Below are positions 1 to 64,000 of a stretch of 64,000 bases of DNA, in pieces. How positions within the stretch are numbered: the stretch's first letter is position 1; each line of letters starts with the position of its first letter. The notes beneath the pieces were generated by a model. That model had not been told where the DNA came from. It searched no databases and saw only the letters and a program-made list of their open reading frames with translations. The stretch is from IMG/VR virus record IMGVR_UViG_3300044712_001937, positions 1-64,000 of that record; one strand, written 5' to 3'. The position numbers were made by a program, and so were the translations under genes.

Positions 1-2329
1 GATATCCACAAGTTGTATTTAATTTAGCACCACTACAAATATTTAAACTGTAATTTCCAGTTAAACTCGTATTTCCTGTTAATGCTCCACCCAATACAAC
101 ACTACTACCAACTTTACTTAAACCATTTGCAGCATTACTAATATCGCTAGTTGAATAAACTCTATATTCATTACCAACTTTACTAACTATTGTAGTACCA
201 CTGCCAACAAATATAGGTTTATTTGTAATTGTAGTACCTGTATAATCATGAGTATGACCTGTTAAACTTCTATTTTGTAAATCTGTTACTAAATTAGTGA
301 CTTGATTTTCATTTATATTAATTGCAGCTTGTGTAAAATGTATACTTGAATCACCAGTATGTGTTACAAAATCCGATTGTAATGTTAAATTTGGTTTTCC
401 AGTAATACCACTATAAGGATGCCAATGGGTTAAAATTTCACCTGTTAATTTATTTTCAATTGTCGATTTAGTTTCATCACCAGTATTAACTCCACTTGTA
501 TTTTCCAATAGATTATATTTATTTAACGAAATATGGTAACGTTCATCTCCACTACCACCTTGTAAACCTGCAAGTTCATTATGTGCCGATACAAGCGGAC
601 TCATAAAATATGATGCTTGAGATGTACCATTATAACTAAGAGTTACAATTCTATCTGAAGATGCTGTTGTAGTAATAAATCCTATTAATCCAAGACTATC
701 TGTTGTTGCAATATTAAATGATGGCTGGGTAGTTATAATTTCATATTTAGTATGAACAGTAGTTAAAGCAGGAGTTGTTACACCAAACAATTTATTCCAT
801 GTTGCTCCACTAACACCTGTTTCATTAATATAACTTGAAGGTGTAACAATCTTTACAACATTATTACTTGTTTTTCCACTTATTTGAAAAATTCCACTTG
901 GTGTATATAACCATGATGAATTTAAATTATTTGTACTTGCGCTAAAATAAACACCTGAAAATTGATTAGATGTTATAGTTGCAGTTCGACCTAAACCCGA
1001 ACCTGTTATAGAAACAGTACTTCCAGATAATGGTGTTGATTGATATATTTGACGTGTAGAATATGTATTTCCTGCAGACACACTATCAACACTTAAATAA
1101 CTTTCAAAAGACCAATTACCAGATTCAATAACAGTTTTTCCAAGTGCTGTAGGATATAACCATGCTGCAACTGCTCGTGTGTCATTATTTGCAACTCCAG
1201 TAACAGTTTGTGTTGTACCTGTAGTAACTGGAGTTTTAGATAAATTAGCAACAAAAACGCCATTTCCAATACTACCAGTAGAATTAATACCAGCAGGTAA
1301 CGTTCTTGAATTAATAATAGGAGTAGCATTATAAAATGTAACACCAGCACCAATACTTGATGTTGTCGGATTACCATTCACCCATTTCACACCATTCCAT
1401 TTTAATATTTGGTCAAGAGATGGATTTGGAGTATCAACGTCACTTAAATCGTCAAGTCTTAAATTCTCAAATATTTGAACAAATATTTTTCCATGTGTTT
1501 GATGTTTTGAAATTAAACGACCTAATGAAACTATGATATTAGGCGAATTAGGTTTAAATTTAGTAACACCCCCCGGAACAATTTCAGATAAATACAACAT
1601 ATCACCTACAGTCATTCCAGAATATTCTTGACTTGTAAGAGTATTTAAATCATTAATATGACCTCTTGATGTAATAAATCCATATGATTGAGGTAAAATA
1701 TCTTCAGTTGCAAGTCCTAATACAGATGCACTTGTAACACCTGTTGCTATTGCTAAACCAACTGTTGTTACAGCAGCAGTTACACCACCACCATCATATA
1801 TTCCATTTGAATATACTACAGCTCCATTTTCAATAGTATTGATTAATGAAGGATTATAAACATATCTTAAATCTTCTTGACCAAGTTGTAAATTTACACT
1901 ATCATTAAGATTTATTGAAATTGTTTGATATTCATTATCATAATATATTTTACCTTTTGTATGACCAGTAATTAATTCTGGATTAGGTGTTGAGCTAATT
2001 ATAATTCCATCATTAAAAATTAGTTGACCGTTAATTGTAGTTCCTGATATTAAATCACCACCTAAAACTACTTTATTGTCAATTACGCTTAATCCATTAG
2101 TAGCACCAGTTATATTTACTTTAATTATTAAATCAGTATCTAAAACACCATTTTTATACCAAAATTCAAAACCATTTACATTCACAGTTAAACCCGGATA
2201 TCTTTCACCTTCAGGTATACAAGTATTTACTTCACTAATACTTATATATGGGACTGTAATATTTAAATATTTATCTTCAACTGGTTTAGGAGCATTTACC
2301 TTTATATTATCACTTAAATTTATTGCCAT
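1..2329 (-). CDS. Tail-fibre-like virion protein (runs off window start; MAINLSDNIKVNAPKPVEDKY...)
   Basis: ATG at 2329, not in the ORF track, consistent with an open frame running off base 1. Gly/Thr/Ser-rich, with fibre-type segments (LDDLSDV...QILKWNG, YSGITGKP, TITNKP). Confidence 0.6.
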   Translation of the reverse strand, partial: MAINLSDNIKVNAPKPVEDKYLNITVPYISISEVNTCIPEGERYPGLTVNVNGFEFWYKNGVLDTDLIIKVNITGATNGLSVIDNKVVLGGDLISGTTINGQLIFNDGIIISSTPNPELITGHTKGKIYYDNEYQTISINLNDSVNLQLGQEDLRYVYNPSLINTIENGAVVYSNGIYDGGGVTAAVTTVGLAIATGVTSASVLGLATEDILPQSYGFITSRGHINDLNTLTSQEYSGMTVGDMLYLSEIVPGGVTKFKPNSPNIIVSLGRLISKHQTHGKIFVQIFENLRLDDLSDVDTPNPSLDQILKWNGVKWVNGNPTTSSIGAGVTFYNATPIINSRTLPAGINSTGSIGNGVFVANLSKTPVTTGTTQTVTGVANNDTRAVAAWLYPTALGKTVIESGNWSFESYLSVDSVSAGNTYSTRQIYQSTPLSGSTVSITGSGLGRTATITSNQFSGVYFSASTNNLNSSWLYTPSGIFQISGKTSNNVVKIVTPSSYINETGVSGATWNKLFGVTTPALTTVHTKYEIITTQPSFNIATTDSLGLIGFITTTASSDRIVTLSYNGTSQASYFMSPLVSAHNELAGLQGGSGDERYHISLNKYNLLENTSGVNTGDETKSTIENKLTGEILTHWHPYSGITGKPNLTLQSDFVTHTGDSSIHFTQAAININENQVTNLVTDLQNRSLTGHTHDYTGTTITNKPIFVGSGTTIVSKVGNEYRVYSTSDISNAANGLSKVGSSVVLGGALTGNTSLTGNYSLNICSGAKLNTTCGY

Positions 2330-2341
2330 ATCTTAATATTT

Positions 2342-4837
2342 TTAACTATTTCTGAATTCTATTGGAGCACTTATTGCACCAACAGTACCACTCATATATA
2401 TTTTATAATTTATATTTGACCAGCAACCTTGTGCTGAACTTACTGCTATAACACATTCATCAGGATATTTATCACTTGGTGCAGAATTAATATTTCCATT
2501 ATCTAAAGCATTTATATACCAACATGTTTTAGATGTTGAAACTGATGGAATTGCAATCCATGTCCATTCACTTGCACTACTACTAAATGTAACATTTACA
2601 GTACCGCTACTACATGCAAGTATTTTATTACCACCAACAACAAGTCCAGATGTTACACTTGGGCGTAATCCACTGGTTAATTTTCCATAATAATATGGAT
2701 ATATACCAGTTAAACTTGCAGTTACAGTTGCAGTACATCCTGTAGGTAATGGATTGTCATAAATACCACCTTTACTATTATATGGTTGAACACCTGCACA
2801 ATATTGAGCAAAACTACTCCAAGATTGTGAACCTATAACTACAGGATAATTAATAACATTTAACATATAAGGTGTTGAAGTATTAGGATAAAAACCAGCT
2901 ATTTGTGCACCTGTAAAACAATATCCATTAACACCACAACTTCTTTTATCACATATTGCAGTATATTGTGGATTTATACAACCAGCATTAAATGTACTAA
3001 CTACTGATAATGTTGGAATAGAACAACCTACCTCATATAATGAAGTTGATGGCGAGAATGTTGTAGTTACAGATGGAATAATTAATGTCGGATATTGTAC
3101 TGGAACCAATATTTCTTCAAATAATTGGAAAGCTGTTTTACCAGTTAATATTGTTCCCGGTGTAATTCCACCTACAGAACATACTGCGGGTGAACTTAAA
3201 TTATATTTATCGGTACTTGACCCACCCGTAGTATATATTACTATAGTATCATTTTTAAGTTTTACTTGAGTACTTCCACTACCTATAAAACTTCTAAGTC
3301 TTAAATTATGTGAAGTAACTCCTGTACTAACACCAACACCTGTTCCCATATTTGATACACTTGTAATTCCACTATATGTACCAAAACTACCACTTGTTCC
3401 TGAATAAGTGCCACCAGATATATATATAAAAGCATCATCATAAATAATTTTTATTTTACTTGAATCTGCACTTAAAATTGTTCTAAAACGAAGACTTTTA
3501 TCTACTTTATTATTAAATACAGGACCTCCTACGTTATAAGTCGTACCAGTATTTAAACTACCATTAACATCAAAACTAATATATCCATTAGTATAAAAAC
3601 CATCACTATAATCCCCACCTATTGATGAAAATTCAATATCGTTAAATACTATTCCGGGGTATTGATATGATGTTAAAAATAACCCAATATTATGAGTAAT
3701 ATCTCCATTAACGAATATCCAACCATTTTTATCACCACCAGTTGTTTTATAATTATAAATCCAAGATTTATTAGGTGAAAAATTACTTAAATACCCACGT
3801 CTTAGTGGTTGACCAGTTGGTGCACCAAGTCTAATATATCCATCAGTATCTCTGTAATAATAATTATATAAAGATGTATATGTACCTTGAAATTGAATTT
3901 GTGAAGTAACCATATACATTGTTTGTACACCTGTTTTACCTGAAAAAAATCCAATATTAGTCGCACCAGTTACAGTTTTATCTAAATAAACTTTAGTATT
4001 ACCAGTATAAGTATTAAATACACTATAACTAACGCTTGATGCAGTTTCAGTAATACCTCTATATTGTAAAACAATACCTGTATTATTTTTAGTTCCAACG
4101 AGCATTGGTTTATTTATAACATTAATTCCAGTTGGTTTTACTGGTGTTAATTTACCAATCGTACTTGATAAATAATATAAAGTACCCCCGCTAATAGGTC
4201 TATTATTAACATCTAAAATTTCAATAGTAGAAATATTACCAGCGTATGTTAATGTAAATCCACTACCATAATCAAACGGATATATTATATCATAATCACT
4301 TTCAGTAACAATACCTAATGGTTCAATAGTGTTTGCATTTGCATTTGAAACTTTCATAAATACACCACCATAATTTTTAGTGTAACCAATAACATCACCA
4401 ACTACAAAAGAATGCAAAGCTTGTACATATTTTTTACTAATATTTTCACCTTGATTTTGAATTGTAGTAGTCGAAAATAAAGGATACCAATTTAAATTAT
4501 TACCAAGAGCTGCAACTTTAGATGAGTTTGTTGGATATAAAGTATTCCATTGGTCTATTGTAATATAATTATCATTATACTTTGGATGTAAATGATAAAT
4601 TTCATTAGTGCTAAGAACATGAACTAACATTCCAAGTCTACGCTGACCTGACGATATTCCATCAAATTCAATTCTATTATTAATACTATCCACTGGTATT
4701 GCATTTCTATCAAGAGTTGTTTTTACTTCCATAAAACCACCAACTCCAAGTACCGAATGATGTGTACCATAAGTATCTCCTGAAGAACCTCTTACTATTG
4801 GAGAAGCTAATACCGTACCTTTATAATATTCTGCCAT
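2342..4837 (-). CDS. Tail-fibre-like/structural protein, Gly/Thr/Ser-rich, Cys-rich C-terminus
   Basis: 831 aa ORF; shares the SVGGITPGT...FEEILVP module with the adjacent gene; low-complexity G/T/S composition. Confidence 0.55.
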   Translation of the reverse strand: MAEYYKGTVLASPIVRGSSGDTYGTHHSVLGVGGFMEVKTTLDRNAIPVDSINNRIEFDGISSGQRRLGMLVHVLSTNEIYHLHPKYNDNYITIDQWNTLYPTNSSKVAALGNNLNWYPLFSTTTIQNQGENISKKYVQALHSFVVGDVIGYTKNYGGVFMKVSNANANTIEPLGIVTESDYDIIYPFDYGSGFTLTYAGNISTIEILDVNNRPISGGTLYYLSSTIGKLTPVKPTGINVINKPMLVGTKNNTGIVLQYRGITETASSVSYSVFNTYTGNTKVYLDKTVTGATNIGFFSGKTGVQTMYMVTSQIQFQGTYTSLYNYYYRDTDGYIRLGAPTGQPLRRGYLSNFSPNKSWIYNYKTTGGDKNGWIFVNGDITHNIGLFLTSYQYPGIVFNDIEFSSIGGDYSDGFYTNGYISFDVNGSLNTGTTYNVGGPVFNNKVDKSLRFRTILSADSSKIKIIYDDAFIYISGGTYSGTSGSFGTYSGITSVSNMGTGVGVSTGVTSHNLRLRSFIGSGSTQVKLKNDTIVIYTTGGSSTDKYNLSSPAVCSVGGITPGTILTGKTAFQLFEEILVPVQYPTLIIPSVTTTFSPSTSLYEVGCSIPTLSVVSTFNAGCINPQYTAICDKRSCGVNGYCFTGAQIAGFYPNTSTPYMLNVINYPVVIGSQSWSSFAQYCAGVQPYNSKGGIYDNPLPTGCTATVTASLTGIYPYYYGKLTSGLRPSVTSGLVVGGNKILACSSGTVNVTFSSSASEWTWIAIPSVSTSKTCWYINALDNGNINSAPSDKYPDECVIAVSSAQGCWSNINYKIYMSGTVGAISAPIEFRNS

Positions 4838-4862
4838 TTTTATATTTTATTTTATAATTTTA

Positions 4863-5936
4863 TTAACTAATAGCTATACAATATGTTCCAGAAATTCTAC
4901 TATCTGACCTTGCTACGTAATATGATGTACAATAATTATTTTTGTTTTTAAACATCATTGTAAATAATGAGCCAATACCTACATTACCCCATGCATTATT
5001 AGGTAATCCATTTATTGTAAATGAAGGAGTACCCATAACACTTGGATATGCATAATAAAAGAATTCATTATTAAATGTCATCGACATACTCGTTGTTTTA
5101 ATATTACATAATTGAGAAGTAATTGTATTGCACATAAGAGTACATGTTCCAGTACAATTTCCACTATAATATGGTGTTGAAGATTTAAAACAATATCTTC
5201 TATTCATCCATGTTATCTTAGTACAAGAAATTACACTTATTTGACCAGTATTTTTAGCACAAATACCATAATCAGCGAATGTACATAATTCATTTCCAGT
5301 AGGTATTACAATGTAATCAAATTCAGGAGGTATTATATATGGTGTATAATCCATAATATTACCACCTGCGTATGTTGTAGGATAGCAATGAGCTGGATTA
5401 GATGTCCAATTACAATTAAAATCAATATATGGGTCACCTACCGTATCTATATATATTCCACAAATAGGACTTGTCGTTTTATTAGCATACCAACTTAGAC
5501 AACCTACAGAATAATCACCAAATTCTCTACAATTTGCAGAAATACTACCACCACTATAACCATTATAAACTGAAATTCCAATACTTGGCGGTAATTCAGG
5601 TACTAATATATTTTGAAGAATTGTTGAAATAGGACAATTACTGATATTACTTCCTGCAATTAATCCACCTACAGTTATACTTGTTGGAGATGCACCACTA
5701 TATATACCTCCACCTTCAGCACCTGATACCACTTCTAATGTAATTTTACCATTACGATATGTTAATACTTCTCCATTAGTTCCACCTGTTGCAATAACGG
5801 GAATAAATCCGGAATCACCTCTTAAAGTTAAACCAGTTACATTTACAAATCTTGTAGTTCCTGATAATGTTAATGCGCTTCCACTTATTTGTTTAAATTG
5901 TAAGTCTTCAAGGTTTGGACGACTAAAAAACGACAT
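4863..5936 (-). CDS. Fibre-like/structural protein paralogous in part to 2342..4837
   Basis: 357 aa ORF; ITVGGLIAGS...ILQNILVP module; C-terminal YYAYP motif; many Cys. Confidence 0.5.
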   Translation of the reverse strand: MSFFSRPNLEDLQFKQISGSALTLSGTTRFVNVTGLTLRGDSGFIPVIATGGTNGEVLTYRNGKITLEVVSGAEGGGIYSGASPTSITVGGLIAGSNISNCPISTILQNILVPELPPSIGISVYNGYSGGSISANCREFGDYSVGCLSWYANKTTSPICGIYIDTVGDPYIDFNCNWTSNPAHCYPTTYAGGNIMDYTPYIIPPEFDYIVIPTGNELCTFADYGICAKNTGQISVISCTKITWMNRRYCFKSSTPYYSGNCTGTCTLMCNTITSQLCNIKTTSMSMTFNNEFFYYAYPSVMGTPSFTINGLPNNAWGNVGIGSLFTMMFKNKNNYCTSYYVARSDSRISGTYCIAIS

Positions 5937-6076
5937 GTTTTATATATTAATTCTTTCTTATTATTTTTAAATTTTGCTAACTATACGACCGTACCCTTAA
6001 TTAGCTTTTCCGAATCAAATGATTCGGAATTATTTAATATAAATACAAAAGAATCACATTAAAAACTAATATAAAT

Positions 6077-6112
6077 AAAAAACCCATGAGATTTTTTTCT
6101 CATGGGTTTTTT
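6077..6112. terminator. Intrinsic terminator (A/T tracts on both sides)
   Basis: AAAAAACCCATGAGA-ttttt-TCTCATGGGTTTTTT perfect inverted repeat just after the stop of 6136..7233. Confidence 0.85.
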
Positions 6113-6135
6113 ATTGTTAAGTTAAAGTATTATAA

Positions 6136-7233
6136 TTAAAGTTTAAATTTATTTTGCATTTTTGCTTTTTTTCTAAGTTCATTAACTTCTCTCAATGCAT
6201 TTGGGTTATAAATTTCACGTTTCACTATTGACACAAGATGATTAAATTCACTTTCAGTTATTGCTTGTCCTACATACCCCTCATTTTTCAATATATAACT
6301 TTTAGGAGCTGAACTTGATGCTGAAGGATTACCTTCTGAATCAATAGTACTTTCAAATGTCATCTCAAGCAATTCCTGAATTTTTTCAGTAACATTTGCA
6401 GTAATTTTCTGCTTAGTCTTTTTCAATGCCTTTTCAAGCATATCAACTACATTCTCCTGATGATTTCTTTTTACTTCAGCATATGCCATAGTAAAATCTT
6501 TCATTGGTGAACTATGTTTAAGTTCAGAAATTATAGCTAATGAACCATAACAGTCACGAATCATTAAATTCCAAACTTGTTCAGCATATGTGAACGATGG
6601 AAATTTATCAATTGCAACAATTTCTCCTTCAATAAAAACAATCATTCCAATCATTTTCTTAGGACGTTCAAAATGTGCAATAAATTGTTCAAGTTTTTTA
6701 TCATACTTGCTAAAATATACATCTAAATAATTACCAGCAGATGATTGAGTATCTATACCTAATTTATTAATCGCAGGATAAATTCTTGAATATCCGGGTG
6801 CTGTTCCAACAGTATTAAATACCATTTCACGCATAGTTACTGGAAGCATACGGAATTCTTGAGTACCTCTAAAAGTACCACCTTGAGAACCTTGGACACA
6901 TCCAGCATCATTATAAGTAACATTTGCTCCTTTAGCAATATAACCTGCCTTAGTCATACCGTGATTTTGAGCAACTTGCTTTGTCATAACAGCCATTTGT
7001 GTAGGTACAATTACTTCTTTACTTTCTTTATTTTGAAAGTTTATTTGTCCATATGAACTATTACCAGCTACTAATGCTGTTAATGGGTTTGCAAACCGAG
7101 TATCTAATGAATATTCTGAATCTGTTGTTAAACCAACAATTTGCATATTCAATATAGATTGAACTATGATGTTACCATCATTATCCTTGATAGGACGGCA
7201 ACCTTTAAGTAATTCTGTAAATTCTCTTGTCAT
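6136..7233 (-). CDS. ARPP-like (ARG/rhodanese-phosphatase-associated) domain protein
   Basis: 365 aa; motifs KQVAQNHGM, AGCVQGSQGG and GMIVFIEGEIVAID resemble ARPP-family proteins as recalled (no HMM run); starts 12 nt after the vWA gene stop. Confidence 0.5.
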   Translation of the reverse strand: MTREFTELLKGCRPIKDNDGNIIVQSILNMQIVGLTTDSEYSLDTRFANPLTALVAGNSSYGQINFQNKESKEVIVPTQMAVMTKQVAQNHGMTKAGYIAKGANVTYNDAGCVQGSQGGTFRGTQEFRMLPVTMREMVFNTVGTAPGYSRIYPAINKLGIDTQSSAGNYLDVYFSKYDKKLEQFIAHFERPKKMIGMIVFIEGEIVAIDKFPSFTYAEQVWNLMIRDCYGSLAIISELKHSSPMKDFTMAYAEVKRNHQENVVDMLEKALKKTKQKITANVTEKIQELLEMTFESTIDSEGNPSASSSAPKSYILKNEGYVGQAITESEFNHLVSIVKREIYNPNALREVNELRKKAKMQNKFKL

Positions 7234-7245
7234 AGTATATATTTT

Positions 7246-8874
7246 TTAAACGTTTACACTAATTTTTTTTGACCTTTTAACTGGTGCAGCTTCAAGAGCC
7301 AACATTTGAGTTTCAAGCCATCTTTTTGTATCAATTTCAAGCAATCTTGCAGTAATTTGTGGTTGAATTGCACTTGGGTTACTTATTGCCATTGGAACTA
7401 CACTTGTACCTAATTTACGTACATTAGCACCCATTTCTGCACTTGTTATTGGCGAAATCTGAAACATTGGAGTATTTCTACCAGTTTCTGTTTGCCAAAT
7501 CGAAATAACCTCATTAGTTAATCCATCATAAGCATTTTCATAGCCATCAGTTATGATAAAAATAGCATCATAAGGTTTTGACGAATTTTCAACTTTCAAT
7601 AATCCAATAAATGAACTTGCTAAATCAGTTACTTCACCACCAGTTACAACAATATTAGTTAATTCCGCAGATTTACCCAATACTTTTGCTGTAAAATCAG
7701 CAATTGCTTTTGGAGTATTCTTTGATTCAATTTTATCACCTGACATTGAATTACTATCATCAACAATAATTCCAATATTTTTATAATAGAAATTATTGAT
7801 TCTTTTCTTAATAGCAAGTTTATCTATTGCTGAAATTATTTCAGGAGTAAATGATGTTTCATAACCAGTTTTATATAAAGCCAAGAAATCTGTTGCTTTA
7901 TCCATATCAACAGTCTTTTCAACACCCAACTTTGCAGTTGATTTTGTTTGACGGATTTGTTGATTTGTTGATGTAACTTCAACATTCTTTCTGATTAAAG
8001 CTTTAGTTGCTTGTTTTTGAATATCAGTAGACCACATTGAATGATATTGTGGATGTTTAACACTTGAAATTAATCCAAGTAAAACTTCTTCCGGAACATT
8101 TTTAATTCCAGTAATATCAACCTTTGCTTTTAAATATTCACTCAACAATGGAAAATCTAAAGCTGGATAATTTACACCATTATCTTTTTTAAATAAAAAA
8201 AGAAATAATTTAAACGCACGTGAAGCATCACCATTAAAATATTTTAATATATATTCATTAATAATATTACTTTCCTTTTCAGTTGTAACGCCATTTGAAT
8301 ATACAACAAGTTTACGAGCAATTGAAAGCAATATAGATGTTTTCTTTTGACCATATACATGTTTTAAAATTTCAGCAATTTTATTTCGATATTTTAATGA
8401 AAAAAATTCAAGATTTGATTGTCCCCAAATATATCCAAGAATAATTTTTCTTGTCCTTTCATTATTTACTTTAGAATTTTTTAAATCAACAAAAAGACGT
8501 AACACATAAGGTAAACCATTATCTGCAAGATTATCTAATGATGATAATATTGCTTTATCACTTAAACCATTATCATACCAATCAATAGGATTAACAATAT
8601 TACATGCACCTCCCTTTAATGTATTTTTTAATTCATTAAGCAATACTTCAGATATAAATCGACCAGTAGCACCTTTTTGGGTTGCAATAATCAATGGGAG
8701 TTCTTTTGAAAGCATATACATATTCTTAATTTGAGATTGTATTGCTTTCAATTGTTCATCTTTAGAGTGGTAATAAGTAGCACTGCTCTTAGCACCACTT
8801 GCCACTGTCAAACCATCAGTAATTGATTGCTTAACTGTAGACAACATGTTGTTTGTTAATACCAAATTTTTCAT
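7246..8874 (-). CDS. Helical N-terminal region + C-terminal vWA (MIDAS) protein, TROVE/Ro60-like architecture
   Basis: 542 aa; MIDAS-type IIVDDSNSMSG and FIITDGYEN in the C-terminal ~180 aa; the preceding ~350 aa look alpha-helical and Lys/Leu-rich. vWA call is solid; TROVE relationship is inferred. Confidence 0.6.
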   Translation of the reverse strand: MKNLVLTNNMLSTVKQSITDGLTVASGAKSSATYYHSKDEQLKAIQSQIKNMYMLSKELPLIIATQKGATGRFISEVLLNELKNTLKGGACNIVNPIDWYDNGLSDKAILSSLDNLADNGLPYVLRLFVDLKNSKVNNERTRKIILGYIWGQSNLEFFSLKYRNKIAEILKHVYGQKKTSILLSIARKLVVYSNGVTTEKESNIINEYILKYFNGDASRAFKLFLFLFKKDNGVNYPALDFPLLSEYLKAKVDITGIKNVPEEVLLGLISSVKHPQYHSMWSTDIQKQATKALIRKNVEVTSTNQQIRQTKSTAKLGVEKTVDMDKATDFLALYKTGYETSFTPEIISAIDKLAIKKRINNFYYKNIGIIVDDSNSMSGDKIESKNTPKAIADFTAKVLGKSAELTNIVVTGGEVTDLASSFIGLLKVENSSKPYDAIFIITDGYENAYDGLTNEVISIWQTETGRNTPMFQISPITSAEMGANVRKLGTSVVPMAISNPSAIQPQITARLLEIDTKRWLETQMLALEAAPVKRSKKISVNV

Positions 8875-8960
8875 CTTACTAAATTTAAATTTTTGTTACA
8901 GTTATATTTATAAAAAATCAAAAATACATAAATTAATTTAATTAATCACAATAATAAACA

Positions 8961-9010
8961 AAAAAAATGGGCAAGTATTGTATAATTTCTTATACAAATC
9001 CCCGCCCATT
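8961..9010 (-). terminator. Terminator-like hairpin with GAAA tetraloop at the 3' end of the ncRNA cluster
   Basis: Minus strand: AATGGGC-gggga-t-TTGTATAA-gaaa-TTATACAA-tactt-GCCCATT followed by a T run. Confidence 0.6.
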
Positions 9011-9053
9011 AATTTTTGGAAAAATAAATCTTCTCAATAAGAGAAGAAGTTTA

Positions 9054-9119
9054 GTTGTATTTTTACAAGTTTGTGCCACCACTATCGGATGGCAAATTTC
9101 AATTTGCTGTATACACAAC
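9054..9119 (-). ncRNA. Stand-alone copy of the repeated RNA motif (element B)
   Basis: Minus strand: GTTGTGTATACAGCAAA ... TGCCA/TGGCA hairpin ... TGTAAAAATACAAC; terminal 7-bp stem GTTGTGT/ATACAAC. Confidence 0.55.
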
Positions 9120-9322
9120 AAGTTCTTCCATAATGCTTTTTTTTGAAAAACTCCCACACTTCTGTGGCAGAAAACCATTTTTAACCTTCAAATGTTAGAT
9201 GATACTACCCTTTTTATAAGTAAAATTTCTCGTATCAAGAACTGAAAAACACCACAAATTACGGTATTGTGGACAACCACTTCAAACATCCTTTGGATGA
9301 TGATAATATTTCGGGAATATTG

Positions 9323-9440
9323 TAAAAGTATTTTTGTTTTTGTGCAAGTTTAAGAGACTTGTGCCTTAACCACTTGGCTATTTTTCAATTTTGGCTGAAA
9401 AAGTCGGAGTCGAACCAACGAATTTACTGTAAATACTTTA
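9323..9440 (-). ncRNA. Circularly permuted tRNA-Lys(CUU)-like RNA closed by the repeated motif (element D)
   Basis: Minus-strand order: motif strand 1, T arm (GTTGG-TTCGACT-CCGAC), acceptor 3' TTTTTCA-G-CCA, linker AAAT, acceptor 5' TGAAAAA, D arm GCCAAGTGGTTAAGGC, anticodon arm CAAGT-CTCTTAA-ACTTG, motif strand 2. Confidence 0.75.
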
Positions 9441-9557
9441 AGTTTTCCCTTATGCTGTACCTCAAAGTTTGAATTGCTTCAGGGACAATGAGGAATTCCA
9501 TTCACACGGTTACGTTAACTTTCGTTAAGAGGCTTGACCGTGCATCACGTTTATATT

Positions 9558-10187
9558 TTAAAGAACTCTACCAAATGACCAACCAATTGGTATTGTATCA
9601 TTAGTTTTTATTTTTTTATTTTCATTACCGTTTGTAATCCAACGAGTATTATATTGAGAATTATTTTCACCACAGTTTTTACCTTTATGAACTTTCTTCA
9701 TCAACATTATTGTTTCATTAGAATGTTTCTTACCATCCCAATATCCATTCATTCCATTTTTGCTCAAAAATTCTTTTTGACCTATAGATTGCTTTTTGCA
9801 TTGATTATTTCTCCATTCATCGTTATTCATTAATTCAATAAAACGTTTATTACCCTTTTTAGAATTTATGATTTGTTGTTCATGAGAAAATCCTCCAGTA
9901 CCACCAACACGTAAATTAATACATTTAGGGTCTAACAATAGAGAATCATTAACCAATTCATTTTCTCTTAAAGCCAAAGAACTTCGGTCAGAATAATATT
10001 CAAGCACTTCTAATTTAAAATTTTCTTTGCCATATTTATTTATCGACCTTTTCAATCTTTTTCCACTTCCCAAATAATCATCATTTAAATTATTTGTAGA
10101 ATGCATTCCAATATAAAATTCACCTTTTATTAAATTGGTTGTTTTATAAATAAAATGATATTTTTTTAACTCATTTAAATTTGCCAT
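9558..10187 (-). mobile_element. Free-standing GIY-YIG (Seg-like) homing endonuclease
   Basis: HFIYKTTNLIKGEFYIGMHST, YLGSGK, conserved E; NUMOD3-like KKHSNET motif. Confidence 0.85.
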
Positions 10188-10238
10188 ATCAAAACAATAT
10201 TTTGATATAAATACTAAACAAATTCAAAAAAGTCCAAG

Positions 10239-10373
10239 TGGGGAGAATTGGAATCGAACCAATAATCAACTGTTTTCAAGACAATTTGCTTTACCTTTAC
10301 TGAAAACACCATTAGTTTTCTCACTTAAGAGAACATTGAGATAGTATTTTTTGTTTATTTTTGCTATCTCCCC
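10239..10373 (-). ncRNA. tRNA-like RNA with ~60-nt motif-bearing insertion in the D-loop (element E)
   Basis: Acceptor GGGGAGA/TCTCCCC-A, T arm ATTGG-TTCGATT-CCAAT, anticodon arm ATTGT-CTTGAAA-ACAGT; D region interrupted by AAAAAATAC...GTGTTTTCAGTAAA; no encoded CCA. Confidence 0.7.
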
Positions 10374-10400
10374 ATATTTAAAATTTTAAAGAACTTCAAA

Positions 10401-10429
10401 AAATGAAGAGTTTTTAATTCTTCATTTTG
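10401..10429 (-). terminator. Terminator-like hairpin
   Basis: AAAATGAAGA/TCTTCATTTT inverted repeat followed by T on the minus strand; AT-rich, so weak. Confidence 0.4.
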
Positions 10430-10439
10430 TATGTTAAAT

Positions 10440-10542
10440 TTAAGGTGGCGCAGACCTATTATGGCTGTCATTTTCTGTCATTACATCAGAACCACAAATT
10501 ACGGTTGGGTTAACCAGCAACTACATTTCTGCATTTCGTAAT
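10440..10542 (-). ncRNA. Putative structured ncRNA downstream of tRNA-Met (element G)
   Basis: Non-coding and locally GC-richer; stems GATTACG/CGTAATT, GTTG/CAAC and TTCTG/CAGAA; shares an exact 15-mer with 9251..9265. Confidence 0.4.
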
Positions 10543-10555
10543 CTTAAATTTTTCG

Positions 10556-10627
10556 TAGCGGAAGCAGGACTCGAACCTACGACCTTTTGGTTATGAGCCA
10601 AACGAGATGCCGCTTCTCTATTCCGCA
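10556..10627 (-). tRNA. tRNA-Met(CAU), initiator-like
   Basis: Full cloverleaf: TGCGGAA/TTCCGCT-A with a 1:72 mismatch, D stem GAGA/TCTC, TTTGG-CTCATAA-CCAAA, GTAGG-TTCGAGT-CCTGC; CCA not encoded. Confidence 0.92.
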
Positions 10628-10641
10628 ATATATTTTTAATT

Positions 10642-11061
10642 TTAATATCTATTAGAAACACATTCTTTACAATGTCCATTTACACCATTCCATCTTCGAT
10701 TGCATTTATGAAATTCTTCCATTTTTTTCATCTTTTTACATTTTGAACAAAATGAATATCCTTCTTTACATTTAATTCTTTTATGGAAACCTCCGAATCT
10801 TCTTTCAGGTAAATTACATTTCATATGACTAAATGCAATATTATCTAAACTAAAAAACAACTCTTTAGGATTTTCACTATGAAGCCAATTTTCCTTATGT
10901 TCAATACTTAATTCATCAACATTTAAAATTGGCTTTTTACATTTAAAACAAATATTCTCATTCAATTTACATAATAAATGAAATAATATTTGTTTTCTTA
11001 ATTTACCAGATGCAGTACCTAAAGGCATTCCTAATTGTGCATCTTTATCTTTACAACTCAT
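10642..11061 (-). CDS. HNH endonuclease with CxxC zinc knuckles
   Basis: CFKC...SIEHKE...NIAFSHMKCN (HNH-type) plus C-terminal CSKC/CKEC. Confidence 0.7.
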   Translation of the reverse strand: MSCKDKDAQLGMPLGTASGKLRKQILFHLLCKLNENICFKCKKPILNVDELSIEHKENWLHSENPKELFFSLDNIAFSHMKCNLPERRFGGFHKRIKCKEGYSFCSKCKKMKKMEEFHKCNRRWNGVNGHCKECVSNRY

Positions 11062-11094
11062 TATCCTATGATATTTAGTTATAATTATTTTTTG

Positions 11095-11227
11095 TGGGGA
11101 AGGTCAGAATCGAACTGACAATCAATTGTTTTAACGACAACTTGCTGTACCTTTACTGTAAATATAGCCAGTTCTCCAAAAGGAGTAATACGATTATATT
11201 TTTTGTATATAATTTGCATACTTCCCC
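11095..11227 (-). ncRNA. tRNA-like RNA with motif-bearing D-loop insertion (element F), paralog of element E
   Basis: Acceptor GGGGAAG/CTTCCCC-A, T arm GTCAG-TTCGATT-CTGAC, anticodon arm GTTGT-CGTTAAA-ACAAT; insertion AAAAAATAT...ATATTTACAGTAAA. Confidence 0.7.
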
Positions 11228-11281
11228 AAATATTTTTTTTACATAATGTAAAAGAACTTTTTTCTTATCTCTAAGACGATA

Positions 11282-11313
11282 CAAACATACAACACCTTTT
11301 TTTATTTTCCAAA
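11282..11313 (-). promoter_or_regulatory. Bacteroidota sigma-ABfr-type promoter driving the ncRNA cluster
   Basis: Minus strand TTTG (11313-11310), 20-nt spacer, TATGTTTG (11289-11282): matches the -33 TTTG / -7 TAnnTTTG consensus. Confidence 0.7.
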
Positions 11314-11425
11314 TATTTTTCAATAATATTTTTAAAAAAATGTAAAATAATTTATAATCGTCTGAGAGATAAATACGTTAATAATTCAAAAAAGTCATAT
11401 TTATTTATAAAAAAAATTAAAAATT

Positions 11426-13420
11426 TTATTCTTTTTTTATAACATTCTGACTTTCACGCAATTTAGTAAGTTGATTATGAATATCATTATGTTTATTTTC
11501 CAATTCGTCAGGGTCAATTAATTCATTTTCATTCAATTCTGACGAATCTCTTTCAATATATGGTACTCCCGGAGATACAAATTTCATTTTAAATTCTTCA
11601 GGTTTTTCAACTACAATATCTGGATTTAATAATTCATGTATAGTCTTTTTTTCATCAATTATTAATGGAGTTTCAATTTTAACTTCGTCAGGTTCTGCAT
11701 TTAAAATGGTTTCAGTATCACCCGACCAAGGAAGTAAATCATTAGTTTCTTCATTTATACCCTCACTTACACCCTCATTTATTCCCTCATTTTTAATTAT
11801 TTCAGATTTATAATCCAGTTCAAAATCATCTTTTTTAATAATAGATTCATTTTCAAAATTACTTGATATATTATTAAAATCACTATTATTTATATTATCG
11901 TTATTAATTACGTTTAGAATATTTTCTTCACTATGTTGACTTATTGCAGCGTGTAATTCAATATTAGGTGCTTTAGTTTCTTCATATTTTAACCTCATAC
12001 TTTCTTCCAAAGCATCAATATCTTTATCATCGTGATGTTTAACTGTTTTATTTATTTGACTATATTTATATTGGTCATTTTCAAGTCTAATTTCCATTGT
12101 ATCGTTATTAAATACACAGTCTTTAAATTGTTGACCATCTTGAGCAAATCGTGCTTTTAATATTTGAACATTGGCTAATTGTGCTTCTTTTTGTTCTTTA
12201 GTTTTAGCAACTGACATGAAAAAATGCGCTTTTTGAATTCTTTTAATATTTCCACCAGTTTGATTAGCTTCGATATATTCTGCATTAAAACCAGTACGAT
12301 TAGTTTGTAATGCAGTCCATGCAGGAATTTCAAAATCTGAAGCTAATGCTTCGAATGCTTTAATAACAACTAATTCACCTTCATTTCTATCTTGAGTTTT
12401 TTTATGCGATTCAACACAATCAAGATAATCTAAAATTAAAATATCAAATTTATAACCATATTTTTTTTGATGACGAATCATCCAATTTTTAACATCTTTG
12501 ATAGTAGTATCTTCCTGACTAAATCTTTTAATTACAAGATGACCACCATTACCTTTTAATTCTTCAGCTTTACGATTAATAATATCACTAACTAATTCAA
12601 GATTATCATCGATTTGACTTAAAGGAGTATTAGACCAAATTGCATAATGTTTTCTTTGGATTTGGTCTACAGTATCTTCAAATATAATTTGAGCAACATT
12701 TTTACCTTGTTCATATGCTGTATTTGAAATTTTTGTTAATGCTGTAGTTTTACCAACACCTGAAGGAGTTAATATAACACCAATTTCACCTTTTCCCAAT
12801 CCACCACCAGTTACGGCATCAATAAATTGAATTCCAGTTGGTATGGTTTGACGAAATTCTTTTCTTAAAGCTCTTGATATATTATCGAATACTTCAGTAC
12901 CCTCATCTTCTTTAACACCAATTTGACTTATTTTAATAAATTTTTCTTCAATACTACTAATAGTATATTTATTTTTTATATCACCACTTTTTGTTTTATC
13001 AAGAATATGTTCTGCAACTTTACGATATTCTTGTTGTTTTATAAAAAAATTAGTAGATTTTTGAACTGCATCACCATCATGCATTAAAGATTTATTTAAA
13101 ACTCTTTCATTCCATAACTCAATATTTTTTAATATTGCAAACAAACATTCTTCTTCAATCAAATTTCCCGGTTTTTTGAATTGATGAATTGCTTGAATTA
13201 TACTTTTATTTTGTAGATTAGGTACTTTTTGGTATTCTTTATAAAATTCGTAAATAATTAAATAAAGTCGTTTAACATTAGGGTCATCAAAATATTCAAC
13301 AGCAAGATTTGGTAATACTTCTTCAGCAAATTCAGGTTCAACGAGTAATTGCCACATCAATTTAGTCTGAAAATCATGTCCAAGATAACCTGTAAATGTA
13401 TTTTCGGTTGTTTCACTCAT
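11426..13420 (-). CDS. dnaB: Replicative DnaB/gp41-like helicase with acidic C-terminal extension
   Basis: Walker A LTPSGVGKT, LILDYLD, WTALQTNR, ILKARF motifs. Confidence 0.9.
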   Translation of the reverse strand: MSETTENTFTGYLGHDFQTKLMWQLLVEPEFAEEVLPNLAVEYFDDPNVKRLYLIIYEFYKEYQKVPNLQNKSIIQAIHQFKKPGNLIEEECLFAILKNIELWNERVLNKSLMHDGDAVQKSTNFFIKQQEYRKVAEHILDKTKSGDIKNKYTISSIEEKFIKISQIGVKEDEGTEVFDNISRALRKEFRQTIPTGIQFIDAVTGGGLGKGEIGVILTPSGVGKTTALTKISNTAYEQGKNVAQIIFEDTVDQIQRKHYAIWSNTPLSQIDDNLELVSDIINRKAEELKGNGGHLVIKRFSQEDTTIKDVKNWMIRHQKKYGYKFDILILDYLDCVESHKKTQDRNEGELVVIKAFEALASDFEIPAWTALQTNRTGFNAEYIEANQTGGNIKRIQKAHFFMSVAKTKEQKEAQLANVQILKARFAQDGQQFKDCVFNNDTMEIRLENDQYKYSQINKTVKHHDDKDIDALEESMRLKYEETKAPNIELHAAISQHSEENILNVINNDNINNSDFNNISSNFENESIIKKDDFELDYKSEIIKNEGINEGVSEGINEETNDLLPWSGDTETILNAEPDEVKIETPLIIDEKKTIHELLNPDIVVEKPEEFKMKFVSPGVPYIERDSSELNENELIDPDELENKHNDIHNQLTKLRESQNVIKKE

Positions 13421-13434
13421 ATAATTAAAGGTAT

Positions 13435-13468
13435 AAAAAAAGTTATCATGAACAAATCATGATAACTT
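13435..13468 (-). terminator. Intrinsic terminator
   Basis: AGTTATCATGA-acaaa-TCATGATAACT with a T run on the minus strand. Confidence 0.7.
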
Positions 13469-13492
13469 GAATAGTTAATTTAAGTAGATAGA

Positions 13493-14146
13493 TTAATTAT
13501 AACGTATCTTACGTAATAATTCTTCTCTTTTAAAAGGAGTTAATTCTCTAATTTGATTAATAGATAAACCACGTTGGTTTATTAAATCATAATCATCCCA
13601 CATATTTCTAATATCGGTTTTTTTAATTTGATTTTCAATCTGTTCTGCAATTTCGATAACCACATAAGTTAAATCAACAGACCATCTGGCAACTGGATTG
13701 AAACCGTCAACATAAAAAACTCTTTCTACAATAGTTTTATCGTTAATATACAAACCAATTTTACATTCAACACCACGAATAGTTTTAGTTTCACCTCTAT
13801 CTTCAATTTGTTGAACAATTGAAGTTGGATTATAATACAACTCATTTCTCATCGAAGATGGGAATTGATTAATTTGTTTTTTATGATATTGATATAAATC
13901 ATATGAAATTTCAGGTGAAAACTTATCTTCAGGATTACTTCTACCTACTTCAAAGTTCACATCGTAGTTTTTTTTAGATAACGTTTTTTGTAATCTCGTA
14001 ATAGCACGTGGTAAAATATCACGTATATCGATTGAATATCGGGTAAATGGATTAAATTTATCAGCATCAAACATTTTTTCGCAAAGTAAAACATCACCTT
14101 GTGTCAATGTAAATCTAAACATGTTGTTATAATCTCTTTCGCTCAT
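13493..14146 (-). CDS. Hypothetical protein (replication module)
   Basis: 217 aa ORF with its own upstream TATATTTG box. Confidence 0.6.
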   Translation of the reverse strand: MSERDYNNMFRFTLTQGDVLLCEKMFDADKFNPFTRYSIDIRDILPRAITRLQKTLSKKNYDVNFEVGRSNPEDKFSPEISYDLYQYHKKQINQFPSSMRNELYYNPTSIVQQIEDRGETKTIRGVECKIGLYINDKTIVERVFYVDGFNPVARWSVDLTYVVIEIAEQIENQIKKTDIRNMWDDYDLINQRGLSINQIRELTPFKREELLRKIRYN

Positions 14147-14212
14147 TTTGATAAAATTAAATTTTAATACTATGACAAATATAATTACAATTTATCTAAC
14201 TTGAAAGACTTT

Positions 14213-15265
14213 TTATAAAGATTTCCTATTATTTTTTATATATTCAGTCAATAATTCTTTTTCATTCATTATCACAGTATAAAAGGGTTCTACGTAATTA
14301 GGTAAAGTACCTCCATATACATTTAAAAATTCATCCTCAAGCATCATTTTATATAAATTCTTACTACCTCTACCTTCTGGTGATAAAGGTAATTCTAATT
14401 GACTTAATTCATCAATTGCAGCTTCATTAAGCATTGGTTTACTTAAACATACAAGTTGATAATTAATTTTTAATCTATTAATATTATTTAATAAATTTTC
14501 TAATGCTTTAATAGGTTTCTTTTTATTTTGTATTCTTTCCTTATTGATTTCATCAGCTTTTTGACAAATATCTTTAACTGTTAAATGTTTAAATTTTAAT
14601 TCTGGAATATGCTTTAATAAAGTTTTTTCTTTAAGTCCTTCAATACCCGGAATATTATCTGCAGTATCACCTTCAATAATTTTTATCGTTAATGCATTTA
14701 GATAAAAATGTTCAAAATACATTAGATAATTATTTTTTGTTATTGGTTGTGGAATATTACCAAATATTATAGTTAAATTTAAATCTAACAACTGAGCAAA
14801 ATCTCTGTCATTAGTGTATAAATAAATTTCTTCTTTATTATTATATTGTTGGCAATATGCTGCTATTAAATCATCAGCTTCAATCTCATCAACTTCAATC
14901 TGTCTAATAAACAATTCTTCAGCATATGCTTGAATACGTTTTCTTTGTTTTAAAATGGATTCTTCTTTCTCTTGTTCTTTTCTAATTTCATAATCACTTA
15001 ATTCAATTTTCTTATACCATTCTTTAGTTTTTCGATTAGATTTATATTCACTATCAATTCTATGTCGCATAATGCCACCATTTTCACCATCCCAAACTAA
15101 TACGATTTTATTTATCATATAATCTTTAGTTAACTTACGAAGCATTGTCATAAAACCATATAAACCACCAATATTACCAAACTTATTGGTATAAGTATCT
15201 TTTGCGCCATGAAATGAACGTTTCAAAAGATAAGAAGAATCCACTAACAAAGTTCTAATCTTCAT
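14213..15265 (-). CDS. 5'-3' exonuclease / RNase H (FEN/PolI-N family)
   Basis: LLVDSSYLLKRSF, VWDG, EADDLIA, NDRDFAQL, GDTADNIPGIEGL. Confidence 0.9.
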   Translation of the reverse strand: MKIRTLLVDSSYLLKRSFHGAKDTYTNKFGNIGGLYGFMTMLRKLTKDYMINKIVLVWDGENGGIMRHRIDSEYKSNRKTKEWYKKIELSDYEIRKEQEKEESILKQRKRIQAYAEELFIRQIEVDEIEADDLIAAYCQQYNNKEEIYLYTNDRDFAQLLDLNLTIIFGNIPQPITKNNYLMYFEHFYLNALTIKIIEGDTADNIPGIEGLKEKTLLKHIPELKFKHLTVKDICQKADEINKERIQNKKKPIKALENLLNNINRLKINYQLVCLSKPMLNEAAIDELSQLELPLSPEGRGSKNLYKMMLEDEFLNVYGGTLPNYVEPFYTVIMNEKELLTEYIKNNRKSL

Positions 15266-15449
15266 ATTTTGCCATAGTTAGATTTTTTTCAATTAGATTA
15301 ACTCCATTATAATTTACTTCGTAAAATTCCCCATTATATTCGACAACATATCGATAAAATGCTTGGTCAGAACAAGAATGTAAACTAATTTCAGTAGTTT
15401 CTCTTATCAATCCAGTAGGGTCAACTTTATGAATTTTTAATTTACTCAT
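15255..15449 (-). CDS. Small hypothetical protein
   Basis: 64 aa ORF overlapping both neighbours in operon fashion. Confidence 0.5.
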   Translation of the reverse strand: MSKLKIHKVDPTGLIRETTEISLHSCSDQAFYRYVVEYNGEFYEVNYNGVNLIEKNLTMAKYED

Positions 15450-16531
15450 CCTAATTCAAAACTATCATCATTCTTAATATCGATGTATTTATCCGTTAAA
15501 TCATTTAAATCAATATCAGTTCCAAGTGCATTACGGAAAAATAATAAATGTTCTTTCTTATATACATCAGTACCATCAGGTAATATAAAACCATGAGGTG
15601 TTGATACAATTTTACCTTCCATCGAGATTCCACCAAGAGGTCCGTCTATTTGATTTTTTGCAACACTTACTTTTGTTTCAATACCGTAAGCAACTTCTCT
15701 TGTTTTACTTGTAGCACTAACAATTCTACTACCATGTGCTGCAACACCACCAAAATGATAAATCAAACGTGAACCATAAAAGAATGTTTCTCCACCTTTA
15801 TGTTTAACAACACCAGCACCCATAGAATCAATCCAAATTTTCTGTACACCAACAACTGTATTAGTATATTTTCTATTTTCTTTTCTTGAATTTGGAATTG
15901 TATTATTTAACATATATTTGAATGCTTTTTCAAATGCTCCAGCATTCCACATATTATTATCAGAAGTGTTCTTTTCTTGAGCATTTATTGATTTAATACA
16001 ATCTAATGTACCAAGAGAATCAATTGCAAATAATAAATCATATGGTAATTCACCTGCATCTTGTTGGTCAAGAAAATAGAACATACATTCAGCCATATCT
16101 TCAATACTTGCTTCTTTTCTATTTTTATCTTGAAGTTTACCAAATTTTTGAAGTAAAAAATCATTATCAACAAGAATATAATCACCATCCCAATCAAATC
16201 CCATTTTAGCTAAACGTTCATTACCTAAATTATTTTCAGTATCAATAATAATTGGTAAAATCCCCATTTTTTGTGCTGAAACAATTGCTTCACAAACTGC
16301 AGTAGATTTACCAGTATTGCTAAAACCACGTGCTAATGAAACATATCCCATTGGAAAACCGGGTAAACCTGTTGATGACTGTAATCCCTTTGATGCTGGA
16401 ATCCATTTTAATGGTTTATCCGGAACATCTTCGCCACCAATTTTTTTCTTATAATCATTTAATGAGAAATCTTTTTTTGTAGTTGGTTTTCTTCCCTTAT
16501 CATTTACAGGAACTTCAACATTCTTTGCCAT
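15446..16531 (-). CDS. recA: RecA/UvsX-like recombinase
   Basis: Walker A GFSNTGKST, IIDTE, FAIDSLG, KHKGG, VAKNQ. Confidence 0.85.
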   Translation of the reverse strand: MAKNVEVPVNDKGRKPTTKKDFSLNDYKKKIGGEDVPDKPLKWIPASKGLQSSTGLPGFPMGYVSLARGFSNTGKSTAVCEAIVSAQKMGILPIIIDTENNLGNERLAKMGFDWDGDYILVDNDFLLQKFGKLQDKNRKEASIEDMAECMFYFLDQQDAGELPYDLLFAIDSLGTLDCIKSINAQEKNTSDNNMWNAGAFEKAFKYMLNNTIPNSRKENRKYTNTVVGVQKIWIDSMGAGVVKHKGGETFFYGSRLIYHFGGVAAHGSRIVSATSKTREVAYGIETKVSVAKNQIDGPLGGISMEGKIVSTPHGFILPDGTDVYKKEHLLFFRNALGTDIDLNDLTDKYIDIKNDDSFELG

Positions 16532-16550
16532 AAAACATATTTTTTGATAT

Positions 16551-16580
16551 AAGAAAGGGGACTTTTAAATCCCCTTTCTT
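16551..16580. terminator. Intrinsic terminator
   Basis: AAGAAAGGGGA-cttttaaa-TCCCCTTTCTT. Confidence 0.8.
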
Positions 16581-16597
16581 GTTATTTTTGCGAGTAA

Positions 16598-17857
16598 TTA
16601 GAACGGTAAATCGTCATATTTACTGCCAGTTGAAGTATCTTCTTGAGATTCTTCGTTTGTAGTTATAGGAGCTATTTGTGCAGGAGCTGCTTGAGCTTTA
16701 TTTGCAAGTGTTTGTACAGCTAAATCAACTGCATCATCTTTATATGAACCAACATTACGTTCAGTAACGTTATTAATAGTTACACGATATCCATCTTCAT
16801 CATCAATATCAGATGCGTATTCAAAATTTGCATCTTCATCATCAGCATCAAGATTACGATTACGAGTATTTGCCTGTTCTTCTAAATCAGGACGACCCGG
16901 AAATACCCAATGTTTATTAGTTGCATCACTATCATCCCAATAAGGATTAGTACCATTTGCAATCATTTCAAGCACTTCATATGGAGTGATAATTGGAGCT
17001 GTTTTAGGTTTAAAAACTTCTCTCCAAGTTATAGTATCATCAAGCCATTGTTGCATAATGATAGGGTCAGAATGTAGTAAAGATTTACCACGAAACATGA
17101 TTGCAGAAATTGTTTTATAAGCACGACCATTGAATTCACTATCAGTCATAGTTATATTCAAATCAGTTCCATTAGTAGGGCTTGTTGGGTCTGCGTTATT
17201 AACGGTAATGTAACCATTCAAAATAGGTAACAATTTATCTAATGTACCCTGATTTTTGAAATTGTGTTTAAATCTCCAAAACTTAACACCGTCTTTTTCA
17301 GCACCTTTATCAATACCACGAACGATATAGAATTTTTTAGCTTCCCATACGTTAGCTTCTTTATAAATTTCATCGTTTTTGGCTTTTATTTTTTTCTGTG
17401 CTTCATCTAAGTTTTCTTTTTTGATATACTTGATGGAAGGGTCTTGTTTAGCGATAAGTTTTTTATACTTAGCACATAAAGGACAAGGTGCAGGAATCAT
17501 TATTGGTTGATTGTTTGCATCAAACATAGGCTGACCTTGTGCATCTAATTTTTGAACTTTTTTATCGTTATGTGCTGGGCAATAAACGATACTACCATGT
17601 TTCTTTTTTCCACCAGCAATGTTCATTGGAACTGCATGAAAATAAGCTTCTTCAATAACCTTTCTGCCGGGTTTTACTGGAAGAATTCTAAAAATTTCAT
17701 TAGTTTTACGAGGTACGAAGTACTTAGCTAAAATGTCCTCTTTTGATTTTCTGGTTGTAGATTTTTTCTGATTATTTTGATAATCAGCAAACATTTGTTT
17801 GAAGTTAGATAAATCACCTTCAGGTTGATTTACCGGAATTGCATTTTGATTTTCCAT
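16598..17857 (-). CDS. Single-stranded DNA-binding protein (gp32-like)
   Basis: FRILP, CPAH/CPLC possible Zn ligands, GTDLNIT, acidic tail ending DDLPF; lies next to the recombinase. Confidence 0.75.
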   Translation of the reverse strand: MENQNAIPVNQPEGDLSNFKQMFADYQNNQKKSTTRKSKEDILAKYFVPRKTNEIFRILPVKPGRKVIEEAYFHAVPMNIAGGKKKHGSIVYCPAHNDKKVQKLDAQGQPMFDANNQPIMIPAPCPLCAKYKKLIAKQDPSIKYIKKENLDEAQKKIKAKNDEIYKEANVWEAKKFYIVRGIDKGAEKDGVKFWRFKHNFKNQGTLDKLLPILNGYITVNNADPTSPTNGTDLNITMTDSEFNGRAYKTISAIMFRGKSLLHSDPIIMQQWLDDTITWREVFKPKTAPIITPYEVLEMIANGTNPYWDDSDATNKHWVFPGRPDLEEQANTRNRNLDADDEDANFEYASDIDDEDGYRVTINNVTERNVGSYKDDAVDLAVQTLANKAQAAPAQIAPITTNEESQEDTSTGSKYDDLPF

Positions 17858-17911
17858 TTTAATAAAATTTCAGTATAAAATTATTTACAATTAATTAATT
17901 AATTACAGTGA

Positions 17912-17943
17912 CAAATATATTTCACATTTTCTATAAATACAAG
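17912..17943 (-). promoter_or_regulatory. Bacteroidota-type promoter upstream of SSB
   Basis: TATATTTG (-7 box) at 17919-17912 with TTG about 20 nt upstream. Confidence 0.55.
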
Positions 17944-17978
17944 GATTTTTAAAAATAATCTAAATTATTTAGATAAAA

Positions 17979-19370
17979 TTAACAAATAATTTTGCTACCA
18001 TCTGAAACCACAGTAAATGATAATGTTTGCTTATTTTCATAATAATTACCATTTTTCATTCTAATTTGCAAAAAATAATCTTGTGGAATTAACCATGATG
18101 TATCTAAATCAAATTCATAACCTTTATTAGTTCTATTTACAGATGTAAATGGTATTACATCAATTTGGTATTTTTTACCCACAGTAGTGAATAATCGATA
18201 TTCAAGTTCTAAAGGTAAAAAATTATTTTGATTCGCATATAATTCTTTTATTGTTAATTTAATCTTTTTTATAACACCAGCTCGTATATTTTCTTTTTCT
18301 CCAATACCCCAAAAATAAAAGAAATAATTATCAAAATTAATTATATTAGATTGATTAAAAGAATAATATTTATCTGGTGATATTAAATAAAATTCACCTT
18401 CATGTTCAACAGACCTACCATTAACTGTTATATACCAAACATCTTTAAATATTACAGCATCTGGATAATCATCTGAACTTATATTTAACATTATTTTATA
18501 TATACCCTTACTTACATTAATAATAGAATTACCACTTAATGTATCGATAAGATTATCATTATTATCATATATTTCAACTTTATTAACTAATATATTTTGT
18601 GGAAAATTACCTATATTTGAATATAAATATAAATAATTATCTTTATTCTGATAAAAATAATTTCTATCATCAATTATAGTATCATTTATTATAGTTTCAA
18701 TATATGGTTCATAAAAAGTATGTGTATGTCTACCATGAAATGCAACTGCTTGTCTAAATTCAGTTTCAATATCTTCATAAATATCAGCAAATTTAATACC
18801 TAAACCATATGAATATCCAGTAACACCACTTAATCTTTGATTAATATAATCAGTTACATCAATTTCAATATCTTCATTTCCTTTTGAAAATAATTGAGAA
18901 CCTAAAATCTCAGTACTTCCTGTTAAATAAGCTCCTTCATTAGTCCAATTAATACCTGTTTTTCTTTCAATCCAATTAGCTGCCTGATTAATTGCATTAT
19001 ATAATGGGTCAACATAATTAAATTCATAACCACCACCTTCATCCCAATCTTCAGAAACATTAAATAAATCTAATTGAAAACTTGTTGCTCTATTGATATT
19101 TGTAGTATATGATTTTTTTCCTATATATTGAGGTGCATATGCTATAGTATTAGTCATATGAAGTACATGCTTAACAATTCCATTTGGATTTATTAAACCA
19201 TTTGCAATTTTAGCACGTAAATTATCTAAATTAACGTCAAAAATATATCTACTCACTAACTTATCAAATGTACCATATGATATTTCAGTAACAGGATTTT
19301 GTGAATTGTTGGATAAACTACCTTCAATTAAAGTTGTATTTTTTTCGAAATAAGTTCTAAATATTGACAT
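17979..19370 (-). CDS. Putative virion structural protein (beta-rich)
   Basis: 463 aa; aromatic/beta-rich; preceded by the GTATTTAT motif. Confidence 0.45.
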   Translation of the reverse strand: MSIFRTYFEKNTTLIEGSLSNNSQNPVTEISYGTFDKLVSRYIFDVNLDNLRAKIANGLINPNGIVKHVLHMTNTIAYAPQYIGKKSYTTNINRATSFQLDLFNVSEDWDEGGGYEFNYVDPLYNAINQAANWIERKTGINWTNEGAYLTGSTEILGSQLFSKGNEDIEIDVTDYINQRLSGVTGYSYGLGIKFADIYEDIETEFRQAVAFHGRHTHTFYEPYIETIINDTIIDDRNYFYQNKDNYLYLYSNIGNFPQNILVNKVEIYDNNDNLIDTLSGNSIINVSKGIYKIMLNISSDDYPDAVIFKDVWYITVNGRSVEHEGEFYLISPDKYYSFNQSNIINFDNYFFYFWGIGEKENIRAGVIKKIKLTIKELYANQNNFLPLELEYRLFTTVGKKYQIDVIPFTSVNRTNKGYEFDLDTSWLIPQDYFLQIRMKNGNYYENKQTLSFTVVSDGSKIIC

Positions 19371-19386
19371 TTTTATATTCTCTATT

Positions 19387-19400
19387 GTATTTATAAATAC
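19387..19400. promoter_or_regulatory. Putative phage late-promoter motif, palindromic copy GTATTTATAAATAC
   Basis: Perfect 14-bp palindrome made of the GTATTTAT motif that recurs upstream of many genes. Confidence 0.5.
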
Positions 19401-19485
19401 TAAATAATTTATAATTATGAGTTACGATACCAATAAATTTATTTTAAAAGCAAATATTAAACATAATCAAAAATATGATGAAAAC

Positions 19486-19515
19486 AAAAAAGACTACCAA
19501 ACGATAGTCTTTTAA
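19486..19515. terminator. Intrinsic terminator
   Basis: AAAAGACTA-ccaaacga-TAGTCTTTT. Confidence 0.7.
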
Positions 19516-19534
19516 TTATATATTTTATTTATTT

Positions 19535-20974
19535 TTATACTCCTTTAAATTGTACCCAAACTTGGAAAAAATCTTCTTTTTCTTCAGGAGTTAAACTATC
19601 CCAATCTTTCCCTTTATAATATAAATATTTTTTATACGCTTCTTGACTATCAAAATCTTTTTCACCTTGGAAGTCATAAAATTCTTCTTCAATATTATCT
19701 CCAACATTCATTGGTCTGAACCCCATTCTACTAAAATCAGGGTCTACTGATAATGTTCCATCAAGCATTGCTTGATATTGTTCTGGAGTTAAAAATTCTT
19801 TTGGAGATGCTGGTTTATTTTCTTCCATATATTCTGGATATTCTGAACTCCTTGTATTAACATTCACATTCTGAGTTTGAGTTGGTTTCATTCTTTGAAT
19901 TTCAACATGAACTTGATTGGTGGTTGGAGCTGGTATACCCTTTTTAATTAAATTATCGTATGCCTGTAATATTAAATCTCGTTTTTCTTTTGGAATATCA
20001 AAATCTGGAGTGATATCTATTTGAGGTTTATTTACAATAGGTTGTGTTTCTTGCTTAAATCTATTAATCTCTTGATTAACTATATTATTAATATCACTAC
20101 TATTTTCATTCATTTGAGATAAATCATAATCTAATCCAATATAACCAACATAAGGATTCCATGACATTATATAACCATCTTTTTCATAAGTTAAATCTTT
20201 ACTACCATGACCTAATTCTGAACTACCCATATGTTGTCCGGGCATATGCCAATTTTTTAAATATTCCATCGCAGCATCTTTACCTTGATTATTTAATATT
20301 TCAAATGGTTTATTAGCTTCTTCACCTTGCATAAATACAATATTTTCATATCTATCTTGGTCTGTAGACTCATCAACATATTTATTTAATTCAGGTGCAT
20401 TTACTCTTAAATCAGGGTTAGTTGGTTTCATATCTGCATACGACTTACCTGTTTGAAATTGTGTAGAACCACCACCATAAGGAAATGAATCTATTTTTTT
20501 TGCAATATTTAAAAATTCTTCATCCATTGGACGTTCTTCTTGAACATCGATATAATCTTGAATCACATTATAAAAAGAATCTTTAAATTGATTATTAAAA
20601 TCAGTTAAATTATTCTTCTCAATTTGAATATTACTTGACCCATCCTTACCTTGAAATGTGAATTTATTTAAAGAAATATTTCCAACATTGCTTACTCCTT
20701 CTTGGTCACCCATTTCAGATTCAACCTCAAATGTAAAAGTTATCTTATTCCCTTGATTATCTCTACATTCTAAATCAACATTAGTTAAATTTCCATTTAC
20801 TCTTGTGTTTGAACGTTCAACTCTAATTTCACCATTAGACAATGCATTATATTCTGATTGAAGTACATTAATAACACTAAATTGGTCAAAAACTTCATTT
20901 AATTTAACTTTATTTACACCTTGAAACATTTCAAGAAATCTTTCTTTACTACCTATTTTGTTATATATTTTCAT
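19535..20974 (-). CDS. Acidic protein with shared N-terminal ...VNxxxLNE motif (putative head-packaged protein)
   Basis: N-terminus KERFLEMFQGVNKVKLNE aligns with the two adjacent genes. Confidence 0.5.
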   Translation of the reverse strand: MKIYNKIGSKERFLEMFQGVNKVKLNEVFDQFSVINVLQSEYNALSNGEIRVERSNTRVNGNLTNVDLECRDNQGNKITFTFEVESEMGDQEGVSNVGNISLNKFTFQGKDGSSNIQIEKNNLTDFNNQFKDSFYNVIQDYIDVQEERPMDEEFLNIAKKIDSFPYGGGSTQFQTGKSYADMKPTNPDLRVNAPELNKYVDESTDQDRYENIVFMQGEEANKPFEILNNQGKDAAMEYLKNWHMPGQHMGSSELGHGSKDLTYEKDGYIMSWNPYVGYIGLDYDLSQMNENSSDINNIVNQEINRFKQETQPIVNKPQIDITPDFDIPKEKRDLILQAYDNLIKKGIPAPTTNQVHVEIQRMKPTQTQNVNVNTRSSEYPEYMEENKPASPKEFLTPEQYQAMLDGTLSVDPDFSRMGFRPMNVGDNIEEEFYDFQGEKDFDSQEAYKKYLYYKGKDWDSLTPEEKEDFFQVWVQFKGV

Positions 20975-21441
20975 GTGAATATAATTTCATATATTTTAGG
21001 ATTTATTTTTCCAAAATTTCGCATTAAAATTCCAGCTTTAGCATTCGCCTCATTTTCAATTTCACTACCTGTTTTCCCATCTTCAGCACTTTTAATTCTA
21101 CCTTCTAAATTTTGTTTATGATGAACTAATTCATGTGCTAAACTTCTTAAACAATCAGCTAAATTTCTTTTAATTAATACAATTCTAATTTTATTATCAT
21201 TAAACATATAACCACCAAAAGACCTATTTTCAGAAGCTTCATTTTCATCATACGAATATTCAAATTCAGGTAATTCACCATTTAATCCTAATTCCGAATC
21301 AACAAAATGAATGAAATCGTTAATAATACCTTCACCTTCAGAATTAGTAGAATTGTTAAATTCAACATTTTCATTAAGTTTAAGACCATTTACTTTATTA
21401 AAAACTTCAAATAATCTGTCTTTAGTATTATTTTTCATCAT
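20971..21441 (-). CDS. Zincin-like metallopeptidase with shared N-terminal motif
   Basis: LAHELVH (HExxH) and downstream ENEAN; N-terminus KDRLFEVFNKVNGLKLNE. Confidence 0.65.
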   Translation of the reverse strand: MMKNNTKDRLFEVFNKVNGLKLNENVEFNNSTNSEGEGIINDFIHFVDSELGLNGELPEFEYSYDENEASENRSFGGYMFNDNKIRIVLIKRNLADCLRSLAHELVHHKQNLEGRIKSAEDGKTGSEIENEANAKAGILMRNFGKINPKIYEIIFT

Positions 21442-21442
21442 A

Positions 21443-21676
21443 TTATTGAACTTTTAATACTGGAAATTTTTCTTCTAATGTTGCAGCAATAATTTTAGAT
21501 GCAATCTCATGTCTATAAAATCTTAAATCGAACAATAAATCATCAATCATACTTCTTAATTCTTCATTAGAATAATTATCATTATGGTCGGTATAAGGTA
21601 ACGCATTTTCATTTAAGTTAATTTTATTAACTTTTCTAAAATTTTCAATTAATTTTTCTTTATTAGATTTCATCAT
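21443..21676 (-). CDS. Small protein with shared N-terminal motif
   Basis: KEKLIENFRKVNKINLNE. Confidence 0.55.
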   Translation of the reverse strand: MMKSNKEKLIENFRKVNKINLNENALPYTDHNDNYSNEELRSMIDDLLFDLRFYRHEIASKIIAATLEEKFPVLKVQ

Positions 21677-22391
21677 TAAAACTATTTTGTATGTCTAATT
21701 TAGATTTTTGAGGTAAATCATCGAAATCGGCAATATAACTACCATCAGGTAATTCTCTAATTCCTTTTTCATTTGAACTAACACGATTTTTTTCAAACCA
21801 ATTATCACTCCACATATCATTTAAATTAAAATAATATGGATACGATACTTGCTTTTTATTTAAAAGCTTTTCAGTATCACTTGGTTCACGAACTTCTTCA
21901 ACTTCAGCATTTAATGACTTCAATTGTGAATTTAAACCTTGAACAACATTATTCAAATTTTCTAATTCACTATGAATACTTTTCATTGCTTCAATATTAT
22001 GCTTAATTATCTCATTTTGAATCTCATCAACTGGAGGATTTACATTCATTCCCGGCATTCCACCTGTAGTTGGAGTCATATTAGGAGAACTCATATCACC
22101 ACCATTAACTGGAGGTGGAGGTGGTACTGTATTTCCACCATCTGCTGGAGGTGCAGGTGCATTTGTACCTACATTTGTATTTGCAGGAATTTCAGGAGTC
22201 TCTGGAGTTTCAGGTTTTTCTACTGCTGGTAATTCTTCTTCACCTTGTTCATTTGTTAAAGTTGGAACTTGGTCAAAATTCTCATTATTACCAACTAAAG
22301 GTCGATATTTAGGAGATTCACTAATTTTATAATCGGTAAAATATTTTATTCTTCTTAAATGTTCATTTAAGTTATTATCGTTTTTTTCCAT
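21663..22391 (-). CDS. Hypothetical protein with Pro-rich linker and coiled coil (scaffold-like)
   Basis: 242 aa; LNEHLRRIK N-terminus, PPPPP tract, heptad-like segment. Confidence 0.5.
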   Translation of the reverse strand: MEKNDNNLNEHLRRIKYFTDYKISESPKYRPLVGNNENFDQVPTLTNEQGEEELPAVEKPETPETPEIPANTNVGTNAPAPPADGGNTVPPPPPVNGGDMSSPNMTPTTGGMPGMNVNPPVDEIQNEIIKHNIEAMKSIHSELENLNNVVQGLNSQLKSLNAEVEEVREPSDTEKLLNKKQVSYPYYFNLNDMWSDNWFEKNRVSSNEKGIRELPDGSYIADFDDLPQKSKLDIQNSFNDEI

Positions 22392-22415
22392 AGTATAGTT
22401 TTTGACAAAATAATA

Positions 22416-22592
22416 TTAATATTGTTCACGAAGCAATTGACGACCATCTTCTGTAAGATAGATTTTATCAACTCTTTCAATAAGACCTTCACGTTTATCT
22501 AAAATAACTTTTTTAACATTTTCATTATTTAGATTTTCAGTTTGGTCAGTATCAATAAAATTTTCTACTGCATTTTTAACTTTATTTTCCAT
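22416..22592 (-). CDS. Small hypothetical protein (58 aa, MENKVKNAVENF...REQY)
   Basis: Translated by hand; below the ORF-track cut-off; preceded by GTATTTAT at 22621-22614. Confidence 0.6.
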   Translation of the reverse strand: MENKVKNAVENFIDTDQTENLNNENVKKVILDKREGLIERVDKIYLTEDGRQLLREQY

Positions 22593-22631
22593 AGTATATA
22601 TAATTTATTTACTATAAATACTATGACATTT

Positions 22632-23267
22632 TCATTTTGCCAAAAGAACGATTATATATCTTTTAAGATTAATATAATTTGGAAGTGTTTTATAATATGA
22701 TTGATAGATATCACCATTTAAATCATTAAACGAAGTAGTAGTTCTTTCAGAAATTCTTAAAAGAATTTCATCTATATTAAACTTAAAATATCTATATAAA
22801 ACTAAATTAATGCCAACTATTTTATTACCATTTAAAATATATAAAATATCGTTTTTTAAATTATAGCTGGCATCAATTTTTTTAGGTAAAACATACATTA
22901 ATTCATCTAAATCTTTAATTTGAAAAAATATTGGGTCTAAATCGATATATGTATATTTTGGTGAAAAATAGTAATTAGGAATTAAATTAATAAAATCTTC
23001 AACTCCATTAATATGACAAGCTTTATGTTCATCAAAGCTATATTCCCAATATAATTCATTAGATATTATACAATTATTAAGAATATTTGCATTTTGGATT
23101 AATAAATTTTCAGGATTACATGATTTCATAAAAATCCAGCCAACATATAATGTAGGTAAGCTTTTATCAAGCTTATCATATTCAATAACTTCATTATAAT
23201 AATTAATATAATCAACTTTAGTGTGATTAACTAACTCTTTTTCATAGATAATATTGGCTATTTTCAT
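22632..23267 (-). CDS. Hypothetical protein
   Basis: 211 aa ORF. Confidence 0.55.
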   Translation of the reverse strand: MKIANIIYEKELVNHTKVDYINYYNEVIEYDKLDKSLPTLYVGWIFMKSCNPENLLIQNANILNNCIISNELYWEYSFDEHKACHINGVEDFINLIPNYYFSPKYTYIDLDPIFFQIKDLDELMYVLPKKIDASYNLKNDILYILNGNKIVGINLVLYRYFKFNIDEILLRISERTTTSFNDLNGDIYQSYYKTLPNYINLKRYIIVLLAK

Positions 23268-23290
23268 GATAAAATGAATTTATTACAAAT

Positions 23291-24532
23291 TTACTTAATA
23301 TTTTTCGGATTATAAACTATTTTATATAAATTATATAAACACATAAAATCTAACCCATTAAAACTTTCAAGTTTATTATTATCAAATTTACTATATTCAG
23401 GATTATAAAGATATGAATCAACTGACCATATATAATGAATCGGTGTATTGTCAAATTTCCATAATGAACCATCTTTAGGTATTGAAGATAATATTCTTTC
23501 TAATTTTTCCTTATTAAATTCTTCAATATTAGAATCATGTAATATTTTATGTATTAAAACAAAATGAGGATACCAATCTTTACGTTCAAAATCTTTAATT
23601 AAATGTTTGATATATTTTTTATTCCACCAAATATCACCGATACAACCTAATGAACGATATGAATATTCTTTTAAAGGTAATTTCCAAATATTTCTGGTCA
23701 TATTATATAAAAATTCAGCACCAAAAACACCAATTTTATAAAGAGGTTTATTCCACCAATGTAACATTTTACGATATTTATTATCATATTCAGTAATTAA
23801 ATCACCTGCTTTTGCAAATCCATATGCAAATAATCTTATATCAGCACCTCTTGGAACTTTTTTACCAGTAACAGGATTTTTAATTACTTGATTACAAGTT
23901 TTTAAAGAATATTTTAAAAATCTATCAATAATATTATGCATCATAGCAAGAATTTCCTCATCATTAATTAGTTTATTAATAACAGAAAATCCTAAAAATA
24001 AATGCCAAAACTGGTCTTGAGACATGACATTTCTTTCTATAGCACGATTTAATCCATTAATATCATTATAAGAATCTTTGTCATCAATTAAATATGTAAT
24101 AGGTCTATTAATTGTAACTTTTCCATTAAAAGTTTCAGGTTCTAATTGATTCTTACAATATTCGTAAAAAATCGAACCTCTTAAATCATCACGCATAAAA
24201 AACCCATTTAAATATAAAGGTTGTTTGCTATCAAATTCTCTTTTAGATAATAAATCTAATCTATTTAATGATAATAAAGCATTTTTTAATTGTTTTAATG
24301 TTTCCGGATTTTTATTTAAATAATAATCTGTAGATAAAAATATTAAATAATAACTAATTTCAATAGTTGTATCACCATAATTAATTCCTTCACCACCCCA
24401 AACATAACGTCCACTTGCAGGTAAATTAGTTCCTCTTATTGTAACATCATCGCTTAATGTAATAAAATGTTTAAAAAATCTTTCTTTATATGAAAGATAA
24501 GCCTGTTCTAATTCTGGTAAATTTATAGTCAT
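23291..24532 (-). CDS. Hypothetical protein, possibly an alpha-helical enzyme
   Basis: 413 aa ORF; GFFMRDD and MSQDQ motifs; function not recognised. Confidence 0.5.
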   Translation of the reverse strand: MTINLPELEQAYLSYKERFFKHFITLSDDVTIRGTNLPASGRYVWGGEGINYGDTTIEISYYLIFLSTDYYLNKNPETLKQLKNALLSLNRLDLLSKREFDSKQPLYLNGFFMRDDLRGSIFYEYCKNQLEPETFNGKVTINRPITYLIDDKDSYNDINGLNRAIERNVMSQDQFWHLFLGFSVINKLINDEEILAMMHNIIDRFLKYSLKTCNQVIKNPVTGKKVPRGADIRLFAYGFAKAGDLITEYDNKYRKMLHWWNKPLYKIGVFGAEFLYNMTRNIWKLPLKEYSYRSLGCIGDIWWNKKYIKHLIKDFERKDWYPHFVLIHKILHDSNIEEFNKEKLERILSSIPKDGSLWKFDNTPIHYIWSVDSYLYNPEYSKFDNNKLESFNGLDFMCLYNLYKIVYNPKNIK

Positions 24533-24560
24533 ATTTATTATTTTACTAATAAATACAGAA

Positions 24561-25244
24561 TTAATATATTCTTTGAATAGGTGTAAATATTTTTTCTTTT
24601 CTCTTTACATTATGTGATGAATAATCTTTAAATTCATTTTGTGCATAATAATCAACTGAATATTCTTGAGAATAATCAGTAATTTTAATATTATTTTCAA
24701 TAAAATAAAATGAAAATGCTATTTGAAAATTACGATTATTATGCACTAAATCAGGATGTTTTTTTGCATAATTATCAAACCAATTATTATATTTCACATT
24801 TTTTATTAAATCTTTAATTGTATTATATGATATCAAGCCATTTGAAATTACTGCATGTGAACCACCTTTTGAACACAGATAACTTCCTTCTTCATATAAT
24901 TCAATTAATTTTAAATCAAAATCATCTATATTTGGAATATAATCATCTTCTATAAAAATATAGTAATCAAAATTACCATAAGTTAGTTCAACAGCTTTTA
25001 ACCATTGACCATAAGATTGATATTTATTCTCACAATCAATTATCTTAACTTTATCATTTAATTCAATATTATAATAAGTATTAACATTATTATTATGTGG
25101 TTTCATTATTGTTATCTGGTCAATACTATTTTTAATTTTATTTAAATGATTTAAATGATTTTTCAACACATTTAAATAATATGCAGCATTATCAGGTTTC
25201 ACTCTAATACCATTCCAACTTGCAATAACATAATTAATTTTCAT
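24561..25244 (-). CDS. GT-A-like glycosyltransferase
   Basis: YIFIEDDY DxD-type motif; close paralog of 32839..33543. Confidence 0.55.
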   Translation of the reverse strand: MKINYVIASWNGIRVKPDNAAYYLNVLKNHLNHLNKIKNSIDQITIMKPHNNNVNTYYNIELNDKVKIIDCENKYQSYGQWLKAVELTYGNFDYYIFIEDDYIPNIDDFDLKLIELYEEGSYLCSKGGSHAVISNGLISYNTIKDLIKNVKYNNWFDNYAKKHPDLVHNNRNFQIAFSFYFIENNIKITDYSQEYSVDYYAQNEFKDYSSHNVKRKEKIFTPIQRIY

Positions 25245-25926
25245 TATTCTTACTTACTCTATAGATTGAATGTAATATATTAGCATCAAATGTATCAATT
25301 AAATCAATATTTACATTTAATTTAGTCTTCAATTTTTCTACTTGCTGTGTTGTGTTGAAGGTTACTTTATAATTATCAAAAAAATCATAAGCATTTCCAT
25401 TGGATAATTTATATTCGTTACCATGAATCATCGAAAATACCACATAACCACCTCTTTTAACAATAGGCATAATTTTTATTAAAATTTCTTCAGTTGCTTC
25501 AATTGTAGTATGAGTAAACACACTTAATAATAACACAACATCAGAAGTTTCAATCGCTTTTTTTTCTAATTCACTATCAGTAAATCCTAATTCAATTCTA
25601 TCATCATTTCCAAATAATTCGATAGCTTTATTTATGCAAGATTCGGTATATGTACTTTTAGATTTTTCAATTCCAATGTAATGGAAATTTTTTAATCGTT
25701 TACTTAAAAAATTACTTACTCTGGCTGACCCACAACCTAAATCCATTATCTTCATACCTTCTTTATATTTTTCACCCATTGCATTTATAAACGATGCAAT
25801 ACATAGAGAAGCTCTTGGCTCATCATCAGTACCTACGATAATACCTTTTTTTTCATAATTTTCAACAATAGGCGTATATTTTTCAATTCGCCATTTATTT
25901 AACCACAATTCATCATTAAAATTCAT
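25234..25926 (-). CDS. Class I SAM-dependent methyltransferase
   Basis: IMDLGCGSAR motif I; LSVFTH. Confidence 0.8.
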   Translation of the reverse strand: MNFNDELWLNKWRIEKYTPIVENYEKKGIIVGTDDEPRASLCIASFINAMGEKYKEGMKIMDLGCGSARVSNFLSKRLKNFHYIGIEKSKSTYTESCINKAIELFGNDDRIELGFTDSELEKKAIETSDVVLLLSVFTHTTIEATEEILIKIMPIVKRGGYVVFSMIHGNEYKLSNGNAYDFFDNYKVTFNTTQQVEKLKTKLNVNIDLIDTFDANILHSIYRVSKNNEN

Positions 25927-25937
25927 AATATTGTTAT

Positions 25938-26750
25938 TTATTTTTTAATTATTTTTTTTACCAACTCTAAATATTCATCTAAATCAAAATTATCCATACA
26001 TCTATTAGGACATTCACACACTGGAATATGTAATAAACACCTTCCATGACATTTAACTTTACTTTCTACATAATGAGTGTTAATATACTTATTATTTGAA
26101 CTTCCATTATTTCTAAAAAATATGACTTGAGGAATATTTAACGCTGCAGCACAATGAAACAATCCATTATCAATGCCAATAAATAAATCGCACGAATTTA
26201 AAATAGATAATGCTTCTCTAAGTGTAGTTTTATTTATAAATGACATATCAAATTCATTTTGATATTCTTCACCCATTCCAATACCTATTAATTTACAACC
26301 TTCTTCTTTCAATTTTTTAAAAAAAGGTGAAATATATCCATATCTTAAATTTTTACTATCATAGTAAGTTTCAGTGGATATTGCAATCTTTATTGACCCA
26401 TCAAAATCACTTAATAAATTTTTGCCAAATTTAATTTCATCCGAAGTAAGGTATATTTTTGGTAAAGTTTCTTTAGATAATTCAATATTCAATTGTTCAC
26501 CATAAAATTGAATAATATTACATTCAGTACATCTACATGGTGATATATTTATATTTGGATACGGAATTACCAAAATATTCTTTACATGAGGATTATTATA
26601 AAATAACTCAGGTACTGCAGTACAAACTGTGATATTATTATCTTCACTAAGTTTTTCAATAATAGGTGTTAAACCCAATGTATCTCCTATGGATGAACAT
26701 AATCTATCAGGAGATGAAAACGCAATACCTATAGAAACCTCTTTTTTCAT
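25938..26750 (-). CDS. GT9 (heptosyltransferase-like) glycosyltransferase
   Basis: SIGDTL, LREALSIL, DLFIGIDNGLFHCAAAL. Confidence 0.8.
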   Translation of the reverse strand: MKKEVSIGIAFSSPDRLCSSIGDTLGLTPIIEKLSEDNNITVCTAVPELFYNNPHVKNILVIPYPNINISPCRCTECNIIQFYGEQLNIELSKETLPKIYLTSDEIKFGKNLLSDFDGSIKIAISTETYYDSKNLRYGYISPFFKKLKEEGCKLIGIGMGEEYQNEFDMSFINKTTLREALSILNSCDLFIGIDNGLFHCAAALNIPQVIFFRNNGSSNNKYINTHYVESKVKCHGRCLLHIPVCECPNRCMDNFDLDEYLELVKKIIKK

Positions 26751-26753
26751 ACA

Positions 26754-27980
26754 TCAAATATTGAAATATAATACTCTATTATCTAAAAATTTGAAAGGAA
26801 TATCGTTTTGAATTAAATATTCATATGACCTAAAATGTTTTACATGCATTACGTCATCTAATAAAATGTGTTTATTTTTTAAAAATTCTTTATTTAATTT
26901 CATTACTTCTAAAAATTCTAAATATCCAACACCACCAGCAGAATCTAAAAAAATAATTTGTTTTTTATCATTATTAATTAAATCAAATAATATATTTTCC
27001 AATCCATTTACAAGATTTAATTCTTTATCATAAAAATTAATAGGGTCATTATGGTCTGTGAGAATTTGACATTCATTTAAATATTCTTTATTAGTTAAAA
27101 ACGAATCTTTTTTAATAAAATCAATCATATTCTCCCTATTTAAACTAAGTGCATTAATAACTTCAACATTTTTATATTGAGCTAAATTTACTTTAGCTGT
27201 ATTATAATTATCAATGTTACACTCAATAGTTTTTACAGGTAAGTTTGTTTCAGCAAAAGTTTTAGTTGAGCCAACACCAGTAAAAGTACCAGTTTCAATA
27301 ATTTCCTCAATATTATTATTTTTAATGATATTATTAATTAAATTAATGAAAGTTTGATTACTTGGATTACTGTTATAATATGTTATTTTTCTTGGAATTA
27401 CCATCACGCAACCGCTAACTTCATAATTCTTAATTATATTATGTGTTTTATAAAAATTTTTATAAATAAAATTAATATTATCGTGACCTAAATTTTCTCT
27501 TTCATTCCAATTTCCAGCACCATAATTTCCATCTTCATAAATTCTTAAATCATCACATATAATAATATCATTTTTAACGTTTTTTAACTTACAAATTAAA
27601 TCAATCTCATCTTCCAATGGAATTCTAATTTTTTTATCCTTTTCATATGATAATGGTAGACCTAATTCTGAACCCGGAAAATGTGCATCTAACCAAAATA
27701 CTGTTGGTATGTCTTTAATTGAAGGTAATAAATTAGTTAAAAAATCTGTGCTGCTTTGATTATTTAAATGTAAATTTTTTAGATGTCCAACATTTTTTAC
27801 AGCAATATTATACTGTTCTTTATTAATTTCACATGAATAATAATTTTCAAATTCAAATCTCATATAATCTAAAAATTGTAATCCATGTGCAGTACCAGTT
27901 TCTACAAAATTTTTAATTCCAAATTCATTTTTTAATTTAAAACCATCAATATAATCATAAAATTTTCCCATAATTACCAA
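26754..27980 (-). CDS. Tandem two-domain methyltransferase-like protein (ATG at 27971 is the likelier start)
   Basis: FVETGT...FWLDAH...CDDLR, then IIETGT...FLDSAG...LDDV. Confidence 0.6.
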   Translation of the reverse strand: MVIMGKFYDYIDGFKLKNEFGIKNFVETGTAHGLQFLDYMRFEFENYYSCEINKEQYNIAVKNVGHLKNLHLNNQSSTDFLTNLLPSIKDIPTVFWLDAHFPGSELGLPLSYEKDKKIRIPLEDEIDLICKLKNVKNDIIICDDLRIYEDGNYGAGNWNERENLGHDNINFIYKNFYKTHNIIKNYEVSGCVMVIPRKITYYNSNPSNQTFINLINNIIKNNNIEEIIETGTFTGVGSTKTFAETNLPVKTIECNIDNYNTAKVNLAQYKNVEVINALSLNRENMIDFIKKDSFLTNKEYLNECQILTDHNDPINFYDKELNLVNGLENILFDLINNDKKQIIFLDSAGGVGYLEFLEVMKLNKEFLKNKHILLDDVMHVKHFRSYEYLIQNDIPFKFLDNRVLYFNI

Positions 27981-29152
27981 CCTTTTTTAATACAATCTAC
28001 AATATATTCTCTATCTTCAGGTGTAACCCACCAACCAACAGGTATTGATATTAATTTTGGTGTTATACTATCTAAATTAGGTAATAACGTCTTAAAATCA
28101 TGAACACAGCTATGAATATCATTTCTTTCATGTACTTGACTAACCATGATACCACATTCTTTCATATAATCCATAAAATCTTGTTTTCTTTCAACAAGCA
28201 TAGAATAAATCCAAAAAGCAGAATCCATTCTTGAATCTCTATCTAATAGAGTAACACCTGCAACATTTTTAAGATTATCATCATAATATTTTGCATTTTC
28301 TTTATGTTTTTTTATCACATTTTCATTAACATCCTTTAAATTTTCAAGACCAATAACAGCATTAACATCATTCATATGAAATTTAAAACCCCATTCCGGA
28401 ATATCACATTCACATCTAAAATCCTTTTTATTAGTTTCTCTATTAATACCATACCATCTCAATAATTTTGCCCTTCTATATAAGTTTTCATATGGAAGAA
28501 CCAAAGCACCACCATCAACCGAAGTTAAATGTTTAATTGCTTGAAAACTAAATGTACAAATATTACCATGACTACCAATAGGTTGACCTTTAAAATTACT
28601 ACCAAACGAATGTGCACAATCTTCAATAACAGCAGGTTTAAAACCAAAAGTTCTAATTGCGTCAGTTTGAATCTGTGCTATTTTATCTAAATCATTTGGA
28701 TATCCACCCCAATGAACCAACATTATTGCTTTGGTTGTTGGACTTATTTTTCTTGCTAAGTCATCCAAATCCATATTTAATGTTTTTGGGTCAATGTCCA
28801 CCCATTTAATTTTCAAATTATTAGCTAAAATTGGAAAATTACTTGCAGTACAAGTTAATGGTGTTGCTAAAACTTCATCACCATCCTGAATACCTTTCCA
28901 ATTATGTAAATCAACACCTGCACCATATATTGATACATTACCAGTAAATGGTTTTTTTAATAAATGTAAAGCTAAATGTTCAGCAGATGTTGCTGAATTA
29001 GTAGTAACAACATAATCACTTTTAAATTTTTCTTTTAATTTTAATTCAAATTCATCAACTTTACTACCTTGTCCGATATATCCGGAATCTAATATTATGC
29101 CAGCAGCGTCTTTAGCTGTTTTAGACATATAAACTTTAAATAATTGTATCAT
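27974..29152 (-). CDS. DegT/DnrJ/EryC1/StrS PLP-dependent sugar aminotransferase
   Basis: NSATSA, VHWGG, IEDCAHSFG, SFQAIKHLTSVDGG (catalytic Lys). Confidence 0.92.
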   Translation of the reverse strand: MIQLFKVYMSKTAKDAAGIILDSGYIGQGSKVDEFELKLKEKFKSDYVVTTNSATSAEHLALHLLKKPFTGNVSIYGAGVDLHNWKGIQDGDEVLATPLTCTASNFPILANNLKIKWVDIDPKTLNMDLDDLARKISPTTKAIMLVHWGGYPNDLDKIAQIQTDAIRTFGFKPAVIEDCAHSFGSNFKGQPIGSHGNICTFSFQAIKHLTSVDGGALVLPYENLYRRAKLLRWYGINRETNKKDFRCECDIPEWGFKFHMNDVNAVIGLENLKDVNENVIKKHKENAKYYDDNLKNVAGVTLLDRDSRMDSAFWIYSMLVERKQDFMDYMKECGIMVSQVHERNDIHSCVHDFKTLLPNLDSITPKLISIPVGWWVTPEDREYIVDCIKKGW

Positions 29153-29154
29153 AG

Positions 29155-29895
29155 TTATTTTTTTATTTCATTACAGTAATTTATTATTTTCATAATCCTT
29201 TCACGATGATAAGGTGTTCTCCATTCTCTTGCAAACCATGTGTGATAAGCAAAATCAACACCTTTATGGTTTTTTACAACAGTGGTAAAATCATCATCAG
29301 GATAATCATAACCATTCAAATATTCAATTTTATAGTTATTTCTTAACAACCAGAAAAATAATTTATATGTAGGTTCAAAATTATCATATATAACACCATA
29401 TGGAAGATAACCCGGTGCTATTATCCTACTAAATTTTTCCTGATAAGGTCTATTTGTGTTAATTATATGATGTGGAATATATTTATCTAAATCATGGTCA
29501 TATTTCATTATATTAGCTTCAGCTAATGTATATTTTTTTCTCAATTCACCAACATTAATTATTGCAAAAAAAGCAATTATTGAAATTGGATTATGAAACC
29601 TATGACTAATAACACCACCATCAGGAACACCAGAACAATGAATATTATTCTCAATTTGATAATTTAATAAGTCAAGTAAAGCTTCTTTATCAGTAATAAT
29701 ACAATCTTCATCAATATATATTATCCAATCACAATCAAATCTTGGGTCAGTCATCATATAATTAAAAAATTGGAATCCATAAAAATGATTGCTACCATCA
29801 ACTCCAATCATTTCAAATCCAAAATCTTTATAAAATTCTTTAGTTTTAGAATATAATTCTTCACTCTGATAATTTGTAACTAATTTAATATTCAT
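29155..29895 (-). CDS. GT-A-like glycosyltransferase
   Basis: IYIDEDC DxD motif; island context. Confidence 0.55.
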   Translation of the reverse strand: MNIKLVTNYQSEELYSKTKEFYKDFGFEMIGVDGSNHFYGFQFFNYMMTDPRFDCDWIIYIDEDCIITDKEALLDLLNYQIENNIHCSGVPDGGVISHRFHNPISIIAFFAIINVGELRKKYTLAEANIMKYDHDLDKYIPHHIINTNRPYQEKFSRIIAPGYLPYGVIYDNFEPTYKLFFWLLRNNYKIEYLNGYDYPDDDFTTVVKNHKGVDFAYHTWFAREWRTPYHRERIMKIINYCNEIKK

Positions 29896-29896
29896 T

Positions 29897-30688
29897 TTAT
29901 ATTTTATTTAAATGATTATATCCAATTTCATTTATTTTATTAATAACCATATCAATCCTAAATGATTCATATTCTCTTAATAATTTAACATTATTCTCAT
30001 AATTCTCACTTGTTGTGTCAGTAATGGCATTCCCCTTATATATTGAATTATTTTCAACATAATTTCTACTATGATATAAGTGATATACTTTATAATTAGG
30101 TCTTAAAATATTATAAAAATGTTTTGCTTTACAAAAAAAAGCATTATCTTCTGCACCATAACCTATAAATCTTGGGTCATATCCACCAAGTTTATAATAA
30201 ATGTCCGATTTAATTAAAAACAATCCACCAACAGATTTTACTTGTCTAAAATTTAAATCTAATTGTGAAAAATTTAAAGTATTATCAAATATAGATTTAG
30301 TTTGATTTTCAGTTAAATCCATAACTGAACTTTCATACGGAATTATAATACTATTTTCCATTGTAGTTTTAAATGATTCAACATCTTTATTAATATCATT
30401 AAAAAATGCTTCATCAAGAATACAATCATTATCAGTAAACAAGATATAGTTTGAAGTAACTTCTTTAAAACCTGAATTTAATGCTAAAGCTCTACAAAAA
30501 TAATGAATTCCTGAATTTATTTTAAGATGAATAAGATTATCAAAATAATCAATATTAGTCTCACTATCCATTTCAGCAACTATTATTTTTGAATTAGGTA
30601 GTTGTTTTCTATAATGAGAAATTGCATATTTCAAATTATTTTCTCTATCTATCGTGCTATTTTTGTGAATTATAACTACATCAATCAT
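29897..30688 (-). CDS. GT2/GT7C-type glycosyltransferase
   Basis: FTDNDC and GGYDPRFIGYGAED. Confidence 0.8.
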   Translation of the reverse strand: MIDVVIIHKNSTIDRENNLKYAISHYRKQLPNSKIIVAEMDSETNIDYFDNLIHLKINSGIHYFCRALALNSGFKEVTSNYILFTDNDCILDEAFFNDINKDVESFKTTMENSIIIPYESSVMDLTENQTKSIFDNTLNFSQLDLNFRQVKSVGGLFLIKSDIYYKLGGYDPRFIGYGAEDNAFFCKAKHFYNILRPNYKVYHLYHSRNYVENNSIYKGNAITDTTSENYENNVKLLREYESFRIDMVINKINEIGYNHLNKI

Positions 30689-31433
30689 GTTTAATTAAAT
30701 GTTTAAATCCAATGTCATTTATGATTTTTTTGTTATCAATATCTAAATATTCTTTATAAAAATTAAAATTATCTGGATAATGAGGGTTTGAAGCTCCATC
30801 ATTAACACCTTTCGAATGATTCATATGAACTAAATCATAGTCAAGTCTAACCAAACCTAAAACATTTTTACCTTTCACAAAAAAAGCATCATCCTCTCCA
30901 CCCCACCCAATAAATCTTGGGTCATGTCCACCAATATTATAATAATTTTCTGAACTAATCATCACAATTCCACCATTAGATTGAAATGGTCTTTTAATTA
31001 AATCTAATGCGCCATAACTAAAATCTTTATGTTTCTTTATTAAATTAATTGTTTGATACTCATTTAAATTAATTACAGGACGATTATAAGGCAATATTAA
31101 ATGTTTATTCCAAATATCGATTAAACCATTTATGTTATACATAATATTTGGATGTAAAATACAATCATTATCATTAAAAATTAATAACTTATTTTTACTA
31201 ATATTATACCCTTCATTAAGCAATAATGATTTACAAAATAATGGTTCTTCAGTTTTTATTTTAAAATGAGTATTAACTAAATCATTTATTTCAGTAATAT
31301 CAGTTTCAGTATTCTGCTCGATAATAATTATATTTGCATTAGGTAGATATTCTTTATAATATTTCACAACAAAAAATAGATTTCTATTTCTATAATCATC
31401 AACAGCACAATGCGGTATTATTATATCAATCAT
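30681..31433 (-). CDS. GT2/GT7C-type glycosyltransferase (tandem paralog)
   Basis: FNDNDC and GGHDPRFIGWGGED. Confidence 0.8.
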   Translation of the reverse strand: MIDIIIPHCAVDDYRNRNLFFVVKYYKEYLPNANIIIIEQNTETDITEINDLVNTHFKIKTEEPLFCKSLLLNEGYNISKNKLLIFNDNDCILHPNIMYNINGLIDIWNKHLILPYNRPVINLNEYQTINLIKKHKDFSYGALDLIKRPFQSNGGIVMISSENYYNIGGHDPRFIGWGGEDDAFFVKGKNVLGLVRLDYDLVHMNHSKGVNDGASNPHYPDNFNFYKEYLDIDNKKIINDIGFKHLIKHD

Positions 31434-32341
31434 ACTTCATCATATTTATTCGTAATACATCTAATTTTAATTTCATTAATCATATATTCTTCAGGAATTT
31501 GATTAATAAGTTCTTGTCTTAATTCAATATTGTTTGTTGTAATTTGTTCACTATGAACTCTTCTATAAAAGAGAAAATTATCAATAGTATATATTTTTAC
31601 AAAATTTTTCAATCTTTCAATAAATTCAAAATCTGCAGCAGTTTTCCAAGGTAAATAACCACCTGATATTTCAAAAACATTTTTTTTGAAATATATAGCA
31701 CCATTAGCAGCATTGGGTCTTAATCCACCTTTAATTTTTTTTAAAGAATCAATATAATCAATATATTTAAATTTGATAATATCATAATTCTCTGAATACG
31801 ACATAATTTCATTAATTAAGTATGGTGTCATAATATCATCACTATCAAATCTAATTAAATTATCATATTTAGCTAATTTTAATAAAGTATTAGTTGTAAC
31901 ATAAGTTCCTTTATTATTTTTCATCATATAAACTTTCAAATTTCTATATTTATGACGAATTTCATTTACTTTAACTAAAGTATCATTACAACAATCAATA
32001 CCAATTAATATTTCATAATTATTATTATCATTAAAATATGTTTGTTTTTCAATTGAATTTAAACAATCTTCAATAAAATTTTGAGATTTATAGGCAGTTA
32101 TTATAATAGAAATTGGTTTTTTATCCTCTAAAATAGGTGAATATATAAATGAGTCTGTATGTTGACCTACTCTTTGTAATAATTGTGAATTGTTATATGA
32201 TGTTAATACACTACCAGAACATCTTATTTCACTACAAATTCTTATTTTATTTCTATCATTCACTTTATTTAAATTTTTATGATGATTTTTATATTCAATT
32301 TTTTTTACAATAAATTTTTTAACATTAATCTTCTTTTTCAT
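31430..32341 (-). CDS. GT2 glycosyltransferase
   Basis: SIIITAYK, RFDSDD, AADFEF. Confidence 0.85.
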   Translation of the reverse strand: MKKKINVKKFIVKKIEYKNHHKNLNKVNDRNKIRICSEIRCSGSVLTSYNNSQLLQRVGQHTDSFIYSPILEDKKPISIIITAYKSQNFIEDCLNSIEKQTYFNDNNNYEILIGIDCCNDTLVKVNEIRHKYRNLKVYMMKNNKGTYVTTNTLLKLAKYDNLIRFDSDDIMTPYLINEIMSYSENYDIIKFKYIDYIDSLKKIKGGLRPNAANGAIYFKKNVFEISGGYLPWKTAADFEFIERLKNFVKIYTIDNFLFYRRVHSEQITTNNIELRQELINQIPEEYMINEIKIRCITNKYDEV

Positions 32342-32359
32342 ATAATAATAAATACACTT

Positions 32360-32845
32360 TTACATTTTTTCATTTTCAAGTATAGACATAATTATCGAAT
32401 TTACCCACTGACCATTTTTTAAAACTTCATCCCTTTTAATTCCTTCGTATACAAAATTTAATTTTTGATATAAATTAATTGCTCGTTGATTTGTTTCTAA
32501 AACTTCTAACGAAATTTTATGTAAATTAAATTTTTCAAATAAAAAAGGAATAAATTTATTATAACTTTCATATGCAAGACCCAATCCCCTAAAATCTTTA
32601 TGTAAATCTGCACCAATATATATGTTTCTATTTTCAATAGAATAATTACTTGTTCTAAAATATCCTATACGATATTTTTCATCTAAAATAATTATCCAAA
32701 ACTTAGGATTTGTTTTATTATACCAATCAATAGTTTGGTCAAGAGTATATTTATTTGAATTATGTAAATATTCTTCACAACATTCATTTCTAATTTCATT
32801 TAAAAAAGGTAAATCTTCATATTTTAATTCATAAAATTCTAACAT
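32360..32845 (-). CDS. GNAT N-acetyltransferase (PseH/RimJ-like)
   Basis: FRGLGLA, LEVLETNQRAINLYQKLNFVYEG. Confidence 0.85.
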   Translation of the reverse strand: MLEFYELKYEDLPFLNEIRNECCEEYLHNSNKYTLDQTIDWYNKTNPKFWIIILDEKYRIGYFRTSNYSIENRNIYIGADLHKDFRGLGLAYESYNKFIPFLFEKFNLHKISLEVLETNQRAINLYQKLNFVYEGIKRDEVLKNGQWVNSIIMSILENEKM

Positions 32846-33543
32846 AAAATATTTTGAATTGGCGTAAAAATCTTTTCATTATTTTTTGCATTTGGTAACG
32901 AGTAATCCCATACTTTAGCATGTACGTAAAAATCGACCAAATATTGATTTCGATAATCAATTAATTTAATACCATTTTCAAATAAAAATCGTGAAAATGC
33001 AACTTGATAATTAGTGTGATGAAAAATAAAATATGGATTTAATTTAGCGTATTCATCAAACCAAACATTATATTTATGTTTTTCAAATAATTTTTTTATT
33101 GTATTTTTAGATATAATTCCATTAGAAACTTCACAATGAAAAACTGCATAATTTTCACTAATTTTTGAGCATAAATAACTACCCTCTTCATAAATTTCAA
33201 TCAATTTTTTATCAAAATTATGAGTTCCCGGAACATAATCATCTTCAATAAAGATAAAATAATCAAAATCGTCCAAAAATAATTCAATTGCTTTCATCCA
33301 TTGACCATAAGATTGATATTTATTCTCACAATCGATTATTTTTATTTTATCATTTAATTCAATATCATAATAAGTATTATGAATAGGATTAAACGGTTTC
33401 ATTATAGTTATTTGGTCAATATTATTTTTAATTTTATTTAACTCAAGAATATGTCTTTTTAAAACACTCTGATAATAATTAAAATCAGAATATCCATTAA
33501 TCCTTTGTCCACTCCAAGTTGCAATTATGTAATTTATTTTCAT
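32839..33543 (-). CDS. GT-A-like glycosyltransferase (paralog of 24561..25244)
   Basis: FIFIEDDY; near-identical blocks with 24561..25244. Confidence 0.55.
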   Translation of the reverse strand: MKINYIIATWSGQRINGYSDFNYYQSVLKRHILELNKIKNNIDQITIMKPFNPIHNTYYDIELNDKIKIIDCENKYQSYGQWMKAIELFLDDFDYFIFIEDDYVPGTHNFDKKLIEIYEEGSYLCSKISENYAVFHCEVSNGIISKNTIKKLFEKHKYNVWFDEYAKLNPYFIFHHTNYQVAFSRFLFENGIKLIDYRNQYLVDFYVHAKVWDYSLPNAKNNEKIFTPIQNILC

Positions 33544-34337
33544 TTAAAATTATTTAACTCAAATAATGGCTCGACTTTTTTTAATTTTAAAAAACCATAT
33601 TCATTCATTCCAGTTAAACTATCATCACTCCAATCATTATAATATTTAATCAATTTTTGAATATGTTCTTCATTATCATAATTTAGTCTTTTAGCAGCAT
33701 TTCTAATTTTACTTTCAATATTTTTTCTAACCAATGTCATATGATGCATTTGAATAAATTCTGGTTCAAATACTTTATAATAACCATAATCAGGTCTTCT
33801 TGTAGGGTCTACAAGCACTGGTGAATATTGATTTAATATAAAAGAGACTTTATTATTTTTTATTGGAAAAAATAAACTAACATGAGTATCATGAGGTTTA
33901 TCTATAATAAGTGAAGGTGATTTATAATAATCAATAAAATCTGCAAATCCTACAAAATTTGGATTATTTTTATACCAATCTATTAAATTACTAAATTGTC
34001 CTTCAGTATAAAATTCATCACAATCCATTGACATATGATGAGTACAATAATGTTTTCTCGATAATTCAATTCCAATATTTCTTTTATTTATTTGATTATA
34101 ATGAGGTATTGGATATTGTTTATTTTCATAATGAACTACATCATCCACAAGTCCATCAGCCTTTAAATCATTTAATAATTTAATTAAATTATCTGAACAT
34201 TTATTTCCCCAATATGATTCGCTTTGATATACTACTGAAATATAATCAACGAAATCTCTTATTTGTAATATTGAATCTTCGAGCAATTCTTCGCCATCAA
34301 ATATATTATAACTAACACCAAATTTAATGAAACCCAT
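33540..34337 (-). CDS. GT-A-like glycosyltransferase
   Basis: MSMDCDEFY DxD motif; island context. Confidence 0.55.
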   Translation of the reverse strand: MGFIKFGVSYNIFDGEELLEDSILQIRDFVDYISVVYQSESYWGNKCSDNLIKLLNDLKADGLVDDVVHYENKQYPIPHYNQINKRNIGIELSRKHYCTHHMSMDCDEFYTEGQFSNLIDWYKNNPNFVGFADFIDYYKSPSLIIDKPHDTHVSLFFPIKNNKVSFILNQYSPVLVDPTRRPDYGYYKVFEPEFIQMHHMTLVRKNIESKIRNAAKRLNYDNEEHIQKLIKYYNDWSDDSLTGMNEYGFLKLKKVEPLFELNNFK

Positions 34338-34340
34338 AAA

Positions 34341-35846
34341 CTATTTAATTAATCTAATAAACTTATTTAATTTTTCTTTATTTTTTAAATAAAATGGATG
34401 TAATCTTTCAAAATAATCCTTATTTAATTTGACTATTTTATCTTCACTTTTATTTCTCGATAATGACTCGTAATGAAAAGCAACTGCATCACTTACTGTA
34501 ATATTTTTTTTATTAAGTAATAAACATTCCATGTTTAATTCAACATCTTCAAAACATTCAATATAATTTTCATTAAAACATCCAATTTCATTAAATAATG
34601 TTTTATTAATCAATAAAAATGCTCCAGTATTACCTAAAGAATTATAATTTATATTTTTAGAATAATTATCAGATTTTCCAATATCTGCATGAGATAAATG
34701 AATATTTTCAGTATTATCTCTCACAATTGTTATTCCATTATGTTGAATTGATGCATCAGCATAGTGTAGTCTAATTCCAATAGTACCAGCAAGACTACCA
34801 TAATTATTATAAACATTAACACATCTACTTAATACATCATTTAATAATTTCACATCATCATTACAAAATAATATGAGTTCAGAATCTGGTGATATATGGT
34901 TTTTAACCATATCATTATTAATTTTACCAAAATTGTAATAATCATATTTAACTAATTTAACCTTTTCACTTAAAATTTGGTCATATTGTTTAATAGTTTC
35001 TTCATTACTTCCGGTATCTGCAATCAATATCTCATAATTTTCATAATTAACAACATCATTCCAAGAATTAATATTATTAATTAATATATTTGCATGATTT
35101 TTTGTTGGAATTATAACACTAACCTTTGGCTGGGGTTTTACATTGATAAAATCTTCATCAAATTGTGGATATACTGTTAATGGTAAATCATTTTTATATT
35201 TTAAAACAAATTGTGCTCTATTATTTTCCCATTCTTGATTTGTCATTCCAATCGACTTATGTAATATCCTAATTGCAGTAGTTACACCAATATTGCAACC
35301 ATCAAGATAATTTGGAGTACAAAAACCTAAATCATAAAAATGAAAACCTTTAAAATCTTCATCAAATTTATGAATTATAGTATCCGGATTAAATGTCATA
35401 AATAACCCATCTATCAATACAACATCTTTTGTATTCGGAATTTCTTCTGAATATTTACTAACCCAAGTACTATAACTGTCAGTATGTTCAACAATACCAC
35501 ACATTTTAGATGTATTATCCCACCATCTTCCTGAATTTGGTAGATAAGTCGAGCCAGCAACACCTATTATATCAAAATAAGTATTATTATATTTAGTTAA
35601 TAACAATCTACCCCAATTTTTTGTTTTTATAACTATATCATTATGACAAACAACAAAAATACAATCTTTTTCAATATGGTTTAAAATCGCATTATTATAT
35701 ATTTCAGACAATGAATACTGATTAAAATTAGGATAACAAATTGTTTTATGTTTAACACCAATAGTTTCATCAATATGTTTTATAAAACTATCGTTATCTT
35801 CTTTAGATAAATGAGAGGAAAATACTACTACTATATTATTTTTCAT
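34341..35846 (-). CDS. Two-domain glycosyltransferase (GT2-like + GT2)
   Basis: VCHNDI...IDGLF...FHFYD domain, then VSVIIPTK...FCNDDV...FEDVEL domain. Confidence 0.8.
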   Translation of the reverse strand: MKNNIVVVFSSHLSKEDNDSFIKHIDETIGVKHKTICYPNFNQYSLSEIYNNAILNHIEKDCIFVVCHNDIVIKTKNWGRLLLTKYNNTYFDIIGVAGSTYLPNSGRWWDNTSKMCGIVEHTDSYSTWVSKYSEEIPNTKDVVLIDGLFMTFNPDTIIHKFDEDFKGFHFYDLGFCTPNYLDGCNIGVTTAIRILHKSIGMTNQEWENNRAQFVLKYKNDLPLTVYPQFDEDFINVKPQPKVSVIIPTKNHANILINNINSWNDVVNYENYEILIADTGSNEETIKQYDQILSEKVKLVKYDYYNFGKINNDMVKNHISPDSELILFCNDDVKLLNDVLSRCVNVYNNYGSLAGTIGIRLHYADASIQHNGITIVRDNTENIHLSHADIGKSDNYSKNINYNSLGNTGAFLLINKTLFNEIGCFNENYIECFEDVELNMECLLLNKKNITVSDAVAFHYESLSRNKSEDKIVKLNKDYFERLHPFYLKNKEKLNKFIRLIK

Positions 35847-35866
35847 TATATATGCAAATTAATTCA

Positions 35867-35897
35867 CAAACATAATAAAATTTAATCTAATTGTCAA
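35867..35897 (-). promoter_or_regulatory. Bacteroidota-type promoter upstream of the glycosylation island
   Basis: TTG (35897-35895), 20-nt spacer, TATGTTTG (35874-35867). Confidence 0.55.
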
Positions 35898-36214
35898 GCA
35901 TTATTATTTTTAAAAGTAGTTAAAATTGACTCATAATCAGACTTAACTTTTGCAAGTGGAAATGGTATTCTAATCAAAGTTCCATCTGGAATATCAAATT
36001 CATTTAGATATTGTGGATTAGCATATAAAATCAAAAAATCAAAAAATGGATTACCATAATATTTTTGTGATAATTTATCTAATCTACTAAAATTAACATT
36101 CCAATTTTCAAATTTATCACCAACATTTTTAGGTAAATCTACAAATGGCATTATTTCAGTAGTACCATCGTCTTTTTTTAATATTGAATATCTATTATAA
36201 TCTGCTGTTGGCAT
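35894..36214 (-). CDS. LysM/gp53-like baseplate protein
   Basis: RLDKLSQKYYGNP...ILYANP...IPDGTLIRIP. Confidence 0.7.
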   Translation of the reverse strand: MPTADYNRYSILKKDDGTTEIMPFVDLPKNVGDKFENWNVNFSRLDKLSQKYYGNPFFDFLILYANPQYLNEFDIPDGTLIRIPFPLAKVKSDYESILTTFKNNNA

Positions 36215-36219
36215 TTTTA

Positions 36220-39200
36220 TTATTTTTTATTTTTATTATTGTAATCCTCTATCAATTTATTTCTTGAAGTTGTCACAACATTATTTATATACGATAATTG
36301 TTTATCAGCTACATCTGAAGGTAATGAATATAATCCACTTTTAGTAAATGATGAATTAGCATAATAATTAAAAGAAACTGCATTTTGAAGCGCATCGACA
36401 GGTCCTGACAACGATTGACCACCTAATAGTTTCATATTTAGTGTAATATTTGCAATCATTGGTTGAACACCAAAACCTTCCGGATTAGTATCCCAAATTC
36501 CTTCATCATAATCAATAGTTATATTTTCAATAATTACTTTAGTAAATTGAAAATCGCCTAATCTTAAAATACAAATTGGTTGACGACCAAATACTGAATT
36601 TTTAGCAGTTACTACATTACTACTTGTATTATTTTCATCTGGTTTTGTATAATATCTAACAGCAGCACCTTGTCTTGTACATTGTTGTAAAAATGTTAAT
36701 CTTTTATGAAAATCTTCAGGAGTTTGTGAATGAAAAACTGGTGAAAAGTAATGATTTTTTACAGCTTTACCTATATTTAATGATGCTTCATCATCTATTT
36801 TTCTTTCAGAATATAATATTTTATTTTGAGCAAGTTTAATTTTAGCGTTAATATCATCAAGTTCAAGTTTTAATTTATTCCATAATTCAAAATCTTTTGG
36901 ATTTAATTTAGTTTCATCCATAGGCATTGATTTTCCATTTGGAACTATTTTAAAACTTGCATATCTTTCCATTTTTACAGAAGTACTATACATAACATCT
37001 TCTTGACTACTTTCAGTTCTACTTAATGGTGTTGAAGCTTCATCTCCTAACGGATTTTGTTCTACTTCAATTTCAGTAGTCCAATCGCCACAAATTTCTT
37101 TTAATCTGGCATAAACTAATGCTGTAAAAAATGTAATTCTTCTTTGACTTAATTCGTAATTATATCCCTTTTTTTCATGATTTAGATAAGAAGCACCTCC
37201 ATTAATAACTATTTTATAATAATTTTTATTATCTTCATTATTTTTAAAAGCATCAGATAACATTTGATTTAAAGTACATTTATGACCAAAATCACCATCA
37301 ATTTCTTTATTAAAAAATTGAGTAAATCCTATTGGAAGTGCAGTTTTATCTAAATATCTAAGAGTTGGATTAGCTTGTTTTAATCCTTTAACTACAAAAA
37401 CATCTTTATTTAATCCATTACTTAATGACATTGAATTCATACAATATTCATCAATTTCATAATTATATTTTAAATATAATTCATCAGCCAATCCAGTTAA
37501 ATTACCCATATCACTTTTAGTTGGGTAATCATTTGGAAAGAAAAAATATAATACTTTATCGCTTACATTAGGAATACTTTGAATATTAGGTTTATTATTT
37601 TTAAATATATTTCCTAATTCAATTTCAATTTCATTTCTTCTTGTTTTTAACTTTTCAATATTATATTCTGGAAGCGCATCACCTCCAAATGCGAAAAATT
37701 CTGCACTTTTTTTATGTGCTTCATTATCTTTATTATATTGATTTAAATTTTCAGGATAATCCATTAATAATGTAAAACTTAATGTTGCACCTCTTTCAGA
37801 ATTTTGATAATTATACATAGGTTCATTACGACCAACCATAACAGTTGATTCAAATTTTGCATTAGATGTTTCATTAAATTTAATATTATAAGGTGGAAAC
37901 CACATAACACGTCCACCAAATTGTCCAACTTCTTCTAAAGGTATTGGTGAACCATTTTCATCATCAATTATTCCACTATCACCATTACTTATTGTTTTAA
38001 TTGCAAGATTTTCAATAGTAAACATTAAGTTTTTATTATTTGGAACATTTAAATTTTTATCATCTTTAGGTGTTTCTGTTGGATGAATTCGAGGTAATAT
38101 AGTTGAATTAATTACAGAATTTGGATTTCCATTATAAAGATTATTACCATTAAATCTAATTGCTTTTGTAAAATTTTTACCATACGAATCTAAAATACTG
38201 TGTTGACGAATGCCAATGCTTGAGTTATGACCAATTTCAGAACCATCAGAAAAACCATTTCCTTTAGCATATTTACTTTCATTAGATTTCCATAATGGCG
38301 AACCATTATAACCTTCAATATTTTCTCCTGAATTTTTAAATGCTTTTCTTGTAATATCAACTTTATGTCCATTAGTTGCAGTTACTAAATTTTTAGTAAA
38401 TTCTAATAAACCAGCACGAATATTGAATGATGAATCTAAAGAATTATTAATTTGTGCACTATTTTTACTTGTATCAGTAAGTGCTCTTAAATCATCTAAA
38501 GTACCATCAACATGTTTATTAACACCATCTCTACCCCATATTAATTTATCAGTATCGTAATCAAATTTAAATTCTTGATTAGCATGTTCTGATGACCATT
38601 TAAATAAATCTGAGTTATTAACAGTATTTTTATAACTACTTCCTAAATTATTATAAACATATTCATTACTTGGTGCATATTCCCCAATATTATCATCATT
38701 ATCACTTTGTTTTCGAGTATATGACAATTTCATTTCATCATTAGCTACTGTAATAAAAGGATATGAATTTTTATCGATAATAATATCATCATAAGGATGA
38801 AAATAACTATTATCAAAATTATAGTAAACATGTTTATATATATTTCCGTCTCTATTTTTTATTTTCTTTTTATCAGCATAAGTTTCTAATAAATTTTCAT
38901 TAGCACCATTAATATATAAATTATTATTTAATTGATTAGCTAATAAACTTAATTGAGCTTTTCCAGTATTTGCAACATAACTATAATTAGTAGATTCAGA
39001 ATTAAAAGGATAATCATTTTTATTAGTAGTATATACAATTTGATTAATAAAATTTTCAAAAGTTGTTACTTCATTTTTTCTTGTAATTCTATAATCTGTA
39101 AAAGGAGTAAATAAATTAGTACTATCGTCCTTATCTAATAAATTACCGATATTAATTGAAGGTAATTGTTGTTGTAAATTAGATGTTATATTATAAGCAA

Positions 39201-39474
39201 ATTGTTTACCTAAAAAAACCAAACCCATTGAACTTAATGGTGAAGGATTATTAATCATTCTTCCTACAACAGTATTTTCCAAATTAAAAGATTTAAAAGG
39301 TGTTACTATACCAATTAATTTATTAACTGTACTTACTGCACTTTCTTCATTAATTTCATATTCACTATTTGGAGTATATAAATTTCGTGAAGTTAATCTA
39401 TCTCTTAATTGAGATGTTGAAGTTAACAATCTCGAAGTAGTTACACCATTAGTTAGAGTATTATCTGTTGCCAT
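36220..39474 (-). CDS. Large baseplate / tube-initiator-like protein with internal OmpA-like segment
   Basis: FPPYNIKFNE...GRNEPMYNY and PICILRLGDF...ITIDYD tube-like segments; INGGAS...YNYELSQRR OmpA-like motif; lies between the tape measure and LysM genes. Confidence 0.55.
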   Translation of the reverse strand: MATDNTLTNGVTTSRLLTSTSQLRDRLTSRNLYTPNSEYEINEESAVSTVNKLIGIVTPFKSFNLENTVVGRMINNPSPLSSMGLVFLGKQFAYNITSNLQQQLPSINIGNLLDKDDSTNLFTPFTDYRITRKNEVTTFENFINQIVYTTNKNDYPFNSESTNYSYVANTGKAQLSLLANQLNNNLYINGANENLLETYADKKKIKNRDGNIYKHVYYNFDNSYFHPYDDIIIDKNSYPFITVANDEMKLSYTRKQSDNDDNIGEYAPSNEYVYNNLGSSYKNTVNNSDLFKWSSEHANQEFKFDYDTDKLIWGRDGVNKHVDGTLDDLRALTDTSKNSAQINNSLDSSFNIRAGLLEFTKNLVTATNGHKVDITRKAFKNSGENIEGYNGSPLWKSNESKYAKGNGFSDGSEIGHNSSIGIRQHSILDSYGKNFTKAIRFNGNNLYNGNPNSVINSTILPRIHPTETPKDDKNLNVPNNKNLMFTIENLAIKTISNGDSGIIDDENGSPIPLEEVGQFGGRVMWFPPYNIKFNETSNAKFESTVMVGRNEPMYNYQNSERGATLSFTLLMDYPENLNQYNKDNEAHKKSAEFFAFGGDALPEYNIEKLKTRRNEIEIELGNIFKNNKPNIQSIPNVSDKVLYFFFPNDYPTKSDMGNLTGLADELYLKYNYEIDEYCMNSMSLSNGLNKDVFVVKGLKQANPTLRYLDKTALPIGFTQFFNKEIDGDFGHKCTLNQMLSDAFKNNEDNKNYYKIVINGGASYLNHEKKGYNYELSQRRITFFTALVYARLKEICGDWTTEIEVEQNPLGDEASTPLSRTESSQEDVMYSTSVKMERYASFKIVPNGKSMPMDETKLNPKDFELWNKLKLELDDINAKIKLAQNKILYSERKIDDEASLNIGKAVKNHYFSPVFHSQTPEDFHKRLTFLQQCTRQGAAVRYYTKPDENNTSSNVVTAKNSVFGRQPICILRLGDFQFTKVIIENITIDYDEGIWDTNPEGFGVQPMIANITLNMKLLGGQSLSGPVDALQNAVSFNYYANSSFTKSGLYSLPSDVADKQLSYINNVVTTSRNKLIEDYNNKNKK

Positions 39475-39917
39475 TAATATTTTTTTCTATAAATACTTGG
39501 AGATTAATTTTGAATATACTACTTTTACATTGGTTAAAACTGTATTAACATTCCGGACGTTAATCATACATATTATTATCCTTTTTTATAGTTGGATTTA
39601 GATAAATTTAAATTTTAAAGATAATTTAAATATAAAACTAAGATATATATATAATGAATATATTGAAAATATATGAATATAGTAAGCCTATAATGTCGAA
39701 GTTTTTATTAAATTCGAAGAAGTTAAAAACAAACTGTAGTAATCTTTGTTCTTTTGTTCTCTGGAACAAGAGAAAGAGTTTATTGGTTGTTCTGATGAAC
39801 AAGCAGAAAACTTGTCAAAGTTACAAATTTTTTTTGAGATTATTACTATATTTTTATATATAATGAAAAATAATTTGAAAATATAAAAAAATTTTTGTGT
39901 TTATATAAAACATATTT

Positions 39918-40622
39918 ATGATTAATAAAAAAATTTGTAGTAAATGTAAAATTGAAAAATATTTAGATGATTTTTATAAACAAAAAGATGGATATCTTGG
40001 AAGAAGAGCTGATTGTAAAGAATGTTCCAAAACAAAAATTAAAGAATGGCATAATAAAAATCCTAAATATTGTGAAAATTATTTATTGTTACATCCTGAA
40101 AAAAGAAAAATATATTCTAAAAAATATTATAATAATAATAAATATAAATGTTTAAAATATAGAAAAGAATATTATACAAATAATACACTTAAATTAAATA
40201 ATTATTCTAAAAATTATTATAAATTAAATAAAAATAATTGTTTATTACAAAGTAAAATATGGAGAAATAATAATCGTGATAAATGTAGAGAATATGCAAA
40301 AAATAGATATAATAAAAGTATTGAATTAGCAGCAATTAAATGGATGAGAAACTTTTTATATAGAACAGAAAAACAAGGTTTTAAATTAAATAAAATAAAT
40401 GTTGTTTTAGAATTTGGATATTCTCCAAAACAATTAATTCAAAGAATTGAATGCCAATTCAAAGATGGAATGTCATGGGAAAATAGAAATAAATGGCATA
40501 TTGACCATAAAAAACCTATATCTAAATTTAGTATAAATACTTCAATGAAAACTATTAATATGTTAAGTAATTTACAACCAATTTGGAAAACTGATAATTT
40601 ATCAAAAGGTAATAAATTTTAG
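39918..40622 (+). mobile_element. HNH-type homing endonuclease, antisense to the tail operon
   Basis: N-terminal CSKC/CKEC; WHIDHKKP...NLQPIW..DNLSKGNK. Confidence 0.75.
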
Positions 40623-40626
40623 ATAA

Positions 40627-43161
40627 TTATCCACGTCCATTTGTTTGTCCTTTAGCAACTTCATTATCTTTTGTTCTTGCTAAATCAGTTTTATAAACTT
40701 TTTCCATAAATTTTTGACCATCTATATTTAAAGTAATATTATCTACTACTTGAATTCCTTTAGATGCAAATTCAACTTTTAATGGATTTTTTAATAAATT
40801 AGCAAATTCACTGAAAAATCCAGATTTACTTACACTAAGTCTATTTATATCAGCTAAAACTGCAGATATTTCTTCTAAATCATCTTTACTACCTCTTAAT
40901 GTAGTAACAGCAGTATTGATTTTATCAAAAGAATCTCCAACATTACTCATTGCTGTAAAAGCTAATCCAACTTCTTTCATTGCTGGTGCTGTTTTAGCTA
41001 TTTTATTCATAGTTGCAGCAAATACTACAAAACCTAAAGCACCTACTGTAAATAATCCCATTGAAGCTGCAATTGCTGCAATTCCCACTCCAACATTTAT
41101 CATATCTTTACCAGCACCTTTAGCGTTTTTTACTAAATTACCTAAACCATCAGCCATATTTCCAATTCCTGTTGCAGCTAAAAATACAGCACCACCTATC
41201 ATTAACATTGTTGCACCTAAAGCTAATAATCCTCCTGATGCAATTGTAGCGGTAGCACCTACTGCAGCAATACCTATAGCTGCAAGTGGAAATGTTATAG
41301 CTAAAGTCATAGCTATACTTTGTAAAGCTTTAGCTTGTTCAGGTGATAATTTAGACATTGAATCAGCAAGTTTACTAATTCCTACTGCTGCAACTGCAAC
41401 ACCTGCACCAATTCCTACTGCTGCAGTACCTACTCCAAGTCCTTTTCCAAGAGATTTACCAAAACCACCTTTTCCACCACTGCCACCGCCAGCTTCACTT
41501 CCTATTGCACCACCACCTTCGCCACTACTTCTACTAAAAGCACCTGCAATTTTACCTGCAACACCGCTTAATCCACTTATAAGAGTTTTACCAAGTCCAA
41601 ATGCTTTAATTAATAGAAAACCAACTGCCATTCCACCGCCAACCCATTTTAATAGTGTTTGACCTATACCACTACCTGCTAACCATGCAACAGCATTTCC
41701 AAGTTTCTCAGCAAAAGGTCTAACAGCTTTTAAAACAGCATCAACTCCTTTTAACATTGGTAATAATGCTGCTTTTAATTCATTAATAGTATTTTTAAAT
41801 GCTTCATCAAATGTTTGAGCTTGTTTAGCACGTTCTTCAAGACTTTTTCTTTCTTTAACAAATGATTGTGCTTGTGCAGTAGTTAAAGTTGTAACATCAC
41901 GCATTTGACCAGCAACCATAGCTTCAAACTTCCCGGTTTTACTATTAAATGTTGCAGCACCTTGAATTAATTCTTTATCTGCTTTAGATATACCCATTCC
42001 GGTCATTTGTTGTGCCATTTTATCCATTTCAGCACGTTTAAGTGTCATTTCAGTCATTTGCTCAACACTCATACCTAATGATTTAGCTACTGAAGCTAAT
42101 CTATCTCTATCTGCTGGACTTATAAATTTTTCAAATACACCTTCACTATTTTTTCTGAATGTAACCATTCCTCTGGTCATTTCAGATATTTTTTCAGTAA
42201 ATTTTTCAGGGTCATTACGAGATAAAAATAACATTTCAAATGGGTCTGTTTTTGCAAATTCACCACCCATAACTTGAAGATTAGCAGCTAAATCAATTGC
42301 TCCTTCTAAAGTTCTTGATATATCAGCAGCATTTAATGCAGCATTCATATCTACTTTAAATTTTTCAGAATATTGCACCATTCGTGCCATTGATTTTACA
42401 CCACCCTGAAATGTATATGTTTGTAATTTTTTAAAATTATCACTAAGAGATTTTAGTATTTTATTACTATTAACACCCATTCTTTCTGAAGTATCTACAA
42501 CACCTTGAACATATTCCATAGTTGTTTTGGTGTTCATACCCATATTTTCAAATACTCCTGCAAGTCTTGTAGCTTGTTCAACTCCAAGTCCAGTTCCTTT
42601 ACCTATTAAAGTTACATCTTTTACCATATCTGCAGATAAAACACGTGCTCTACCAGTTTCATCTGCATATCCTTGCATTATATTTTGTACATCTTCGAGA
42701 GTACCACCTAATCTTGCAACTTGTCCTGCACTTTGCTCAAATGATGTTCGCATCATTTCAGCTTTCGTTCCGGATAATCCTAAATTAAGAATAGTATTAC
42801 GAATTATTTTATCATTTTGATTTAAATATTGCCATAAACCTTTAGCTAAACTATTAATATCACCTCTTAATTTTTTTTGAGTTTCTAATTGTTTATTAAC
42901 CTTTTTTTCATTATCAATTTCTTTTTGTTGTAAATCAATTAAATCATTTAATTTTTGTTTTTCTTCATCTTCCAAATTAATTAAATCATTTATTAATTGA
43001 TTAATAACTCTTTGTCTTTCAGCTCTTAATTCAGCATTATATATATTAATTTTTTCAACATCATTAACTGCGTTAAGATTTTTAATTTGTTCACTAATTG
43101 ATTCGTTTAATTTATCGTAATCAGAAATTAATTGTTGACTTGTTTTTTTAGGGTCTGCCAT
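40627..43161 (-). CDS. Tail tape measure protein
   Basis: 844 aa; coiled-coil N-terminus, Ala/Gly-rich hydrophobic C-terminal repeats; lies downstream of chaperone-like genes. Confidence 0.8.
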   Translation of the reverse strand: MADPKKTSQQLISDYDKLNESISEQIKNLNAVNDVEKINIYNAELRAERQRVINQLINDLINLEDEEKQKLNDLIDLQQKEIDNEKKVNKQLETQKKLRGDINSLAKGLWQYLNQNDKIIRNTILNLGLSGTKAEMMRTSFEQSAGQVARLGGTLEDVQNIMQGYADETGRARVLSADMVKDVTLIGKGTGLGVEQATRLAGVFENMGMNTKTTMEYVQGVVDTSERMGVNSNKILKSLSDNFKKLQTYTFQGGVKSMARMVQYSEKFKVDMNAALNAADISRTLEGAIDLAANLQVMGGEFAKTDPFEMLFLSRNDPEKFTEKISEMTRGMVTFRKNSEGVFEKFISPADRDRLASVAKSLGMSVEQMTEMTLKRAEMDKMAQQMTGMGISKADKELIQGAATFNSKTGKFEAMVAGQMRDVTTLTTAQAQSFVKERKSLEERAKQAQTFDEAFKNTINELKAALLPMLKGVDAVLKAVRPFAEKLGNAVAWLAGSGIGQTLLKWVGGGMAVGFLLIKAFGLGKTLISGLSGVAGKIAGAFSRSSGEGGGAIGSEAGGGSGGKGGFGKSLGKGLGVGTAAVGIGAGVAVAAVGISKLADSMSKLSPEQAKALQSIAMTLAITFPLAAIGIAAVGATATIASGGLLALGATMLMIGGAVFLAATGIGNMADGLGNLVKNAKGAGKDMINVGVGIAAIAASMGLFTVGALGFVVFAATMNKIAKTAPAMKEVGLAFTAMSNVGDSFDKINTAVTTLRGSKDDLEEISAVLADINRLSVSKSGFFSEFANLLKNPLKVEFASKGIQVVDNITLNIDGQKFMEKVYKTDLARTKDNEVAKGQTNGRG

Positions 43162-43205
43162 ATTTAAGTATATTATCTAATATAAATACAAAAGACCAAG
43201 ATTTT

Positions 43206-43382
43206 TTACTTTCTTGGTCTATATGATTTATTTTTTGCTTGGTCTTGTAATCTTTCTATTTCTTCGTTTTCTTTTTGTAATAAATGAAGAAAATGTCGTC
43301 TTCGATAAATTGGAATATTTTCAATATAATCAGCTTGAAATTTAGCATGTTTGGTTAATATAAATATTTCTTCATTAACCAT
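43206..43382 (-). CDS. Tail assembly chaperone C-terminal part (58 aa; probably reached by a -1 frameshift)
   Basis: MVNEEIFILTKH...IPIYRRRHFLHLL; its frame is open back to the T9 run at 43413-43421. Confidence 0.65.
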   Translation of the reverse strand: MVNEEIFILTKHAKFQADYIENIPIYRRRHFLHLLQKENEEIERLQDQAKNKSYRPRK

Positions 43383-43399
43383 TTTTTTATATTCCCCTG

Positions 43400-44344
43400 C
43401 TAAACGCTGGGGAAAAAAAAATCCAGTCCAAGTGATAAATTAGCGTCAAAACTAAAATTATCTTTAGTTATAAATTGATATTTCATATCAATATCTGGTG
43501 AAACTTGTTGAATTTTTTTACGAATTGTATATGCATCTAATGCTGGCATTGCATCTACAAATTTATCAATATATGTTCTATCTGTATTTTCATCAATAGA
43601 TACTATATGAGATTTTAATTTAAGTGTAGAATATTGACTAAATTCTTCATTATATGCTTCTTGAATTGCTTTTGCTTTTTTTTCTAATAATTTATTTTCA
43701 CCAATGTTTAAAAGACGAAATAAAACAGTTTTTTTACGCATAGGTATATCTACTGTAAAATACCCATTTTCATCCGGTAATTCTGTTAATTCTTTATATT
43801 GTAATTTAGATAAATCAACTACTGATTTAAATTCAGTATTATTTCTTGGGTCTGTTACTGTAACATTATAATCAACACCATAACTTGAAGTACGAAGAAA
43901 TAATATAATTGCACTTCTGTCTCCTTCTAATAATTCTTCAACATTAACATTTGGAGTTTTAATTTTTCTTTTTAATAATACATCTATAACTGTACCATTT
44001 TCAATTAAAGAAGCGGTTGTAAGTAAATCTTCATCTTTTGAAGTCATATATTCAACATTTACCTCAGATAAACCATTTTTATAAAATAAACCTTTAGATG
44101 GTAATGGAACTATTTCATAAGAAGTCATTAAATCCGGGTCAGTTTCTTTTGACATATTTTTTTCAAACGAAACTTGATTAAATGATGTGGGTTTAGGTAA
44201 TGAATTAGGAGTTACAATAGGATTTCCAGTATTAGCTATTGGATTTTGTATTGCAACATTATCATCTAAACCATGTTGTATTTTATATTTTTTTAAAGAT
44301 TCTGTAATACTTTCTCTTTTTGGAGCAATTTCTTCGTTATTCAT
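43400..44344 (-). CDS. Tail assembly chaperone / baseplate-hub-assembly-like protein
   Basis: LPSKGLFY, MTSKDEDLL, GDRSAI...LRTSSYG; ends LDFFFPSV at a slippery site. Confidence 0.65.
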   Translation of the reverse strand: MNNEEIAPKRESITESLKKYKIQHGLDDNVAIQNPIANTGNPIVTPNSLPKPTSFNQVSFEKNMSKETDPDLMTSYEIVPLPSKGLFYKNGLSEVNVEYMTSKDEDLLTTASLIENGTVIDVLLKRKIKTPNVNVEELLEGDRSAIILFLRTSSYGVDYNVTVTDPRNNTEFKSVVDLSKLQYKELTELPDENGYFTVDIPMRKKTVLFRLLNIGENKLLEKKAKAIQEAYNEEFSQYSTLKLKSHIVSIDENTDRTYIDKFVDAMPALDAYTIRKKIQQVSPDIDMKYQFITKDNFSFDANLSLGLDFFFPSV

Positions 44345-44501
44345 AAATTATAAATTTTTATATTTTATTATTGTTTTTGATAAATACTCTAAATTTTATT
44401 TTATACTATTCAAGATAAAAATAATTTATGCGTAATAATATATGTTGCTAAAAACATTAAACATATAAATTATTATTTGAAGTAAATTATTAAATTAATA
44501 T

Positions 44502-45332
44502 ATGAGTAAAAATAAATTTAAAGACGAAGAAGATTTTAAGGAGATAATGACTGTTGATAATACTTCAGAAATACAAAAAATTAAACAAGATATTGCAGGT
44601 GTTTTAAAAAATGATATAAAAATAGTTGCAAAAAATGATAGTCAAAAAAAATTAATAAACTCTATAAAAAATAATGAAATAACAATATCTGCAGGTCGTG
44701 CTGGATGTGGTAAAACTTATGTAGCTGTTGCATATGCTTTAAGTCTTTTAAGAAAAACTTCAAATAGATTTAAGAAAATATATCTGGTTAAATCAGTTAC
44801 GCCAATAAAAGGAGAAGAACTTGGATTTATTAAAGGTGATTGGAAAGAAAAAGTTGAACCATTCATGTGGAGTTATTATATTAATATGGAAAAATTAATA
44901 TTAGAATCTACATTAAAATATTTGATTGATAAAGATTATATTAAACCATTTCCTTTAGCATATATGAGAGGGGCAAGTCTCGATGATTGTATTATAATTG
45001 CTGATGAAATGCAAAATGTTTCATTAGGTAATGCAAGAACTTTATTAACTCGAATTGGAAGTAATTGTAAATTAATTCTTTTAGGTGATTTTAATCAAAT
45101 TGATATTAAAGAAACTCATTTAAGCTCACTTAAAACTTTAATTGAAAATTTCAAAGATATTAATAATATTGGTGTTATTGAAATGAATAATTCTGATACT
45201 AATATTAGAAATCCGTTAATTGATATAATTGAATCTAAATTTAATGAAATTGATGAAAAAAATAAAAATAAAAAAAATAGAAAGATATCATCATTACCTG
45301 TTGATGAAATTAAAATTGATAATGTAGTATAA
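44502..45332 (+). CDS. phoH: PhoH-like ATPase
   Basis: GRAGCGKT, LGFIKGD, YMRGASL, ADEMQN, GDFNQID. Confidence 0.92.
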   Translation: MSKNKFKDEEDFKEIMTVDNTSEIQKIKQDIAGVLKNDIKIVAKNDSQKKLINSIKNNEITISAGRAGCGKTYVAVAYALSLLRKTSNRFKKIYLVKSVTPIKGEELGFIKGDWKEKVEPFMWSYYINMEKLILESTLKYLIDKDYIKPFPLAYMRGASLDDCIIIADEMQNVSLGNARTLLTRIGSNCKLILLGDFNQIDIKETHLSSLKTLIENFKDINNIGVIEMNNSDTNIRNPLIDIIESKFNEIDEKNKNKKNRKISSLPVDEIKIDNVV

Positions 45333-45333
45333 T

Positions 45334-45618
45334 ATGGAAACAAAAATATTAGTAATTTATATTGGTATTGCCGGAATACGTTCTGAAGATATTGAAAAAT
45401 TTGTACGAAAAGTAACAAATAAAATATCACCAACTACTTTACAATGTGAAATTATAACAATACCTGTTCAAGATGTTAATACAAGAATTGAATGTATAAA
45501 TCCAAAATATATTACAGATGAATCATTAATTAATGAACATACTGAAATAATGAAAAAATTACAAGAAGAACTTAATTGTCAATTAGAAATATTAAAAAAA
45601 GATAATAAAAATGAATAA
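45334..45618 (+). CDS. Hypothetical protein
   Basis: 94 aa ORF in operon. Confidence 0.55.
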   Translation: METKILVIYIGIAGIRSEDIEKFVRKVTNKISPTTLQCEIITIPVQDVNTRIECINPKYITDESLINEHTEIMKKLQEELNCQLEILKKDNKNE

Positions 45619-46351
45619 ATTGAGAATAGGTATTGAAATTGATGAAATTTTAAGAGCAAAATGGCTTCAATTTGACCGATATTATGTACAAGAATTTGGA
45701 GAAGAAGGTGTTCCTGAAAATCAACCATATTGTTTTGATTTCTTTAAAAATTATAAATGGCATGATACTGAAGAAATTAGTAAAGAATTAAAAGAACCTG
45801 AAGATATGCCTGAAGATATCAATCCCATATATTATCAAACTGATGATAATGGAAATGCTGTTGCAGATTCTTTTTTATTTAAAAAAAGTGAAACAACTAT
45901 ATTACCAGCAAAAGATGTTTATAATCGTTTTATGAATAAGGATTATAGATTTGAAATATATGCTAATGCTCCAATAATGTATAAACAAATGGATTTACAT
46001 ATTAGTGAATTTTTATTTAAATATAAAGATTATGCTGATTTCACTGCATTCTCAGTTGAAAATACAATTTGTATATCATCAACATTATTTTTTTTAAGTA
46101 GAATGAGTAGTAAATTCAGAAATTATAAATTTATTGATAAAGCTACTGATATTTGGAAAGATATTGATATTGTTATTACCACAAATCCTGAATTATTAGA
46201 ATTAGGTGCACCTTGGGGTAAAAAAATAATTAAAGTAGTTAGACCTTATAATGAACAATATAATGTTGGTTCTATGGATGTTTTACAAATTAAAGAATTA
46301 ACTGATAATAAAAATTTTGAAAAAATAATAAAATTTAAAAACAATAAATAA
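45611..46351 (+). CDS. HAD-like (5'-nucleotidase-like) protein with degenerate motif I
   Basis: IGIEIDEILR N-terminus; VRPYNE near the C-terminus. Confidence 0.45.
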   Translation: MNKLRIGIEIDEILRAKWLQFDRYYVQEFGEEGVPENQPYCFDFFKNYKWHDTEEISKELKEPEDMPEDINPIYYQTDDNGNAVADSFLFKKSETTILPAKDVYNRFMNKDYRFEIYANAPIMYKQMDLHISEFLFKYKDYADFTAFSVENTICISSTLFFLSRMSSKFRNYKFIDKATDIWKDIDIVITTNPELLELGAPWGKKIIKVVRPYNEQYNVGSMDVLQIKELTDNKNFEKIIKFKNNK

Positions 46352-46352
46352 A

Positions 46353-47501
46353 ATGAGTGAAGAATTATTAAATGTCGAATCAAATAATCTTGAAGCTGAA
46401 AAAATTGCAAAAATTACTGCTTCATTAAAAAATATTAATGATAAGAAATCTAAATTTTTATTTTGTGTACCTGAATCACAATCTCCCGCTGCTTCAATTT
46501 ATGAAATATATTTTCATGCTTCAGTAGTAAAAAGTTTAGGTTATAAAGTTATTATGATGGTAGAAAAGGGTGATTATGTTATACCTAATTGGATTGAAAA
46601 AGAATTAACTAATTTAGAGCATATGCCAATGTCAGACCCTAAATTAACTGTAGGTCCTGAAGACGTGATGATAATTCCTGAAATTTATTCTAATGTAATG
46701 GAACAAACTAAAAATTTACCATGTTTACGTATTGGTTTATTACAATCAGTTGATTATATGATTAATGGTTTAATTCCCGGTACAGATTGGAAATCATTTG
46801 GAATAAACAATATAATCACAACATCTGAAAGTCTTAAAGAATTGATAGAAGTATTTTATGGTAAAGAAAAATTTAACATAAAAACATATAAAATAGGTAT
46901 TCCAGATTATTTTGAAAAATCTAAATTACCACAAAAACCAATATTTTCAATTGTAGGACGTAACCCTAATGAAATTTCTAAGTTTGTTAAGTTATTTTTT
47001 AGTAAATATCCTCAATATAATTGGGTAACATTTGACCCAATGTTAACTAAAAGTAAGCCTCCTCAACAAATGAGACGTGTTGATTTTGCAAAAAGATTAC
47101 AAGGAAATTTTGCAGCTATTTGGATTGATAGAATATCAAGTTTTGGAACATTTCCTCTTGAATGTATGAAAACTGGTACAATACCTGTTGGTTTAAAACC
47201 TGATATTATGCCTGATTTTATGATTGAACGAAATGAAAATGGTGATGCTGTTAAAGTTGCTGAAGGTGGTGGTCTTTGGACTGATAATTATTACGATTTA
47301 CCTGTTTTAGCTGGTGAAGTATTAGTTAAATTTTTAGATGATGCAATAAAACCTGAATTATATGAATCTATGGATAGAATATCGTCTAAATATACTCAAG
47401 AAAATTCAGAATTTGAATTAATTCAAATATATGAAAGTTTAATTGATGAAAGAATTAAGTTTTTTCAAACAGCTTTAAATGAAAATGTAAAACAAAAATA
47501 A
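46353..47501 (+). CDS. GT-B (GT4-like) glycosyltransferase
   Basis: IIPEIY, SSFGTFPLECMKTG. Confidence 0.65.
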   Translation: MSEELLNVESNNLEAEKIAKITASLKNINDKKSKFLFCVPESQSPAASIYEIYFHASVVKSLGYKVIMMVEKGDYVIPNWIEKELTNLEHMPMSDPKLTVGPEDVMIIPEIYSNVMEQTKNLPCLRIGLLQSVDYMINGLIPGTDWKSFGINNIITTSESLKELIEVFYGKEKFNIKTYKIGIPDYFEKSKLPQKPIFSIVGRNPNEISKFVKLFFSKYPQYNWVTFDPMLTKSKPPQQMRRVDFAKRLQGNFAAIWIDRISSFGTFPLECMKTGTIPVGLKPDIMPDFMIERNENGDAVKVAEGGGLWTDNYYDLPVLAGEVLVKFLDDAIKPELYESMDRISSKYTQENSEFELIQIYESLIDERIKFFQTALNENVKQK

Positions 47502-47531
47502 ATAAATATAACAATTTTAAAATAAATAATT

Positions 47532-48350
47532 ATGAGTAATATAACTATTATAATACCTATACACGAGTTTAATGATAATGTTTCAAATTATTTAGATAAA
47601 TCAATTGAATCAATTCTTAAACAAGAAAAATGGAGTGAAATCATCAATGTTTGTGCAGTTTTTCCTAAATCGATTGAATTATATGTTGAATCTTATTTTA
47701 ATAAATATGATGTTGATGAAGTAAAAAATAAAATTAATCTTACTTTACTTGAACATGAAAATGATAAAATATATCAATCACAAGTTGATTTAGCAGTTAA
47801 TACTATTAACACTGATTATTTTAGTGTACTTGAATTTGATGATGAATATAGTACAACATTTATGTTTAATGGTGAAAAATATATTCAATCATATCCGGAT
47901 ATTGATGTGTTTTTAACAATGATGATTGAAGTTAATGAAAAAAATGAAGGAATTAAATTAACCAATGAAACTGTATGGGCACAACAATTTGTAGGTGAAA
48001 ATGGTGAAATGGGTTATTTAAATGCTAATGCTTTAAAACAATATACTGATTTTAAATTATCAGGAGCAATTATTAAAAAATCTGAATTTGTTAATCTTGG
48101 TGGATATAAAACTAATATTAAATTAACATTTATGTTAGAATTTTTACTTCGTGCATTGAATAACACATGCAAAATATATACAATACCTAAAATCGGATAT
48201 AAACATTTAGCAACAAGAGAGGGAAGCTTATTTGATAATTATTTGAAAAATATGCCTATGAATGAAAGAAAATTTTGGTTCGATACAGCAATTAAAGAAT
48301 CTAATTTTACTAATGATAGAGTAATTGATATGTCAACTCTTCAAAAATAA
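47532..48350 (+). CDS. GT2-like glycosyltransferase
   Basis: ITIIIPIH, LEFDDEY. Confidence 0.7.
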   Translation: MSNITIIIPIHEFNDNVSNYLDKSIESILKQEKWSEIINVCAVFPKSIELYVESYFNKYDVDEVKNKINLTLLEHENDKIYQSQVDLAVNTINTDYFSVLEFDDEYSTTFMFNGEKYIQSYPDIDVFLTMMIEVNEKNEGIKLTNETVWAQQFVGENGEMGYLNANALKQYTDFKLSGAIIKKSEFVNLGGYKTNIKLTFMLEFLLRALNNTCKIYTIPKIGYKHLATREGSLFDNYLKNMPMNERKFWFDTAIKESNFTNDRVIDMSTLQK

Positions 48351-48375
48351 TCTGTATTGTTGAATAATATAATAA

Positions 48376-49128
48376 ATGAAAGAAAATGAAATTAGTGTAC
48401 CGTATTTTGCTGAAAGGGAGGAACAAGCAGTTATTGATTATATAAATTCTGATTCTGTTGAAGAAAAATCAAGAATTTATAATACAATTCTCATAATTCC
48501 ATTTCGGAAAATGATACAATCCATATTAAGAAGATATCCTATTCATGTTGGAAATTATACTATGGAAGAGGTTGAAGAAAATGCTTTAACTCATTTAATT
48601 GAACATATGATTAAATTTGACCCTGATAAAATTACAAAATCAGGAGTTAAAACTAAAGCATATAGCTATTGTCAAACTATAATTAGAAATTATTATAAAG
48701 ACCATAGTAAAAAAAGTTATACTGAAAAGAAAATTAATTTGTGTTATGATGATTATGCTGAAGACATTAATGAAAGTTCTGAATATGCATATGAAATTGA
48801 AAATGAAAATCAACAAAATCTTGAAAATTTAATTAATGATGTTATTCTAAAAATAGATGATAGAATTACTAATGATACTACAATGAAAAAAAATGAAGTG
48901 ATTGTTGGTGATGCTATTATTAATGTTTTAAAAAATTGGCACATTCTTTTTATGGAAGATAGTCCTGAAGGTAAATATAATAAAAAAATTACAAATAAAT
49001 TCGCAAAAAATAAAATTTTATTGTTTTTGAAAGAACAAACTGAATTATCTACTAAAGAAATTAGAATTGCAATTAAACCTTTCAAGGACATATATTTTCT
49101 GGAAAAAACTGATTATTTTAATGATTAA
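48376..49128 (+). CDS. Phage sigma-factor-like protein
   Basis: Region-2-like segment EENALTHLIEHMIKFDP...KAYSYCQTIIRNY. Confidence 0.55.
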   Translation: MKENEISVPYFAEREEQAVIDYINSDSVEEKSRIYNTILIIPFRKMIQSILRRYPIHVGNYTMEEVEENALTHLIEHMIKFDPDKITKSGVKTKAYSYCQTIIRNYYKDHSKKSYTEKKINLCYDDYAEDINESSEYAYEIENENQQNLENLINDVILKIDDRITNDTTMKKNEVIVGDAIINVLKNWHILFMEDSPEGKYNKKITNKFAKNKILLFLKEQTELSTKEIRIAIKPFKDIYFLEKTDYFND

Positions 49129-49630
49129 AGTATATCAAACTATTGTTGATAAAGGACATGGCAATTGTATGCAAGCTGCAATTGCCAGTTTATTTGATAC
49201 AACACTCGAAGATGTACCTAATTTTATTGAATATAAAGATGGTTGGTTTTCGCCTTTATGGGAATTTATACAGAACAAAGGTTATAGTTATCAAGGAATG
49301 TTACATAATAAAAACCATAGTAATTTATATCACCCAACACTTAATTGTTTTAAAAAAGAAAATTGGTTTAGTAAAAGTATAATTTCTCCAAAAAAATTAT
49401 ATAAAGAACAGGGTGTTAATGGTTTATTTTTTGCATCAGTATTATCACCTAAATATTGTACAATTAATGATGGATATCATTCTACACATGCAGTTATAAT
49501 TGATAAAGATTATAATATTGTTCATGACCCAAATCCTGAATATGAAAATATATTAAAATATCCATTAGCTGATTTGTTAAAATATAATGGAATTATTGAT
49601 GTATTTCTTATTAATCCAAAAAATAATTAA
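49121..49630 (+). CDS. Hypothetical protein, possible papain-like (C39-type) fold
   Basis: GNCMQAAIASL and THAVII...VHDP; ATG at 49121 overlaps the previous stop. Confidence 0.45.
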   Translation: MIKVYQTIVDKGHGNCMQAAIASLFDTTLEDVPNFIEYKDGWFSPLWEFIQNKGYSYQGMLHNKNHSNLYHPTLNCFKKENWFSKSIISPKKLYKEQGVNGLFFASVLSPKYCTINDGYHSTHAVIIDKDYNIVHDPNPEYENILKYPLADLLKYNGIIDVFLINPKNN

Positions 49631-49660
49631 ACTGTATTTATATGTACTAAAACAATTAAA

Positions 49661-50260
49661 ATGAAAATTTGTATTTGTTGTAAATTTAAAAAAGAATATT
49701 CTGAATTTACTATAGATAATAAACAAAAGGATAATAGATATTCTGTATGTAAAATATGTTTAAAAGAAAAAAGAATTTTAAAAAAAGAAAATAAACGAAA
49801 GTATGATATTGAATATAGATTAAAAAATAAAGATAAATTAATCGAAAAAAGTAGAAATTATCAAAAAAGTATACCTAATGAAATTAGGACAAAACGAAAT
49901 AAAAAATATAGACAAAAAAATAAAGATAAATTCAATAAATGGCAACTGAAATATATTAAAAAAAATAAGTATAAATTTTTATATAGAACAGTATTAAATA
50001 ATTTTTTAGTTCGTTCCGGTAGAAATAAAAATGATAGCGCAATTCAAATATTAGGTTATGATTATGAAAAATTTAAATTAAGAATTGAATTTAATTTTAA
50101 AGAAGGTATGAGTTGGGAAAATCATGGAAAATGGCATGTTGACCATAAAAAACCAATATCAAAATTTAATGTAGGTATATCTCCAAAAATAGTAAATGCA
50201 TTATCTAATTTACAACCATTATGGGCTAATGAAAATCTATCAAAAGGAAATAAATTTTAA
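49661..50260 (+). mobile_element. HNH-type homing endonuclease (paralog of 39918..40622)
   Basis: CICC/CKIC; WHVDHKKP...NLQPLW..NLSKGNKF. Confidence 0.75.
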
Positions 50261-50263
50261 TAT

Positions 50264-50647
50264 ATGAGACCAACAAGAAAAAAACTAAAATTTGATGAAC
50301 GTAGTGTAAATGATTTATTACAAGAAATTTACAACGACTCTCACAACATTAAAGCTAAAATAGCCAGATTATTTACTAAATGGGAAAGCAAAGTTAAAGA
50401 AGGTGGTGAAATTTCAGCATTAGGTGACCAAATTGTTAAACTTCTTAATGCTGAAGCAAAAAACCAAGACCAAAAAATTATGCTTCTTCGTTACTTAAAG
50501 GAAGTTGTTTTTAACGATAAAACTGACAATAGTGATAATAATGGTCAATCTCAAAATGAAAAAGGTATTACTTCAAGTGATAGAAGAAATGAATTATTAA
50601 GCATGATTCAAGAAGAAATTGGAAAAAAAGATAATACACATAAGTAA
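50264..50647 (+). CDS. Hypothetical helical protein
   Basis: 127 aa ORF. Confidence 0.55.
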   Translation: MRPTRKKLKFDERSVNDLLQEIYNDSHNIKAKIARLFTKWESKVKEGGEISALGDQIVKLLNAEAKNQDQKIMLLRYLKEVVFNDKTDNSDNNGQSQNEKGITSSDRRNELLSMIQEEIGKKDNTHK

Positions 50648-51957
50648 TGAGTTTAGCTGATGATAAAAGAAGTGTGTATGCTAACATAGCTGCAACAACG
50701 TCAATTGGTCAATACGGTAAAATACCCACTCAAACCGATACGTTAACTTCTATTAATAATAAAAATGATACAATTGGTTTTTTACTTGATACTTTAAGTG
50801 TTGTTGCAGGTGCAGCAGCTTTACAAGTATTAGTTGGTGAATTATTTGTAAATTTTGCAAGTAAAGTAGAATCTCCAATGAAAGTTGCTTTAAAAAAACA
50901 ATTTATTCAAAATAATTCTACAGCAAGTTTACCATCATATTTTAAATCAAATGGTAGTGGCATTGCTCTTGATATGGTGAGTGTTGACTCAAAAGGAAAA
51001 TTACAACAACCAAAGACTTCTTTATTATATGACCAATCTAAAGTAACATTTGATGGAAAATTAAAAGATAGTATTGTCAGCGAATCTCCAACTGAAATTA
51101 ATGGTTTATCCATGACATATAAACCAAGTTTAGATAAATTAGTAGTTAAATCAACAGCAGCGTCAGAGTCATCAACTGTTGGTGATTGGTTTGGAAATTT
51201 TATTGATAATAGTGAACTTATTAATAAACAAGAACTTGTAGCTAATGTAATGAACACTATTTACGGTACTATAGATTCTAATTCAGATAAAACTGTTGAA
51301 CAATTATATCAAGAACAACAAATGAGTCAAATGCTTGATAATATTGGAAATGACGATGATTCATTTACATTATCTCAAGAAGAATTAGATGATGCTATGA
51401 AAAAAGCACAAGATTTAAAAAATGGTGTGGTTGTATATGATTTAGGTTGTGGTATGTATGAAGTTAGTATGAGTATGGATGACATAACTACATTAGTTAA
51501 TAGTGTTGTTAGCTCTTCAGACCCTAATGCTGTAGGTAATACTATTACTAATGCGTTTAGTGGAAGTGTAAGCACAAATCCGAGTGTTGAAACAACTGAT
51601 GAAAATAAAGAAGCTATGAAAGATGGTTTTTTAAAAAAATTACTCGATATTATAAAAAAAATATTAGTTGAAGCATTAACTACATCTCCATTAGTAAGAG
51701 TATTAATGGGTATATTTAGTGCTATACAAAATAATGGTGTTGCATTAATAACTAAACCAATTGATGATTTTAAAAAATTTAAATCATTAATTAAGTGTCT
51801 TACAGATGAAATGAAAAAAGAAATTTCTAAATTCATATTTAATTTAATATTAACATATTTAATGGCATTACTTGCACCTGTTATTAAAGAGATAATTAAA
51901 GAAAAAATAAATAACTATTTAACCGTTTTAAAATCATTAGTAGGTATAAGTAGTTAA
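50647..51957 (+). CDS. Hypothetical, probably structural protein
   Basis: 436 aa ORF in the operon leading to the gp5-like gene. Confidence 0.45.
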   Translation: MSLADDKRSVYANIAATTSIGQYGKIPTQTDTLTSINNKNDTIGFLLDTLSVVAGAAALQVLVGELFVNFASKVESPMKVALKKQFIQNNSTASLPSYFKSNGSGIALDMVSVDSKGKLQQPKTSLLYDQSKVTFDGKLKDSIVSESPTEINGLSMTYKPSLDKLVVKSTAASESSTVGDWFGNFIDNSELINKQELVANVMNTIYGTIDSNSDKTVEQLYQEQQMSQMLDNIGNDDDSFTLSQEELDDAMKKAQDLKNGVVVYDLGCGMYEVSMSMDDITTLVNSVVSSSDPNAVGNTITNAFSGSVSTNPSVETTDENKEAMKDGFLKKLLDIIKKILVEALTTSPLVRVLMGIFSAIQNNGVALITKPIDDFKKFKSLIKCLTDEMKKEISKFIFNLILTYLMALLAPVIKEIIKEKINNYLTVLKSLVGISS

Positions 51958-51975
51958 AAATTTAATAATAAAATT

Positions 51976-52152
51976 ATGATTGTAGACCAAAAATTAAATA
52001 AACAATTTGTCGGAGTTTATCTGATAGATGGATGTATTGACGGTACTCAACTTGCAACAGTAAGTAAACCTAATTGGTTTAGAAGGATAATTACTAAATG
52101 GTTTTTAGGTTGGAAATGGATAAGTATTCAAAAATTAAAATTAATTAAATAA
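51976..52152 (+). CDS. Small hypothetical protein (58 aa, MIVDQKLNKQF...)
   Basis: Translated by hand; its stop abuts the next ATG at 52153. Confidence 0.5.
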   Translation: MIVDQKLNKQFVGVYLIDGCIDGTQLATVSKPNWFRRIITKWFLGWKWISIQKLKLIK

Positions 52153-52560
52153 ATGGCTATTGATTTTGGAAATATTAATTCAATAATTAAAGGTTTTGAT
52201 AAAGTTTTAAAATTAACTTCTACTGGTAGTCCTCCAAAAGTGCCACCGCCATTAATATATATTGGAGTACCGAGACGTACAGGTTTATCAGCAACTAAAA
52301 TTGCATCTAAAATTATTGCAAGAAAAGGTGAAGCTGGATTACCTGTAGGTGTATTACCATCAGGTTCTGTTAGTCCAGATGAAATAATGGAAAGAATTAG
52401 AATTGAGGAAATTATTAAAGCATTACATGAAGATGCAGTAATTACAGTAACATTAGCACCGGGTATTACATTAACTGCTGCTGGTGCAAATGGTGGAGGT
52501 CCTGTTACCGTAATGGGGTCTACTATTGTATTTGCTATGGGATATGGAATTATACAATAA
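52153..52560 (+). CDS. Hypothetical baseplate-region protein
   Basis: 135 aa; Pro/Gly-rich. Confidence 0.45.
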   Translation: MAIDFGNINSIIKGFDKVLKLTSTGSPPKVPPPLIYIGVPRRTGLSATKIASKIIARKGEAGLPVGVLPSGSVSPDEIMERIRIEEIIKALHEDAVITVTLAPGITLTAAGANGGGPVTVMGSTIVFAMGYGIIQ

Positions 52561-52766
52561 TGGAAAATTTAACAGGATATACATCTACTCAATTACTTAA
52601 AATGCTTAATGATATAAATGTTAAGCATAAAATTGTAAGACAAGAAATTATTGATATGACTTTTCAAGTAGATGAACTTGAAATTAATATAAATAATAAA
52701 ATTACTGAACTTACAGAACTTGAAAAAAATTATGTACTATTTATTGATGAAATGAGTAAAAGATAA
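52560..52766 (+). CDS. Small coiled-coil protein
   Basis: 68 aa; overlapping start/stop with neighbours. Confidence 0.5.
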   Translation: MENLTGYTSTQLLKMLNDINVKHKIVRQEIIDMTFQVDELEININNKITELTELEKNYVLFIDEMSKR

Positions 52767-53659
52767 TGCCATACGATAAACCATTCATACATACGCAACC
52801 TGTAAGAGATTTAGGTGTTACAACTAATAATATAAGTAGAACTATATATTATGGAGAAGTAATATCAATTAATGATGAAACTGATGGTGGCAGAATAAAA
52901 GTAAAAATAGCTGATTTAGATAATAGAACAGCTAATGATGATTTGCCTTGGTGCTATCCTTTATTACCAAAATTTTTTCATTTATATCCACAAATCGGTG
53001 AAATGGTTCGTATATTTATCGAAGATATTAAATTTCCACAAAGAAGCAGATTTTGGCTTGGTAGTATAATTTCTCAACCACAAAAAATTGGATTAGATAC
53101 AATTTATAATGCATTATCTACTACTAACATGGGTTTAACTGTTCCAGACCCTGCGCCTGCCACATATCCTGCTTCTGATGGTGTGTTTCCAACAAAAACT
53201 GATGTAGCGATAATAGGTAGAGTAAATACTGATATAATTTTACGTATTAATGAATTACATTTAAGAGCAGGTAAACATGAAAATGATGATATTTTAACCT
53301 TAAATAGTAAAAATCCTGCTGAAATTAGTTTAATTTTCGAACCTTTAAATGATGATGAAAATAATTTTTATAGTAATACAGTCATATTAAGCGATAAAAT
53401 TGCATTAATTTCTCATTCCGGTAATCCTAAATTTAAATCAAGTAAATTAGAAACTAAAGATAGAGATAAAATTTTTAAAGAAGGTCATCCGCTTGCCAGA
53501 GCAGATGTATTAGTTGAAGCGTTAGAATTAATGAGAAAAGCAATTGTACAACACATACATGCATATTCTGGTTTACCTGTAGATACTACTGCTATTATAA
53601 ATGATTTAAATAAAATAGATTTTAATGCTATACTTCAAAAAAATATTGTAATTAATTAA
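52766..53659 (+). CDS. gp5/VgrG-like baseplate hub/spike protein (OB domain)
   Basis: GEVISIND...GRIKVKI...LPWCYPLLP...PQIGEMVRI. Confidence 0.75.
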   Translation: MPYDKPFIHTQPVRDLGVTTNNISRTIYYGEVISINDETDGGRIKVKIADLDNRTANDDLPWCYPLLPKFFHLYPQIGEMVRIFIEDIKFPQRSRFWLGSIISQPQKIGLDTIYNALSTTNMGLTVPDPAPATYPASDGVFPTKTDVAIIGRVNTDIILRINELHLRAGKHENDDILTLNSKNPAEISLIFEPLNDDENNFYSNTVILSDKIALISHSGNPKFKSSKLETKDRDKIFKEGHPLARADVLVEALELMRKAIVQHIHAYSGLPVDTTAIINDLNKIDFNAILQKNIVIN

Positions 53660-53674
53660 TAATTATATATATTT

Positions 53675-54466
53675 TTGTGTATGAAATTAGATTTAACCTC
53701 AATAAGTGAATTATTCACAAATTTTAATAATTTAACTTATCATGATTTACCTCATAAATACTATTTAGATGGGCAAGAATTGATTTCTGTCACCACATTG
53801 ATACATCAATATCAAGAAGAATTTAATGAGGAATATTGGTCTAATTATAAAGCAAATCAATTTAATTTGAATCAATATGAAATATTAAGAGCTTGGAATT
53901 TTATAAATAAAAAGGGAACTGTAAAAGGTTCTGCAATTCATGATTATACTGAAAATCTTTTTTTAAATAAAAAATACGAATACCCTAAAAATTTAATTTT
54001 AAATGAATTTGGATTTGACCCGGTAGAATATGAATATAATATTACTAAAAATCATGTTGATAATTTTTATAAAAATAGTTTTGGAAAATTAATACCTATT
54101 AAAACGGAATGTGTAATTTATGATAAAGAATCATTAATTGCAGGTATGTTTGACATTATATTTTATAATGTAAAAGCTAACGAATTTCAAATATGGGATA
54201 ATAAAACCAATAAAGAATTGACTCTTGAAATGCCAAATAGACATCTATTAGGAGATTTATATTTATTAGAAGATTGTGATTTAAATATATATTCATTACA
54301 ACTTGGATTGTATAAATACATTATTGAGAATAATACATCTATAAAATTAGGAAAATCATATCTTTCTTGGTTTTCACATAATAATGATACATATAAAATT
54401 ATAGAATGTAAAGATTTATCTTATTATGTAAATTTAATTGTTAAAAATAGAATTAAAGTTCTTTAA
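53675..54466 (+). CDS. PD-(D/E)xK (Cas4/RecB-like) exonuclease
   Basis: KGSAIH, AGMFDIIF, IWDNKT, YSLQLGLY. Confidence 0.8.
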   Translation: MCMKLDLTSISELFTNFNNLTYHDLPHKYYLDGQELISVTTLIHQYQEEFNEEYWSNYKANQFNLNQYEILRAWNFINKKGTVKGSAIHDYTENLFLNKKYEYPKNLILNEFGFDPVEYEYNITKNHVDNFYKNSFGKLIPIKTECVIYDKESLIAGMFDIIFYNVKANEFQIWDNKTNKELTLEMPNRHLLGDLYLLEDCDLNIYSLQLGLYKYIIENNTSIKLGKSYLSWFSHNNDTYKIIECKDLSYYVNLIVKNRIKVL

Positions 54467-55118
54467 ATTGAATTCTTTTACGTAATAATCCCATAGGTTT
54501 ATCATCATAATCTTGATAAATATAATTTTCAAATTTTATTAAATCTTTCTTATTTGTTATTCTAATTTGTGATGATTTTCCACCTCTACTTTTAATTATT
54601 CTAATTTTATAATTTAATATATTCAATTCATGAAATAAATCAATAATAAATTTCCAATCTTGATTATAAGCACTTGTAAAAGCGATTGAATGATGTCCTT
54701 TATTTTTAATTGTAACAGACCCATCACCATCAAAAAAACCTCTAAACCAATATAATTTTAAATTATTTGGAATTTTATTTAAAATTATATCAGGTGATAT
54801 AGTTTTATTTTTATATTGATTTTCAATTAGAAAGTTTCCAAATAATCTACTTGAAACCCAATTAACTGAAATGTTTTTAGGTTCTTTTGCAAATGAGCCA
54901 ACATTTTTAGTTATAAATGTATTCCAATTGCCTGAAAATTTTAATATTTCTATAAATATTACATTATCTTCATTTTTAGCGGAATGTTTAATTATTGGTG
55001 TTTTAGCATTATTATTTGAATAAGTAACACAACCATCTGCCCATAATAGTCCTAATATATATCCTATTTCTTTATCTTTAATATTTGTAAATAAATTAAT
55101 ATTTATTCTATTTTTCAT
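54453..55118 (-). mobile_element. Double-motif LAGLIDADG homing endonuclease
   Basis: YILGLLWADG and WFRGFFDGDG; start at 55118 preferred because the 55163 start lies inside a terminator. Confidence 0.8.
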
Positions 55119-55153
55119 TAAAATTAGTATTAGTTTCCCATATTTTATTTTTA

Positions 55154-55178
55154 TAAAAGCCACTAAATGTGGCTTTTA
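55154..55178. terminator. Intrinsic terminator after tail tube
   Basis: TAAAAGCCAC-taaat-GTGGCTTTTA. Confidence 0.75.
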
Positions 55179-55195
55179 ATTCTATTTTGTATCTA

Positions 55196-55687
55196 TTAAT
55201 GGTTAAGTATACATCTCCAAGGTTGAATACCTAATTCAATTTCAGTTAACTCATCTGACGTATGGTCATTATCACCAAAACTAATTGATGTAATCATACA
55301 TTGTTCTAAGAACCATTTTTCAACTTCAATACCTGTTGGGTCTAATGCTTTAAGTAATATATTCTTTTTATATCCTGCAGCATAACCCATACGACCTGTT
55401 AAAGATTCTGCATGTAAACGAACCCATTCCATAAGTTGTTGTGATGTAGAAGGTCCTATCAGGTCAATAAATGTAACCGTTAATTCATCCCATGTATATC
55501 TACCAGCAACGTAATTTTGTTCATTCATGTAGGGAATTTCTACTGAATTAATTTTCATTGAAGGACGTTTAAATTTTTTTACTTTCCAAACTTCGATACC
55601 CAATTCATCTGAAAACTCAGCAAAAAATCGGTTTACTCTTTTTGGTTCATATTCGAAGGGAATTCCCCTAATCATTTCTCCTGCCAT
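55196..55687 (-). CDS. Tail tube protein (T4 gp19-like)
   Basis: NRFF, RPSMKINSVEIPY, GRYTWDELTVTF, YKKNI.L..LDP.G..VEKW. Confidence 0.85.
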   Translation of the reverse strand: MAGEMIRGIPFEYEPKRVNRFFAEFSDELGIEVWKVKKFKRPSMKINSVEIPYMNEQNYVAGRYTWDELTVTFIDLIGPSTSQQLMEWVRLHAESLTGRMGYAAGYKKNILLKALDPTGIEVEKWFLEQCMITSISFGDNDHTSDELTEIELGIQPWRCILNH

Positions 55688-55753
55688 ATCTAATTTTGTT
55701 TTATATTAATCGTTTTATTTTTGTTTTATTATAAATACTTGTTATTTTAAAAT

Positions 55754-56059
55754 TTAAATAATTTCATTATTTAATTTAGGTAATACACCAGTTCTTCGAT
55801 ACATTCTCATTTCTTGTTTAGTTAATTCATCCATAGATTTATAATTAACTTCAAGTTTAACATCAGGTTTATCTTTAGGTAATATATCAATAACAATTTC
55901 TTTATTATCTTCAATTATGTTAATTTTATTTGTTTTTTTAGATTCACTAAGATTAATTATTATTGGTTCATCAATTACAACATTTTCATTAACTATTGTA
56001 GTTTCTGGAATTATTTTCTTTTTATTTTCAGTTTGATTTTTATTTTCTTTATTCCACAT
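55754..56059 (-). CDS. Hypothetical protein
   Basis: 101 aa ORF between the sheath and tube genes. Confidence 0.5.
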   Translation of the reverse strand: MWNKENKNQTENKKKIIPETTIVNENVVIDEPIIINLSESKKTNKINIIEDNKEIVIDILPKDKPDVKLEVNYKSMDELTKQEMRMYRRTGVLPKLNNEII

Positions 56060-56090
56060 AAAATTTAATTATTAAATATTTTAATTATTG

Positions 56091-56116
56091 AAAAAGCCAC
56101 TAAAATGTGGCTTTTT
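56091..56116. terminator. Intrinsic terminator after tail sheath
   Basis: AAAAAGCCAC-taaaat-GTGGCTTTTT. Confidence 0.75.
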
Positions 56117-56143
56117 CGTTATGAAAAGTTAATTTATTTATTG

Positions 56144-58960
56144 TTATTCTGAAAATGAAGCACCTGATGGCGTTAAAGTAAATGTTATTCCAATATATTC
56201 TACAGAACGTGTTGGTTTTAATGAAATTTCACCATATAATTCATTTCTATCACGAGTTTCTGTAGTATTATTAGTATCATCCATTTTTATTCTAAAGTCA
56301 TATAAACCTCTTTCTCTTTTAATATTATCAAGAATTGGTGTTGCTTTTTGTAAGAATTGGTCAATAGTAGCTTGGTCATTTTGTTCAAATACAAGTCTAA
56401 TAGCAATATTTGCAATAAGAACTTTAACTTGAAGTAATAATCTACGTACATTGATTCTATCAAGAGCACTTTCTTTCTTTTGTAAAGTTTTTTGTCCGAA
56501 AATTGCAGTTCCTGCATCAGCAAAATCTGCCATTGGATTTATTCTACCTTTATATAATATATCACGAGCTTCTTGTGACATTTTATATTTAGATTTACGT
56601 GCATCAGTAACACCTCTATTCAAACCAGCAGGGGCAAACCAAGGAAACTTAACATTATCTGTATATGCCATAGCTTTTACAACTTCACCTGTAGGTGGAA
56701 TATATACATTAACATTATTTTGAGTATCTTTAATTTGAATCCAAGGGAAATAAGTACAAGCATAACTACTATCGATATCTGTAGTATCTAATAAATCTGC
56801 AATATCTGAAGCTGCAATTATATCTGCTTTTCCACCATCACCAATAGTTAATTGTACAGTAACATCAGGAGCATCTACTATATATAAGCTATCAGTTCTT
56901 AATTCTTCAAGCATTTCAATAGTGTCTTTAATTAAAACTGTATTATTAGACCAATCAATACCCGGAGTAGCAAATAAGTTAACCGTTACTTCTTCAGGAT
57001 TTGCATACGTATTTATAGCAGTTTCCCATGCTTGAAAATCATTAGTAGGTTTTCCATTAGGAATTACTCCATCATAAAGTCCATTAAGACGATATAAATC
57101 TCCATTTGAACGTGAAGTTCTATGTATATCCCAACCATCAAAACCACCAGCAGGTACTAATGTAAATTTCCTTGTAACTAATTCGTAATAAGGTAATGTT
57201 GCATCTAAAACATCTTCAACAGTTGCGAATGTACCAGCACCTGCATCAAAAGCAAAACCACTTGAAGTAACACCACTTGCATTTATATCCATGTGATATC
57301 CATTAGTTTTACTAAATGAATCAGTATTCGCACCATCATAATATCCATTGAAATTAAAGAAATTTTGATTAATTCCAGTTCCAACAGTACTTACAGTATC
57401 ATATCCAGTTTCAGATACACCTAAATATATTTTTTTAGGTCTTTCATCATCGTCATATTTAGTTTTGTAGAATATTTTAGGAGTAGTTGCATTATATGCA
57501 CCACCAGTAACATCTGTATTAAAATTATTGAAATAATATCCTTCAAAACCTGCAGGAAATGAATCAGGAGTTATTTCACTATCTAATTCAATCATTATAT
57601 ATTTACTTTGAAGGTCATATTCAGAATCAGAAGTACCAATTCGTTGAGCAATATAATTTGTTTGTCCTTTAATCAAACTACATCTTGAAAATTGTTCAAG
57701 AATAGTTGGAGCTGCATCAGTATCATAAAAATCACGAATAACTACATCAAATTCAAGTGTTACTGGATTAATATTGGTAATACTGATTTTTATTTCTTGA
57801 TTTGCAGCATCACCATCAGAGATAGATATAAATTTAAATAATTTATCAACTTTATTACCTTTTATTTGTGATACAACCCAAGGTGTTTCTGGAGTTTTAA
57901 ATTGAGTTCTATAATTAGTATACACTGGTTCATCACATATCAATAATGCGTTATTTATTCCATAAGCATATGACATAATACCTGAAATACCGTAAGCAGT
58001 TAAACCAGAAGGTGCTGTTTTTCCATCACCATCAATTTTTTTAATTAAATCTGGATATGTTGCCTGAGTATATATTTTTGTTTTCTTATCTTTAGCATCA
58101 ACACCAATTACATTAGGTAAAAAACTTGATGAATTTGGATTTAATGAAACTGTATAAGATTCAGTAGTACCACTAACAGTTAATGTAGGTGTATATCCAG
58201 TATTAGTTGCTTTTAATGTTAAATTACCATATAAATCACCAATTCCAGTATTAGTTAAATTTCCTGTAATTGTAAGAGTATTAGTATCAAATTTTGTTTG
58301 TGCACCATTTGTAGAATCTAAAATATCACGAACTGTACCTCTACTTCTTATTACTGCAACTACCATATTTTCATATTCTGTATACGATGTACCAGTTAAA
58401 CGTGTAATAACATCTTCAACAGTCCCATTACCACTAATATTAAGAGTTACTGCAGTAAATGAATGTACATATGTACTAAAAATATTACCTATTTTTGTAA
58501 ATCCAGTATATGAAATACCAGTATCTCCGGTTGCATTTAATGCAACACCTAAATAAGAATTAGCTGTGAATGCTACTGTTATAGGTGATGCTGGTGCTAA
58601 CGGAACTATAGTATCAGGGTCAACACCTGCACTAAGAGTAACTGCCCATGCTTTTCCTGCTTCATATCCAGATAAACCTAATACTCTGGTTACCCAAAGT
58701 TGACTTGATTCATTTAAATATGAGTTTGCAACGTAAGGTAATTGATATTGTAAACTACCATTACTAAATCTTTTTATACTTTGTGTGCCAAATCTCGAAG
58801 TAAATTGAGTTTTATCTTGAATGAAAACTGGTTCAAATGCAGGACCTTTCAATGTTTCACCAACTAGACCTAAAGTCGTCACACCAACATTACGTGTAAC
58901 AAATGTTAAGTCTCTTTCTCTAAATTTTACCCCCGGAGAAGTAAATACAAATTCTGCCAT
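56144..58960 (-). CDS. Contractile tail sheath protein
   Basis: FTSPGVKFRERD, GETLKGPAFEP, WFAPAGLNRG, GQKTLQ...SALDRINVRRLL. Confidence 0.95.
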   Translation of the reverse strand: MAEFVFTSPGVKFRERDLTFVTRNVGVTTLGLVGETLKGPAFEPVFIQDKTQFTSRFGTQSIKRFSNGSLQYQLPYVANSYLNESSQLWVTRVLGLSGYEAGKAWAVTLSAGVDPDTIVPLAPASPITVAFTANSYLGVALNATGDTGISYTGFTKIGNIFSTYVHSFTAVTLNISGNGTVEDVITRLTGTSYTEYENMVVAVIRSRGTVRDILDSTNGAQTKFDTNTLTITGNLTNTGIGDLYGNLTLKATNTGYTPTLTVSGTTESYTVSLNPNSSSFLPNVIGVDAKDKKTKIYTQATYPDLIKKIDGDGKTAPSGLTAYGISGIMSYAYGINNALLICDEPVYTNYRTQFKTPETPWVVSQIKGNKVDKLFKFISISDGDAANQEIKISITNINPVTLEFDVVIRDFYDTDAAPTILEQFSRCSLIKGQTNYIAQRIGTSDSEYDLQSKYIMIELDSEITPDSFPAGFEGYYFNNFNTDVTGGAYNATTPKIFYKTKYDDDERPKKIYLGVSETGYDTVSTVGTGINQNFFNFNGYYDGANTDSFSKTNGYHMDINASGVTSSGFAFDAGAGTFATVEDVLDATLPYYELVTRKFTLVPAGGFDGWDIHRTSRSNGDLYRLNGLYDGVIPNGKPTNDFQAWETAINTYANPEEVTVNLFATPGIDWSNNTVLIKDTIEMLEELRTDSLYIVDAPDVTVQLTIGDGGKADIIAASDIADLLDTTDIDSSYACTYFPWIQIKDTQNNVNVYIPPTGEVVKAMAYTDNVKFPWFAPAGLNRGVTDARKSKYKMSQEARDILYKGRINPMADFADAGTAIFGQKTLQKKESALDRINVRRLLLQVKVLIANIAIRLVFEQNDQATIDQFLQKATPILDNIKRERGLYDFRIKMDDTNNTTETRDRNELYGEISLKPTRSVEYIGITFTLTPSGASFSE

Positions 58961-59242
58961 GTTTATTAATTATTAATTTATCTTTATTTTTAGTTTATTA
59001 CATTCTTTTAAATAAATACTATAAATTTACCCAAAAGTAGTTTTGTTTTAAATATTATATAACTGGTATTCTTAATCATAAAATCAAAATTTTGATTTTT
59101 TATATTTATTTAAGTTAGATTTTTAAATATTTAAGATTTTTTTATTAAAATTTTTTGTTTTTTGGTAAAAAAAAAATAAAAAAATCTTTATATTTGTGCA
59201 ATATTTATTTGGAGAAACAGTATTTATATATGTAACAAGAAG

Positions 59243-61240
59243 ATGAATATGAGAAAAATATTAATGGAAATTATTAGTGAAAATGGTGTTATTGTTAAAA
59301 GACGAATAACTGAATCATATATTAAAAACAATTATTTAGAATTATATAATAATATTTGTAAACACTATCAAAAACATAATATTTCATTTAACGAAATGTT
59401 ATATTTATTATTGAATGATTTATCAAAACCGCCTACATGTAAAATTTGTGGTGAGAAAGTAAATTTTCTAAAATTTAGTCAAGGTTATTCTGTTTATTGT
59501 TCTTCAAAATGTATCGGACTTGATATTAATGTTCAAATTAAAAGAGAAAAAACTGCTATAAAAAATAGTGGATATAAGTATACATTACAATCTCCGGAAA
59601 TAAGAAATAAAATTAAACAAACTAATTTAAAAAAATATGGAACAGAAATAGCTCAACAAGCCACTATTGTTAAAGAAAAAACAAAACAAACAAATTTGAA
59701 TAATTTTGGTGTTGAATATCCACAACAATCTAAAATAATTAGAAACAAATCTATAGCTACTTTACAATCACATTATAACTGTGACAACCCACAAAAATCT
59801 GAGGAAATTAAACATAAAACTAAGCAAACTAATATTGAGAGATTTGGAAGTGAAAATCCAAATCAAAATCATATTATTAAAGAAAAAATAAAAGAAACTA
59901 ATCTTAAAAAGTATGGTGTAAAATCTAAATTTCAATTAGAGTCATTTAAAAATGATATTAAACAAATTAATTTAAAAAAATATGGAATTGAATATCCACA
60001 ACAATTAAATTTAGTTAAAGAAAAAATAAAAGAAACAAAAAAAAAGAGATATGGTAATGGAAATTATAATAACATTGAACAAATTAAATGTACTTCTTTA
60101 ATAAGATATGGTTTTGATAATCCTTCTAAAAATATTGATGTAATTAACAAAATAAAAAATACTGTAGATAATAATTTTAAAGAAAAATATTCTAAATTAT
60201 TAAACATCGATTCTAATAATATTGTTATTAATAATGATTTTGTAAATATTAATAATTATTGTTATAAACATAATGTTTTTGAAATTTCAAAATCATTATT
60301 ATATTCAAGACTGATACATAATAAACATGAAAATATATGTACCTTATGTAATCCTATTGCTGAAAATTCTTCCATCGTTGAAAATGAAATCAAAATTTTT
60401 ATCGATAGCTTAAATATTAAAAATTATACAAATTATAAACTATTTAATAATAAATTAGAAATTGATATTTACATTCCCGATTATAAATTAGCTATTGAAT
60501 TTAATGGATTGTATTGGCATTCAGAATTATTTAAGGATAAAAATTATCATCTAAATAAAACTAATTTATGTGAAGAGCAAGGAATTCAATTACTTCACGT
60601 ATTTGAAGATGAATGGATTTATAAAAAGGAAATTGTTAAATCTATAATTAAAAGTAAATTAGGAATAATTGATAATAAAATATATGCTCGAAAATGTGAA
60701 GTTAAAGAAATTTCTGATATTGAATTAATTAGAGATTTTTTAAACAAAAATCATATTCAAGGTTACACTAATTCATTAATTAAAATAGGTTTATTTTATG
60801 AAAATAAGTTGGTTAGTTTAATGGCGTTTGAAAATGCAAGGAGTGGTTTGGGTAATAAAAATCATGATGAAAATTATTATAATTTAAATAGATTTTGTAA
60901 TGAATTAAATACTCAAGTTATAGGTGGTGCAAGTAAATTATTAAATTATTTTATTGATAAATATAAACCAAAATCAATTATAACATATGCAGATAGAAGA
61001 TATTCTAATGGAAAACTATATAAAAAAATAGGTTTTTCTCAAGTTTTAATAAATAAACCCACTTATACATATTTTAATCAGAATAAAAAAATTAGATATC
61101 ATCGTTTTAATTTTAGAAAAGATAATATAATTAAATTTGGATGGTTTGAAAACGATAAATCATTAAATGAAATATTAATAGAACATCAAATATTGAAAAT
61201 ATATGATAGCGGAAATATAAAATATGAAATTAAATTTTAA
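59243..61240 (+). mobile_element. Homing-endonuclease-like protein with TNxxxYG repeats and a C-terminal nuclease-like region
   Basis: Repeats of K(Q/E)TNLKKYG; LEIDIYIP...[11 protein letters not shown]...LLHVFEDEW; [10 protein letters not shown]. Confidence 0.6.
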
Positions 61241-61288
61241 TAATTATTATAAATTTTCGTATATAGTATTTATAAAAAATTATATATA

Positions 61289-63478
61289 ATGAATACATCT
61301 AAAAGAATATACTTTCCTAAAACTGGTAATACTAATTCAACTAAATATGTTAAATTTAAACTTGAACAAACTATTGATACTTATGAATTTCTTAGTTTAA
61401 AAGTAAGTACTAAAGAAGCATATCAAAATTTTAATGCAGATTTTGGAGTGTTGATTGGTAGGGTCGTTGCAAACGAAGGAGTTGGCATTCCAAATGCAAA
61501 AGTTAGTATATTTATTCCTTTAGATGATAATGATGCTCAAAATGGTGAAATTAGAAATATATATCCATATACATCTCCAAGAGATAAAGATATTGATGGA
61601 AAAATATATAATTTATTACCACGTGTATCTAAACAAGACCCAATAACTAAAATCATTTCACCAAAACAACCAATCGGTTCTTTTCCAATTAAAGAAGAAA
61701 TTTTAACAAATGAAACATATTTAAACATATACCAAAAATATTATAAATATACTACTGTTACTAACGGTAGTGGTGATTATATGTTATTCGGAGTACCAAT
61801 AGGTGTTCAAACAGTTCATATGTCAGTAGATGTTACTGATATTGGTAAATATAGTATGAATCCTACTACAATGGTTACTAATTTAGGATATTCACCAAAT
61901 TTCTTTTCAGCAGATGGAACTAAAATAAAAATTACAACAGATTTAGATAATTTACCAAATGTCGATACACAAGAAATTACTGTTGATATAATTCCATTTT
62001 GGGGTGATTCTGAAAATTTTGAAATTGGTATAACTCGACAGGATTTTAAAATTAGAGCTATTTTAATTAATACATTTACTGTTTTTGGCACATCATTTAC
62101 TGATAATAATTCTACTCAATGGGGGCAACAGTTTGGTAGTCACGATTATGGTGGAACTTTAGCTGAATTACATTACGTTATTGATTCTCCAAATCAAGCA
62201 AATAATATTGATATTAATCAAAAAAGAATCGGAAAAATTACCGAGACAATATATTATTTACCTGAAGATGTTTCAGACGCAACAATTCAGGATTATATCA
62301 GTAATAATAAAGATTTAGGAACTTTATATAAAGTACTTGACCCAACAGAATATGCTATATATAAAAATAACGGTGATTTTGTATTTATAATACCTTGTAA
62401 TCGTGGTAGAATTTATACTAATGAATTAGGTGTTGAAACTAAAGTATTATCTAATGAAAAAATTGGAGTTTTTGGAGAATTTAAAGGTTTTATTACTTTT
62501 GAAATTACTGATGAAGATGTTCCATTTTCACATATAGAAAAAGACCTTGATGAAGGAAGTGGTCAAGCAGATAGTTATTATTGGTATAGAGCAACAAGAT
62601 GTAAATTTAAATTTCCACAACATGCTAATAGAGGACAATCATTTATGTATGATGAACCCGGTGGAACTCAAGATTCAGGTGCAATTAAATGGCGTAATGA
62701 ACATTTTACTTTTATTGGAAGTAATATATATAGTGTAGCTAAATTTAACCCAACAGTACATAATGGAACAAACCCTTATTATAGTGGAAATCAATTAAAC
62801 AATGGATTTTTAAATTCAGATGTTATTAATGAAGTTACTAACTTTGAAAGTTCATTTAGAAGTATAGGTTTATTGTTAAGTAATGATAGTAATATTTTTC
62901 CATCTAATATGACACGTAATGATGGTGGTAATATTACAAATGGATATTTTGGTGCAAATTGGATTAATTTTGCAATATACTTTCCACAACCAAGTACATA
63001 TAGAGGTGGTAATTCTCCAGTTTTAGGCGCATATCCTAATTTAGGGACTCCTTATTTAATATATACTCCTTCATTTTTAGCTCAACAATTCTACGGAAAT
63101 TATAATAATAAAACATATAATCCTGTTTATTGTTGGTTTGGTCAATCAAATAATAAACAGTTAATTGGTGCTGATAAAAAAAATACATTTGGATTTGCAC
63201 GTTCAGATTTACATTGGACTGATTTTATTTTAGTACCAACTTCTGATATTAATAAAATTGCAAATTATCAAAGTAAAGGATTTACTGATTCTAATGTTGC
63301 TGGTTTAACTAAAAGTAATTATAAAAATGGTGGAAATTTAAATTCATGCCCAATTACAAGTTATGCAAGATTAAATAATATAAGTACTAATAATCCAGAT
63401 ACTAAATATTATTTTTATAAAGGATTAGGTTTATCAGATTGTTTTAAATATTTGATTTCATTAAACTTATTAAAATAA
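61289..63478 (+). CDS. Putative virion structural protein with beta-sandwich N-terminus
   Basis: FGVLIGRVVANEGVGIPNAKVSIF; preceded by GTATTTAT at 61266. Confidence 0.45.
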   Translation: MNTSKRIYFPKTGNTNSTKYVKFKLEQTIDTYEFLSLKVSTKEAYQNFNADFGVLIGRVVANEGVGIPNAKVSIFIPLDDNDAQNGEIRNIYPYTSPRDKDIDGKIYNLLPRVSKQDPITKIISPKQPIGSFPIKEEILTNETYLNIYQKYYKYTTVTNGSGDYMLFGVPIGVQTVHMSVDVTDIGKYSMNPTTMVTNLGYSPNFFSADGTKIKITTDLDNLPNVDTQEITVDIIPFWGDSENFEIGITRQDFKIRAILINTFTVFGTSFTDNNSTQWGQQFGSHDYGGTLAELHYVIDSPNQANNIDINQKRIGKITETIYYLPEDVSDATIQDYISNNKDLGTLYKVLDPTEYAIYKNNGDFVFIIPCNRGRIYTNELGVETKVLSNEKIGVFGEFKGFITFEITDEDVPFSHIEKDLDEGSGQADSYYWYRATRCKFKFPQHANRGQSFMYDEPGGTQDSGAIKWRNEHFTFIGSNIYSVAKFNPTVHNGTNPYYSGNQLNNGFLNSDVINEVTNFESSFRSIGLLLSNDSNIFPSNMTRNDGGNITNGYFGANWINFAIYFPQPSTYRGGNSPVLGAYPNLGTPYLIYTPSFLAQQFYGNYNNKTYNPVYCWFGQSNNKQLIGADKKNTFGFARSDLHWTDFILVPTSDINKIANYQSKGFTDSNVAGLTKSNYKNGGNLNSCPITSYARLNNISTNNPDTKYYFYKGLGLSDCFKYLISLNLLK

Positions 63479-63506
63479 AAAAATCCGGTTAAATAACCGG
63501 ATTTTT
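63477..63506. terminator. Bidirectional intrinsic terminator between convergent genes
   Basis: AAAAAAATCCGGTT-aaat-AACCGGATTTTTT. Confidence 0.85.
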
Positions 63507-63523
63507 TATTGTTGCTTTTATCT

Positions 63524-64000
63524 TTATACCTTCTTCAGCGTATATACCGCATTGGCAAGTAATTCCCATCCACCTTGACCACTTGTAGCTGTTACTTTGA
63601 ATATAAGTGTTTTTGTTGCGGAATTGTAACTTTGTACCTGAAATTTAAGTCCATTTTCAATCTCAATTAAATTCTTAGCAGTGTTATATGTGAATTGGAT
63701 TCCCACAAGAGTAACTTCACCACTACAATTATTTGTCCAACCACATCCATTATAATTTGGCGAATAATCAAAATCAAATTTGAATGACATGTTAATGTCA
63801 GATAACCCATCATTACTCAAAGTACCACACTCATAGTAAGTTTTCCCATTTACTGCAACACTTTGGAAATTCCAACTACCTTCTAAAACAGTCTGACTGA
63901 TTATTGGTTTTACGGTTGGCTCATCTGGAGTAGCAACTTCGTCTTTATCCCCACCACAAGAAGAAAAACTTACCATTGCTATTGCGAAAATCGCTACTAA
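63524..64000 (-). CDS. Lipoprotein, lipocalin-like (start lies beyond the window end)
   Basis: Frame open to the window end: ...LVAIFAIAMVSFSSC-GGDKD lipobox, then LEGSWNF. Confidence 0.7.
   Translation of the reverse strand, partial: LVAIFAIAMVSFSSCGGDKDEVATPDEPTVKPIISQTVLEGSWNFQSVAVNGKTYYECGTLSNDGLSDINMSFKFDFDYSPNYNGCGWTNNCSGEVTLVGIQFTYNTAKNLIEIENGLKFQVQSYNSATKTLIFKVTATSGQGGWELLANAVYTLKKV

What the first reader, a model, noticed from the sequence alone, without database searches (positions are those of the whole stretch)
10239..10373. tRNA-like gene with a ~60-nt structured insertion in the D-loop (element E)
Seen: perfect acceptor and T arms flank a D region interrupted by AAAAATAAACAAAAAATAC-tat...[TTCTC/GAGAA hairpin]...atg-GTGTTTTCAGTAAA, which resumes at GGTAAAGC. 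The anticodon is register-ambiguous: UGA in a 7-nt loop, or UUG in a 9-nt loop. There is no long variable arm, as a Ser tRNA would have. Inference: either a non-decoding tRNA mimic carrying a protein-binding module, or a new type of tRNA intron. Removing the insert between GC and TT would restore a GCTT/AAGC D-stem.
Basis: partly seen in the sequence, partly recalled or inferred. Interest (0 to 1): 0.72.

Follow-up and report, generated by a model that had tools for sequence, protein, structure and literature searches.

The report
Phage Y-RNA-like tRNA mimic
The "tRNA with a 60-nt insert" is real and conserved, and is most likely a tRNA look-alike carrying the docking stem for a Ro60-type RNA-binding protein encoded 1.4 kb away in this jumbo phage, a new layout of the known Ro60/Y-RNA system rather than a spliced tRNA.

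Summary
On the minus strand (10374-10238) a perfect 7-bp acceptor stem, a canonical T arm and an anticodon-like arm enclose a ~60-nt stem/internal-loop/stem hairpin in the D region. The window is the start of a complete 364.7-kb jumbo phage. The whole 135-nt element, insert included, recurs in 24 distinct relatives, with compensatory changes in 24 of 33 pairs. A paralog lies at 11228-11094.

The same module recurs in sibling RNAs of the cluster, but there the RNA's 5' and 3' ends form it. It encloses an ordinary cloverleaf, small hairpin RNAs, or a circularly permuted tRNA-like gene (window 9454-9307). That is the architecture of bacterial Y RNAs (YrlA/Yrn1).

The next ORF on the same strand (8874-7246, 542 aa, no Pfam hit) models at pLDDT 94, and its 13 best PDB matches are all Ro60/Rsr. 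RNA cluster and Ro60-like gene co-occur (19 with both, 9 with neither, 2 with RNA only). This holds even in a phage whose Ro-like protein is 28% identical.

The "anticodon" is not conserved. Best reading: a non-decoding, Y-RNA-type tRNA mimic with a Ro60-binding module grafted into the D arm. Binding and function are inferred. Splicing is not excluded, because no RNA data exist.

The parts
10238..10374 (-). Element E1, the whole RNA: nt -1 (10374) to C74 (10238); 135 nt from G1 to A73.
   Evidence: CM score 148 bits; structure supported by covariation.
10367..10373 (-). Acceptor 5' strand GGGGAGA. The preceding nt (10374) covaries with nt 73.
   Evidence: 6 of 8 pairs show compensatory change. 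The -1:73 pair is UA 16, CG 3, UG 3, AU 1.
10361..10366 (-). U8, A9 and the D-stem 5' strand (G10 C11 A12 A13).
   Evidence: GC/GC is conserved; L020 has GAUU/AAUC; other relatives have GCA/UGC.
10297..10360 (-). Inserted module, in order: A-rich linker with AAAC; P1 5' strand 10350-10341; internal loop 10340-10334; P2 hairpin 10333-10318; invariant AACU 10317-10314; P1 3' strand 10312-10303; invariant CAGUAA 10302-10297.
   Evidence: P1 90% paired with 5 covarying pairs; P2 with 5 of 5 covarying pairs. The same module is found in sibling RNAs.
10288..10296 (-). Rest of the D loop (G18 G19, A21) and the D-stem 3' strand AAGC.
10269..10285 (-). Anticodon-like arm: 5-bp stem (6 bp possible) and loop CUUGAAA.
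   Evidence: The stem covaries; the loop sequence is not conserved among orthologs.
10247..10263 (-). T arm AUUGG-UUCGAUU-CCAAU.
   Evidence: 5 of 5 pairs covary.
10238..10246 (-). Acceptor 3' strand UCUCCCC, then A73, then the invariant C74.
11094..11228 (-). E2, a type-B paralog of E1 with the same module (acceptor GGGGAAG, loop CGUUAAA).
   Evidence: (129 bits).
9307..9454 (-). Sibling RNA of YrlA type: a circularly permuted tRNA-like gene. Order: module 3' half, T arm, acceptor 3' strand, G73-CCA, linker, acceptor 5' strand, D arm, anticodon-like arm, module 5' half.
   Evidence: (14 relatives; 97.7% paired; 6 of 7 acceptor pairs covary).
9043..9130 (-). Sibling small RNA: the module halves enclose a GC-rich hairpin. 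It is followed by a terminator-like hairpin at 9047-9029.
7246..8874 (-). 542-aa Ro60-fold protein (helical-repeat ring plus vWA domain with DxSxS and TDG motifs), the presumed protein partner.
   Evidence: The 13 best PDB matches are all Ro60/Rsr: E from 6e-7 to 1e-3, TM 0.37-0.52 by the model's length, 0.41-0.53 by the chain's.
6136..7233 (-). ARPP-1 domain protein, syntenic with the Ro60-like gene and fused to it in one remote relative.
   Evidence: P0268.

Best explanation
Element E is a non-coding RNA of about 135 nt that is not used for decoding. It is a tRNA mimic of the Y-RNA kind.

Fold. It adopts a tRNA-like shape: a 7+1 bp acceptor stem, a T arm, the D-loop GG and an anticodon-like arm. 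A 60-nt stem/internal-loop/stem hairpin projects from the junction between the D stem and the D loop.

The hairpin. It is the same module that closes the other small RNAs of this gene cluster through their 5' and 3' ends. That is the position and shape of the Ro60-binding stem of Y RNAs.

Proposed mechanism. I propose that the module docks onto the phage's own Ro60-like ring protein, encoded 1.4 kb downstream on the same strand. The tRNA-like body would then make the particle look like a tRNA to tRNA-handling factors (RNase P, the CCA-adding enzyme, exoribonucleases such as PNPase, or host anticodon nucleases), or would protect the RNA.

Shown: the structure and its covariation; reuse of the module in Y-RNA topology; the Ro60 fold of the neighbouring protein; synteny and co-occurrence.

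Inferred: physical binding, that the insert is retained in the mature RNA, and any downstream function.
For: 1. The whole element, insert included, is conserved in 24 distinct relatives whose helicase is only 42-68% identical. 96% of cells are paired and 24 of 33 pairs carry compensatory changes.

2. No member lacks the insert.

3. The module, with its invariant AACU and UU[U/A]CAGUA, occurs only in this cluster in the 364.7-kb genome.

4. In relatives the module flanks four other cargo types through a stem made of leader and trailer.

5. One cargo type is a permuted tRNA-like gene ordered as YrlA (V/T arm, loop-closed acceptor, D arm). Its acceptor stem covaries (architecture from Chen et al. 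2014, PMC4201824).

6. Another cargo type is an ordinary cloverleaf attached through its acceptor end, as in D. radiodurans Yrn1.

7. The adjacent 542-aa protein models at pLDDT 94 and pTM 0.91. Its 13 best PDB matches are all Ro60/Rsr/TROVE. The next unrelated hit has TM 0.12.

8. It carries the vWA-type motifs DxSxS and TDG.

9. Of 30 loci long enough to judge, 19 have both the module RNAs and the Ro-like gene, 9 have neither, 0 have the gene alone and 2 have RNA only.

10. The RNAs lie upstream of the Ro-like gene on the same strand, within the 4 kb reported for Y RNAs.

11. A 462-kb phage whose Ro-like protein is only 28% identical has two E-type RNAs 2.6-3.2 kb upstream on the same strand. 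Its P1 sequence is different but still complementary.

12. Loop positions 34-36 vary among orthologs, and several loops lack U33.
Against: - There are no binding or expression data. No RNA run was listed, and the complex prediction was not folded.
- The published Ro-binding motif GNCGAAN0-1G is not present. Only an analogous purine-rich ...RAACU stretch is found.
- No Rfam Y-RNA family matches, and Pfam TROVE does not hit the protein.
- In known Y RNAs the Ro-binding stem is made by the RNA termini. In E it is a closed hairpin inside the D region, and this topology has not been shown to bind Ro60.
- One fragment (L049) and one complete genome (G002) carry an E-like RNA with no detectable Ro-like gene.
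- The co-occurrence count is not corrected for shared ancestry.
Confidence: 0.65

Rival explanations
1. The module is an intron or processing cassette. A so far unidentified nuclease cuts at both junctions and a phage RNA ligase seals the exons. E would then yield a tRNA of about 75 nt, and the permuted sibling gene a normal tRNA through a circular intermediate, as in Cyanidioschyzon or archaea.
For: - Removing 55-65 nt gives an ARAGORN-detectable tRNA.
- The same module sits at three different places of tRNA-like bodies (D loop, variable region, acceptor end), which is expected for something that gets removed.
- Permuted genes mostly encode CCA.
- The phage encodes Rnl1-like and Rnl2-like RNA ligases.
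Against: - There is no BHB motif, no EndA and no RtcB, and no known ribozyme or intron family in Rfam.
- The module's sequence is more conserved than the acceptor and T stems of the exons, which covary freely.
- The would-be tRNAs have non-conserved and often non-canonical anticodon loops.
- Small non-tRNA hairpins are flanked by the same module.
- Topology and neighbourhood are fully explained by the Ro60/Y-RNA model. M. smegmatis YrlA shows that a permuted tRNA-like RNA functions as two pieces without ligation.
Confidence: 0.12
2. E is a stable tRNA-like RNA that works without Ro60, for instance as a decoy for host anticodon nucleases or other tRNA-binding defence proteins. This would be comparable to the unexplained T4 species 1 RNA (RNA C) in the T4 tRNA cluster.
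For: - T4 rnaC (139 nt) folds with an acceptor-like stem, a long hairpin in the D position, an anticodon-like arm and a T arm, and lies next to the GIY-YIG gene segB.
- Loop sequences change quickly between close relatives.
- E-like RNAs exist in two records without a detectable Ro-like gene.
Against: - The E covariance model does not match T4 rnaC.
- This reading does not explain why the module is shared with non-tRNA cargos, nor why the cluster tracks the Ro-like gene.
Confidence: 0.12
3. E is a working decoder tRNA (UGA anticodon, Ser codon UCA) that keeps an enlarged D arm.
For: - The acceptor stem, T loop, G18 G19, U33 and A37 are intact in E1.
- C74 follows the discriminator, as it does in every ARAGORN-called tRNA of this genome.
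Against: - The anticodon is not conserved among orthologs.
- There is no long variable arm for SerRS.
- The acceptor helix is 8 bp.
- The genome already has two tRNA-Ser(UGA) genes.
Confidence: 0.05
4. A decaying tRNA pseudogene or a chance match.
For: It scores below the Rfam threshold and ARAGORN does not call it.
Against: Full-length conservation and covariation across 24 distinct sequences, plus a distant phage.
Confidence: 0.01

Closest known systems
YrlA-type bacterial and phage Y RNAs (Salmonella, M. smegmatis, mycobacteriophages; Chen et al. 2014, PMC4201824)
   Same: - A small RNA with a tRNA-like domain (T loop, D loop, acceptor-like stem) plus a stem-bulge-stem that binds Ro60.
- Encoded within a few kb of the Ro60 gene on the same strand, often several per locus.
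- The sibling RNA at 9454-9307 has the same element order as YrlA, and a 7-bp acceptor like the RNase P-cleaved M. smegmatis YrlA.
   Different: - In E the presumed Ro-binding module is a closed hairpin inserted in the D region, and the RNA termini form a real acceptor stem.
- A full anticodon-like arm is present.
- The GNCGAAN0-1G motif is absent.
- No Rfam match.
- The protein partner is too divergent for Pfam TROVE.
Deinococcus radiodurans Yrn1 and the Ro60/Y RNA/PNPase (RYPER) particle; Thermus phage phiLo Ro60 with Yrl1/Yrl2 (PMC12135203)
   Same: - The Ro60-binding stem continues into a tRNA-like domain that has an anticodon-like arm.
- Phage-encoded Ro60 with its own Y-like RNAs upstream.
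   Different: - Sequence motifs and module placement differ.
- PNPase tethering has not been tested here.
T4 species 1 RNA (RNA C) in the T4 tRNA cluster
   Same: - About 139 nt.
- Predicted tRNA-like fold with a long hairpin in place of the D arm.
- Sits in a phage tRNA region next to a GIY-YIG homing endonuclease gene.
- Function unknown.
   Different: - No detectable sequence or covariance-model similarity.
- T4 has no Ro60.
Archaeal and algal tRNA genes with non-canonical introns or circular permutation (BHB / EndA / RtcB pathway)
   Same: - An intervening structured element in the D loop.
- A sibling gene with the 3' half placed before the 5' half.
   Different: - No BHB motif, no EndA, no RtcB.
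- The module is sequence-conserved and also flanks non-tRNA hairpins.

Membership tests
Canonical decoding tRNA | Detected by tRNA models (Rfam RF00005 gathering score, ARAGORN). | tested here: not met
   27.1 bits against a gathering score of 29, and only for the 3' 72 nt with a broken acceptor. ARAGORN finds nothing. It is detected only after the insert is deleted in silico.
Canonical decoding tRNA | Anticodon and the U33/R37 loop rules are conserved among orthologs. | tested here: not met
   Among 24 members, positions 34-36 read UGA (12 members), AUG (2) and UUG (2), one each of UGG and CAU, and, in five loops that lack U33, UUA or GUA. One loop has only 6 nt.
Canonical decoding tRNA | Acceptor stem, T arm, and the U8, A14, G18 G19 and T-loop nucleotides. 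| tested here: met
Archaeal/eukaryal-type tRNA intron (BHB) | Bulge-helix-bulge motif at the exon-intron junctions. | tested here: not met
   The junctions lie in a large asymmetric internal loop between the D-stem GC pairs and P1. There is no 3-4-3 motif.
Archaeal/eukaryal-type tRNA intron (BHB) | Splicing endonuclease and RtcB-type ligase are available. | tested here: not met
   PF01974 and PF01139 are absent from the complete phage genome. The host is unknown. Rnl1-like and Rnl2-like ligases are present.
Self-splicing intron or small ribozyme in a tRNA | Match to a known intron or ribozyme family. | tested here: not met
   No such Rfam match at E <= 10 in 8500-11500. The insert is only about 60 nt.
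Y RNA (Ro60-associated; YrlA/Yrn1 type) | Encoded near a Ro60 ortholog (within about 4 kb), on the same strand. | tested here: met
   E1 ends 1.4 kb upstream of the Ro60-fold ORF on the same strand. The association holds in 19 of 21 module-bearing loci and in a phage whose Ro-like protein is 28% identical.
Y RNA (Ro60-associated; YrlA/Yrn1 type) | Stem-bulge-stem formed by pairing of the RNA's 5' and 3' ends. | tested here: not met
   In E the module is a closed hairpin inside the RNA. The feature is met by the sibling RNAs at 9454-9307 and 9130-9043 and by relatives.
Y RNA (Ro60-associated; YrlA/Yrn1 type) | Conserved Ro-binding motif GNCGAAN0-1G (GGUCCGA in animals) on the 5' strand. | tested here: not met
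   The invariant nucleotides are ...RAACU and UU[U/A]CAGUAA. A divergent E-like RNA in another phage has UUCGAA at the CAGUAA position.
Y RNA (Ro60-associated; YrlA/Yrn1 type) | tRNA-like domain with conserved T-loop and D-loop nucleotides. | tested here: met
Y RNA (Ro60-associated; YrlA/Yrn1 type) | Physical binding to Ro60, and dependence on it for accumulation. | not testable with these tools
   Complex prediction gave no fold. No RNA runs were listed.
Ro60/TROVE protein (for the 542-aa neighbour) | Helical-repeat ring plus a C-terminal vWA domain with MIDAS residues. | tested here: met
   AF2 model with pLDDT 94. The 13 top Foldseek PDB hits are all Ro60/Rsr, with full-length alignments and TM 0.37-0.52 by the model's length, 0.41-0.53 by the chain's. 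D372-x-S374-x-S376 and T442-D443-G444 are conserved.
Ro60/TROVE protein (for the 542-aa neighbour) | Sequence match to Pfam TROVE (PF05731). | tested here: not met
   No hit even at E <= 10. None in 10 remote relatives. The profile has no significant hit against PDB sequences.
T4 RNA C (species 1 RNA) | Sequence or structure homology. | tested here: not met
   Model R1 gives no hit on T4 rnaC at E <= 1. Only the overall predicted architecture is alike.

The most novel reading that the evidence does not exclude
The shared module may be a removable cassette. It would be cut out, perhaps on the Ro60-like ring, and the ends sealed by the phage's Rnl1/Rnl2 ligases. Jumbo phages would then mature D-loop-interrupted and circularly permuted tRNA genes without the archaeal BHB/EndA machinery, giving a set of tRNAs whose anticodons switch rapidly between related phages.
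Probability: 0.1. Interest if true: 0.9.

Novelty: new variant of a known kind. Interest (0 to 1): 0.6.

Why it matters
Ro60 and its Y RNAs are conserved from bacteria to humans, yet the role of the tRNA-like domain of bacterial Y RNAs is still unknown.

This lineage of uncultivated jumbo phages offers a natural experiment. One protein-docking module is grafted onto tRNA-like bodies in three different topologies (D loop, variable region, acceptor end) and onto small hairpins, with up to six such RNAs per cluster. The loop sequences change quickly between relatives.

Three practical consequences follow:
- The Ro60 family extends well beyond what Pfam TROVE detects: 353 cluster representatives, none with a Pfam TROVE hit among the ten sampled.
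- Genes that look like "tRNA with an intron" or "permuted tRNA" in phage genomes may be Y-type RNAs, which matters for tRNA annotation in huge phages.
- The Ro60-like gene is linked to an ARPP-1 protein, both as a neighbour and by fusion in a remote relative. This points to a conflict-related or RNA-repair-related role that can be tested.

Tried and rejected
- BHB/EndA splicing: no motif, and PF01974 and PF01139 are absent.
- Known ribozymes, introns and Y-RNA families: no Rfam match.
- Homology to T4 RNA C or RNA D: no covariance-model hit.
- Search for homologs lacking the insert: none among 60 loci and 5 whole records.
- Expression data: only DNA runs from rhizosphere metagenomes hold the sequence, and no RNA run was listed.
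- Unbiased duplex-energy scan for leader/trailer partners: uninformative, because A/U-rich sequence gives many equally stable false partners.
- Architecture-constrained partner search: it found about half of the partners, against about 13% in shuffles, and suffers from register errors. I therefore relied on alignments and covariation.
- Pfam, PHROGs and PDB-sequence searches of the 542-aa protein: nothing.
- First AF2 model from a shallow alignment: poor (pLDDT 66). It was replaced by a model from a deep alignment.
- Complex prediction of the protein with E RNA: not folded, so it is no evidence either way.
- Cultured relatives: blastn of the locus against GenBank phages hit only homing-endonuclease genes. 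tblastn of the Ro-like protein found a single uncultured 462-kb phage.
- Canonical TROVE or a Ro-like gene in the phage G002, which carries a divergent E-like RNA: none found. This remains unexplained.

Full report
**Where the window comes from.** The window is the first 64 kb of a complete 364,702-bp virus record with direct terminal repeats. It is about 26% G+C. It carries 49 ARAGORN tRNAs and a tmRNA outside the window. It is an uncultivated jumbo phage, and the only public runs holding the sequence are rhizosphere metagenomes.

**The observation.**
- Element E lies on the minus strand; RNA position n is window coordinate 10374-n.
- It has a perfect 7-bp acceptor stem, U8-A9-G10-C11 and an insert of about 60 nt.
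- After the insert come a D-loop remnant with GG, a 5-6 bp stem with the 7-nt loop CUUGAAA, a 5-nt variable region and a canonical T arm, then A73 and C74.
- ARAGORN misses it. Rfam tRNA scores only its 3' 72 nt, at 27.1 bits, below the threshold.
- The MFE fold gives the three tRNA helices plus a long hairpin in the D position (z = -3.2).

**Conservation.**
- I used the neighbouring DnaB-like helicase to fetch 59 related loci.
- blastn and a covariance model built from the alignment find the whole element, insert included, in 24 distinct sequences at 97-157 bits. The helicases of these phages are only 42-68% identical.
- A second copy, E2, lies in the window at 11228-11094.
- On the model-based alignment 96% of cells are paired, against about 50% when the partners are slid. 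24 of 33 pairs carry compensatory changes, including all five pairs of the inner hairpin (P2) and five pairs of the 10-bp outer stem (P1).
- No member lacks the insert.
- The nucleotide before G1 covaries with nt 73, and nt 74 is always C.
- The partners of the D-stem 3' strand lie before the insert (GAUU/AAUC in L020, GCA/UGC or UGC/GCA in others). The insert therefore follows position 13.
- The loop at the anticodon position is not conserved. Positions 34-36 read UGA in half of the members, but also UUG, UGG, AUG and CAU. Several loops lack U33, and one has 6 nt.

**The insert is a reused module.**
- Its invariant parts are a purine run ending in AACU on the 3' side of P2, UU[U/A]CAGUAA after P1, and an A-rich stretch with AAAC before P1.
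- In the own genome they occur only three times, all within 2 kb on the minus strand: E2, E1 and 9454-9307.
- A fourth, slightly different copy flanks a small RNA at 9130-9043.
- In relatives the two halves of the module flank four other kinds of cargo:
  - an ordinary cloverleaf tRNA;
  - a hairpin of about 30 nt;
  - a GC-rich hairpin;
  - a circularly permuted tRNA-like gene. Its order is module 3' half, T arm, acceptor 3' strand, N73-CCA, linker, acceptor 5' strand, D arm, anticodon-like arm, module 5' half.
- In these RNAs P1 and P2 are formed by leader and trailer. Their sequences are specific to each cargo and complementary within it.
- For the permuted gene, 14 relatives give 97.7% paired cells, and six of seven acceptor pairs show compensatory change.
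- The many G-U pairs show that the pairing is at the RNA level and on this strand.

**First hypothesis considered: an intron.**
- A module that sits at the D loop, the variable region or the acceptor end of tRNA-like bodies looks like something that is removed. Deleting it in silico does restore ARAGORN-detectable tRNAs.
- Against this, there is no bulge-helix-bulge motif. The genome has no EndA and no RtcB. No intron or ribozyme family matches.
- The phage does encode Rnl1-like and Rnl2-like ligases.
- No RNA data could be found.

**The neighbour decides the reading.**
- The 542-aa ORF at 8874-7246 follows the RNA cluster on the same strand in every locus long enough. It is 66-80% identical, which is more conserved than the helicase. 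An ARPP-1 protein follows it.
- It has no Pfam, PHROG or PDB-sequence match.
- ESM Atlas pointed to TROVE/Ro60-vWA clusters.
- An exhaustive profile search gave 353 cluster representatives.
- With 113 of these as alignment, AlphaFold2 gave a model with pLDDT 94 and pTM 0.91.
- Its 13 best Foldseek matches in the PDB are all Ro60 proteins: human, Xenopus, D. radiodurans Rsr and Thermus phage phiLo. E-values run from 6e-7 to 1e-3, the alignments are full-length, and TM is 0.37-0.52 by the model's length and 0.41-0.53 by the chain's.
- The next hit is unrelated, with TM 0.12.
- The C-terminal domain keeps DxSxS and TDG, as vWA/MIDAS domains do.
- The protein is therefore a divergent Ro60.

**Link between the RNAs and the protein.**
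- Of 30 loci with at least 4.5 kb after the helicase, 19 have both module RNAs and the Ro-like gene, 9 have neither, none has the gene alone and 2 have RNA only. Of these two, one is a spurious motif hit and one is a genome fragment.
- Fisher's test gives 4e-6, not corrected for shared ancestry.
- The last RNA usually starts 225-290 nt before the ORF.
- The only GenBank phage with a relative of the protein (28% identity, a 462-kb uncultured phage) has two E-type RNAs 2.6-3.2 kb upstream on the same strand. Its P1 sequence is different but still complementary.

**Comparison with what is known.**
- Chen et al. 2014 (PMC4201824) showed several relevant points:
  - Bacterial and phage Y RNAs lie within 4 kb of Ro60 on the same strand.
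  - They have a terminal stem that binds Ro60 and a tRNA-like domain.
  - YrlA is ordered V arm, T arm, loop-closed acceptor stem, D arm.
  - M. smegmatis YrlA is cut by RNase P and receives CCA.
  - In D. radiodurans Yrn1 the terminal stem takes the acceptor position and an anticodon-like arm is present.
- The phiLo study describes phage Yrl RNAs as stem-bulge-stem structures upstream of the phage Ro60, forming a complex with host PNPase (PMC12135203).
- The sibling RNAs of this cluster match these two topologies.
- Element E uses the same parts in a third topology. The module is closed by a loop and inserted at the start of the D loop, and the RNA ends form a true acceptor stem.
- T4 species 1 RNA, whose function is unknown, has a similar predicted architecture but no detectable homology.

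**What remains open.**
- Binding is inferred, not shown; the complex prediction was not run by the tool.
- The published GNCGAAN0-1G motif is absent.
- A closed-hairpin version of the Ro-binding stem has no precedent.
- A complete related phage genome carries a divergent E-like RNA, whose insert has UUCGAA at the CAGUAA position. It has neither the Ro-like protein nor a Pfam TROVE hit.
- Whether the module is ever removed, and why the loops at the anticodon position change so fast, cannot be settled without RNA and protein experiments.

**Verdict.**
- The intron reading is kept as a minor rival, about 0.12.
- It is a new variant of a known kind of system (Ro60/Y RNA), found in a large uncultivated phage clade.

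Noticed in passing
window 9307-9454 (-): A circularly permuted tRNA-like gene. The T arm and acceptor 3' strand with G73-CCA come first, then a 4-nt linker, then the acceptor 5' strand, a Ser/Leu-type 3-bp D arm and an anticodon-like arm (loop CUCUUAA). The two halves of the E module enclose it. It is present in 14 relatives, with covarying acceptor pairs. The Rfam tRNA hit at 9320-9387 is its 5' half.
   Followed up: yes
window 11094-11228 (-): A second copy of the element (E2, type B). It has the same architecture, acceptor GGGGAAG, D stem UGC/GCA and loop CGUUAAA, which ARAGORN reads as anticodon UUA after in-silico removal of the insert.
   Followed up: yes
window 9043-9130 (-); ORF 8990-9178 (-): A small RNA whose module-like leader and trailer enclose a GC-rich hairpin (GCCAUC...GGUGGC). 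The listed 62-aa ORF overlaps it and is probably not a gene. A terminator-like hairpin at 9047-9029 shares one arm with the RNA's terminal stem, so the two pairings are mutually exclusive.
   Followed up: partly
window 7246-8874 (-) and 6136-7233 (-): A Ro60-fold protein that Pfam TROVE does not detect, always followed by an ARPP-1 domain protein. The two are fused in one remote relative (P0268, 884 aa). The Ro-like family has 353 cluster representatives.
   Followed up: partly
window 10642-11061 (-) and 9558-10187 (-): HNH and GIY-YIG homing-endonuclease genes sit inside the RNA gene cluster. The HNH gene is absent from all other relatives and the GIY-YIG gene from most. This recalls segB in the T4 tRNA cluster.
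   Followed up: partly
window 9251-9265 and 10491-10505 (+ coordinates): An exact 15-nt repeat (ACCACAAATTACGGT on the + strand) in two spacers of about 180 nt in the cluster that contain no recognised RNA. These spacers may hold further small RNAs.
   Followed up: no
E family alignment (window 10374 and 10238-10239) and relatives: The nucleotide before G1 covaries with nt 73 (UA 16, CG 3, UG 3, AU 1), giving an 8-bp acceptor helix. Nt 74 is invariably C, as it is after every ARAGORN tRNA of this genome.
   Followed up: partly
relatives L004-L051 (e.g. L017 7315-7445); window 10274-10280: Loops at the anticodon position of all module-bearing tRNA-like RNAs differ between close relatives. In the flanked cloverleaf the readings are UUC, UCA, AUC, GUU, GUC, UAU, UUU, CGU, CCU and GCA. 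U33 is often missing, while positions 37-38 stay AA.
   Followed up: partly
genome outside the window: G000:C1 104574-104658, 106791-106875, 107847-107932, 109731-109814, 120697-120784, 137439-137525, 137531-137619, 138318-138401: tRNAs for Gln, Glu, Val, Trp, Lys, Cys, Asn and Ile that are 84-89 nt long and have long variable arms, each next to a normal-length isoacceptor. Also present: a tRNA with anticodon CUA (148036-148110), a tmRNA (111992-112351), an Rnl1-like ligase (117697-118233) and an Rnl2-like ligase (207759-208364).
   Followed up: no
L062 (G002:C1:13000-25000), RNA at L062 5829-5969 (-): A complete related phage genome without the Ro-like gene has a divergent E-like RNA and neighbouring RNAs. 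They share a different motif (GGUUACUUCGA, which contains the CGAA of canonical Y RNAs). They lie downstream of a 768-aa protein with an N-terminal vWA domain.
   Followed up: partly
L061 4888-5026 (-) (T4 rnaC): T4 species 1 RNA folds (MFE, z = -4.6) as an acceptor-like stem, a 70-nt hairpin in the D position, a 10-bp anticodon-like arm and a T arm. This is the same overall plan as element E.
   Followed up: partly

What the first reader, a model, noticed from the sequence alone, without database searches (positions are those of the whole stretch)
11095..11227. Second D-loop-insertion tRNA-like gene (element F), with an ochre-reading UUA in the canonical register
Seen: a paralog of element E (GGGGA.., TGATT variable loop, TTCGATT, AAAGGTA.AGCAA) with canonical spacing and anticodon loop C-G-UUA-A-A; an alternative register gives GUU (Asn). 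Many genes in this window end in TAA and the standard code yields long ORFs, so a functional ochre suppressor is unlikely, and G33 instead of U33 also argues against decoding. Inference: the anticodon has drifted because the RNA acts as a structural mimic or decoy, for example against anticodon nucleases or in RNA repair.
Basis: partly seen in the sequence, partly recalled or inferred. Interest (0 to 1): 0.7.

Follow-up and report, generated by a model that had tools for sequence, protein, structure and literature searches.

The report
tRNA-shaped Y-RNA-like phage RNA
Element F is a real, conserved 133-nt tRNA-shaped RNA gene of a huge phage. It is not a stop-codon suppressor; it most likely belongs to a set of Y-RNA-like tRNA mimics that work with a very divergent Ro60-like protein encoded just downstream.

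Summary
Window 11227..11095 (minus strand) encodes a 133-nt paralog of element E. It has a 7-bp acceptor stem, a T arm, a 5-nt variable loop and a 5-bp stem with the loop C-G-UUA-A-A. About 57 nt are inserted between D-stem positions 11 and 14.

A covariance model finds 28 distinct relatives, all in related huge-phage contigs. In these, 98.7% of predicted pairs form and 18 of 33 pairs show compensatory changes.

The ochre reading fails. In 22 of 28 relatives the loop is N-UUGAA-N, and F's nearest relative has GUUGAAA, so F's UUA with G33 is a private deviation. The genome uses the standard code, and TAA ends 300 of 359 long ORFs.

New context: wherever the contig is long enough (28 of 28 cases), the RNA lies 0.5-2.8 kb upstream of, and on the same strand as, a 542-aa protein. 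That protein's confident model (pLDDT 93) matches only Ro60/Rsr structures over its full length.

F's insertion is homologous to the closing stem of a neighbouring YrlA-like permuted tRNA mimic.

Best reading (about 0.6): F is a circularly permuted Y-RNA-like partner of the phage Ro60. Expression and binding are untested.

The parts
11095..11227 (-). Element F: 133-nt tRNA-shaped RNA gene (5' G at 11227, discriminator A at 11095)
   Evidence: Sequence. Family model 109.6 bits. Covariation.
11159..11215 (-). Insertion in the D arm of F. It holds an A/C-rich strand, helix A (AAAUAUA with UAUAUUU), hairpin P3 (CUCC/GGAG) and AACU. This is the candidate Ro-binding module.
   Evidence: RNAalifold and pair counts. 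It is homologous to the terminal stem of the neighbouring YrlA-like RNA when that stem is circularly permuted.
11125..11141 (-). Anticodon-like arm of F: stem GUUGU/ACAAU, loop CGUUAAA (UUA at 11134-11132, G33 at 11135)
   Evidence: All five stem pairs covary across the family.
11103..11119 (-). T arm of F with loop UUCGAUU
   Evidence: 4 of 5 pairs show compensatory changes.
11282..11289 (-). TATGTTTG, a Bacteroidota-type -7 promoter box (TAnnTTTG). It ends 54 nt upstream of the 5' G of F and is conserved upstream of copies in the same position in other contigs.
   Evidence: Upstream sequences lined up. The consensus itself comes from general knowledge, so this is an inference.
10239..10373 (-). 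Element E: paralog of F with the family-typical loop CUUGAAA
   Evidence: Family model 143 bits.
10555..10627 (-). tRNA-Met(CAU) between F and E, initiator-like (U1-U72 mismatch, A11:U24). A tRNA-Met sits next to the family member in nearly all related contigs.
9313..9449 (-). 'XY' RNA: a YrlA-like permuted tRNA mimic. In order: P1, helix A, T arm, a 7-bp acceptor stem closed by a loop containing G-CCA, D arm, anticodon-like arm, A/C-rich strand, P1.
   Evidence: 20 distinct homologs; 22 of 36 pairs show compensatory changes. Coordinates.
9044..9130 (-). 'Z': a fourth copy of the same stem module, carrying only a 7-bp hairpin with a 7-nt loop
   Evidence: Motif scan, conservation with L070, read by eye.
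7246..8874 (-). 542-aa Ro60-like protein gene (helical-repeat ring plus a vWA domain with a MIDAS motif)
   Evidence: AF2 pLDDT 93.4. The top 13 Foldseek PDB hits are all Ro60/Rsr/TROVE. Atlas features. MIDAS motif. Synteny.
10642..11061 (-). HNH homing-endonuclease gene inserted between F and the tRNA-Met (not part of the RNA system)
9558..10187 (-). GIY-YIG homing-endonuclease gene inserted between E and XY. It is absent at this place in L070.

Best explanation
F is one of several small RNAs encoded just upstream of a divergent phage Ro60 (Rsr-like) gene. It is best read as a Y-RNA-like tRNA mimic.

Shown:
- F has a complete tRNA-like body: acceptor stem, anticodon-like arm, T arm, U8, G10-C25 and C11-G24, and a GG in the D loop.
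- It also carries a conserved ~57-nt module (helix A plus hairpin P3) inserted in the D arm.

Shown by homology:
- The same module forms the terminal 5'/3' stem of the neighbouring YrlA-like RNA. That is the position where Y RNAs carry their Ro60-binding site.

Inferred:
- The module is the handle by which the phage Ro60-like ring holds F.
- The tRNA-shaped body is matured by RNase P and CCA addition, and it engages a tRNA-recognising partner. Examples are the KH/S1 domains of host PNPase, as in Ro60/Y-RNA/PNPase complexes, or other tRNA-binding enzymes.
- F therefore tethers or gates Ro60 during infection rather than decoding.

F's UUA loop is a derived variant of the family's UUGAA loop. Either constraint relaxed after the gene duplicated, or this copy was retargeted. 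It does not read ochre codons.
For: Real structured family:
- 37 hits and 28 distinct sequences.
- 98.7% of cells paired, against about 50% when the partners are slid. 18 of 33 pairs show compensatory changes.

Locus:
- In 28 of 28 cases with enough downstream DNA, the RNA lies 0.5-2.8 kb upstream of the Ro60-like gene on the same strand (synteny). This is the criterion Chen et al. used for YrlA (PMC4201824).

Protein:
- AF2 model with pLDDT 93.4 and pTM 0.91.
- Foldseek PDB ranks 1-13 are all Ro60/Rsr/TROVE, including the Ro60 of phage phiLo. Probability is 1.00 and TM 0.41-0.50 over the full length, followed by a sharp drop to TM about 0.1.
- 62 of 100 atlas feature hits are TROVE clusters.
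- DxSxS...TDG MIDAS motif.

Neighbouring RNA:
- XY has the T arm, closed acceptor, D arm order of YrlA, a 7-bp acceptor stem and a conserved CCA in the closing loop. This matches M. smegmatis YrlA, which is cut by RNase P and receives CCA.

Module homology:
- Permuted XY aligns to the E insertion with score 70, against 42 +/- 4 for shuffles, and to F with score 54, against 42 +/- 4.
- The module motif occurs four times within the 2-kb cluster, against five weaker matches elsewhere in the other 362 kb.

Precedent:
- Phage Ro60 proteins with upstream Y-like RNAs (PMC4201824; PMC12135203).
- Y RNAs co-transcribed with a tRNA.

Against decoding:
-.
Against: - There are no expression data; no RNA run was listed.
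- No binding test was possible (one search was not folded).
- The protein has no sequence-level link to TROVE, so the Ro60 assignment rests on fold, architecture and language-model features.
- F lacks the GNCGAA motif of bacterial Y RNAs, and no Rfam Y-RNA model matches.
- F's topology (open acceptor end, module in the D arm) is not that of any described Y RNA.
- The strict conservation of UUGAA in most members is not explained by a simple tether model.
- Proximity to the Ro60-like gene could reflect only a shared RNA-gene island.
Confidence: 0.6

Rival explanations
1. F is a decoy for host tRNA-targeting nucleases (anticodon nucleases, PIN or HEPN toxins) and acts independently of Ro60. Its tRNA shape attracts the nuclease, while the D-arm insertion keeps it off the ribosome.
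For: - The phage invests heavily in tRNA supply and repair: 49 tRNAs and a tmRNA, a T4 Rnl1-type RNA ligase and a CCA-adding-type enzyme.
- All deviant loops have U35, that is NAN-codon-type anticodons, which are frequent nuclease targets (target classes from general knowledge).
Against: - The majority loop mimics tRNA-Ser(UGA), which is not a classic nuclease target.
- A decoy does not explain the conserved helix A/P3 module shared with the YrlA-like RNA.
- It does not explain the invariable linkage to the Ro60-like gene.
Confidence: 0.15
2. F is a precursor. The helix A/P3 module is an intervening sequence that is cut out, and the exons are sealed (for example by the phage Rnl1-like ligase) to give a tRNA of about 75 nt.
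For: - In related contigs the same module forms the paired leader and trailer that abut the ends of a tRNA-like gene.
- Cutting after GC and after CAG would leave a 3-bp D stem (GCU/AGC) around a loop containing GG in the E-type copies (read).
- An RNA ligase gene is present.
Against: - No enzymatic tRNA splicing is known in bacteria or their phages.
- In F the joined D stem would have mismatches.
- The product would carry UGA or UUA anticodons but has no long variable arm for SerRS, so it has no obvious charging identity.
- There are no read data.
Confidence: 0.1
3. F is a functional ochre (UAA/UAG) suppressor tRNA, or another decoding tRNA with an enlarged D arm.
For: - UUA sits in the canonical register of a 7-nt loop on a 5-bp stem, with A37.
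- Acceptor stem and T arm are intact.
- The genome also carries a tRNA with anticodon CUA.
Against: - G33 replaces the near-universal U33.
- The anticodon is not conserved. F's nearest relative has UGA, and the copy at the same position in the other huge phage has GUA with C33.
- TAA ends 84% of long ORFs, and no alternative code raises coding density.
- The insertion sits at D-stem positions 11-13, which contact 23S rRNA helix 69 on the ribosome (general knowledge, inference).
- It scores below the Rfam tRNA threshold and ARAGORN does not call it.
Confidence: 0.03
4. F is only a processing signal (an RNase P/Z punctuation mark for the operon) or a decaying duplicate of E with no function of its own.
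For: - F's loop deviates from the family consensus.
- F lies next to a homing-endonuclease insertion.
Against: - Every helix is intact, and F keeps the near-invariant 15-nt D-loop block with one change, which its nearest relative shares.
- It keeps its own conserved promoter-like box.
- A two-copy arrangement also exists in two other phages.
Confidence: 0.07

Closest known systems
Bacterial and phage YrlA-type Y RNAs bound by Ro60/Rsr (Chen et al. 2014, PMC4201824; Thermus phage phiLo Yrl1/Yrl2, PMC12135203)
   Same: - Encoded just upstream of a Ro60-type gene on the same strand.
- Several different RNAs per locus, mixed with a tRNA gene.
- A tRNA-like domain that keeps the T-loop and D-loop tertiary nucleotides.
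- The neighbouring XY RNA has the YrlA order (T arm, closed acceptor, D arm) plus CCA in the acceptor loop, as in M. smegmatis YrlA.
   Different: - In F the candidate Ro-binding stem is closed by a loop and grafted into the D arm.
- The acceptor end is open, and a full anticodon-like arm is present.
- F has no GNCGAA motif and no Rfam Y-RNA match.
- The partner protein is too divergent for the Pfam TROVE model.
D. radiodurans Yrn1
   Same: Another permutation of a tRNA-like Y RNA, with the Ro-binding stem at the acceptor position, a 5-bp 'anticodon' stem and a T arm. It resembles the leader/trailer-stem tRNA-like genes seen in related contigs.
   Different: F places the stem in the D arm. No sequence similarity was tested or seen.
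Phage T4 species 1 RNA (rnaC, 139 nt; function unknown, PMC3014915)
   Same: - Similar size.
- Lies in a tRNA cluster next to a GIY-YIG homing endonuclease.
- The predicted fold has a terminal acceptor-like stem, a long arm in place of the D arm, an anticodon-like hairpin and a T arm.
   Different: - The family model finds no match.
- The rnaC hairpin has a 6-nt loop on a 10-bp stem.
- T4 has no Ro60 gene (general knowledge).
Canonical and suppressor tRNAs
   Same: 7-bp acceptor stem, 5-bp T stem with a UUCGAUU loop, a 5-bp stem with a 7-nt loop, A37, a 5-nt variable loop, and a discriminator A.
   Different: - The D stem is reduced to 2 bp and interrupted by 57 nt.
- G33 in F.
- The anticodon is not conserved.
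- tRNA detectors do not call it.

Membership tests
Decoding tRNA | Cloverleaf recognised by tRNA models (Rfam RF00005 gathering score, ARAGORN) | tested here: not met
   F scores 16.2 bits against a gathering score of 29. ARAGORN finds nothing, with or without introns.
Decoding tRNA | U33 and a 3-4-bp D stem | tested here: not met
   F has G33. Only G10-C25 and C11-G24 remain, interrupted by 57 nt.
Decoding tRNA | 7-bp acceptor stem and a T arm with a GTTCRA loop | tested here: met
Ochre suppressor tRNA | Anticodon UUA kept among orthologs | tested here: not met
   The nearest relative (L012:2619-2750) has GUUGAAA. The positional counterpart in L015 has CCGUAAA. 22 of 28 members have UUGAA.
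Ochre suppressor tRNA | Genomic signs that TAA is read through or reassigned | tested here: not met
   TAA ends 300 of 359 ORFs of at least 100 aa. The standard code covers 87% of the genome, and the gaps are RNA clusters.
Ochre suppressor tRNA | Aminoacylation and suppression activity | not testable with these tools
   Needs a bench assay.
Y RNA (YrlA type) | Encoded within about 4 kb of a Ro60 ortholog, on the same strand | tested here: met
   F is 2.2 kb upstream. 28 of 28 testable family members lie 0.5-2.8 kb upstream on the same strand.
Y RNA (YrlA type) | tRNA-like domain with conserved T and D features | tested here: met
   invariant GG block, G53-C61, and a UUCRA T loop.
Y RNA (YrlA type) | 5'/3' terminal stem as the Ro site, with the T arm, closed acceptor, D arm order | tested here: not met
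   F has an open acceptor end and an internal module. The neighbouring XY RNA does meet this feature.
Y RNA (YrlA type) | GNCGAAN0-1G / CGAA motif near the 5' strand | tested here: not met
   Absent in F and E. CGAA is present at the equivalent place in about half of the XY homologs.
Y RNA (YrlA type) | Match to Rfam Y-RNA family models | tested here: not met
   No such match up to E = 10 over 8900-11400.
Y RNA (YrlA type) | Physical binding to Ro60 | not testable with these tools
   The complex-prediction job was not folded.
Ro60/TROVE protein (the 542-aa neighbour) | Helical-repeat ring plus a C-terminal vWA fold | tested here: met
   The 13 best PDB matches are all Ro60/Rsr/TROVE over the full length. 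VIA-align, run on the first lower-confidence model, gives Z about 10-11.7 for Ro60 chains and Z 13 for the vWA domain alone.
Ro60/TROVE protein (the 542-aa neighbour) | Pfam TROVE (PF05731) sequence match | tested here: not met
   A profile search against PDB sequences was also negative.
tmRNA | G3-U70 pair, tag reading frame, pseudoknots | tested here: not met
   F has G3-C70 and no conserved frame (P3 length varies by non-multiples of 3). The genome has a standard tmRNA elsewhere.
T4 rnaC | Detectable homology | tested here: not met
   No hit of the family model in the T4 tRNA region apart from tRNA-Gln.

The most novel reading that the evidence does not exclude
This phage clade uses one portable Ro60-binding stem module that can be grafted onto a tRNA fold at several different sites: the acceptor end, the variable region (XY) and the D arm (E and F).

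E and F would then be a new, third topology of Y RNA. It would be a CCA-ended, possibly chargeable tRNA body that carries Ro60 as cargo to tRNA-handling machinery. Its anticodon-like loop (UUGAA in most members, changed in F) would select the partner or target.
Probability: 0.25. Interest if true: 0.8.

Novelty: new variant of a known kind. Interest (0 to 1): 0.62.

Why it matters
Why bacterial Y RNAs mimic tRNA is still unknown.

This phage clade offers a natural set of circular permutations. One conserved stem module is attached to tRNA-like bodies at different positions, next to a Ro60 that is too divergent for sequence models to find.

- It gives direct handles for mapping which part binds Ro60 and which part contacts the effector.
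- It shows that Ro60/Y-RNA systems in huge phages are under-annotated.
- It is a caution against calling suppressor tRNAs from an anticodon triplet alone.

Tried and rejected
- Alternative genetic code. Coding density with TAG, TGA or TAA read as sense gives no real gain. Rejected.
- ARAGORN with introns up to 300 nt does not call E or F.
- Rfam at E up to 10 gives only weak tRNA matches, with no Y RNA, ROOL, GOLLD or other tRNA-mimic family.
- GenBank phages (blastn, distant mode) match only the homing-endonuclease genes.
- T4 rnaC and rnaD share topology but show no model match.
- Expression. Only four DNA runs from rhizosphere metagenomes were listed, and no RNA run was listed.
- An alternative helix pairing the 5' strand (GAGAUAG) with CUAUCUC is 89.6% paired with weak covariation. 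It may be an alternative conformer but is not the main fold.
- The genome contigs pattern scan returned scattered matches in unrelated taxa. They look like chance 17-mers and were not followed up.
- Sequence-level links of the 542-aa protein to TROVE or to PDB sequences were negative.
- There is no RtcB and no class-II aaRS core in the genome.
- Complex prediction with the Ro60-like protein plus F was not folded and gave no verdict. It counts neither for nor against binding.
- Literature searches found no description of a tRNA-like RNA with a D-arm insertion.
- The idea that the loop displays a stop codon (every loop contains UGA or UAA) was considered. It is too likely by chance in A-rich loops.

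Full report
**What is at the coordinates**

The window is the first 64 kb of a 364,702-bp virus record with direct terminal repeats and about 25% G+C. The minus strand of 11227..11095 reads as a 133-nt tRNA-shaped RNA. In order it has:
- the acceptor strand GGGGAAG, then UAU, then GC;
- 57 inserted nucleotides;
- the block CAGUAAAGGUACAGC;
- a 5-bp stem with the 7-nt loop CGUUAAA;
- the variable loop UGAUU;
- a T arm with loop UUCGAUU;
- the acceptor strand CUUCCCC and a discriminator A.

F is a paralog of element E at 10373..10239. ARAGORN and the Rfam tRNA model do not accept either one.

**It is a conserved, structured RNA family**

Pattern scans of IMG/VR and of metagenome contigs, followed by a covariance model built from ten E-type copies, gave 37 matches and 28 distinct sequences.

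On the model-guided alignment, 98.7% of cells form standard pairs. The figure is 45-54% when the 3' partners are slid by one to three columns. Of the 33 pairs, 18 show compensatory changes. These include all five pairs of the anticodon-like stem, four of five T-stem pairs and three acceptor pairs.

The insertion consists of:
- an A/C-rich single strand;
- a 9-bp helix (helix A) between that strand and a G/U-rich strand;
- an enclosed hairpin (P3);
- the invariant AAC-U.

The D stem survives as G10-C25 and C11-G24. The D-loop block with its GG is almost invariant. In the whole genome only E and F are full members.

**The ochre reading**

In 22 of the 28 sequences the loop is N-UUGAA-N, that is U33, anticodon UGA and A37. 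This holds even in two lineages where the stem has been completely exchanged (ACAAU/AUUGU). The loop is therefore under selection and is not drifting.

Six sequences deviate:
- F (CGUUAAA);
- both copies in the other ~357-kb (huge) phage relative, L015 (CCGUAAA and CUAUUAA);
- L004 (UUAUGAU);
- the near-identical pair L003 and L161 (GUUUGAA).

F's closest relative by sequence (L012:2619-2750) has the consensus GUUGAAA. F and its positional counterpart in L015 both lack U33.

The genome shows no sign of recoding. ORFs of at least 70 aa cover 87% under the standard code, and the larger gaps include the tRNA/RNA clusters. Reading TAG or TGA as sense adds almost nothing. TAA ends 300 of 359 ORFs of at least 100 aa.

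The insertion also sits at D-stem positions that contact 23S rRNA helix 69 on the ribosome (established structural knowledge; this step is my inference). I conclude that F is not an ochre suppressor.

**The context changes the interpretation**

All family members lie in one syntenic slot of related phage contigs. The slot runs from a DnaB-like helicase gene, through an RNA cluster, to a conserved 542-aa protein gene. An initiator-like tRNA-Met is almost always beside them.

The 542-aa protein has no Pfam, PHROG, NCBIfam or PDB sequence match. Other evidence points to Ro60:
- Its language-model features point to TROVE plus vWA clusters.
- Its alignment shows a DxSxS...TDG MIDAS motif.
- With a deep alignment of 84 diverse homologs, AlphaFold gave a model with pLDDT 93.4 and pTM 0.91.
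- Foldseek against the PDB put only Ro60 proteins in ranks 1-13: human, Xenopus, Deinococcus Rsr and Thermus phage phiLo Ro60. Probability was 1.00 and TM 0.41-0.50 over the whole length. The next hits fell to TM about 0.1. A first, poorer model gave the same ranking.

In every case where the contig extends far enough (28 of 28), the Ro60-like gene starts 0.5-2.8 kb downstream of the RNA on the same strand. Chen et al. used exactly this signature to find bacterial and phage Y RNAs (PMC4201824). Phage phiLo Ro60 binds two Y-like RNAs encoded upstream of its gene, and together they form complexes with host PNPase (PMC12135203).

**The neighbouring RNAs support this reading**

Downstream of E and an inserted GIY-YIG gene lies a 137-nt RNA at 9449..9313, called XY here. 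It has 20 distinct homologs, and 22 of its 36 pairs show compensatory changes.

Its parts, in order, are:
- a terminal stem, formed by P1 (GGGAA/UUCCC) plus a 10-bp helix A;
- a T arm;
- a 7-8-bp acceptor stem closed by a loop that nearly always contains N-CCA;
- a D arm;
- an anticodon-like arm;
- an A/C-rich strand.

This is the order of YrlA: T arm, closed acceptor, D arm. The 7-bp stem with CCA recalls M. smegmatis YrlA, which is cut by RNase P and receives CCA. CGAA stands near the 5' strand in about half of the homologs.

When the 3' and 5' ends of XY are joined, the sequence aligns along the whole insertion of E with score 70, against 42 +/- 4 for shuffles. For F the score is 54, against 42 +/- 4.

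The module motif (GRAACU, 8-10 nt, then CAGYAA) occurs four times in the 2-kb cluster, in F, E, XY and a fourth element Z; the rest of the 365-kb genome has only five weaker matches.

In related contigs the same module forms the paired leader and trailer of another tRNA-like gene. That is the topology described for Deinococcus Yrn1.

So one stem module is attached to tRNA-like bodies at the acceptor end, in the variable region (XY) and in the D arm (E and F).

**Mechanism proposed**

Shown:
- The fold.
- Its conservation.
- The homology of the module.
- The linkage to a protein with the Ro60 fold.

Inferred:
- The helix A/P3 module is the Ro60 handle.
- F is transcribed from its own promoter. 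A TAnnTTTG box, typical of Bacteroidota, ends 54 nt upstream and is conserved in copies at the same position.
- F is trimmed by RNase P and given CCA. The phage encodes a CCA-adding-type enzyme.
- F presents its tRNA-shaped body to a tRNA-recognising partner, and so tethers or gates Ro60.

The phage also carries 49 tRNAs, a tmRNA and a T4 Rnl1-type ligase. RNA quality control or repair during infection is therefore a plausible setting.

I give this reading about 0.6. The rivals are:
- a nuclease decoy independent of Ro60 (0.15);
- a spliced precursor (0.10);
- a processing signal or relic (0.07);
- a decoding suppressor (0.03).

**What is unexplained**

- The model does not account for the strict conservation of UUGAA, which is identical to a tRNA-Ser(UGA) anticodon loop.
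- All deviant loops carry U35.
- Some XY RNAs share F's acceptor stem (GGGGAAG/CUUCCCC, then A and CCA).

Expression could not be tested: only DNA runs from rhizosphere metagenomes were listed. The complex prediction was not run by the tool.

**Novelty**

Y-RNA-like tRNA mimics next to Ro60 are known, including in phages. A Y-like RNA with an open acceptor end, a full anticodon-like arm and the stem module inside the D arm has not been described in the literature I could search. The partner Ro60 escapes sequence-based annotation. I class F as a new variant of a known kind.

Noticed in passing
window 9313-9449 (-): A YrlA-like permuted tRNA mimic ('XY'). It has a T arm, a 7-bp acceptor stem closed by a loop containing G-CCA, a D arm and an anticodon-like arm (loop CUCUUAA), all held by a terminal stem. 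There are 20 distinct homologs with strong covariation. No Rfam match except a 34-bit tRNA hit on its 5' half.
   Followed up: yes
window about 8960-9313 (-): A further conserved non-coding stretch, 77% identical to contig L070. It includes a fourth copy of the stem module ('Z', about 9130-9044) that carries a simple 7-bp/7-nt hairpin. It ends in a strong terminator-like hairpin plus a T run just before the Ro60-like gene. The 62-aa ORF here (8990-9178) is not conserved in frame.
   Followed up: partly
G000:C1 104000-148200 (outside the window): The phage carries 49 tRNA genes, many in pairs. One copy is normal (72-76 nt) and the second has a long, class-II-like variable arm (84-89 nt), for Gln, Glu, Val, Trp, Lys, Cys, Asn and Ile. 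A tmRNA lies at 111992-112351.
   Followed up: partly
G000:C1 148036-148110 (+): A tRNA with anticodon CUA (amber-suppressor type), although coding density gives no sign that TAG is reassigned.
   Followed up: partly
G000:C1 138920-139074 (+) and 109089-109187 (+): Two more tRNA-like sequences that ARAGORN misses. The first has a normal acceptor stem, D arm and T arm, but about 95 nt in place of the anticodon loop. The second has extra 5' sequence and the loop UUUAAAU.
   Followed up: no
window 10555-10627 (-): The tRNA-Met(CAU) in the cluster looks initiator-like: a U1-U72 mismatch, A11:U24, and two G:C pairs next to the loop. A tRNA-Met accompanies the family in nearly every related contig.
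   Followed up: partly
window 10642-11061 (-) and 9558-10187 (-): HNH and GIY-YIG homing-endonuclease genes sit inside the RNA cluster. In relatives, the HNH gene's place is taken by a tRNA-like gene with a paired leader and trailer and variable, often U33-less, loops (ACGUCAA, CUUCAGA and others).
   Followed up: partly
window 6136-7233 (-): The gene after the Ro60-like gene encodes a 365-aa protein with an ARPP-1 domain (PF20208, E 6e-13). It is 61-77% identical across the related contigs and always adjacent, so it may be a further component of the system.
   Followed up: no
G000:C1 117697-118233 (+) and 342623-343009 (-): A T4 Rnl1-type RNA ligase gene, and a CCA-adding/poly(A)-polymerase-family domain inside a 749-aa ORF.
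   Followed up: no
alignment A6 (family loops), F at window 11130-11136: All six deviant anticodon-like loops have U at position 35. Every loop in the family contains UGA or UAA in the sense direction. This may be chance in A-rich loops, and it is unexplained.
   Followed up: no

What the first reader, a model, noticed from the sequence alone, without database searches (positions are those of the whole stretch)
24561..35846. ~11 kb phage-encoded glycan-building island (about 9 glycosyltransferase-like genes, 2 methyltransferase-like, an aminotransferase and an acetyltransferase)
Seen: 13 contiguous co-oriented genes resembling an LPS/capsule locus, but with no flippase, polymerase or nucleotide-sugar dehydratase in the window. 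It sits between putative head genes and the baseplate genes. Established: phage GTs modify DNA, virion proteins or host surface glycans. Inference: a virion (capsid/tail) glycosylation pathway, or host-surface remodelling for superinfection exclusion; the sheer number of GTs argues against simple DNA glucosylation.
Basis: partly seen in the sequence, partly recalled or inferred. Interest (0 to 1): 0.6.

Follow-up and report, generated by a model that had tools for sequence, protein, structure and literature searches.

The report
Hypervariable glycan-building cassette in jumbo phage
A 365-kb T4-like jumbo phage from rhizosphere metagenomes carries, next to its baseplate genes, a tightly packed block of sugar-adding and sugar-tailoring enzymes; related phages carry different enzymes at the same site behind one shared "anchor" enzyme, much as bacterial O-antigen loci differ between serotypes, but what the sugar chain is attached to is still unproven.

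Summary
Window 24561-35846 (minus strand) is 13 back-to-back ORFs:
- Five glycosyltransferase (GT) genes by Pfam (six domains).
- Three more GTs by confident AlphaFold models with a GT-A fold (O1, O11, O12).
- One unverified GT candidate (O6).
- One clear SAM methyltransferase and one two-domain methyltransferase-like protein.
- A DegT aminotransferase and a GNAT acetyltransferase.

The window is the start of a complete 364,702-bp T4-like jumbo phage. It has a gp23-type capsid gene at 78.8-80.5 kb, 49 tRNAs and no integrase.

The new point is comparative. In about 25 related phage contigs the site between the gp25-like baseplate gene and a conserved gene (U2) always begins with the same Glyco_tranf_2_5 GT domain, but the rest differs. 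115 ORFs from 10 loci fall into 67 families; one is universal and 45 occur in a single locus. The other loci carry other GTs, O-methyltransferases, dehydratases and epimerases.

The genome has no lipid-carrier initiating transferase, flippase or polymerase, no nucleotide-sugar synthesis genes, and no route to hydroxylated DNA bases. All island proteins lack membrane segments.

Best reading (about 0.45): cytoplasmic glycosylation of a conserved phage, probably virion, protein using host nucleotide sugars. Host-surface remodelling remains possible. DNA glycosylation is disfavoured.

The parts
34341..35846 (-). O13, a two-domain glycosyltransferase and the first gene of the cassette. The N-terminal Glyco_tranf_2_5 domain (about nt 35196-35789) is the conserved 'anchor'. 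The C-terminal GT2 domain (about nt 34584-35120) is variable.
   Evidence: Pfam PF13712 at 4.6e-23 and PF00535 at 4e-8. The N-terminal 223 aa are 53-72% identical in about 25 related contigs, always just downstream of the gp25-like gene. It is the only family present in all 10 loci compared.
33540..34337 (-). O12, a GT-A fold glycosyltransferase with no Pfam family (DCD motif).
   Evidence: AF2 pLDDT 92.4. Foldseek PDB top hits are SunS/ThuS S-glycosyltransferases, TarP, TarS and SpsA, E about 1e-7, with 305 hits below 1e-3. 589 homologues, all unnamed.
32839..33543 (-). O11, a GT6-like (retaining type) GT-A glycosyltransferase with an EDD motif. It is functionally paired with O10.
   Evidence: AF2 pLDDT 93.5. 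Foldseek matches human GTA/GTB and Bacteroides BoGT6a at E about 2e-6. Viral library matches include cyanophage S-SCSM1 and giant-virus GTs. Natural O11-GNAT fusions exist, for example P0154.
32360..32845 (-). O10, a GNAT N-acetyltransferase (nearest curated model PseH, below cutoff).
   Evidence: Pfam Acetyltransf_3 and Acetyltransf_1 at E about 1e-13. TIGR03585 PseH at 52 bits against a cutoff of 93.
31430..32341 (-). O9, a GT2 glycosyltransferase.
   Evidence: PF00535 at 2.3e-14.
30681..31433 (-). O8, a GT2-like glycosyltransferase (Glyco_tranf_2_2 plus Glyco_transf_7C) and a paralogue of O7.
   Evidence: 36% identical to O7. 58-63% identical to genes in L104 and L107.
29897..30688 (-). O7, a GT2-like glycosyltransferase (Glyco_tranf_2_2 plus Glyco_transf_7C).
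29155..29895 (-). O6, a conserved viral protein of unknown family. It is a candidate GT-A (DED motif) but unverified.
   Evidence: No Pfam, NCBIfam or PDB match. hhalign matches only the DxD region of the O7/O8 family, E=0.008. Atlas neighbours are viral hypothetical proteins, and one cluster is 13% GT2. 74-77% identical orthologues sit in the L104 and L107 cassettes.
27974..29152 (-). O5, a PLP-dependent sugar aminotransferase (DegT/DnrJ/EryC1 family).
   Evidence: PF01041 at 5.5e-70. The nearest curated model is PseC, 200 bits against a cutoff of 423. 82% identical in relative L104. The closest cellular homologues are 53-59% identical; one, in Nonomuraea, lies beside a dTDP-4-dehydrorhamnose epimerase-family gene.
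26754..27980 (-). O4, with two class-I SAM-methyltransferase-like halves. Probably a sugar O-methyltransferase. Unique to this phage among the loci compared.
   Evidence: PDB 3ntv at E=1e-3 over residues 197-281. Glycine-rich motif I is present in both halves. Atlas neighbours are Methyltransf_24 and rhamnosyl-O-methyltransferase/CmcI clusters, scores 0.89-0.94. Pfam is silent. Singleton family.
25938..26750 (-). O3, a short GT-B-like protein with a GT9 (heptosyltransferase-type) nucleotide-sugar binding motif.
   Evidence: PF01075 at 6.2e-8, 32.7 bits. Heptosyltransferase I/II models are far below cutoff. PDB RfaF 1psw at E=0.025 and TibC at 0.89. Singleton family.
25234..25926 (-). O2, a class I SAM-dependent methyltransferase.
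   Evidence: Methyltransf_12, _31, _25 and _11. 75% identical in L104.
24561..25244 (-). O1, a paralogue of O11 (GT6-like GT-A).
   Evidence: 59% identical to O11 over the full length. Included in alignment A2, which was used for the model.
23291..24532 (-). Function unknown. Its cellular homologues are secreted Bacteroidota proteins.
   Evidence: No family or PDB hit. 457 relatives among 1.8 billion representatives. 13 of 41 aligned homologues carry a T9SS Por_Secre_tail domain and one carries CBM96. Absent at this site in relatives.
35894..36214 (-). D1, the gp25-like baseplate wedge subunit and the conserved upstream boundary of the cassette.
   Evidence: phrog_7145 at 4.2e-6. 55-74% identical in relatives and always adjacent.
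36220..39474 (-). D2, a 1084-aa conserved structural-module protein upstream of gp25. Calling it a baseplate protein is inferred from position only.
   Evidence: No family hit. More than 100 related viral contigs.
22632..23267 (-). U2, a conserved gene of unknown function that forms the downstream boundary of the variable interval.
   Evidence: 53-67% identical in 13 related loci at the far end of the interval.

Best explanation
The island is one allele of a hypervariable, phage-borne glycan-assembly cassette. It sits at a fixed site in the baseplate gene block of a lineage of T4-like jumbo phages.

Shown:
- The cassette has eight verified GT genes (plus one candidate), two methyltransferase genes, one sugar aminotransferase and one N-acetyltransferase.
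- All island proteins lack predicted membrane segments.
- The genes are packed as one co-oriented unit directly behind the gp25-like gene.
- Every related phage starts the interval with the same Glyco_tranf_2_5 GT domain and follows it with a different set of GTs and sugar-tailoring enzymes.
- The phage genome has no nucleotide-sugar synthesis genes, no lipid-carrier initiating transferase, no flippase, polymerase or ligase, and no integrase.

Inferred mechanism:
- Late in infection the enzymes draw on host nucleotide sugars in the cytoplasm.
- O5 aminates a host-made NDP-4-keto-6-deoxy sugar, and the product is N-acetylated by O10.
- The fused-elsewhere pair O11/O10 handles this sugar together.
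- The conserved anchor GT puts the first sugar on an acceptor common to the whole lineage.
- The variable GTs (GT2, GT6-like, GT9-like) extend the chain, and O2 and O4 cap it with methyl groups.

Most likely acceptor (inferred, not shown): a conserved phage structural protein. Each phage would then carry its own virion 'glycotype'.
For: - Enzyme identities.
- Compact co-oriented block behind gp25.
- Fixed site with variable content. The gp25-to-U2 interval is 4.8-13.7 kb in 13 loci. 115 ORFs from 10 loci form 67 families; only the anchor is universal and 45 are locus-specific.
- The intervals of relatives are also glycan genes. Among 72 ORFs there are 16 GT2, 7 anchors, 10 Methyltransf_24, 4 FkbM, 3 UDP-GlcNAc 2-epimerases, 3 GT-D, 2 GDP-mannose dehydratases, 2 TylF and a PglD-like enzyme.
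- The shared modules in L104 and L107 appear in a different order, with homing endonucleases among them.
- O11-O10 fusion proteins exist.
- No membrane segment in any island protein, and no ORF in the genome with more than 4 hydrophobic segments.
- No Bac_transf, Glycos_transf_4/WecA, NTP_transferase, Epimerase, NeuB or CTP_transf_3.
- No integrase.
- No route to hydroxylated DNA bases.
- Precedents for virus-encoded glycosylation of the virion. Mycobacteriophage capsid and tail-tube glycans are reported by Freeman et al. 2023 (as cited in PMC12619734). Clade-specific clusters of 6-33 genes for fibril glycans are described in Megavirinae (PMC10117803).
Against: - No acceptor is identified, and nothing here shows any glycan on a virion.
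- Many LPS and O-antigen GTs are also soluble or peripheral. They could extend a host lipid-linked intermediate and use the host's own flippase and ligase.
- The GT9-like O3 resembles LPS-core heptosyltransferases.
- Transcription timing is only inferred from gene order; the promoter and terminator scan was uninformative.
- O6 and U1 are unexplained, and O4 is supported only weakly.
- The Tet_JBP search had no working positive control.
- The genes on the far side of the island are of unknown function, so 'embedded in the structural module' is shown on one side only.
Confidence: 0.45

Rival explanations
1. Host-envelope remodelling. The soluble GTs extend or cap a host lipid-linked (undecaprenyl-phosphate or LPS-core) glycan, and the host's own flippase and ligase export it. 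This would change the cell surface during infection, for example to block superinfection, to stop progeny being lost on lysed-cell debris, or to alter recognition by grazers.
For: The overall gene content looks like an O-antigen or LPS locus: GT2s, a GT9-like gene, an aminotransferase, an acetyltransferase and methyltransferases. Peripheral GTs of such pathways also lack membrane segments. Comparable gene sets in cyanomyoviruses have been read as host-surface modification (PMC12801897). Homologues of U1 are secreted Bacteroidota proteins, which points to a host phylum with elaborate surface glycans.
Against: There is no initiating phosphoglycosyl transferase, flippase, polymerase or ligase in the 365-kb genome. 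There is no integrase, so classical lysogenic seroconversion is unlikely. A conserved anchor GT across phages that are only about 40-85% identical in core proteins fits a phage-conserved acceptor better than host glycans that differ between hosts. The cassette sits behind baseplate genes rather than among early or host-takeover genes.
Confidence: 0.25
2. DNA hypermodification. The GTs build oligosaccharides on modified bases of the phage genome to evade restriction and CRISPR systems.
For: Phage GT-A and GT-B enzymes related to LPS and teichoic-acid GTs can add mono- to tri-saccharides, including heptose, to 5hmC, and such clusters are sometimes near structural genes (bioRxiv 10.1101/2023.12.21.572611). 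Polyarabinosylated 5-hydroxycytosine exists in RB69 and DLP3 (PMC13326640).
Against: No acceptor-making enzyme was found. The single ThyA homologue keeps L143, C146, D169 and N177, and scores 277 bits against the thymidylate synthase model with a cutoff of 108. There is no C5-cytosine methyltransferase, and that search had a working control. There was no Tet/JBP hit, though its control was silent. Known DNA glycans are short, and 8-9 GTs plus amino-sugar and methyl tailoring exceed anything described.
Confidence: 0.08
3. Glycosylation of a non-virion target. This could be a phage or host cytoplasmic protein (for example to inactivate a defence or translation factor), or a soluble or secreted glycoconjugate.
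For: All enzymes are soluble. O12's nearest solved folds include peptide S-glycosyltransferases. Nothing ties the product to the virion directly.
Against: Single-target inactivation usually needs one GT, not a pathway of about 13 genes with tailoring enzymes. Hypervariability of the outer enzymes suggests an exposed, recognised structure.
Confidence: 0.12

Closest known systems
Mycobacteriophage virion glycosylation (Che8, Corndog, Myrna type; Freeman et al. 2023, known to me only through citation in PMC12619734)
   Same: Phage-encoded soluble GTs that use host nucleotide sugars to decorate phage structural proteins in the cytoplasm.
   Different: Those systems have only a few GT genes in siphoviruses of Actinobacteria, and their glycans were shown biochemically. 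Here there are 8-9 GTs plus amino-sugar and methyl tailoring in a T4-like jumbo phage. The cassette is hypervariable behind a conserved anchor GT, and there are no biochemical data.
Giant-virus glycosylation clusters (Megavirinae fibril glycans, chlorovirus capsid glycans; PMC10117803, PMC9614988)
   Same: These are virus-encoded clusters of 6-33 genes that combine sugar aminotransferases, N-acetyltransferases, methyltransferases and multiple GTs. Their content is clade-specific, and they work in the cytoplasm independently of host glycosylation machinery.
   Different: The hosts are eukaryotic, and the giant viruses encode their own nucleotide-sugar pathways. This phage encodes none, although relatives carry kinase, nucleotidyltransferase and dehydratase genes. 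The proteins are not closely related in sequence; O11 matches only at the fold level.
Bacterial O-antigen and capsule loci (Wzx/Wzy or ABC type)
   Same: Gene content and population-level pattern are alike. Conserved flanks bracket a serotype-like variable set of GTs and tailoring enzymes.
   Different: There is no initiating transferase, flippase, polymerase, chain-length regulator or ligase. The locus lies in a virus, between structural genes.
Phage DNA sugar-hypermodification gene clusters (T4 alpha/beta-gt; 5hmC, 5hoC and 5hmU glycans)
   Same: Phage GTs related to LPS and teichoic-acid enzymes that use host nucleotide sugars.
   Different: The enzymes that make the base acceptor are absent or canonical here. 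The pathway is far larger than any known DNA glycan needs.
LPS-like gene clusters of large cyanomyoviruses (P-SSM2, S-SCSM1, S-SCSM2R; PMC12801897)
   Same: These are T4-like phages with many GTs (up to 13) and epimerases. O11's best viral fold match is an S-SCSM1 GT.
   Different: Function is untested there too. No conserved-anchor, hypervariable-cassette architecture has been described for them, as far as the papers I read show.

Membership tests
Glycosyltransferase families (GT2, GT-A fold) | Match to GT2-type Pfam models above the gathering score, or a confident GT-A fold with a DxD-type motif. | tested here: met
   O7, O8, O9 and O13 by Pfam. O12 and O11 by AF2 plus Foldseek. O1 is a 59%-identical paralogue of O11. 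O6 is not met.
GT6 (retaining alpha-Gal/GalNAc transferases) | Sequence membership in the GT6 family and its catalytic residues, not just fold similarity. | tested here: inconclusive
   For O11 there is only fold-level similarity: TM about 0.45-0.55, 9-14% identity. There is no sequence-profile match. Treat it as GT6-like in fold, not as a member.
GT9 (LPS heptosyltransferases) | Full-length GT-B protein matching the heptosyltransferase models. | tested here: inconclusive
   O3 matches only the C-terminal roughly 50-residue nucleotide-sugar motif: PF01075 at 32.7 bits, above the cutoff of 22. The equivalog models score 20-29 bits against cutoffs of 135-569, and the protein is only 270 aa.
Pseudaminic acid pathway (PseB, C, H, G, I, F) | PseC and PseH above the curated cutoffs, plus a PseB dehydratase, a PseI (NeuB) synthase and a PseF CMP-transferase. 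| tested here: not met
   PseC scores 200 bits against a cutoff of 423, and PseH 52 against 93. No NeuB, Epimerase/dehydratase or CTP_transf_3 anywhere in the genome.
Wzx/Wzy- or ABC-type surface polysaccharide locus | An initiating phosphoglycosyl transferase (Bac_transf or WecA type). | tested here: not met
   No PF02397 or PF00953 match in the whole genome, with working controls.
Wzx/Wzy- or ABC-type surface polysaccharide locus | A multi-pass flippase, polymerase or ligase. | tested here: not met
   No ORF has more than 4 hydrophobic 19-mers by a crude Kyte-Doolittle scan. No island protein has any.
Phage DNA sugar hypermodification cluster | An enzyme that makes a hydroxylated base. This is either a ThyA homologue with N177D, L143D/E or D169N, or a C5-methyltransferase plus a TET/JBP dioxygenase. 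| tested here: not met
   ThyA is canonical at all four positions. No PF00145 match. No PF12851 match, but that control was silent.
Phage virion protein glycosylation system | Phage-encoded soluble GTs linked to structural genes. | tested here: met
   The cassette begins 47 nt downstream of the gp25-like gene, on the same strand. The proteins are soluble.
Phage virion protein glycosylation system | A glycan demonstrated on a virion protein, with the acceptor identified. | not testable with these tools
   There is no isolate and there are no proteomic data. No acceptor could be nominated from sequence.
Virus-encoded clade-specific glycosylation toolbox (Megavirinae type) | A cluster of sugar-tailoring enzymes plus GTs whose content differs between related viruses. 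| tested here: met
   The feature is as described in PMC10117803. This is a resemblance in organisation, not homology of the cluster.
T4-like (gp23-type capsid) myovirus | A gp23-family major capsid protein and T4-type baseplate proteins. | tested here: met
   PF07068 at 214 bits. PF12322 T4_baseplate and phrog_150, and phrog_7145 for gp25.

The most novel reading that the evidence does not exclude
These jumbo phages have 'serotypes' of their own. A conserved anchor GT primes a virion, possibly baseplate or tail, protein. An O-antigen-like swappable cassette then builds a lineage-specific methylated amino-sugar glycan on it. The cassette would be under diversifying selection and exchanged between phages with the help of homing endonucleases. 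In that reading the virion glycan is a recognition determinant, serving for host adsorption, shielding from host or predator recognition, or competition between phages. Glycan diversity would then be a hitherto unnoticed axis of phage host-range and evasion evolution.
Probability: 0.3. Interest if true: 0.78.

Novelty: new variant of a known kind. Interest (0 to 1): 0.55.

Why it matters
Protein glycosylation of tailed-phage virions has been shown only for a few small mycobacteriophages with one to four GT genes.

If this cassette decorates the virion, it would be by far the most elaborate phage glycosylation pathway known. It would also be the first with a serotype-like population structure: a conserved anchor enzyme at a fixed locus, followed by dozens of interchangeable enzyme families.

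That would give a concrete, testable handle on how large environmental phages vary their surfaces. It would also supply a set of uncharacterised soluble GT families. The O12 family has 589 relatives detected (E ≤ 0.001) and the O11/O1 and O6 families each have 60-76; none is in Pfam.

Even under the host-surface reading, a lytic jumbo phage carrying swappable glycan cassettes would be of interest for phage-host surface biology in soil and aquatic Bacteroidota-type hosts.

Tried and rejected
1. Pseudaminic or legionaminic acid pathway. It was suggested by PseC and PseH being the nearest curated models. I rejected it because both are below cutoff and NeuB, the dehydratase and the CMP-transferase are absent.

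2. DNA glycosylation. I looked for ThyA variants, a C5-methyltransferase and TET/JBP. ThyA is canonical and the others are absent.

3. Cultured relatives. Megablast of the island and tblastn of D2 against 50,697 GenBank phage records gave nothing. O13 gave only weak hits to its GT2 domain.

4. O6 as a GT. A profile search of PDB and hhalign against the O12, O11 and O7/O8 families gave only a DxD-region match. It stays unverified.

5. U1. There are no IMG/VR relatives by pattern scan. The large HMMER search found relatives but no named family. The contexts of the closest homologues are uninformative phage-like contigs.

6. Promoter and terminator scan. It was no better than shuffled sequence in this AT-rich DNA.

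7. Strain-level cassette replacement. One run held only 37% of the words, but laying its contigs on the island showed fragmentary identical contigs at low depth, not a variant.

8. Stop-codon recoding, prompted by a CTA-anticodon tRNA. Frame coverage barely changes when TAG or TGA is read through, so the standard code was kept throughout.

9. 'Head genes' next to the island. No support. The major capsid gene is about 43 kb away.

10. Membership in the published 'moraphage' lineage (PMC12619734). It could not be tested because those genomes are not among my sources.

11. Contexts of cellular homologues of the aminotransferase. They give only a weak hint of a dTDP-sugar substrate.

12. Tools. 

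Full report
WHAT THE WINDOW IS

The 64-kb window is the first part of a single 364,702-bp virus record with direct terminal repeats. CheckV rates it 100% complete. The last 127 bases repeat the first ones, GC is 26%, and there are 49 tRNA genes and a tmRNA. The major capsid protein is T4 gp23-like (PF07068, 214 bits) and lies at genome 78786-80468. T4-type baseplate proteins lie in the window: phrog_7145, a gp25-like wedge subunit, at 35894-36214; and phrog_150 / PF12322 at 43400-44344. There is no tyrosine integrase. So this is an uncultivated T4-like jumbo myovirus. It has no near relative among 50,697 GenBank phage records. Near-identical DNA occurs in three rhizosphere metagenomes.

THE OBSERVATION

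Thirteen ORFs on the minus strand fill 24561-35846. Gaps are 1-18 nt and overlaps 4-11 nt. Base composition is no different from the surroundings. I number the ORFs O13 (first transcribed, 34341-35846) down to O1 (24561-25244).

Pfam and NCBIfam give:
- O13: two GT domains (Glyco_tranf_2_5 and GT2).
- O9, O8, O7: GT2-type.
- O3: a GT9-like C-terminal motif only.
- O5: a DegT/DnrJ/EryC1 sugar aminotransferase (E=5.5e-70).
- O10: a GNAT acetyltransferase.
- O2: a class I SAM methyltransferase.

Five ORFs had no family.
- O1 and O11 are 59%-identical paralogues.
- O11 and O12 were modelled from alignments of homologues, with pLDDT 93.5 and 92.4.
- O12 matches GT-A enzymes: SunS/ThuS S-glycosyltransferases, TarP, TarS and SpsA.
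- O11 matches GT6-type retaining GT-A enzymes, namely human GTA/GTB and Bacteroides BoGT6a. It also matches viral GTs from cyanophage S-SCSM1, giant viruses and Tenacibaculum phage PTm5.
- O4 looks like two class-I methyltransferase halves. It matches PDB 3ntv at E=1e-3, it has motif I in both halves, and its atlas neighbours are Methyltransf_24 and rhamnosyl-O-methyltransferase/CmcI clusters. Pfam does not see it.
- O6 remains unverified. Only its DxD region aligns to the O7/O8 family.

The tally is eight verified GT genes (nine GT domains) plus one candidate, two methyltransferase genes, one aminotransferase and one acetyltransferase.

Those ORFs match nothing, the capsid gene is elsewhere, and the next recognisable genes are UvsX-like, exonuclease and DnaB-like.

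WHAT THE SURROUNDINGS AND RELATIVES ADD

Scanning IMG/VR with O13 and with the 1084-aa protein upstream of gp25 gave 98 loci. In about 25 of them the order is the same. The large protein comes first (about 40% identity), then gp25-like (55-74%), then the N-terminal Glyco_tranf_2_5 domain of O13 (53-72%). A conserved gene, U2 (window 22632-23267, 53-67%), lies further on.

What lies between the anchor domain and U2 is not conserved.
- The interval measures 4.8 to 13.7 kb in 13 loci. It is 12.6 kb here, because the unrelated 413-aa gene U1 (23291-24532) also lies inside it.
- I clustered all 115 ORFs of ten loci at 30% identity and 50% coverage. This gave 67 families. Only the anchor is present in all ten, and 45 occur in a single locus.
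- The other intervals are also glycan genes. Among 72 ORFs from seven relatives, Pfam finds 16 GT2, 7 anchors (one per locus), 10 Methyltransf_24, 4 FkbM methyltransferases, 3 UDP-GlcNAc 2-epimerases, 3 GT-D, 2 GDP-mannose 4,6-dehydratases, 2 TylF O-methyltransferases, GT4, a C-methyltransferase and a PglD-like acetyltransferase.
- The anchor itself is free-standing in some phages and fused to different second GT domains in others.

Two relatives share part of this phage's set. They are L104 (a 362,763-bp contig whose capsid protein is 85% identical) and L107. The shared genes are O8, O6, O5, O2, O1/O11 and O10, at 58-86% identity, but in a different order. L104 also has GIY-YIG and HNH endonuclease genes inside the cassette. 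Both relatives add a PfkB sugar kinase, and L104 also a cytidylyltransferase-like nucleotidyltransferase and an NDP-sugar epimerase/dehydratase. All three are missing from the present genome.

The O11-like gene directly precedes the GNAT gene in all three phages. The two are fused into one 397-aa protein in other metagenomic homologues. The GT and the acetyltransferase therefore work on the same sugar.

WHAT THE GENOME LACKS

With working positive controls, the whole genome has none of the following:
- NeuB, NAD-dependent epimerase/dehydratase, CMP-sugar synthetase or sugar-1-phosphate nucleotidyltransferase.
- Bac_transf or WecA/MraY-type initiating transferase.
- C5-cytosine methyltransferase.

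No island protein has a hydrophobic 19-mer typical of a membrane helix. No ORF in the genome has more than four, which excludes Wzx, Wzy or WaaL-like proteins.

The one thymidylate synthase homologue (70108-71271) scores 277 bits on the thymidylate synthase model. It keeps L143, C146, D169 and N177. Changes at L143, D169 and N177 mark 5hmC, 5hoC and 5hmU synthases, according to PMC13326640.

All three PF00535 (GT2) matches in the genome lie in the island. However, a GT4-type gene exists near 273.5 kb. A 462-aa ORF at 336598-337986 resembles phage phi92 gp164, which is annotated as a glycosyltransferase.

HOW IT MOST LIKELY WORKS

Shown: this is a set of soluble glycosyltransferases and sugar-tailoring enzymes. 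They are encoded as one compact unit behind a baseplate gene, depend on host nucleotide sugars, begin with a lineage-wide conserved GT, and are otherwise exchangeable.

Inferred:
- O5 aminates a host NDP-4-keto-6-deoxy sugar, and the product is N-acetylated by O10. Supporting hints: the nearest curated model is PseC, a Nonomuraea homologue lies beside a dTDP-sugar epimerase-family gene, and some relatives bring their own dehydratase.
- O11 transfers that sugar, or presents the acceptor for it.
- The anchor domain attaches the first residue to an acceptor that all these phages share.
- The other GTs extend the chain, and O2 and O4 methylate it.

A conserved first enzyme with variable later ones is what one expects when the acceptor is conserved, as a phage protein would be, and the outer glycan is under diversifying selection. 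Together with the absence of any lipid-carrier or export function and of lysogeny genes, this makes glycosylation of a phage, probably virion, protein the best-supported reading. I give it about 0.45.

RIVALS

- Host envelope glycans, extended on host lipid carriers: about 0.25. Peripheral GTs of LPS pathways look the same, and O3 resembles heptosyltransferases.
- DNA glycans: about 0.08. No acceptor base can be made by any known route.
- Another cytoplasmic or soluble target: about 0.12.

Nothing here demonstrates a glycan on anything.

COMPARISON WITH WHAT IS KNOWN

In logic this is closest to the virus-encoded, clade-specific glycosylation clusters of Megavirinae. Those have 6-33 genes with aminotransferases, acetyltransferases and GTs (PMC10117803). 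It is also close to mycobacteriophage virion glycosylation (Freeman et al. 2023, cited in PMC12619734; I could not read the paper itself).

At the population level it resembles bacterial O-antigen loci, but it fails their defining features: initiating transferase, flippase and polymerase. It fails the defining feature of DNA-hypermodification clusters, and it is not a pseudaminic acid pathway.

A recent description of aquatic jumbo 'moraphages' with Bacteroidota hosts notes four core GT orthogroups (PMC12619734). Whether this phage belongs to that lineage could not be tested.

A Bacteroidota host is hinted at only by U1, whose cellular homologues often carry the type IX secretion sorting domain.

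VERDICT

The added finding is that the island is one allele of a hypervariable, anchor-led cassette at a fixed site of a jumbo-phage lineage. To my knowledge that architecture is not described for phages, so I rate it a new variant of a known kind.

Interest is 0.55. The reading in which virions carry serotype-like glycans has a probability of about 0.3 and would deserve about 0.78 if true.

Noticed in passing
genome 148036-148110 (outside the window): ARAGORN calls a tRNA with anticodon CTA, which would read TAG ('Pyl'). TAG ends only 11 of 257 long ORFs. Reading TAG or TGA through barely raises frame coverage (0.84 against 0.86 and 0.87), so there is no sign of recoding. The role of this tRNA is unexplained.
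   Followed up: partly
genome about 104-144 kb (outside the window); window 10555-10627: There are 49 tRNA genes, many duplicated, and a tmRNA gene, mostly in one region. One tRNA-Met lies in the window.
   Followed up: no
window 23291-24532 (-): U1 is a 413-aa protein unique to this phage at this site. It has 457 relatives in the 1.8-billion-protein library. 13 of 41 aligned homologues carry a type IX secretion C-terminal sorting domain and one carries CBM96. It is therefore a domain of secreted Bacteroidota proteins, possibly acting on carbohydrates. The fold is unknown.
   Followed up: partly
genome 273535-274038 (-) and 336598-337986 (-): There are further GT-like genes outside the island. 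One is a 343-aa GT4-type (PF00534/PF13692) ORF. The other is a 462-aa ORF whose C-terminus is 38% identical to phage phi92 gp164, annotated as a glycosyltransferase. A homologue of the 462-aa ORF lies 2 kb upstream of an anchor-GT + DegT + GNAT cassette in the otherwise unrelated contig L015.
   Followed up: partly
L108 / L104 (GenBank JBAZIW010000001.1, 362,763 bp) and L109-L113: A whole relative of this phage is deposited as a contig of a 'Candidatus Paceibacterota' MAG. Shorter related contigs sit in MAGs labelled Pacearchaeota, Woesearchaeota, Methanobacteriota, Kuenenia and Sphingobacterium. These are probably binning errors, not host evidence.
   Followed up: partly
L104:6297-6845 and 15398-16534; window 39918-40622 (+): Homing-endonuclease-type genes (GIY-YIG, HNH) sit inside the cassette of a relative. 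A weak HNH-like ORF on the opposite strand interrupts the baseplate gene block in the window. Both are plausible drivers of the mosaicism.
   Followed up: no
genome 70108-71271 (+): The thymidylate synthase homologue is 388 aa against about 264-296 for the curated thymidylate synthase models. The HMM alignment is split into two or three stretches, which indicates large insertions, yet the catalytic residues are canonical.
   Followed up: partly
window 40627-43161 (-): An 844-aa protein with four hydrophobic segments lies between the baseplate hub and wedge genes, with no family match. By position it could be a tape-measure or hub-associated protein.
   Followed up: no
window 13493-14146 (-): A 217-aa ORF between the DnaB-like and exonuclease genes has a sub-threshold match to ADP-ribosyltransferase exoenzyme (PF03496, E=0.027, 14 bits). 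This is probably chance.
   Followed up: no
window 1-127 and genome end: The last 127 bases of the record repeat the first 127. This is the overlap by which the record is classed as having direct terminal repeats.
   Followed up: yes
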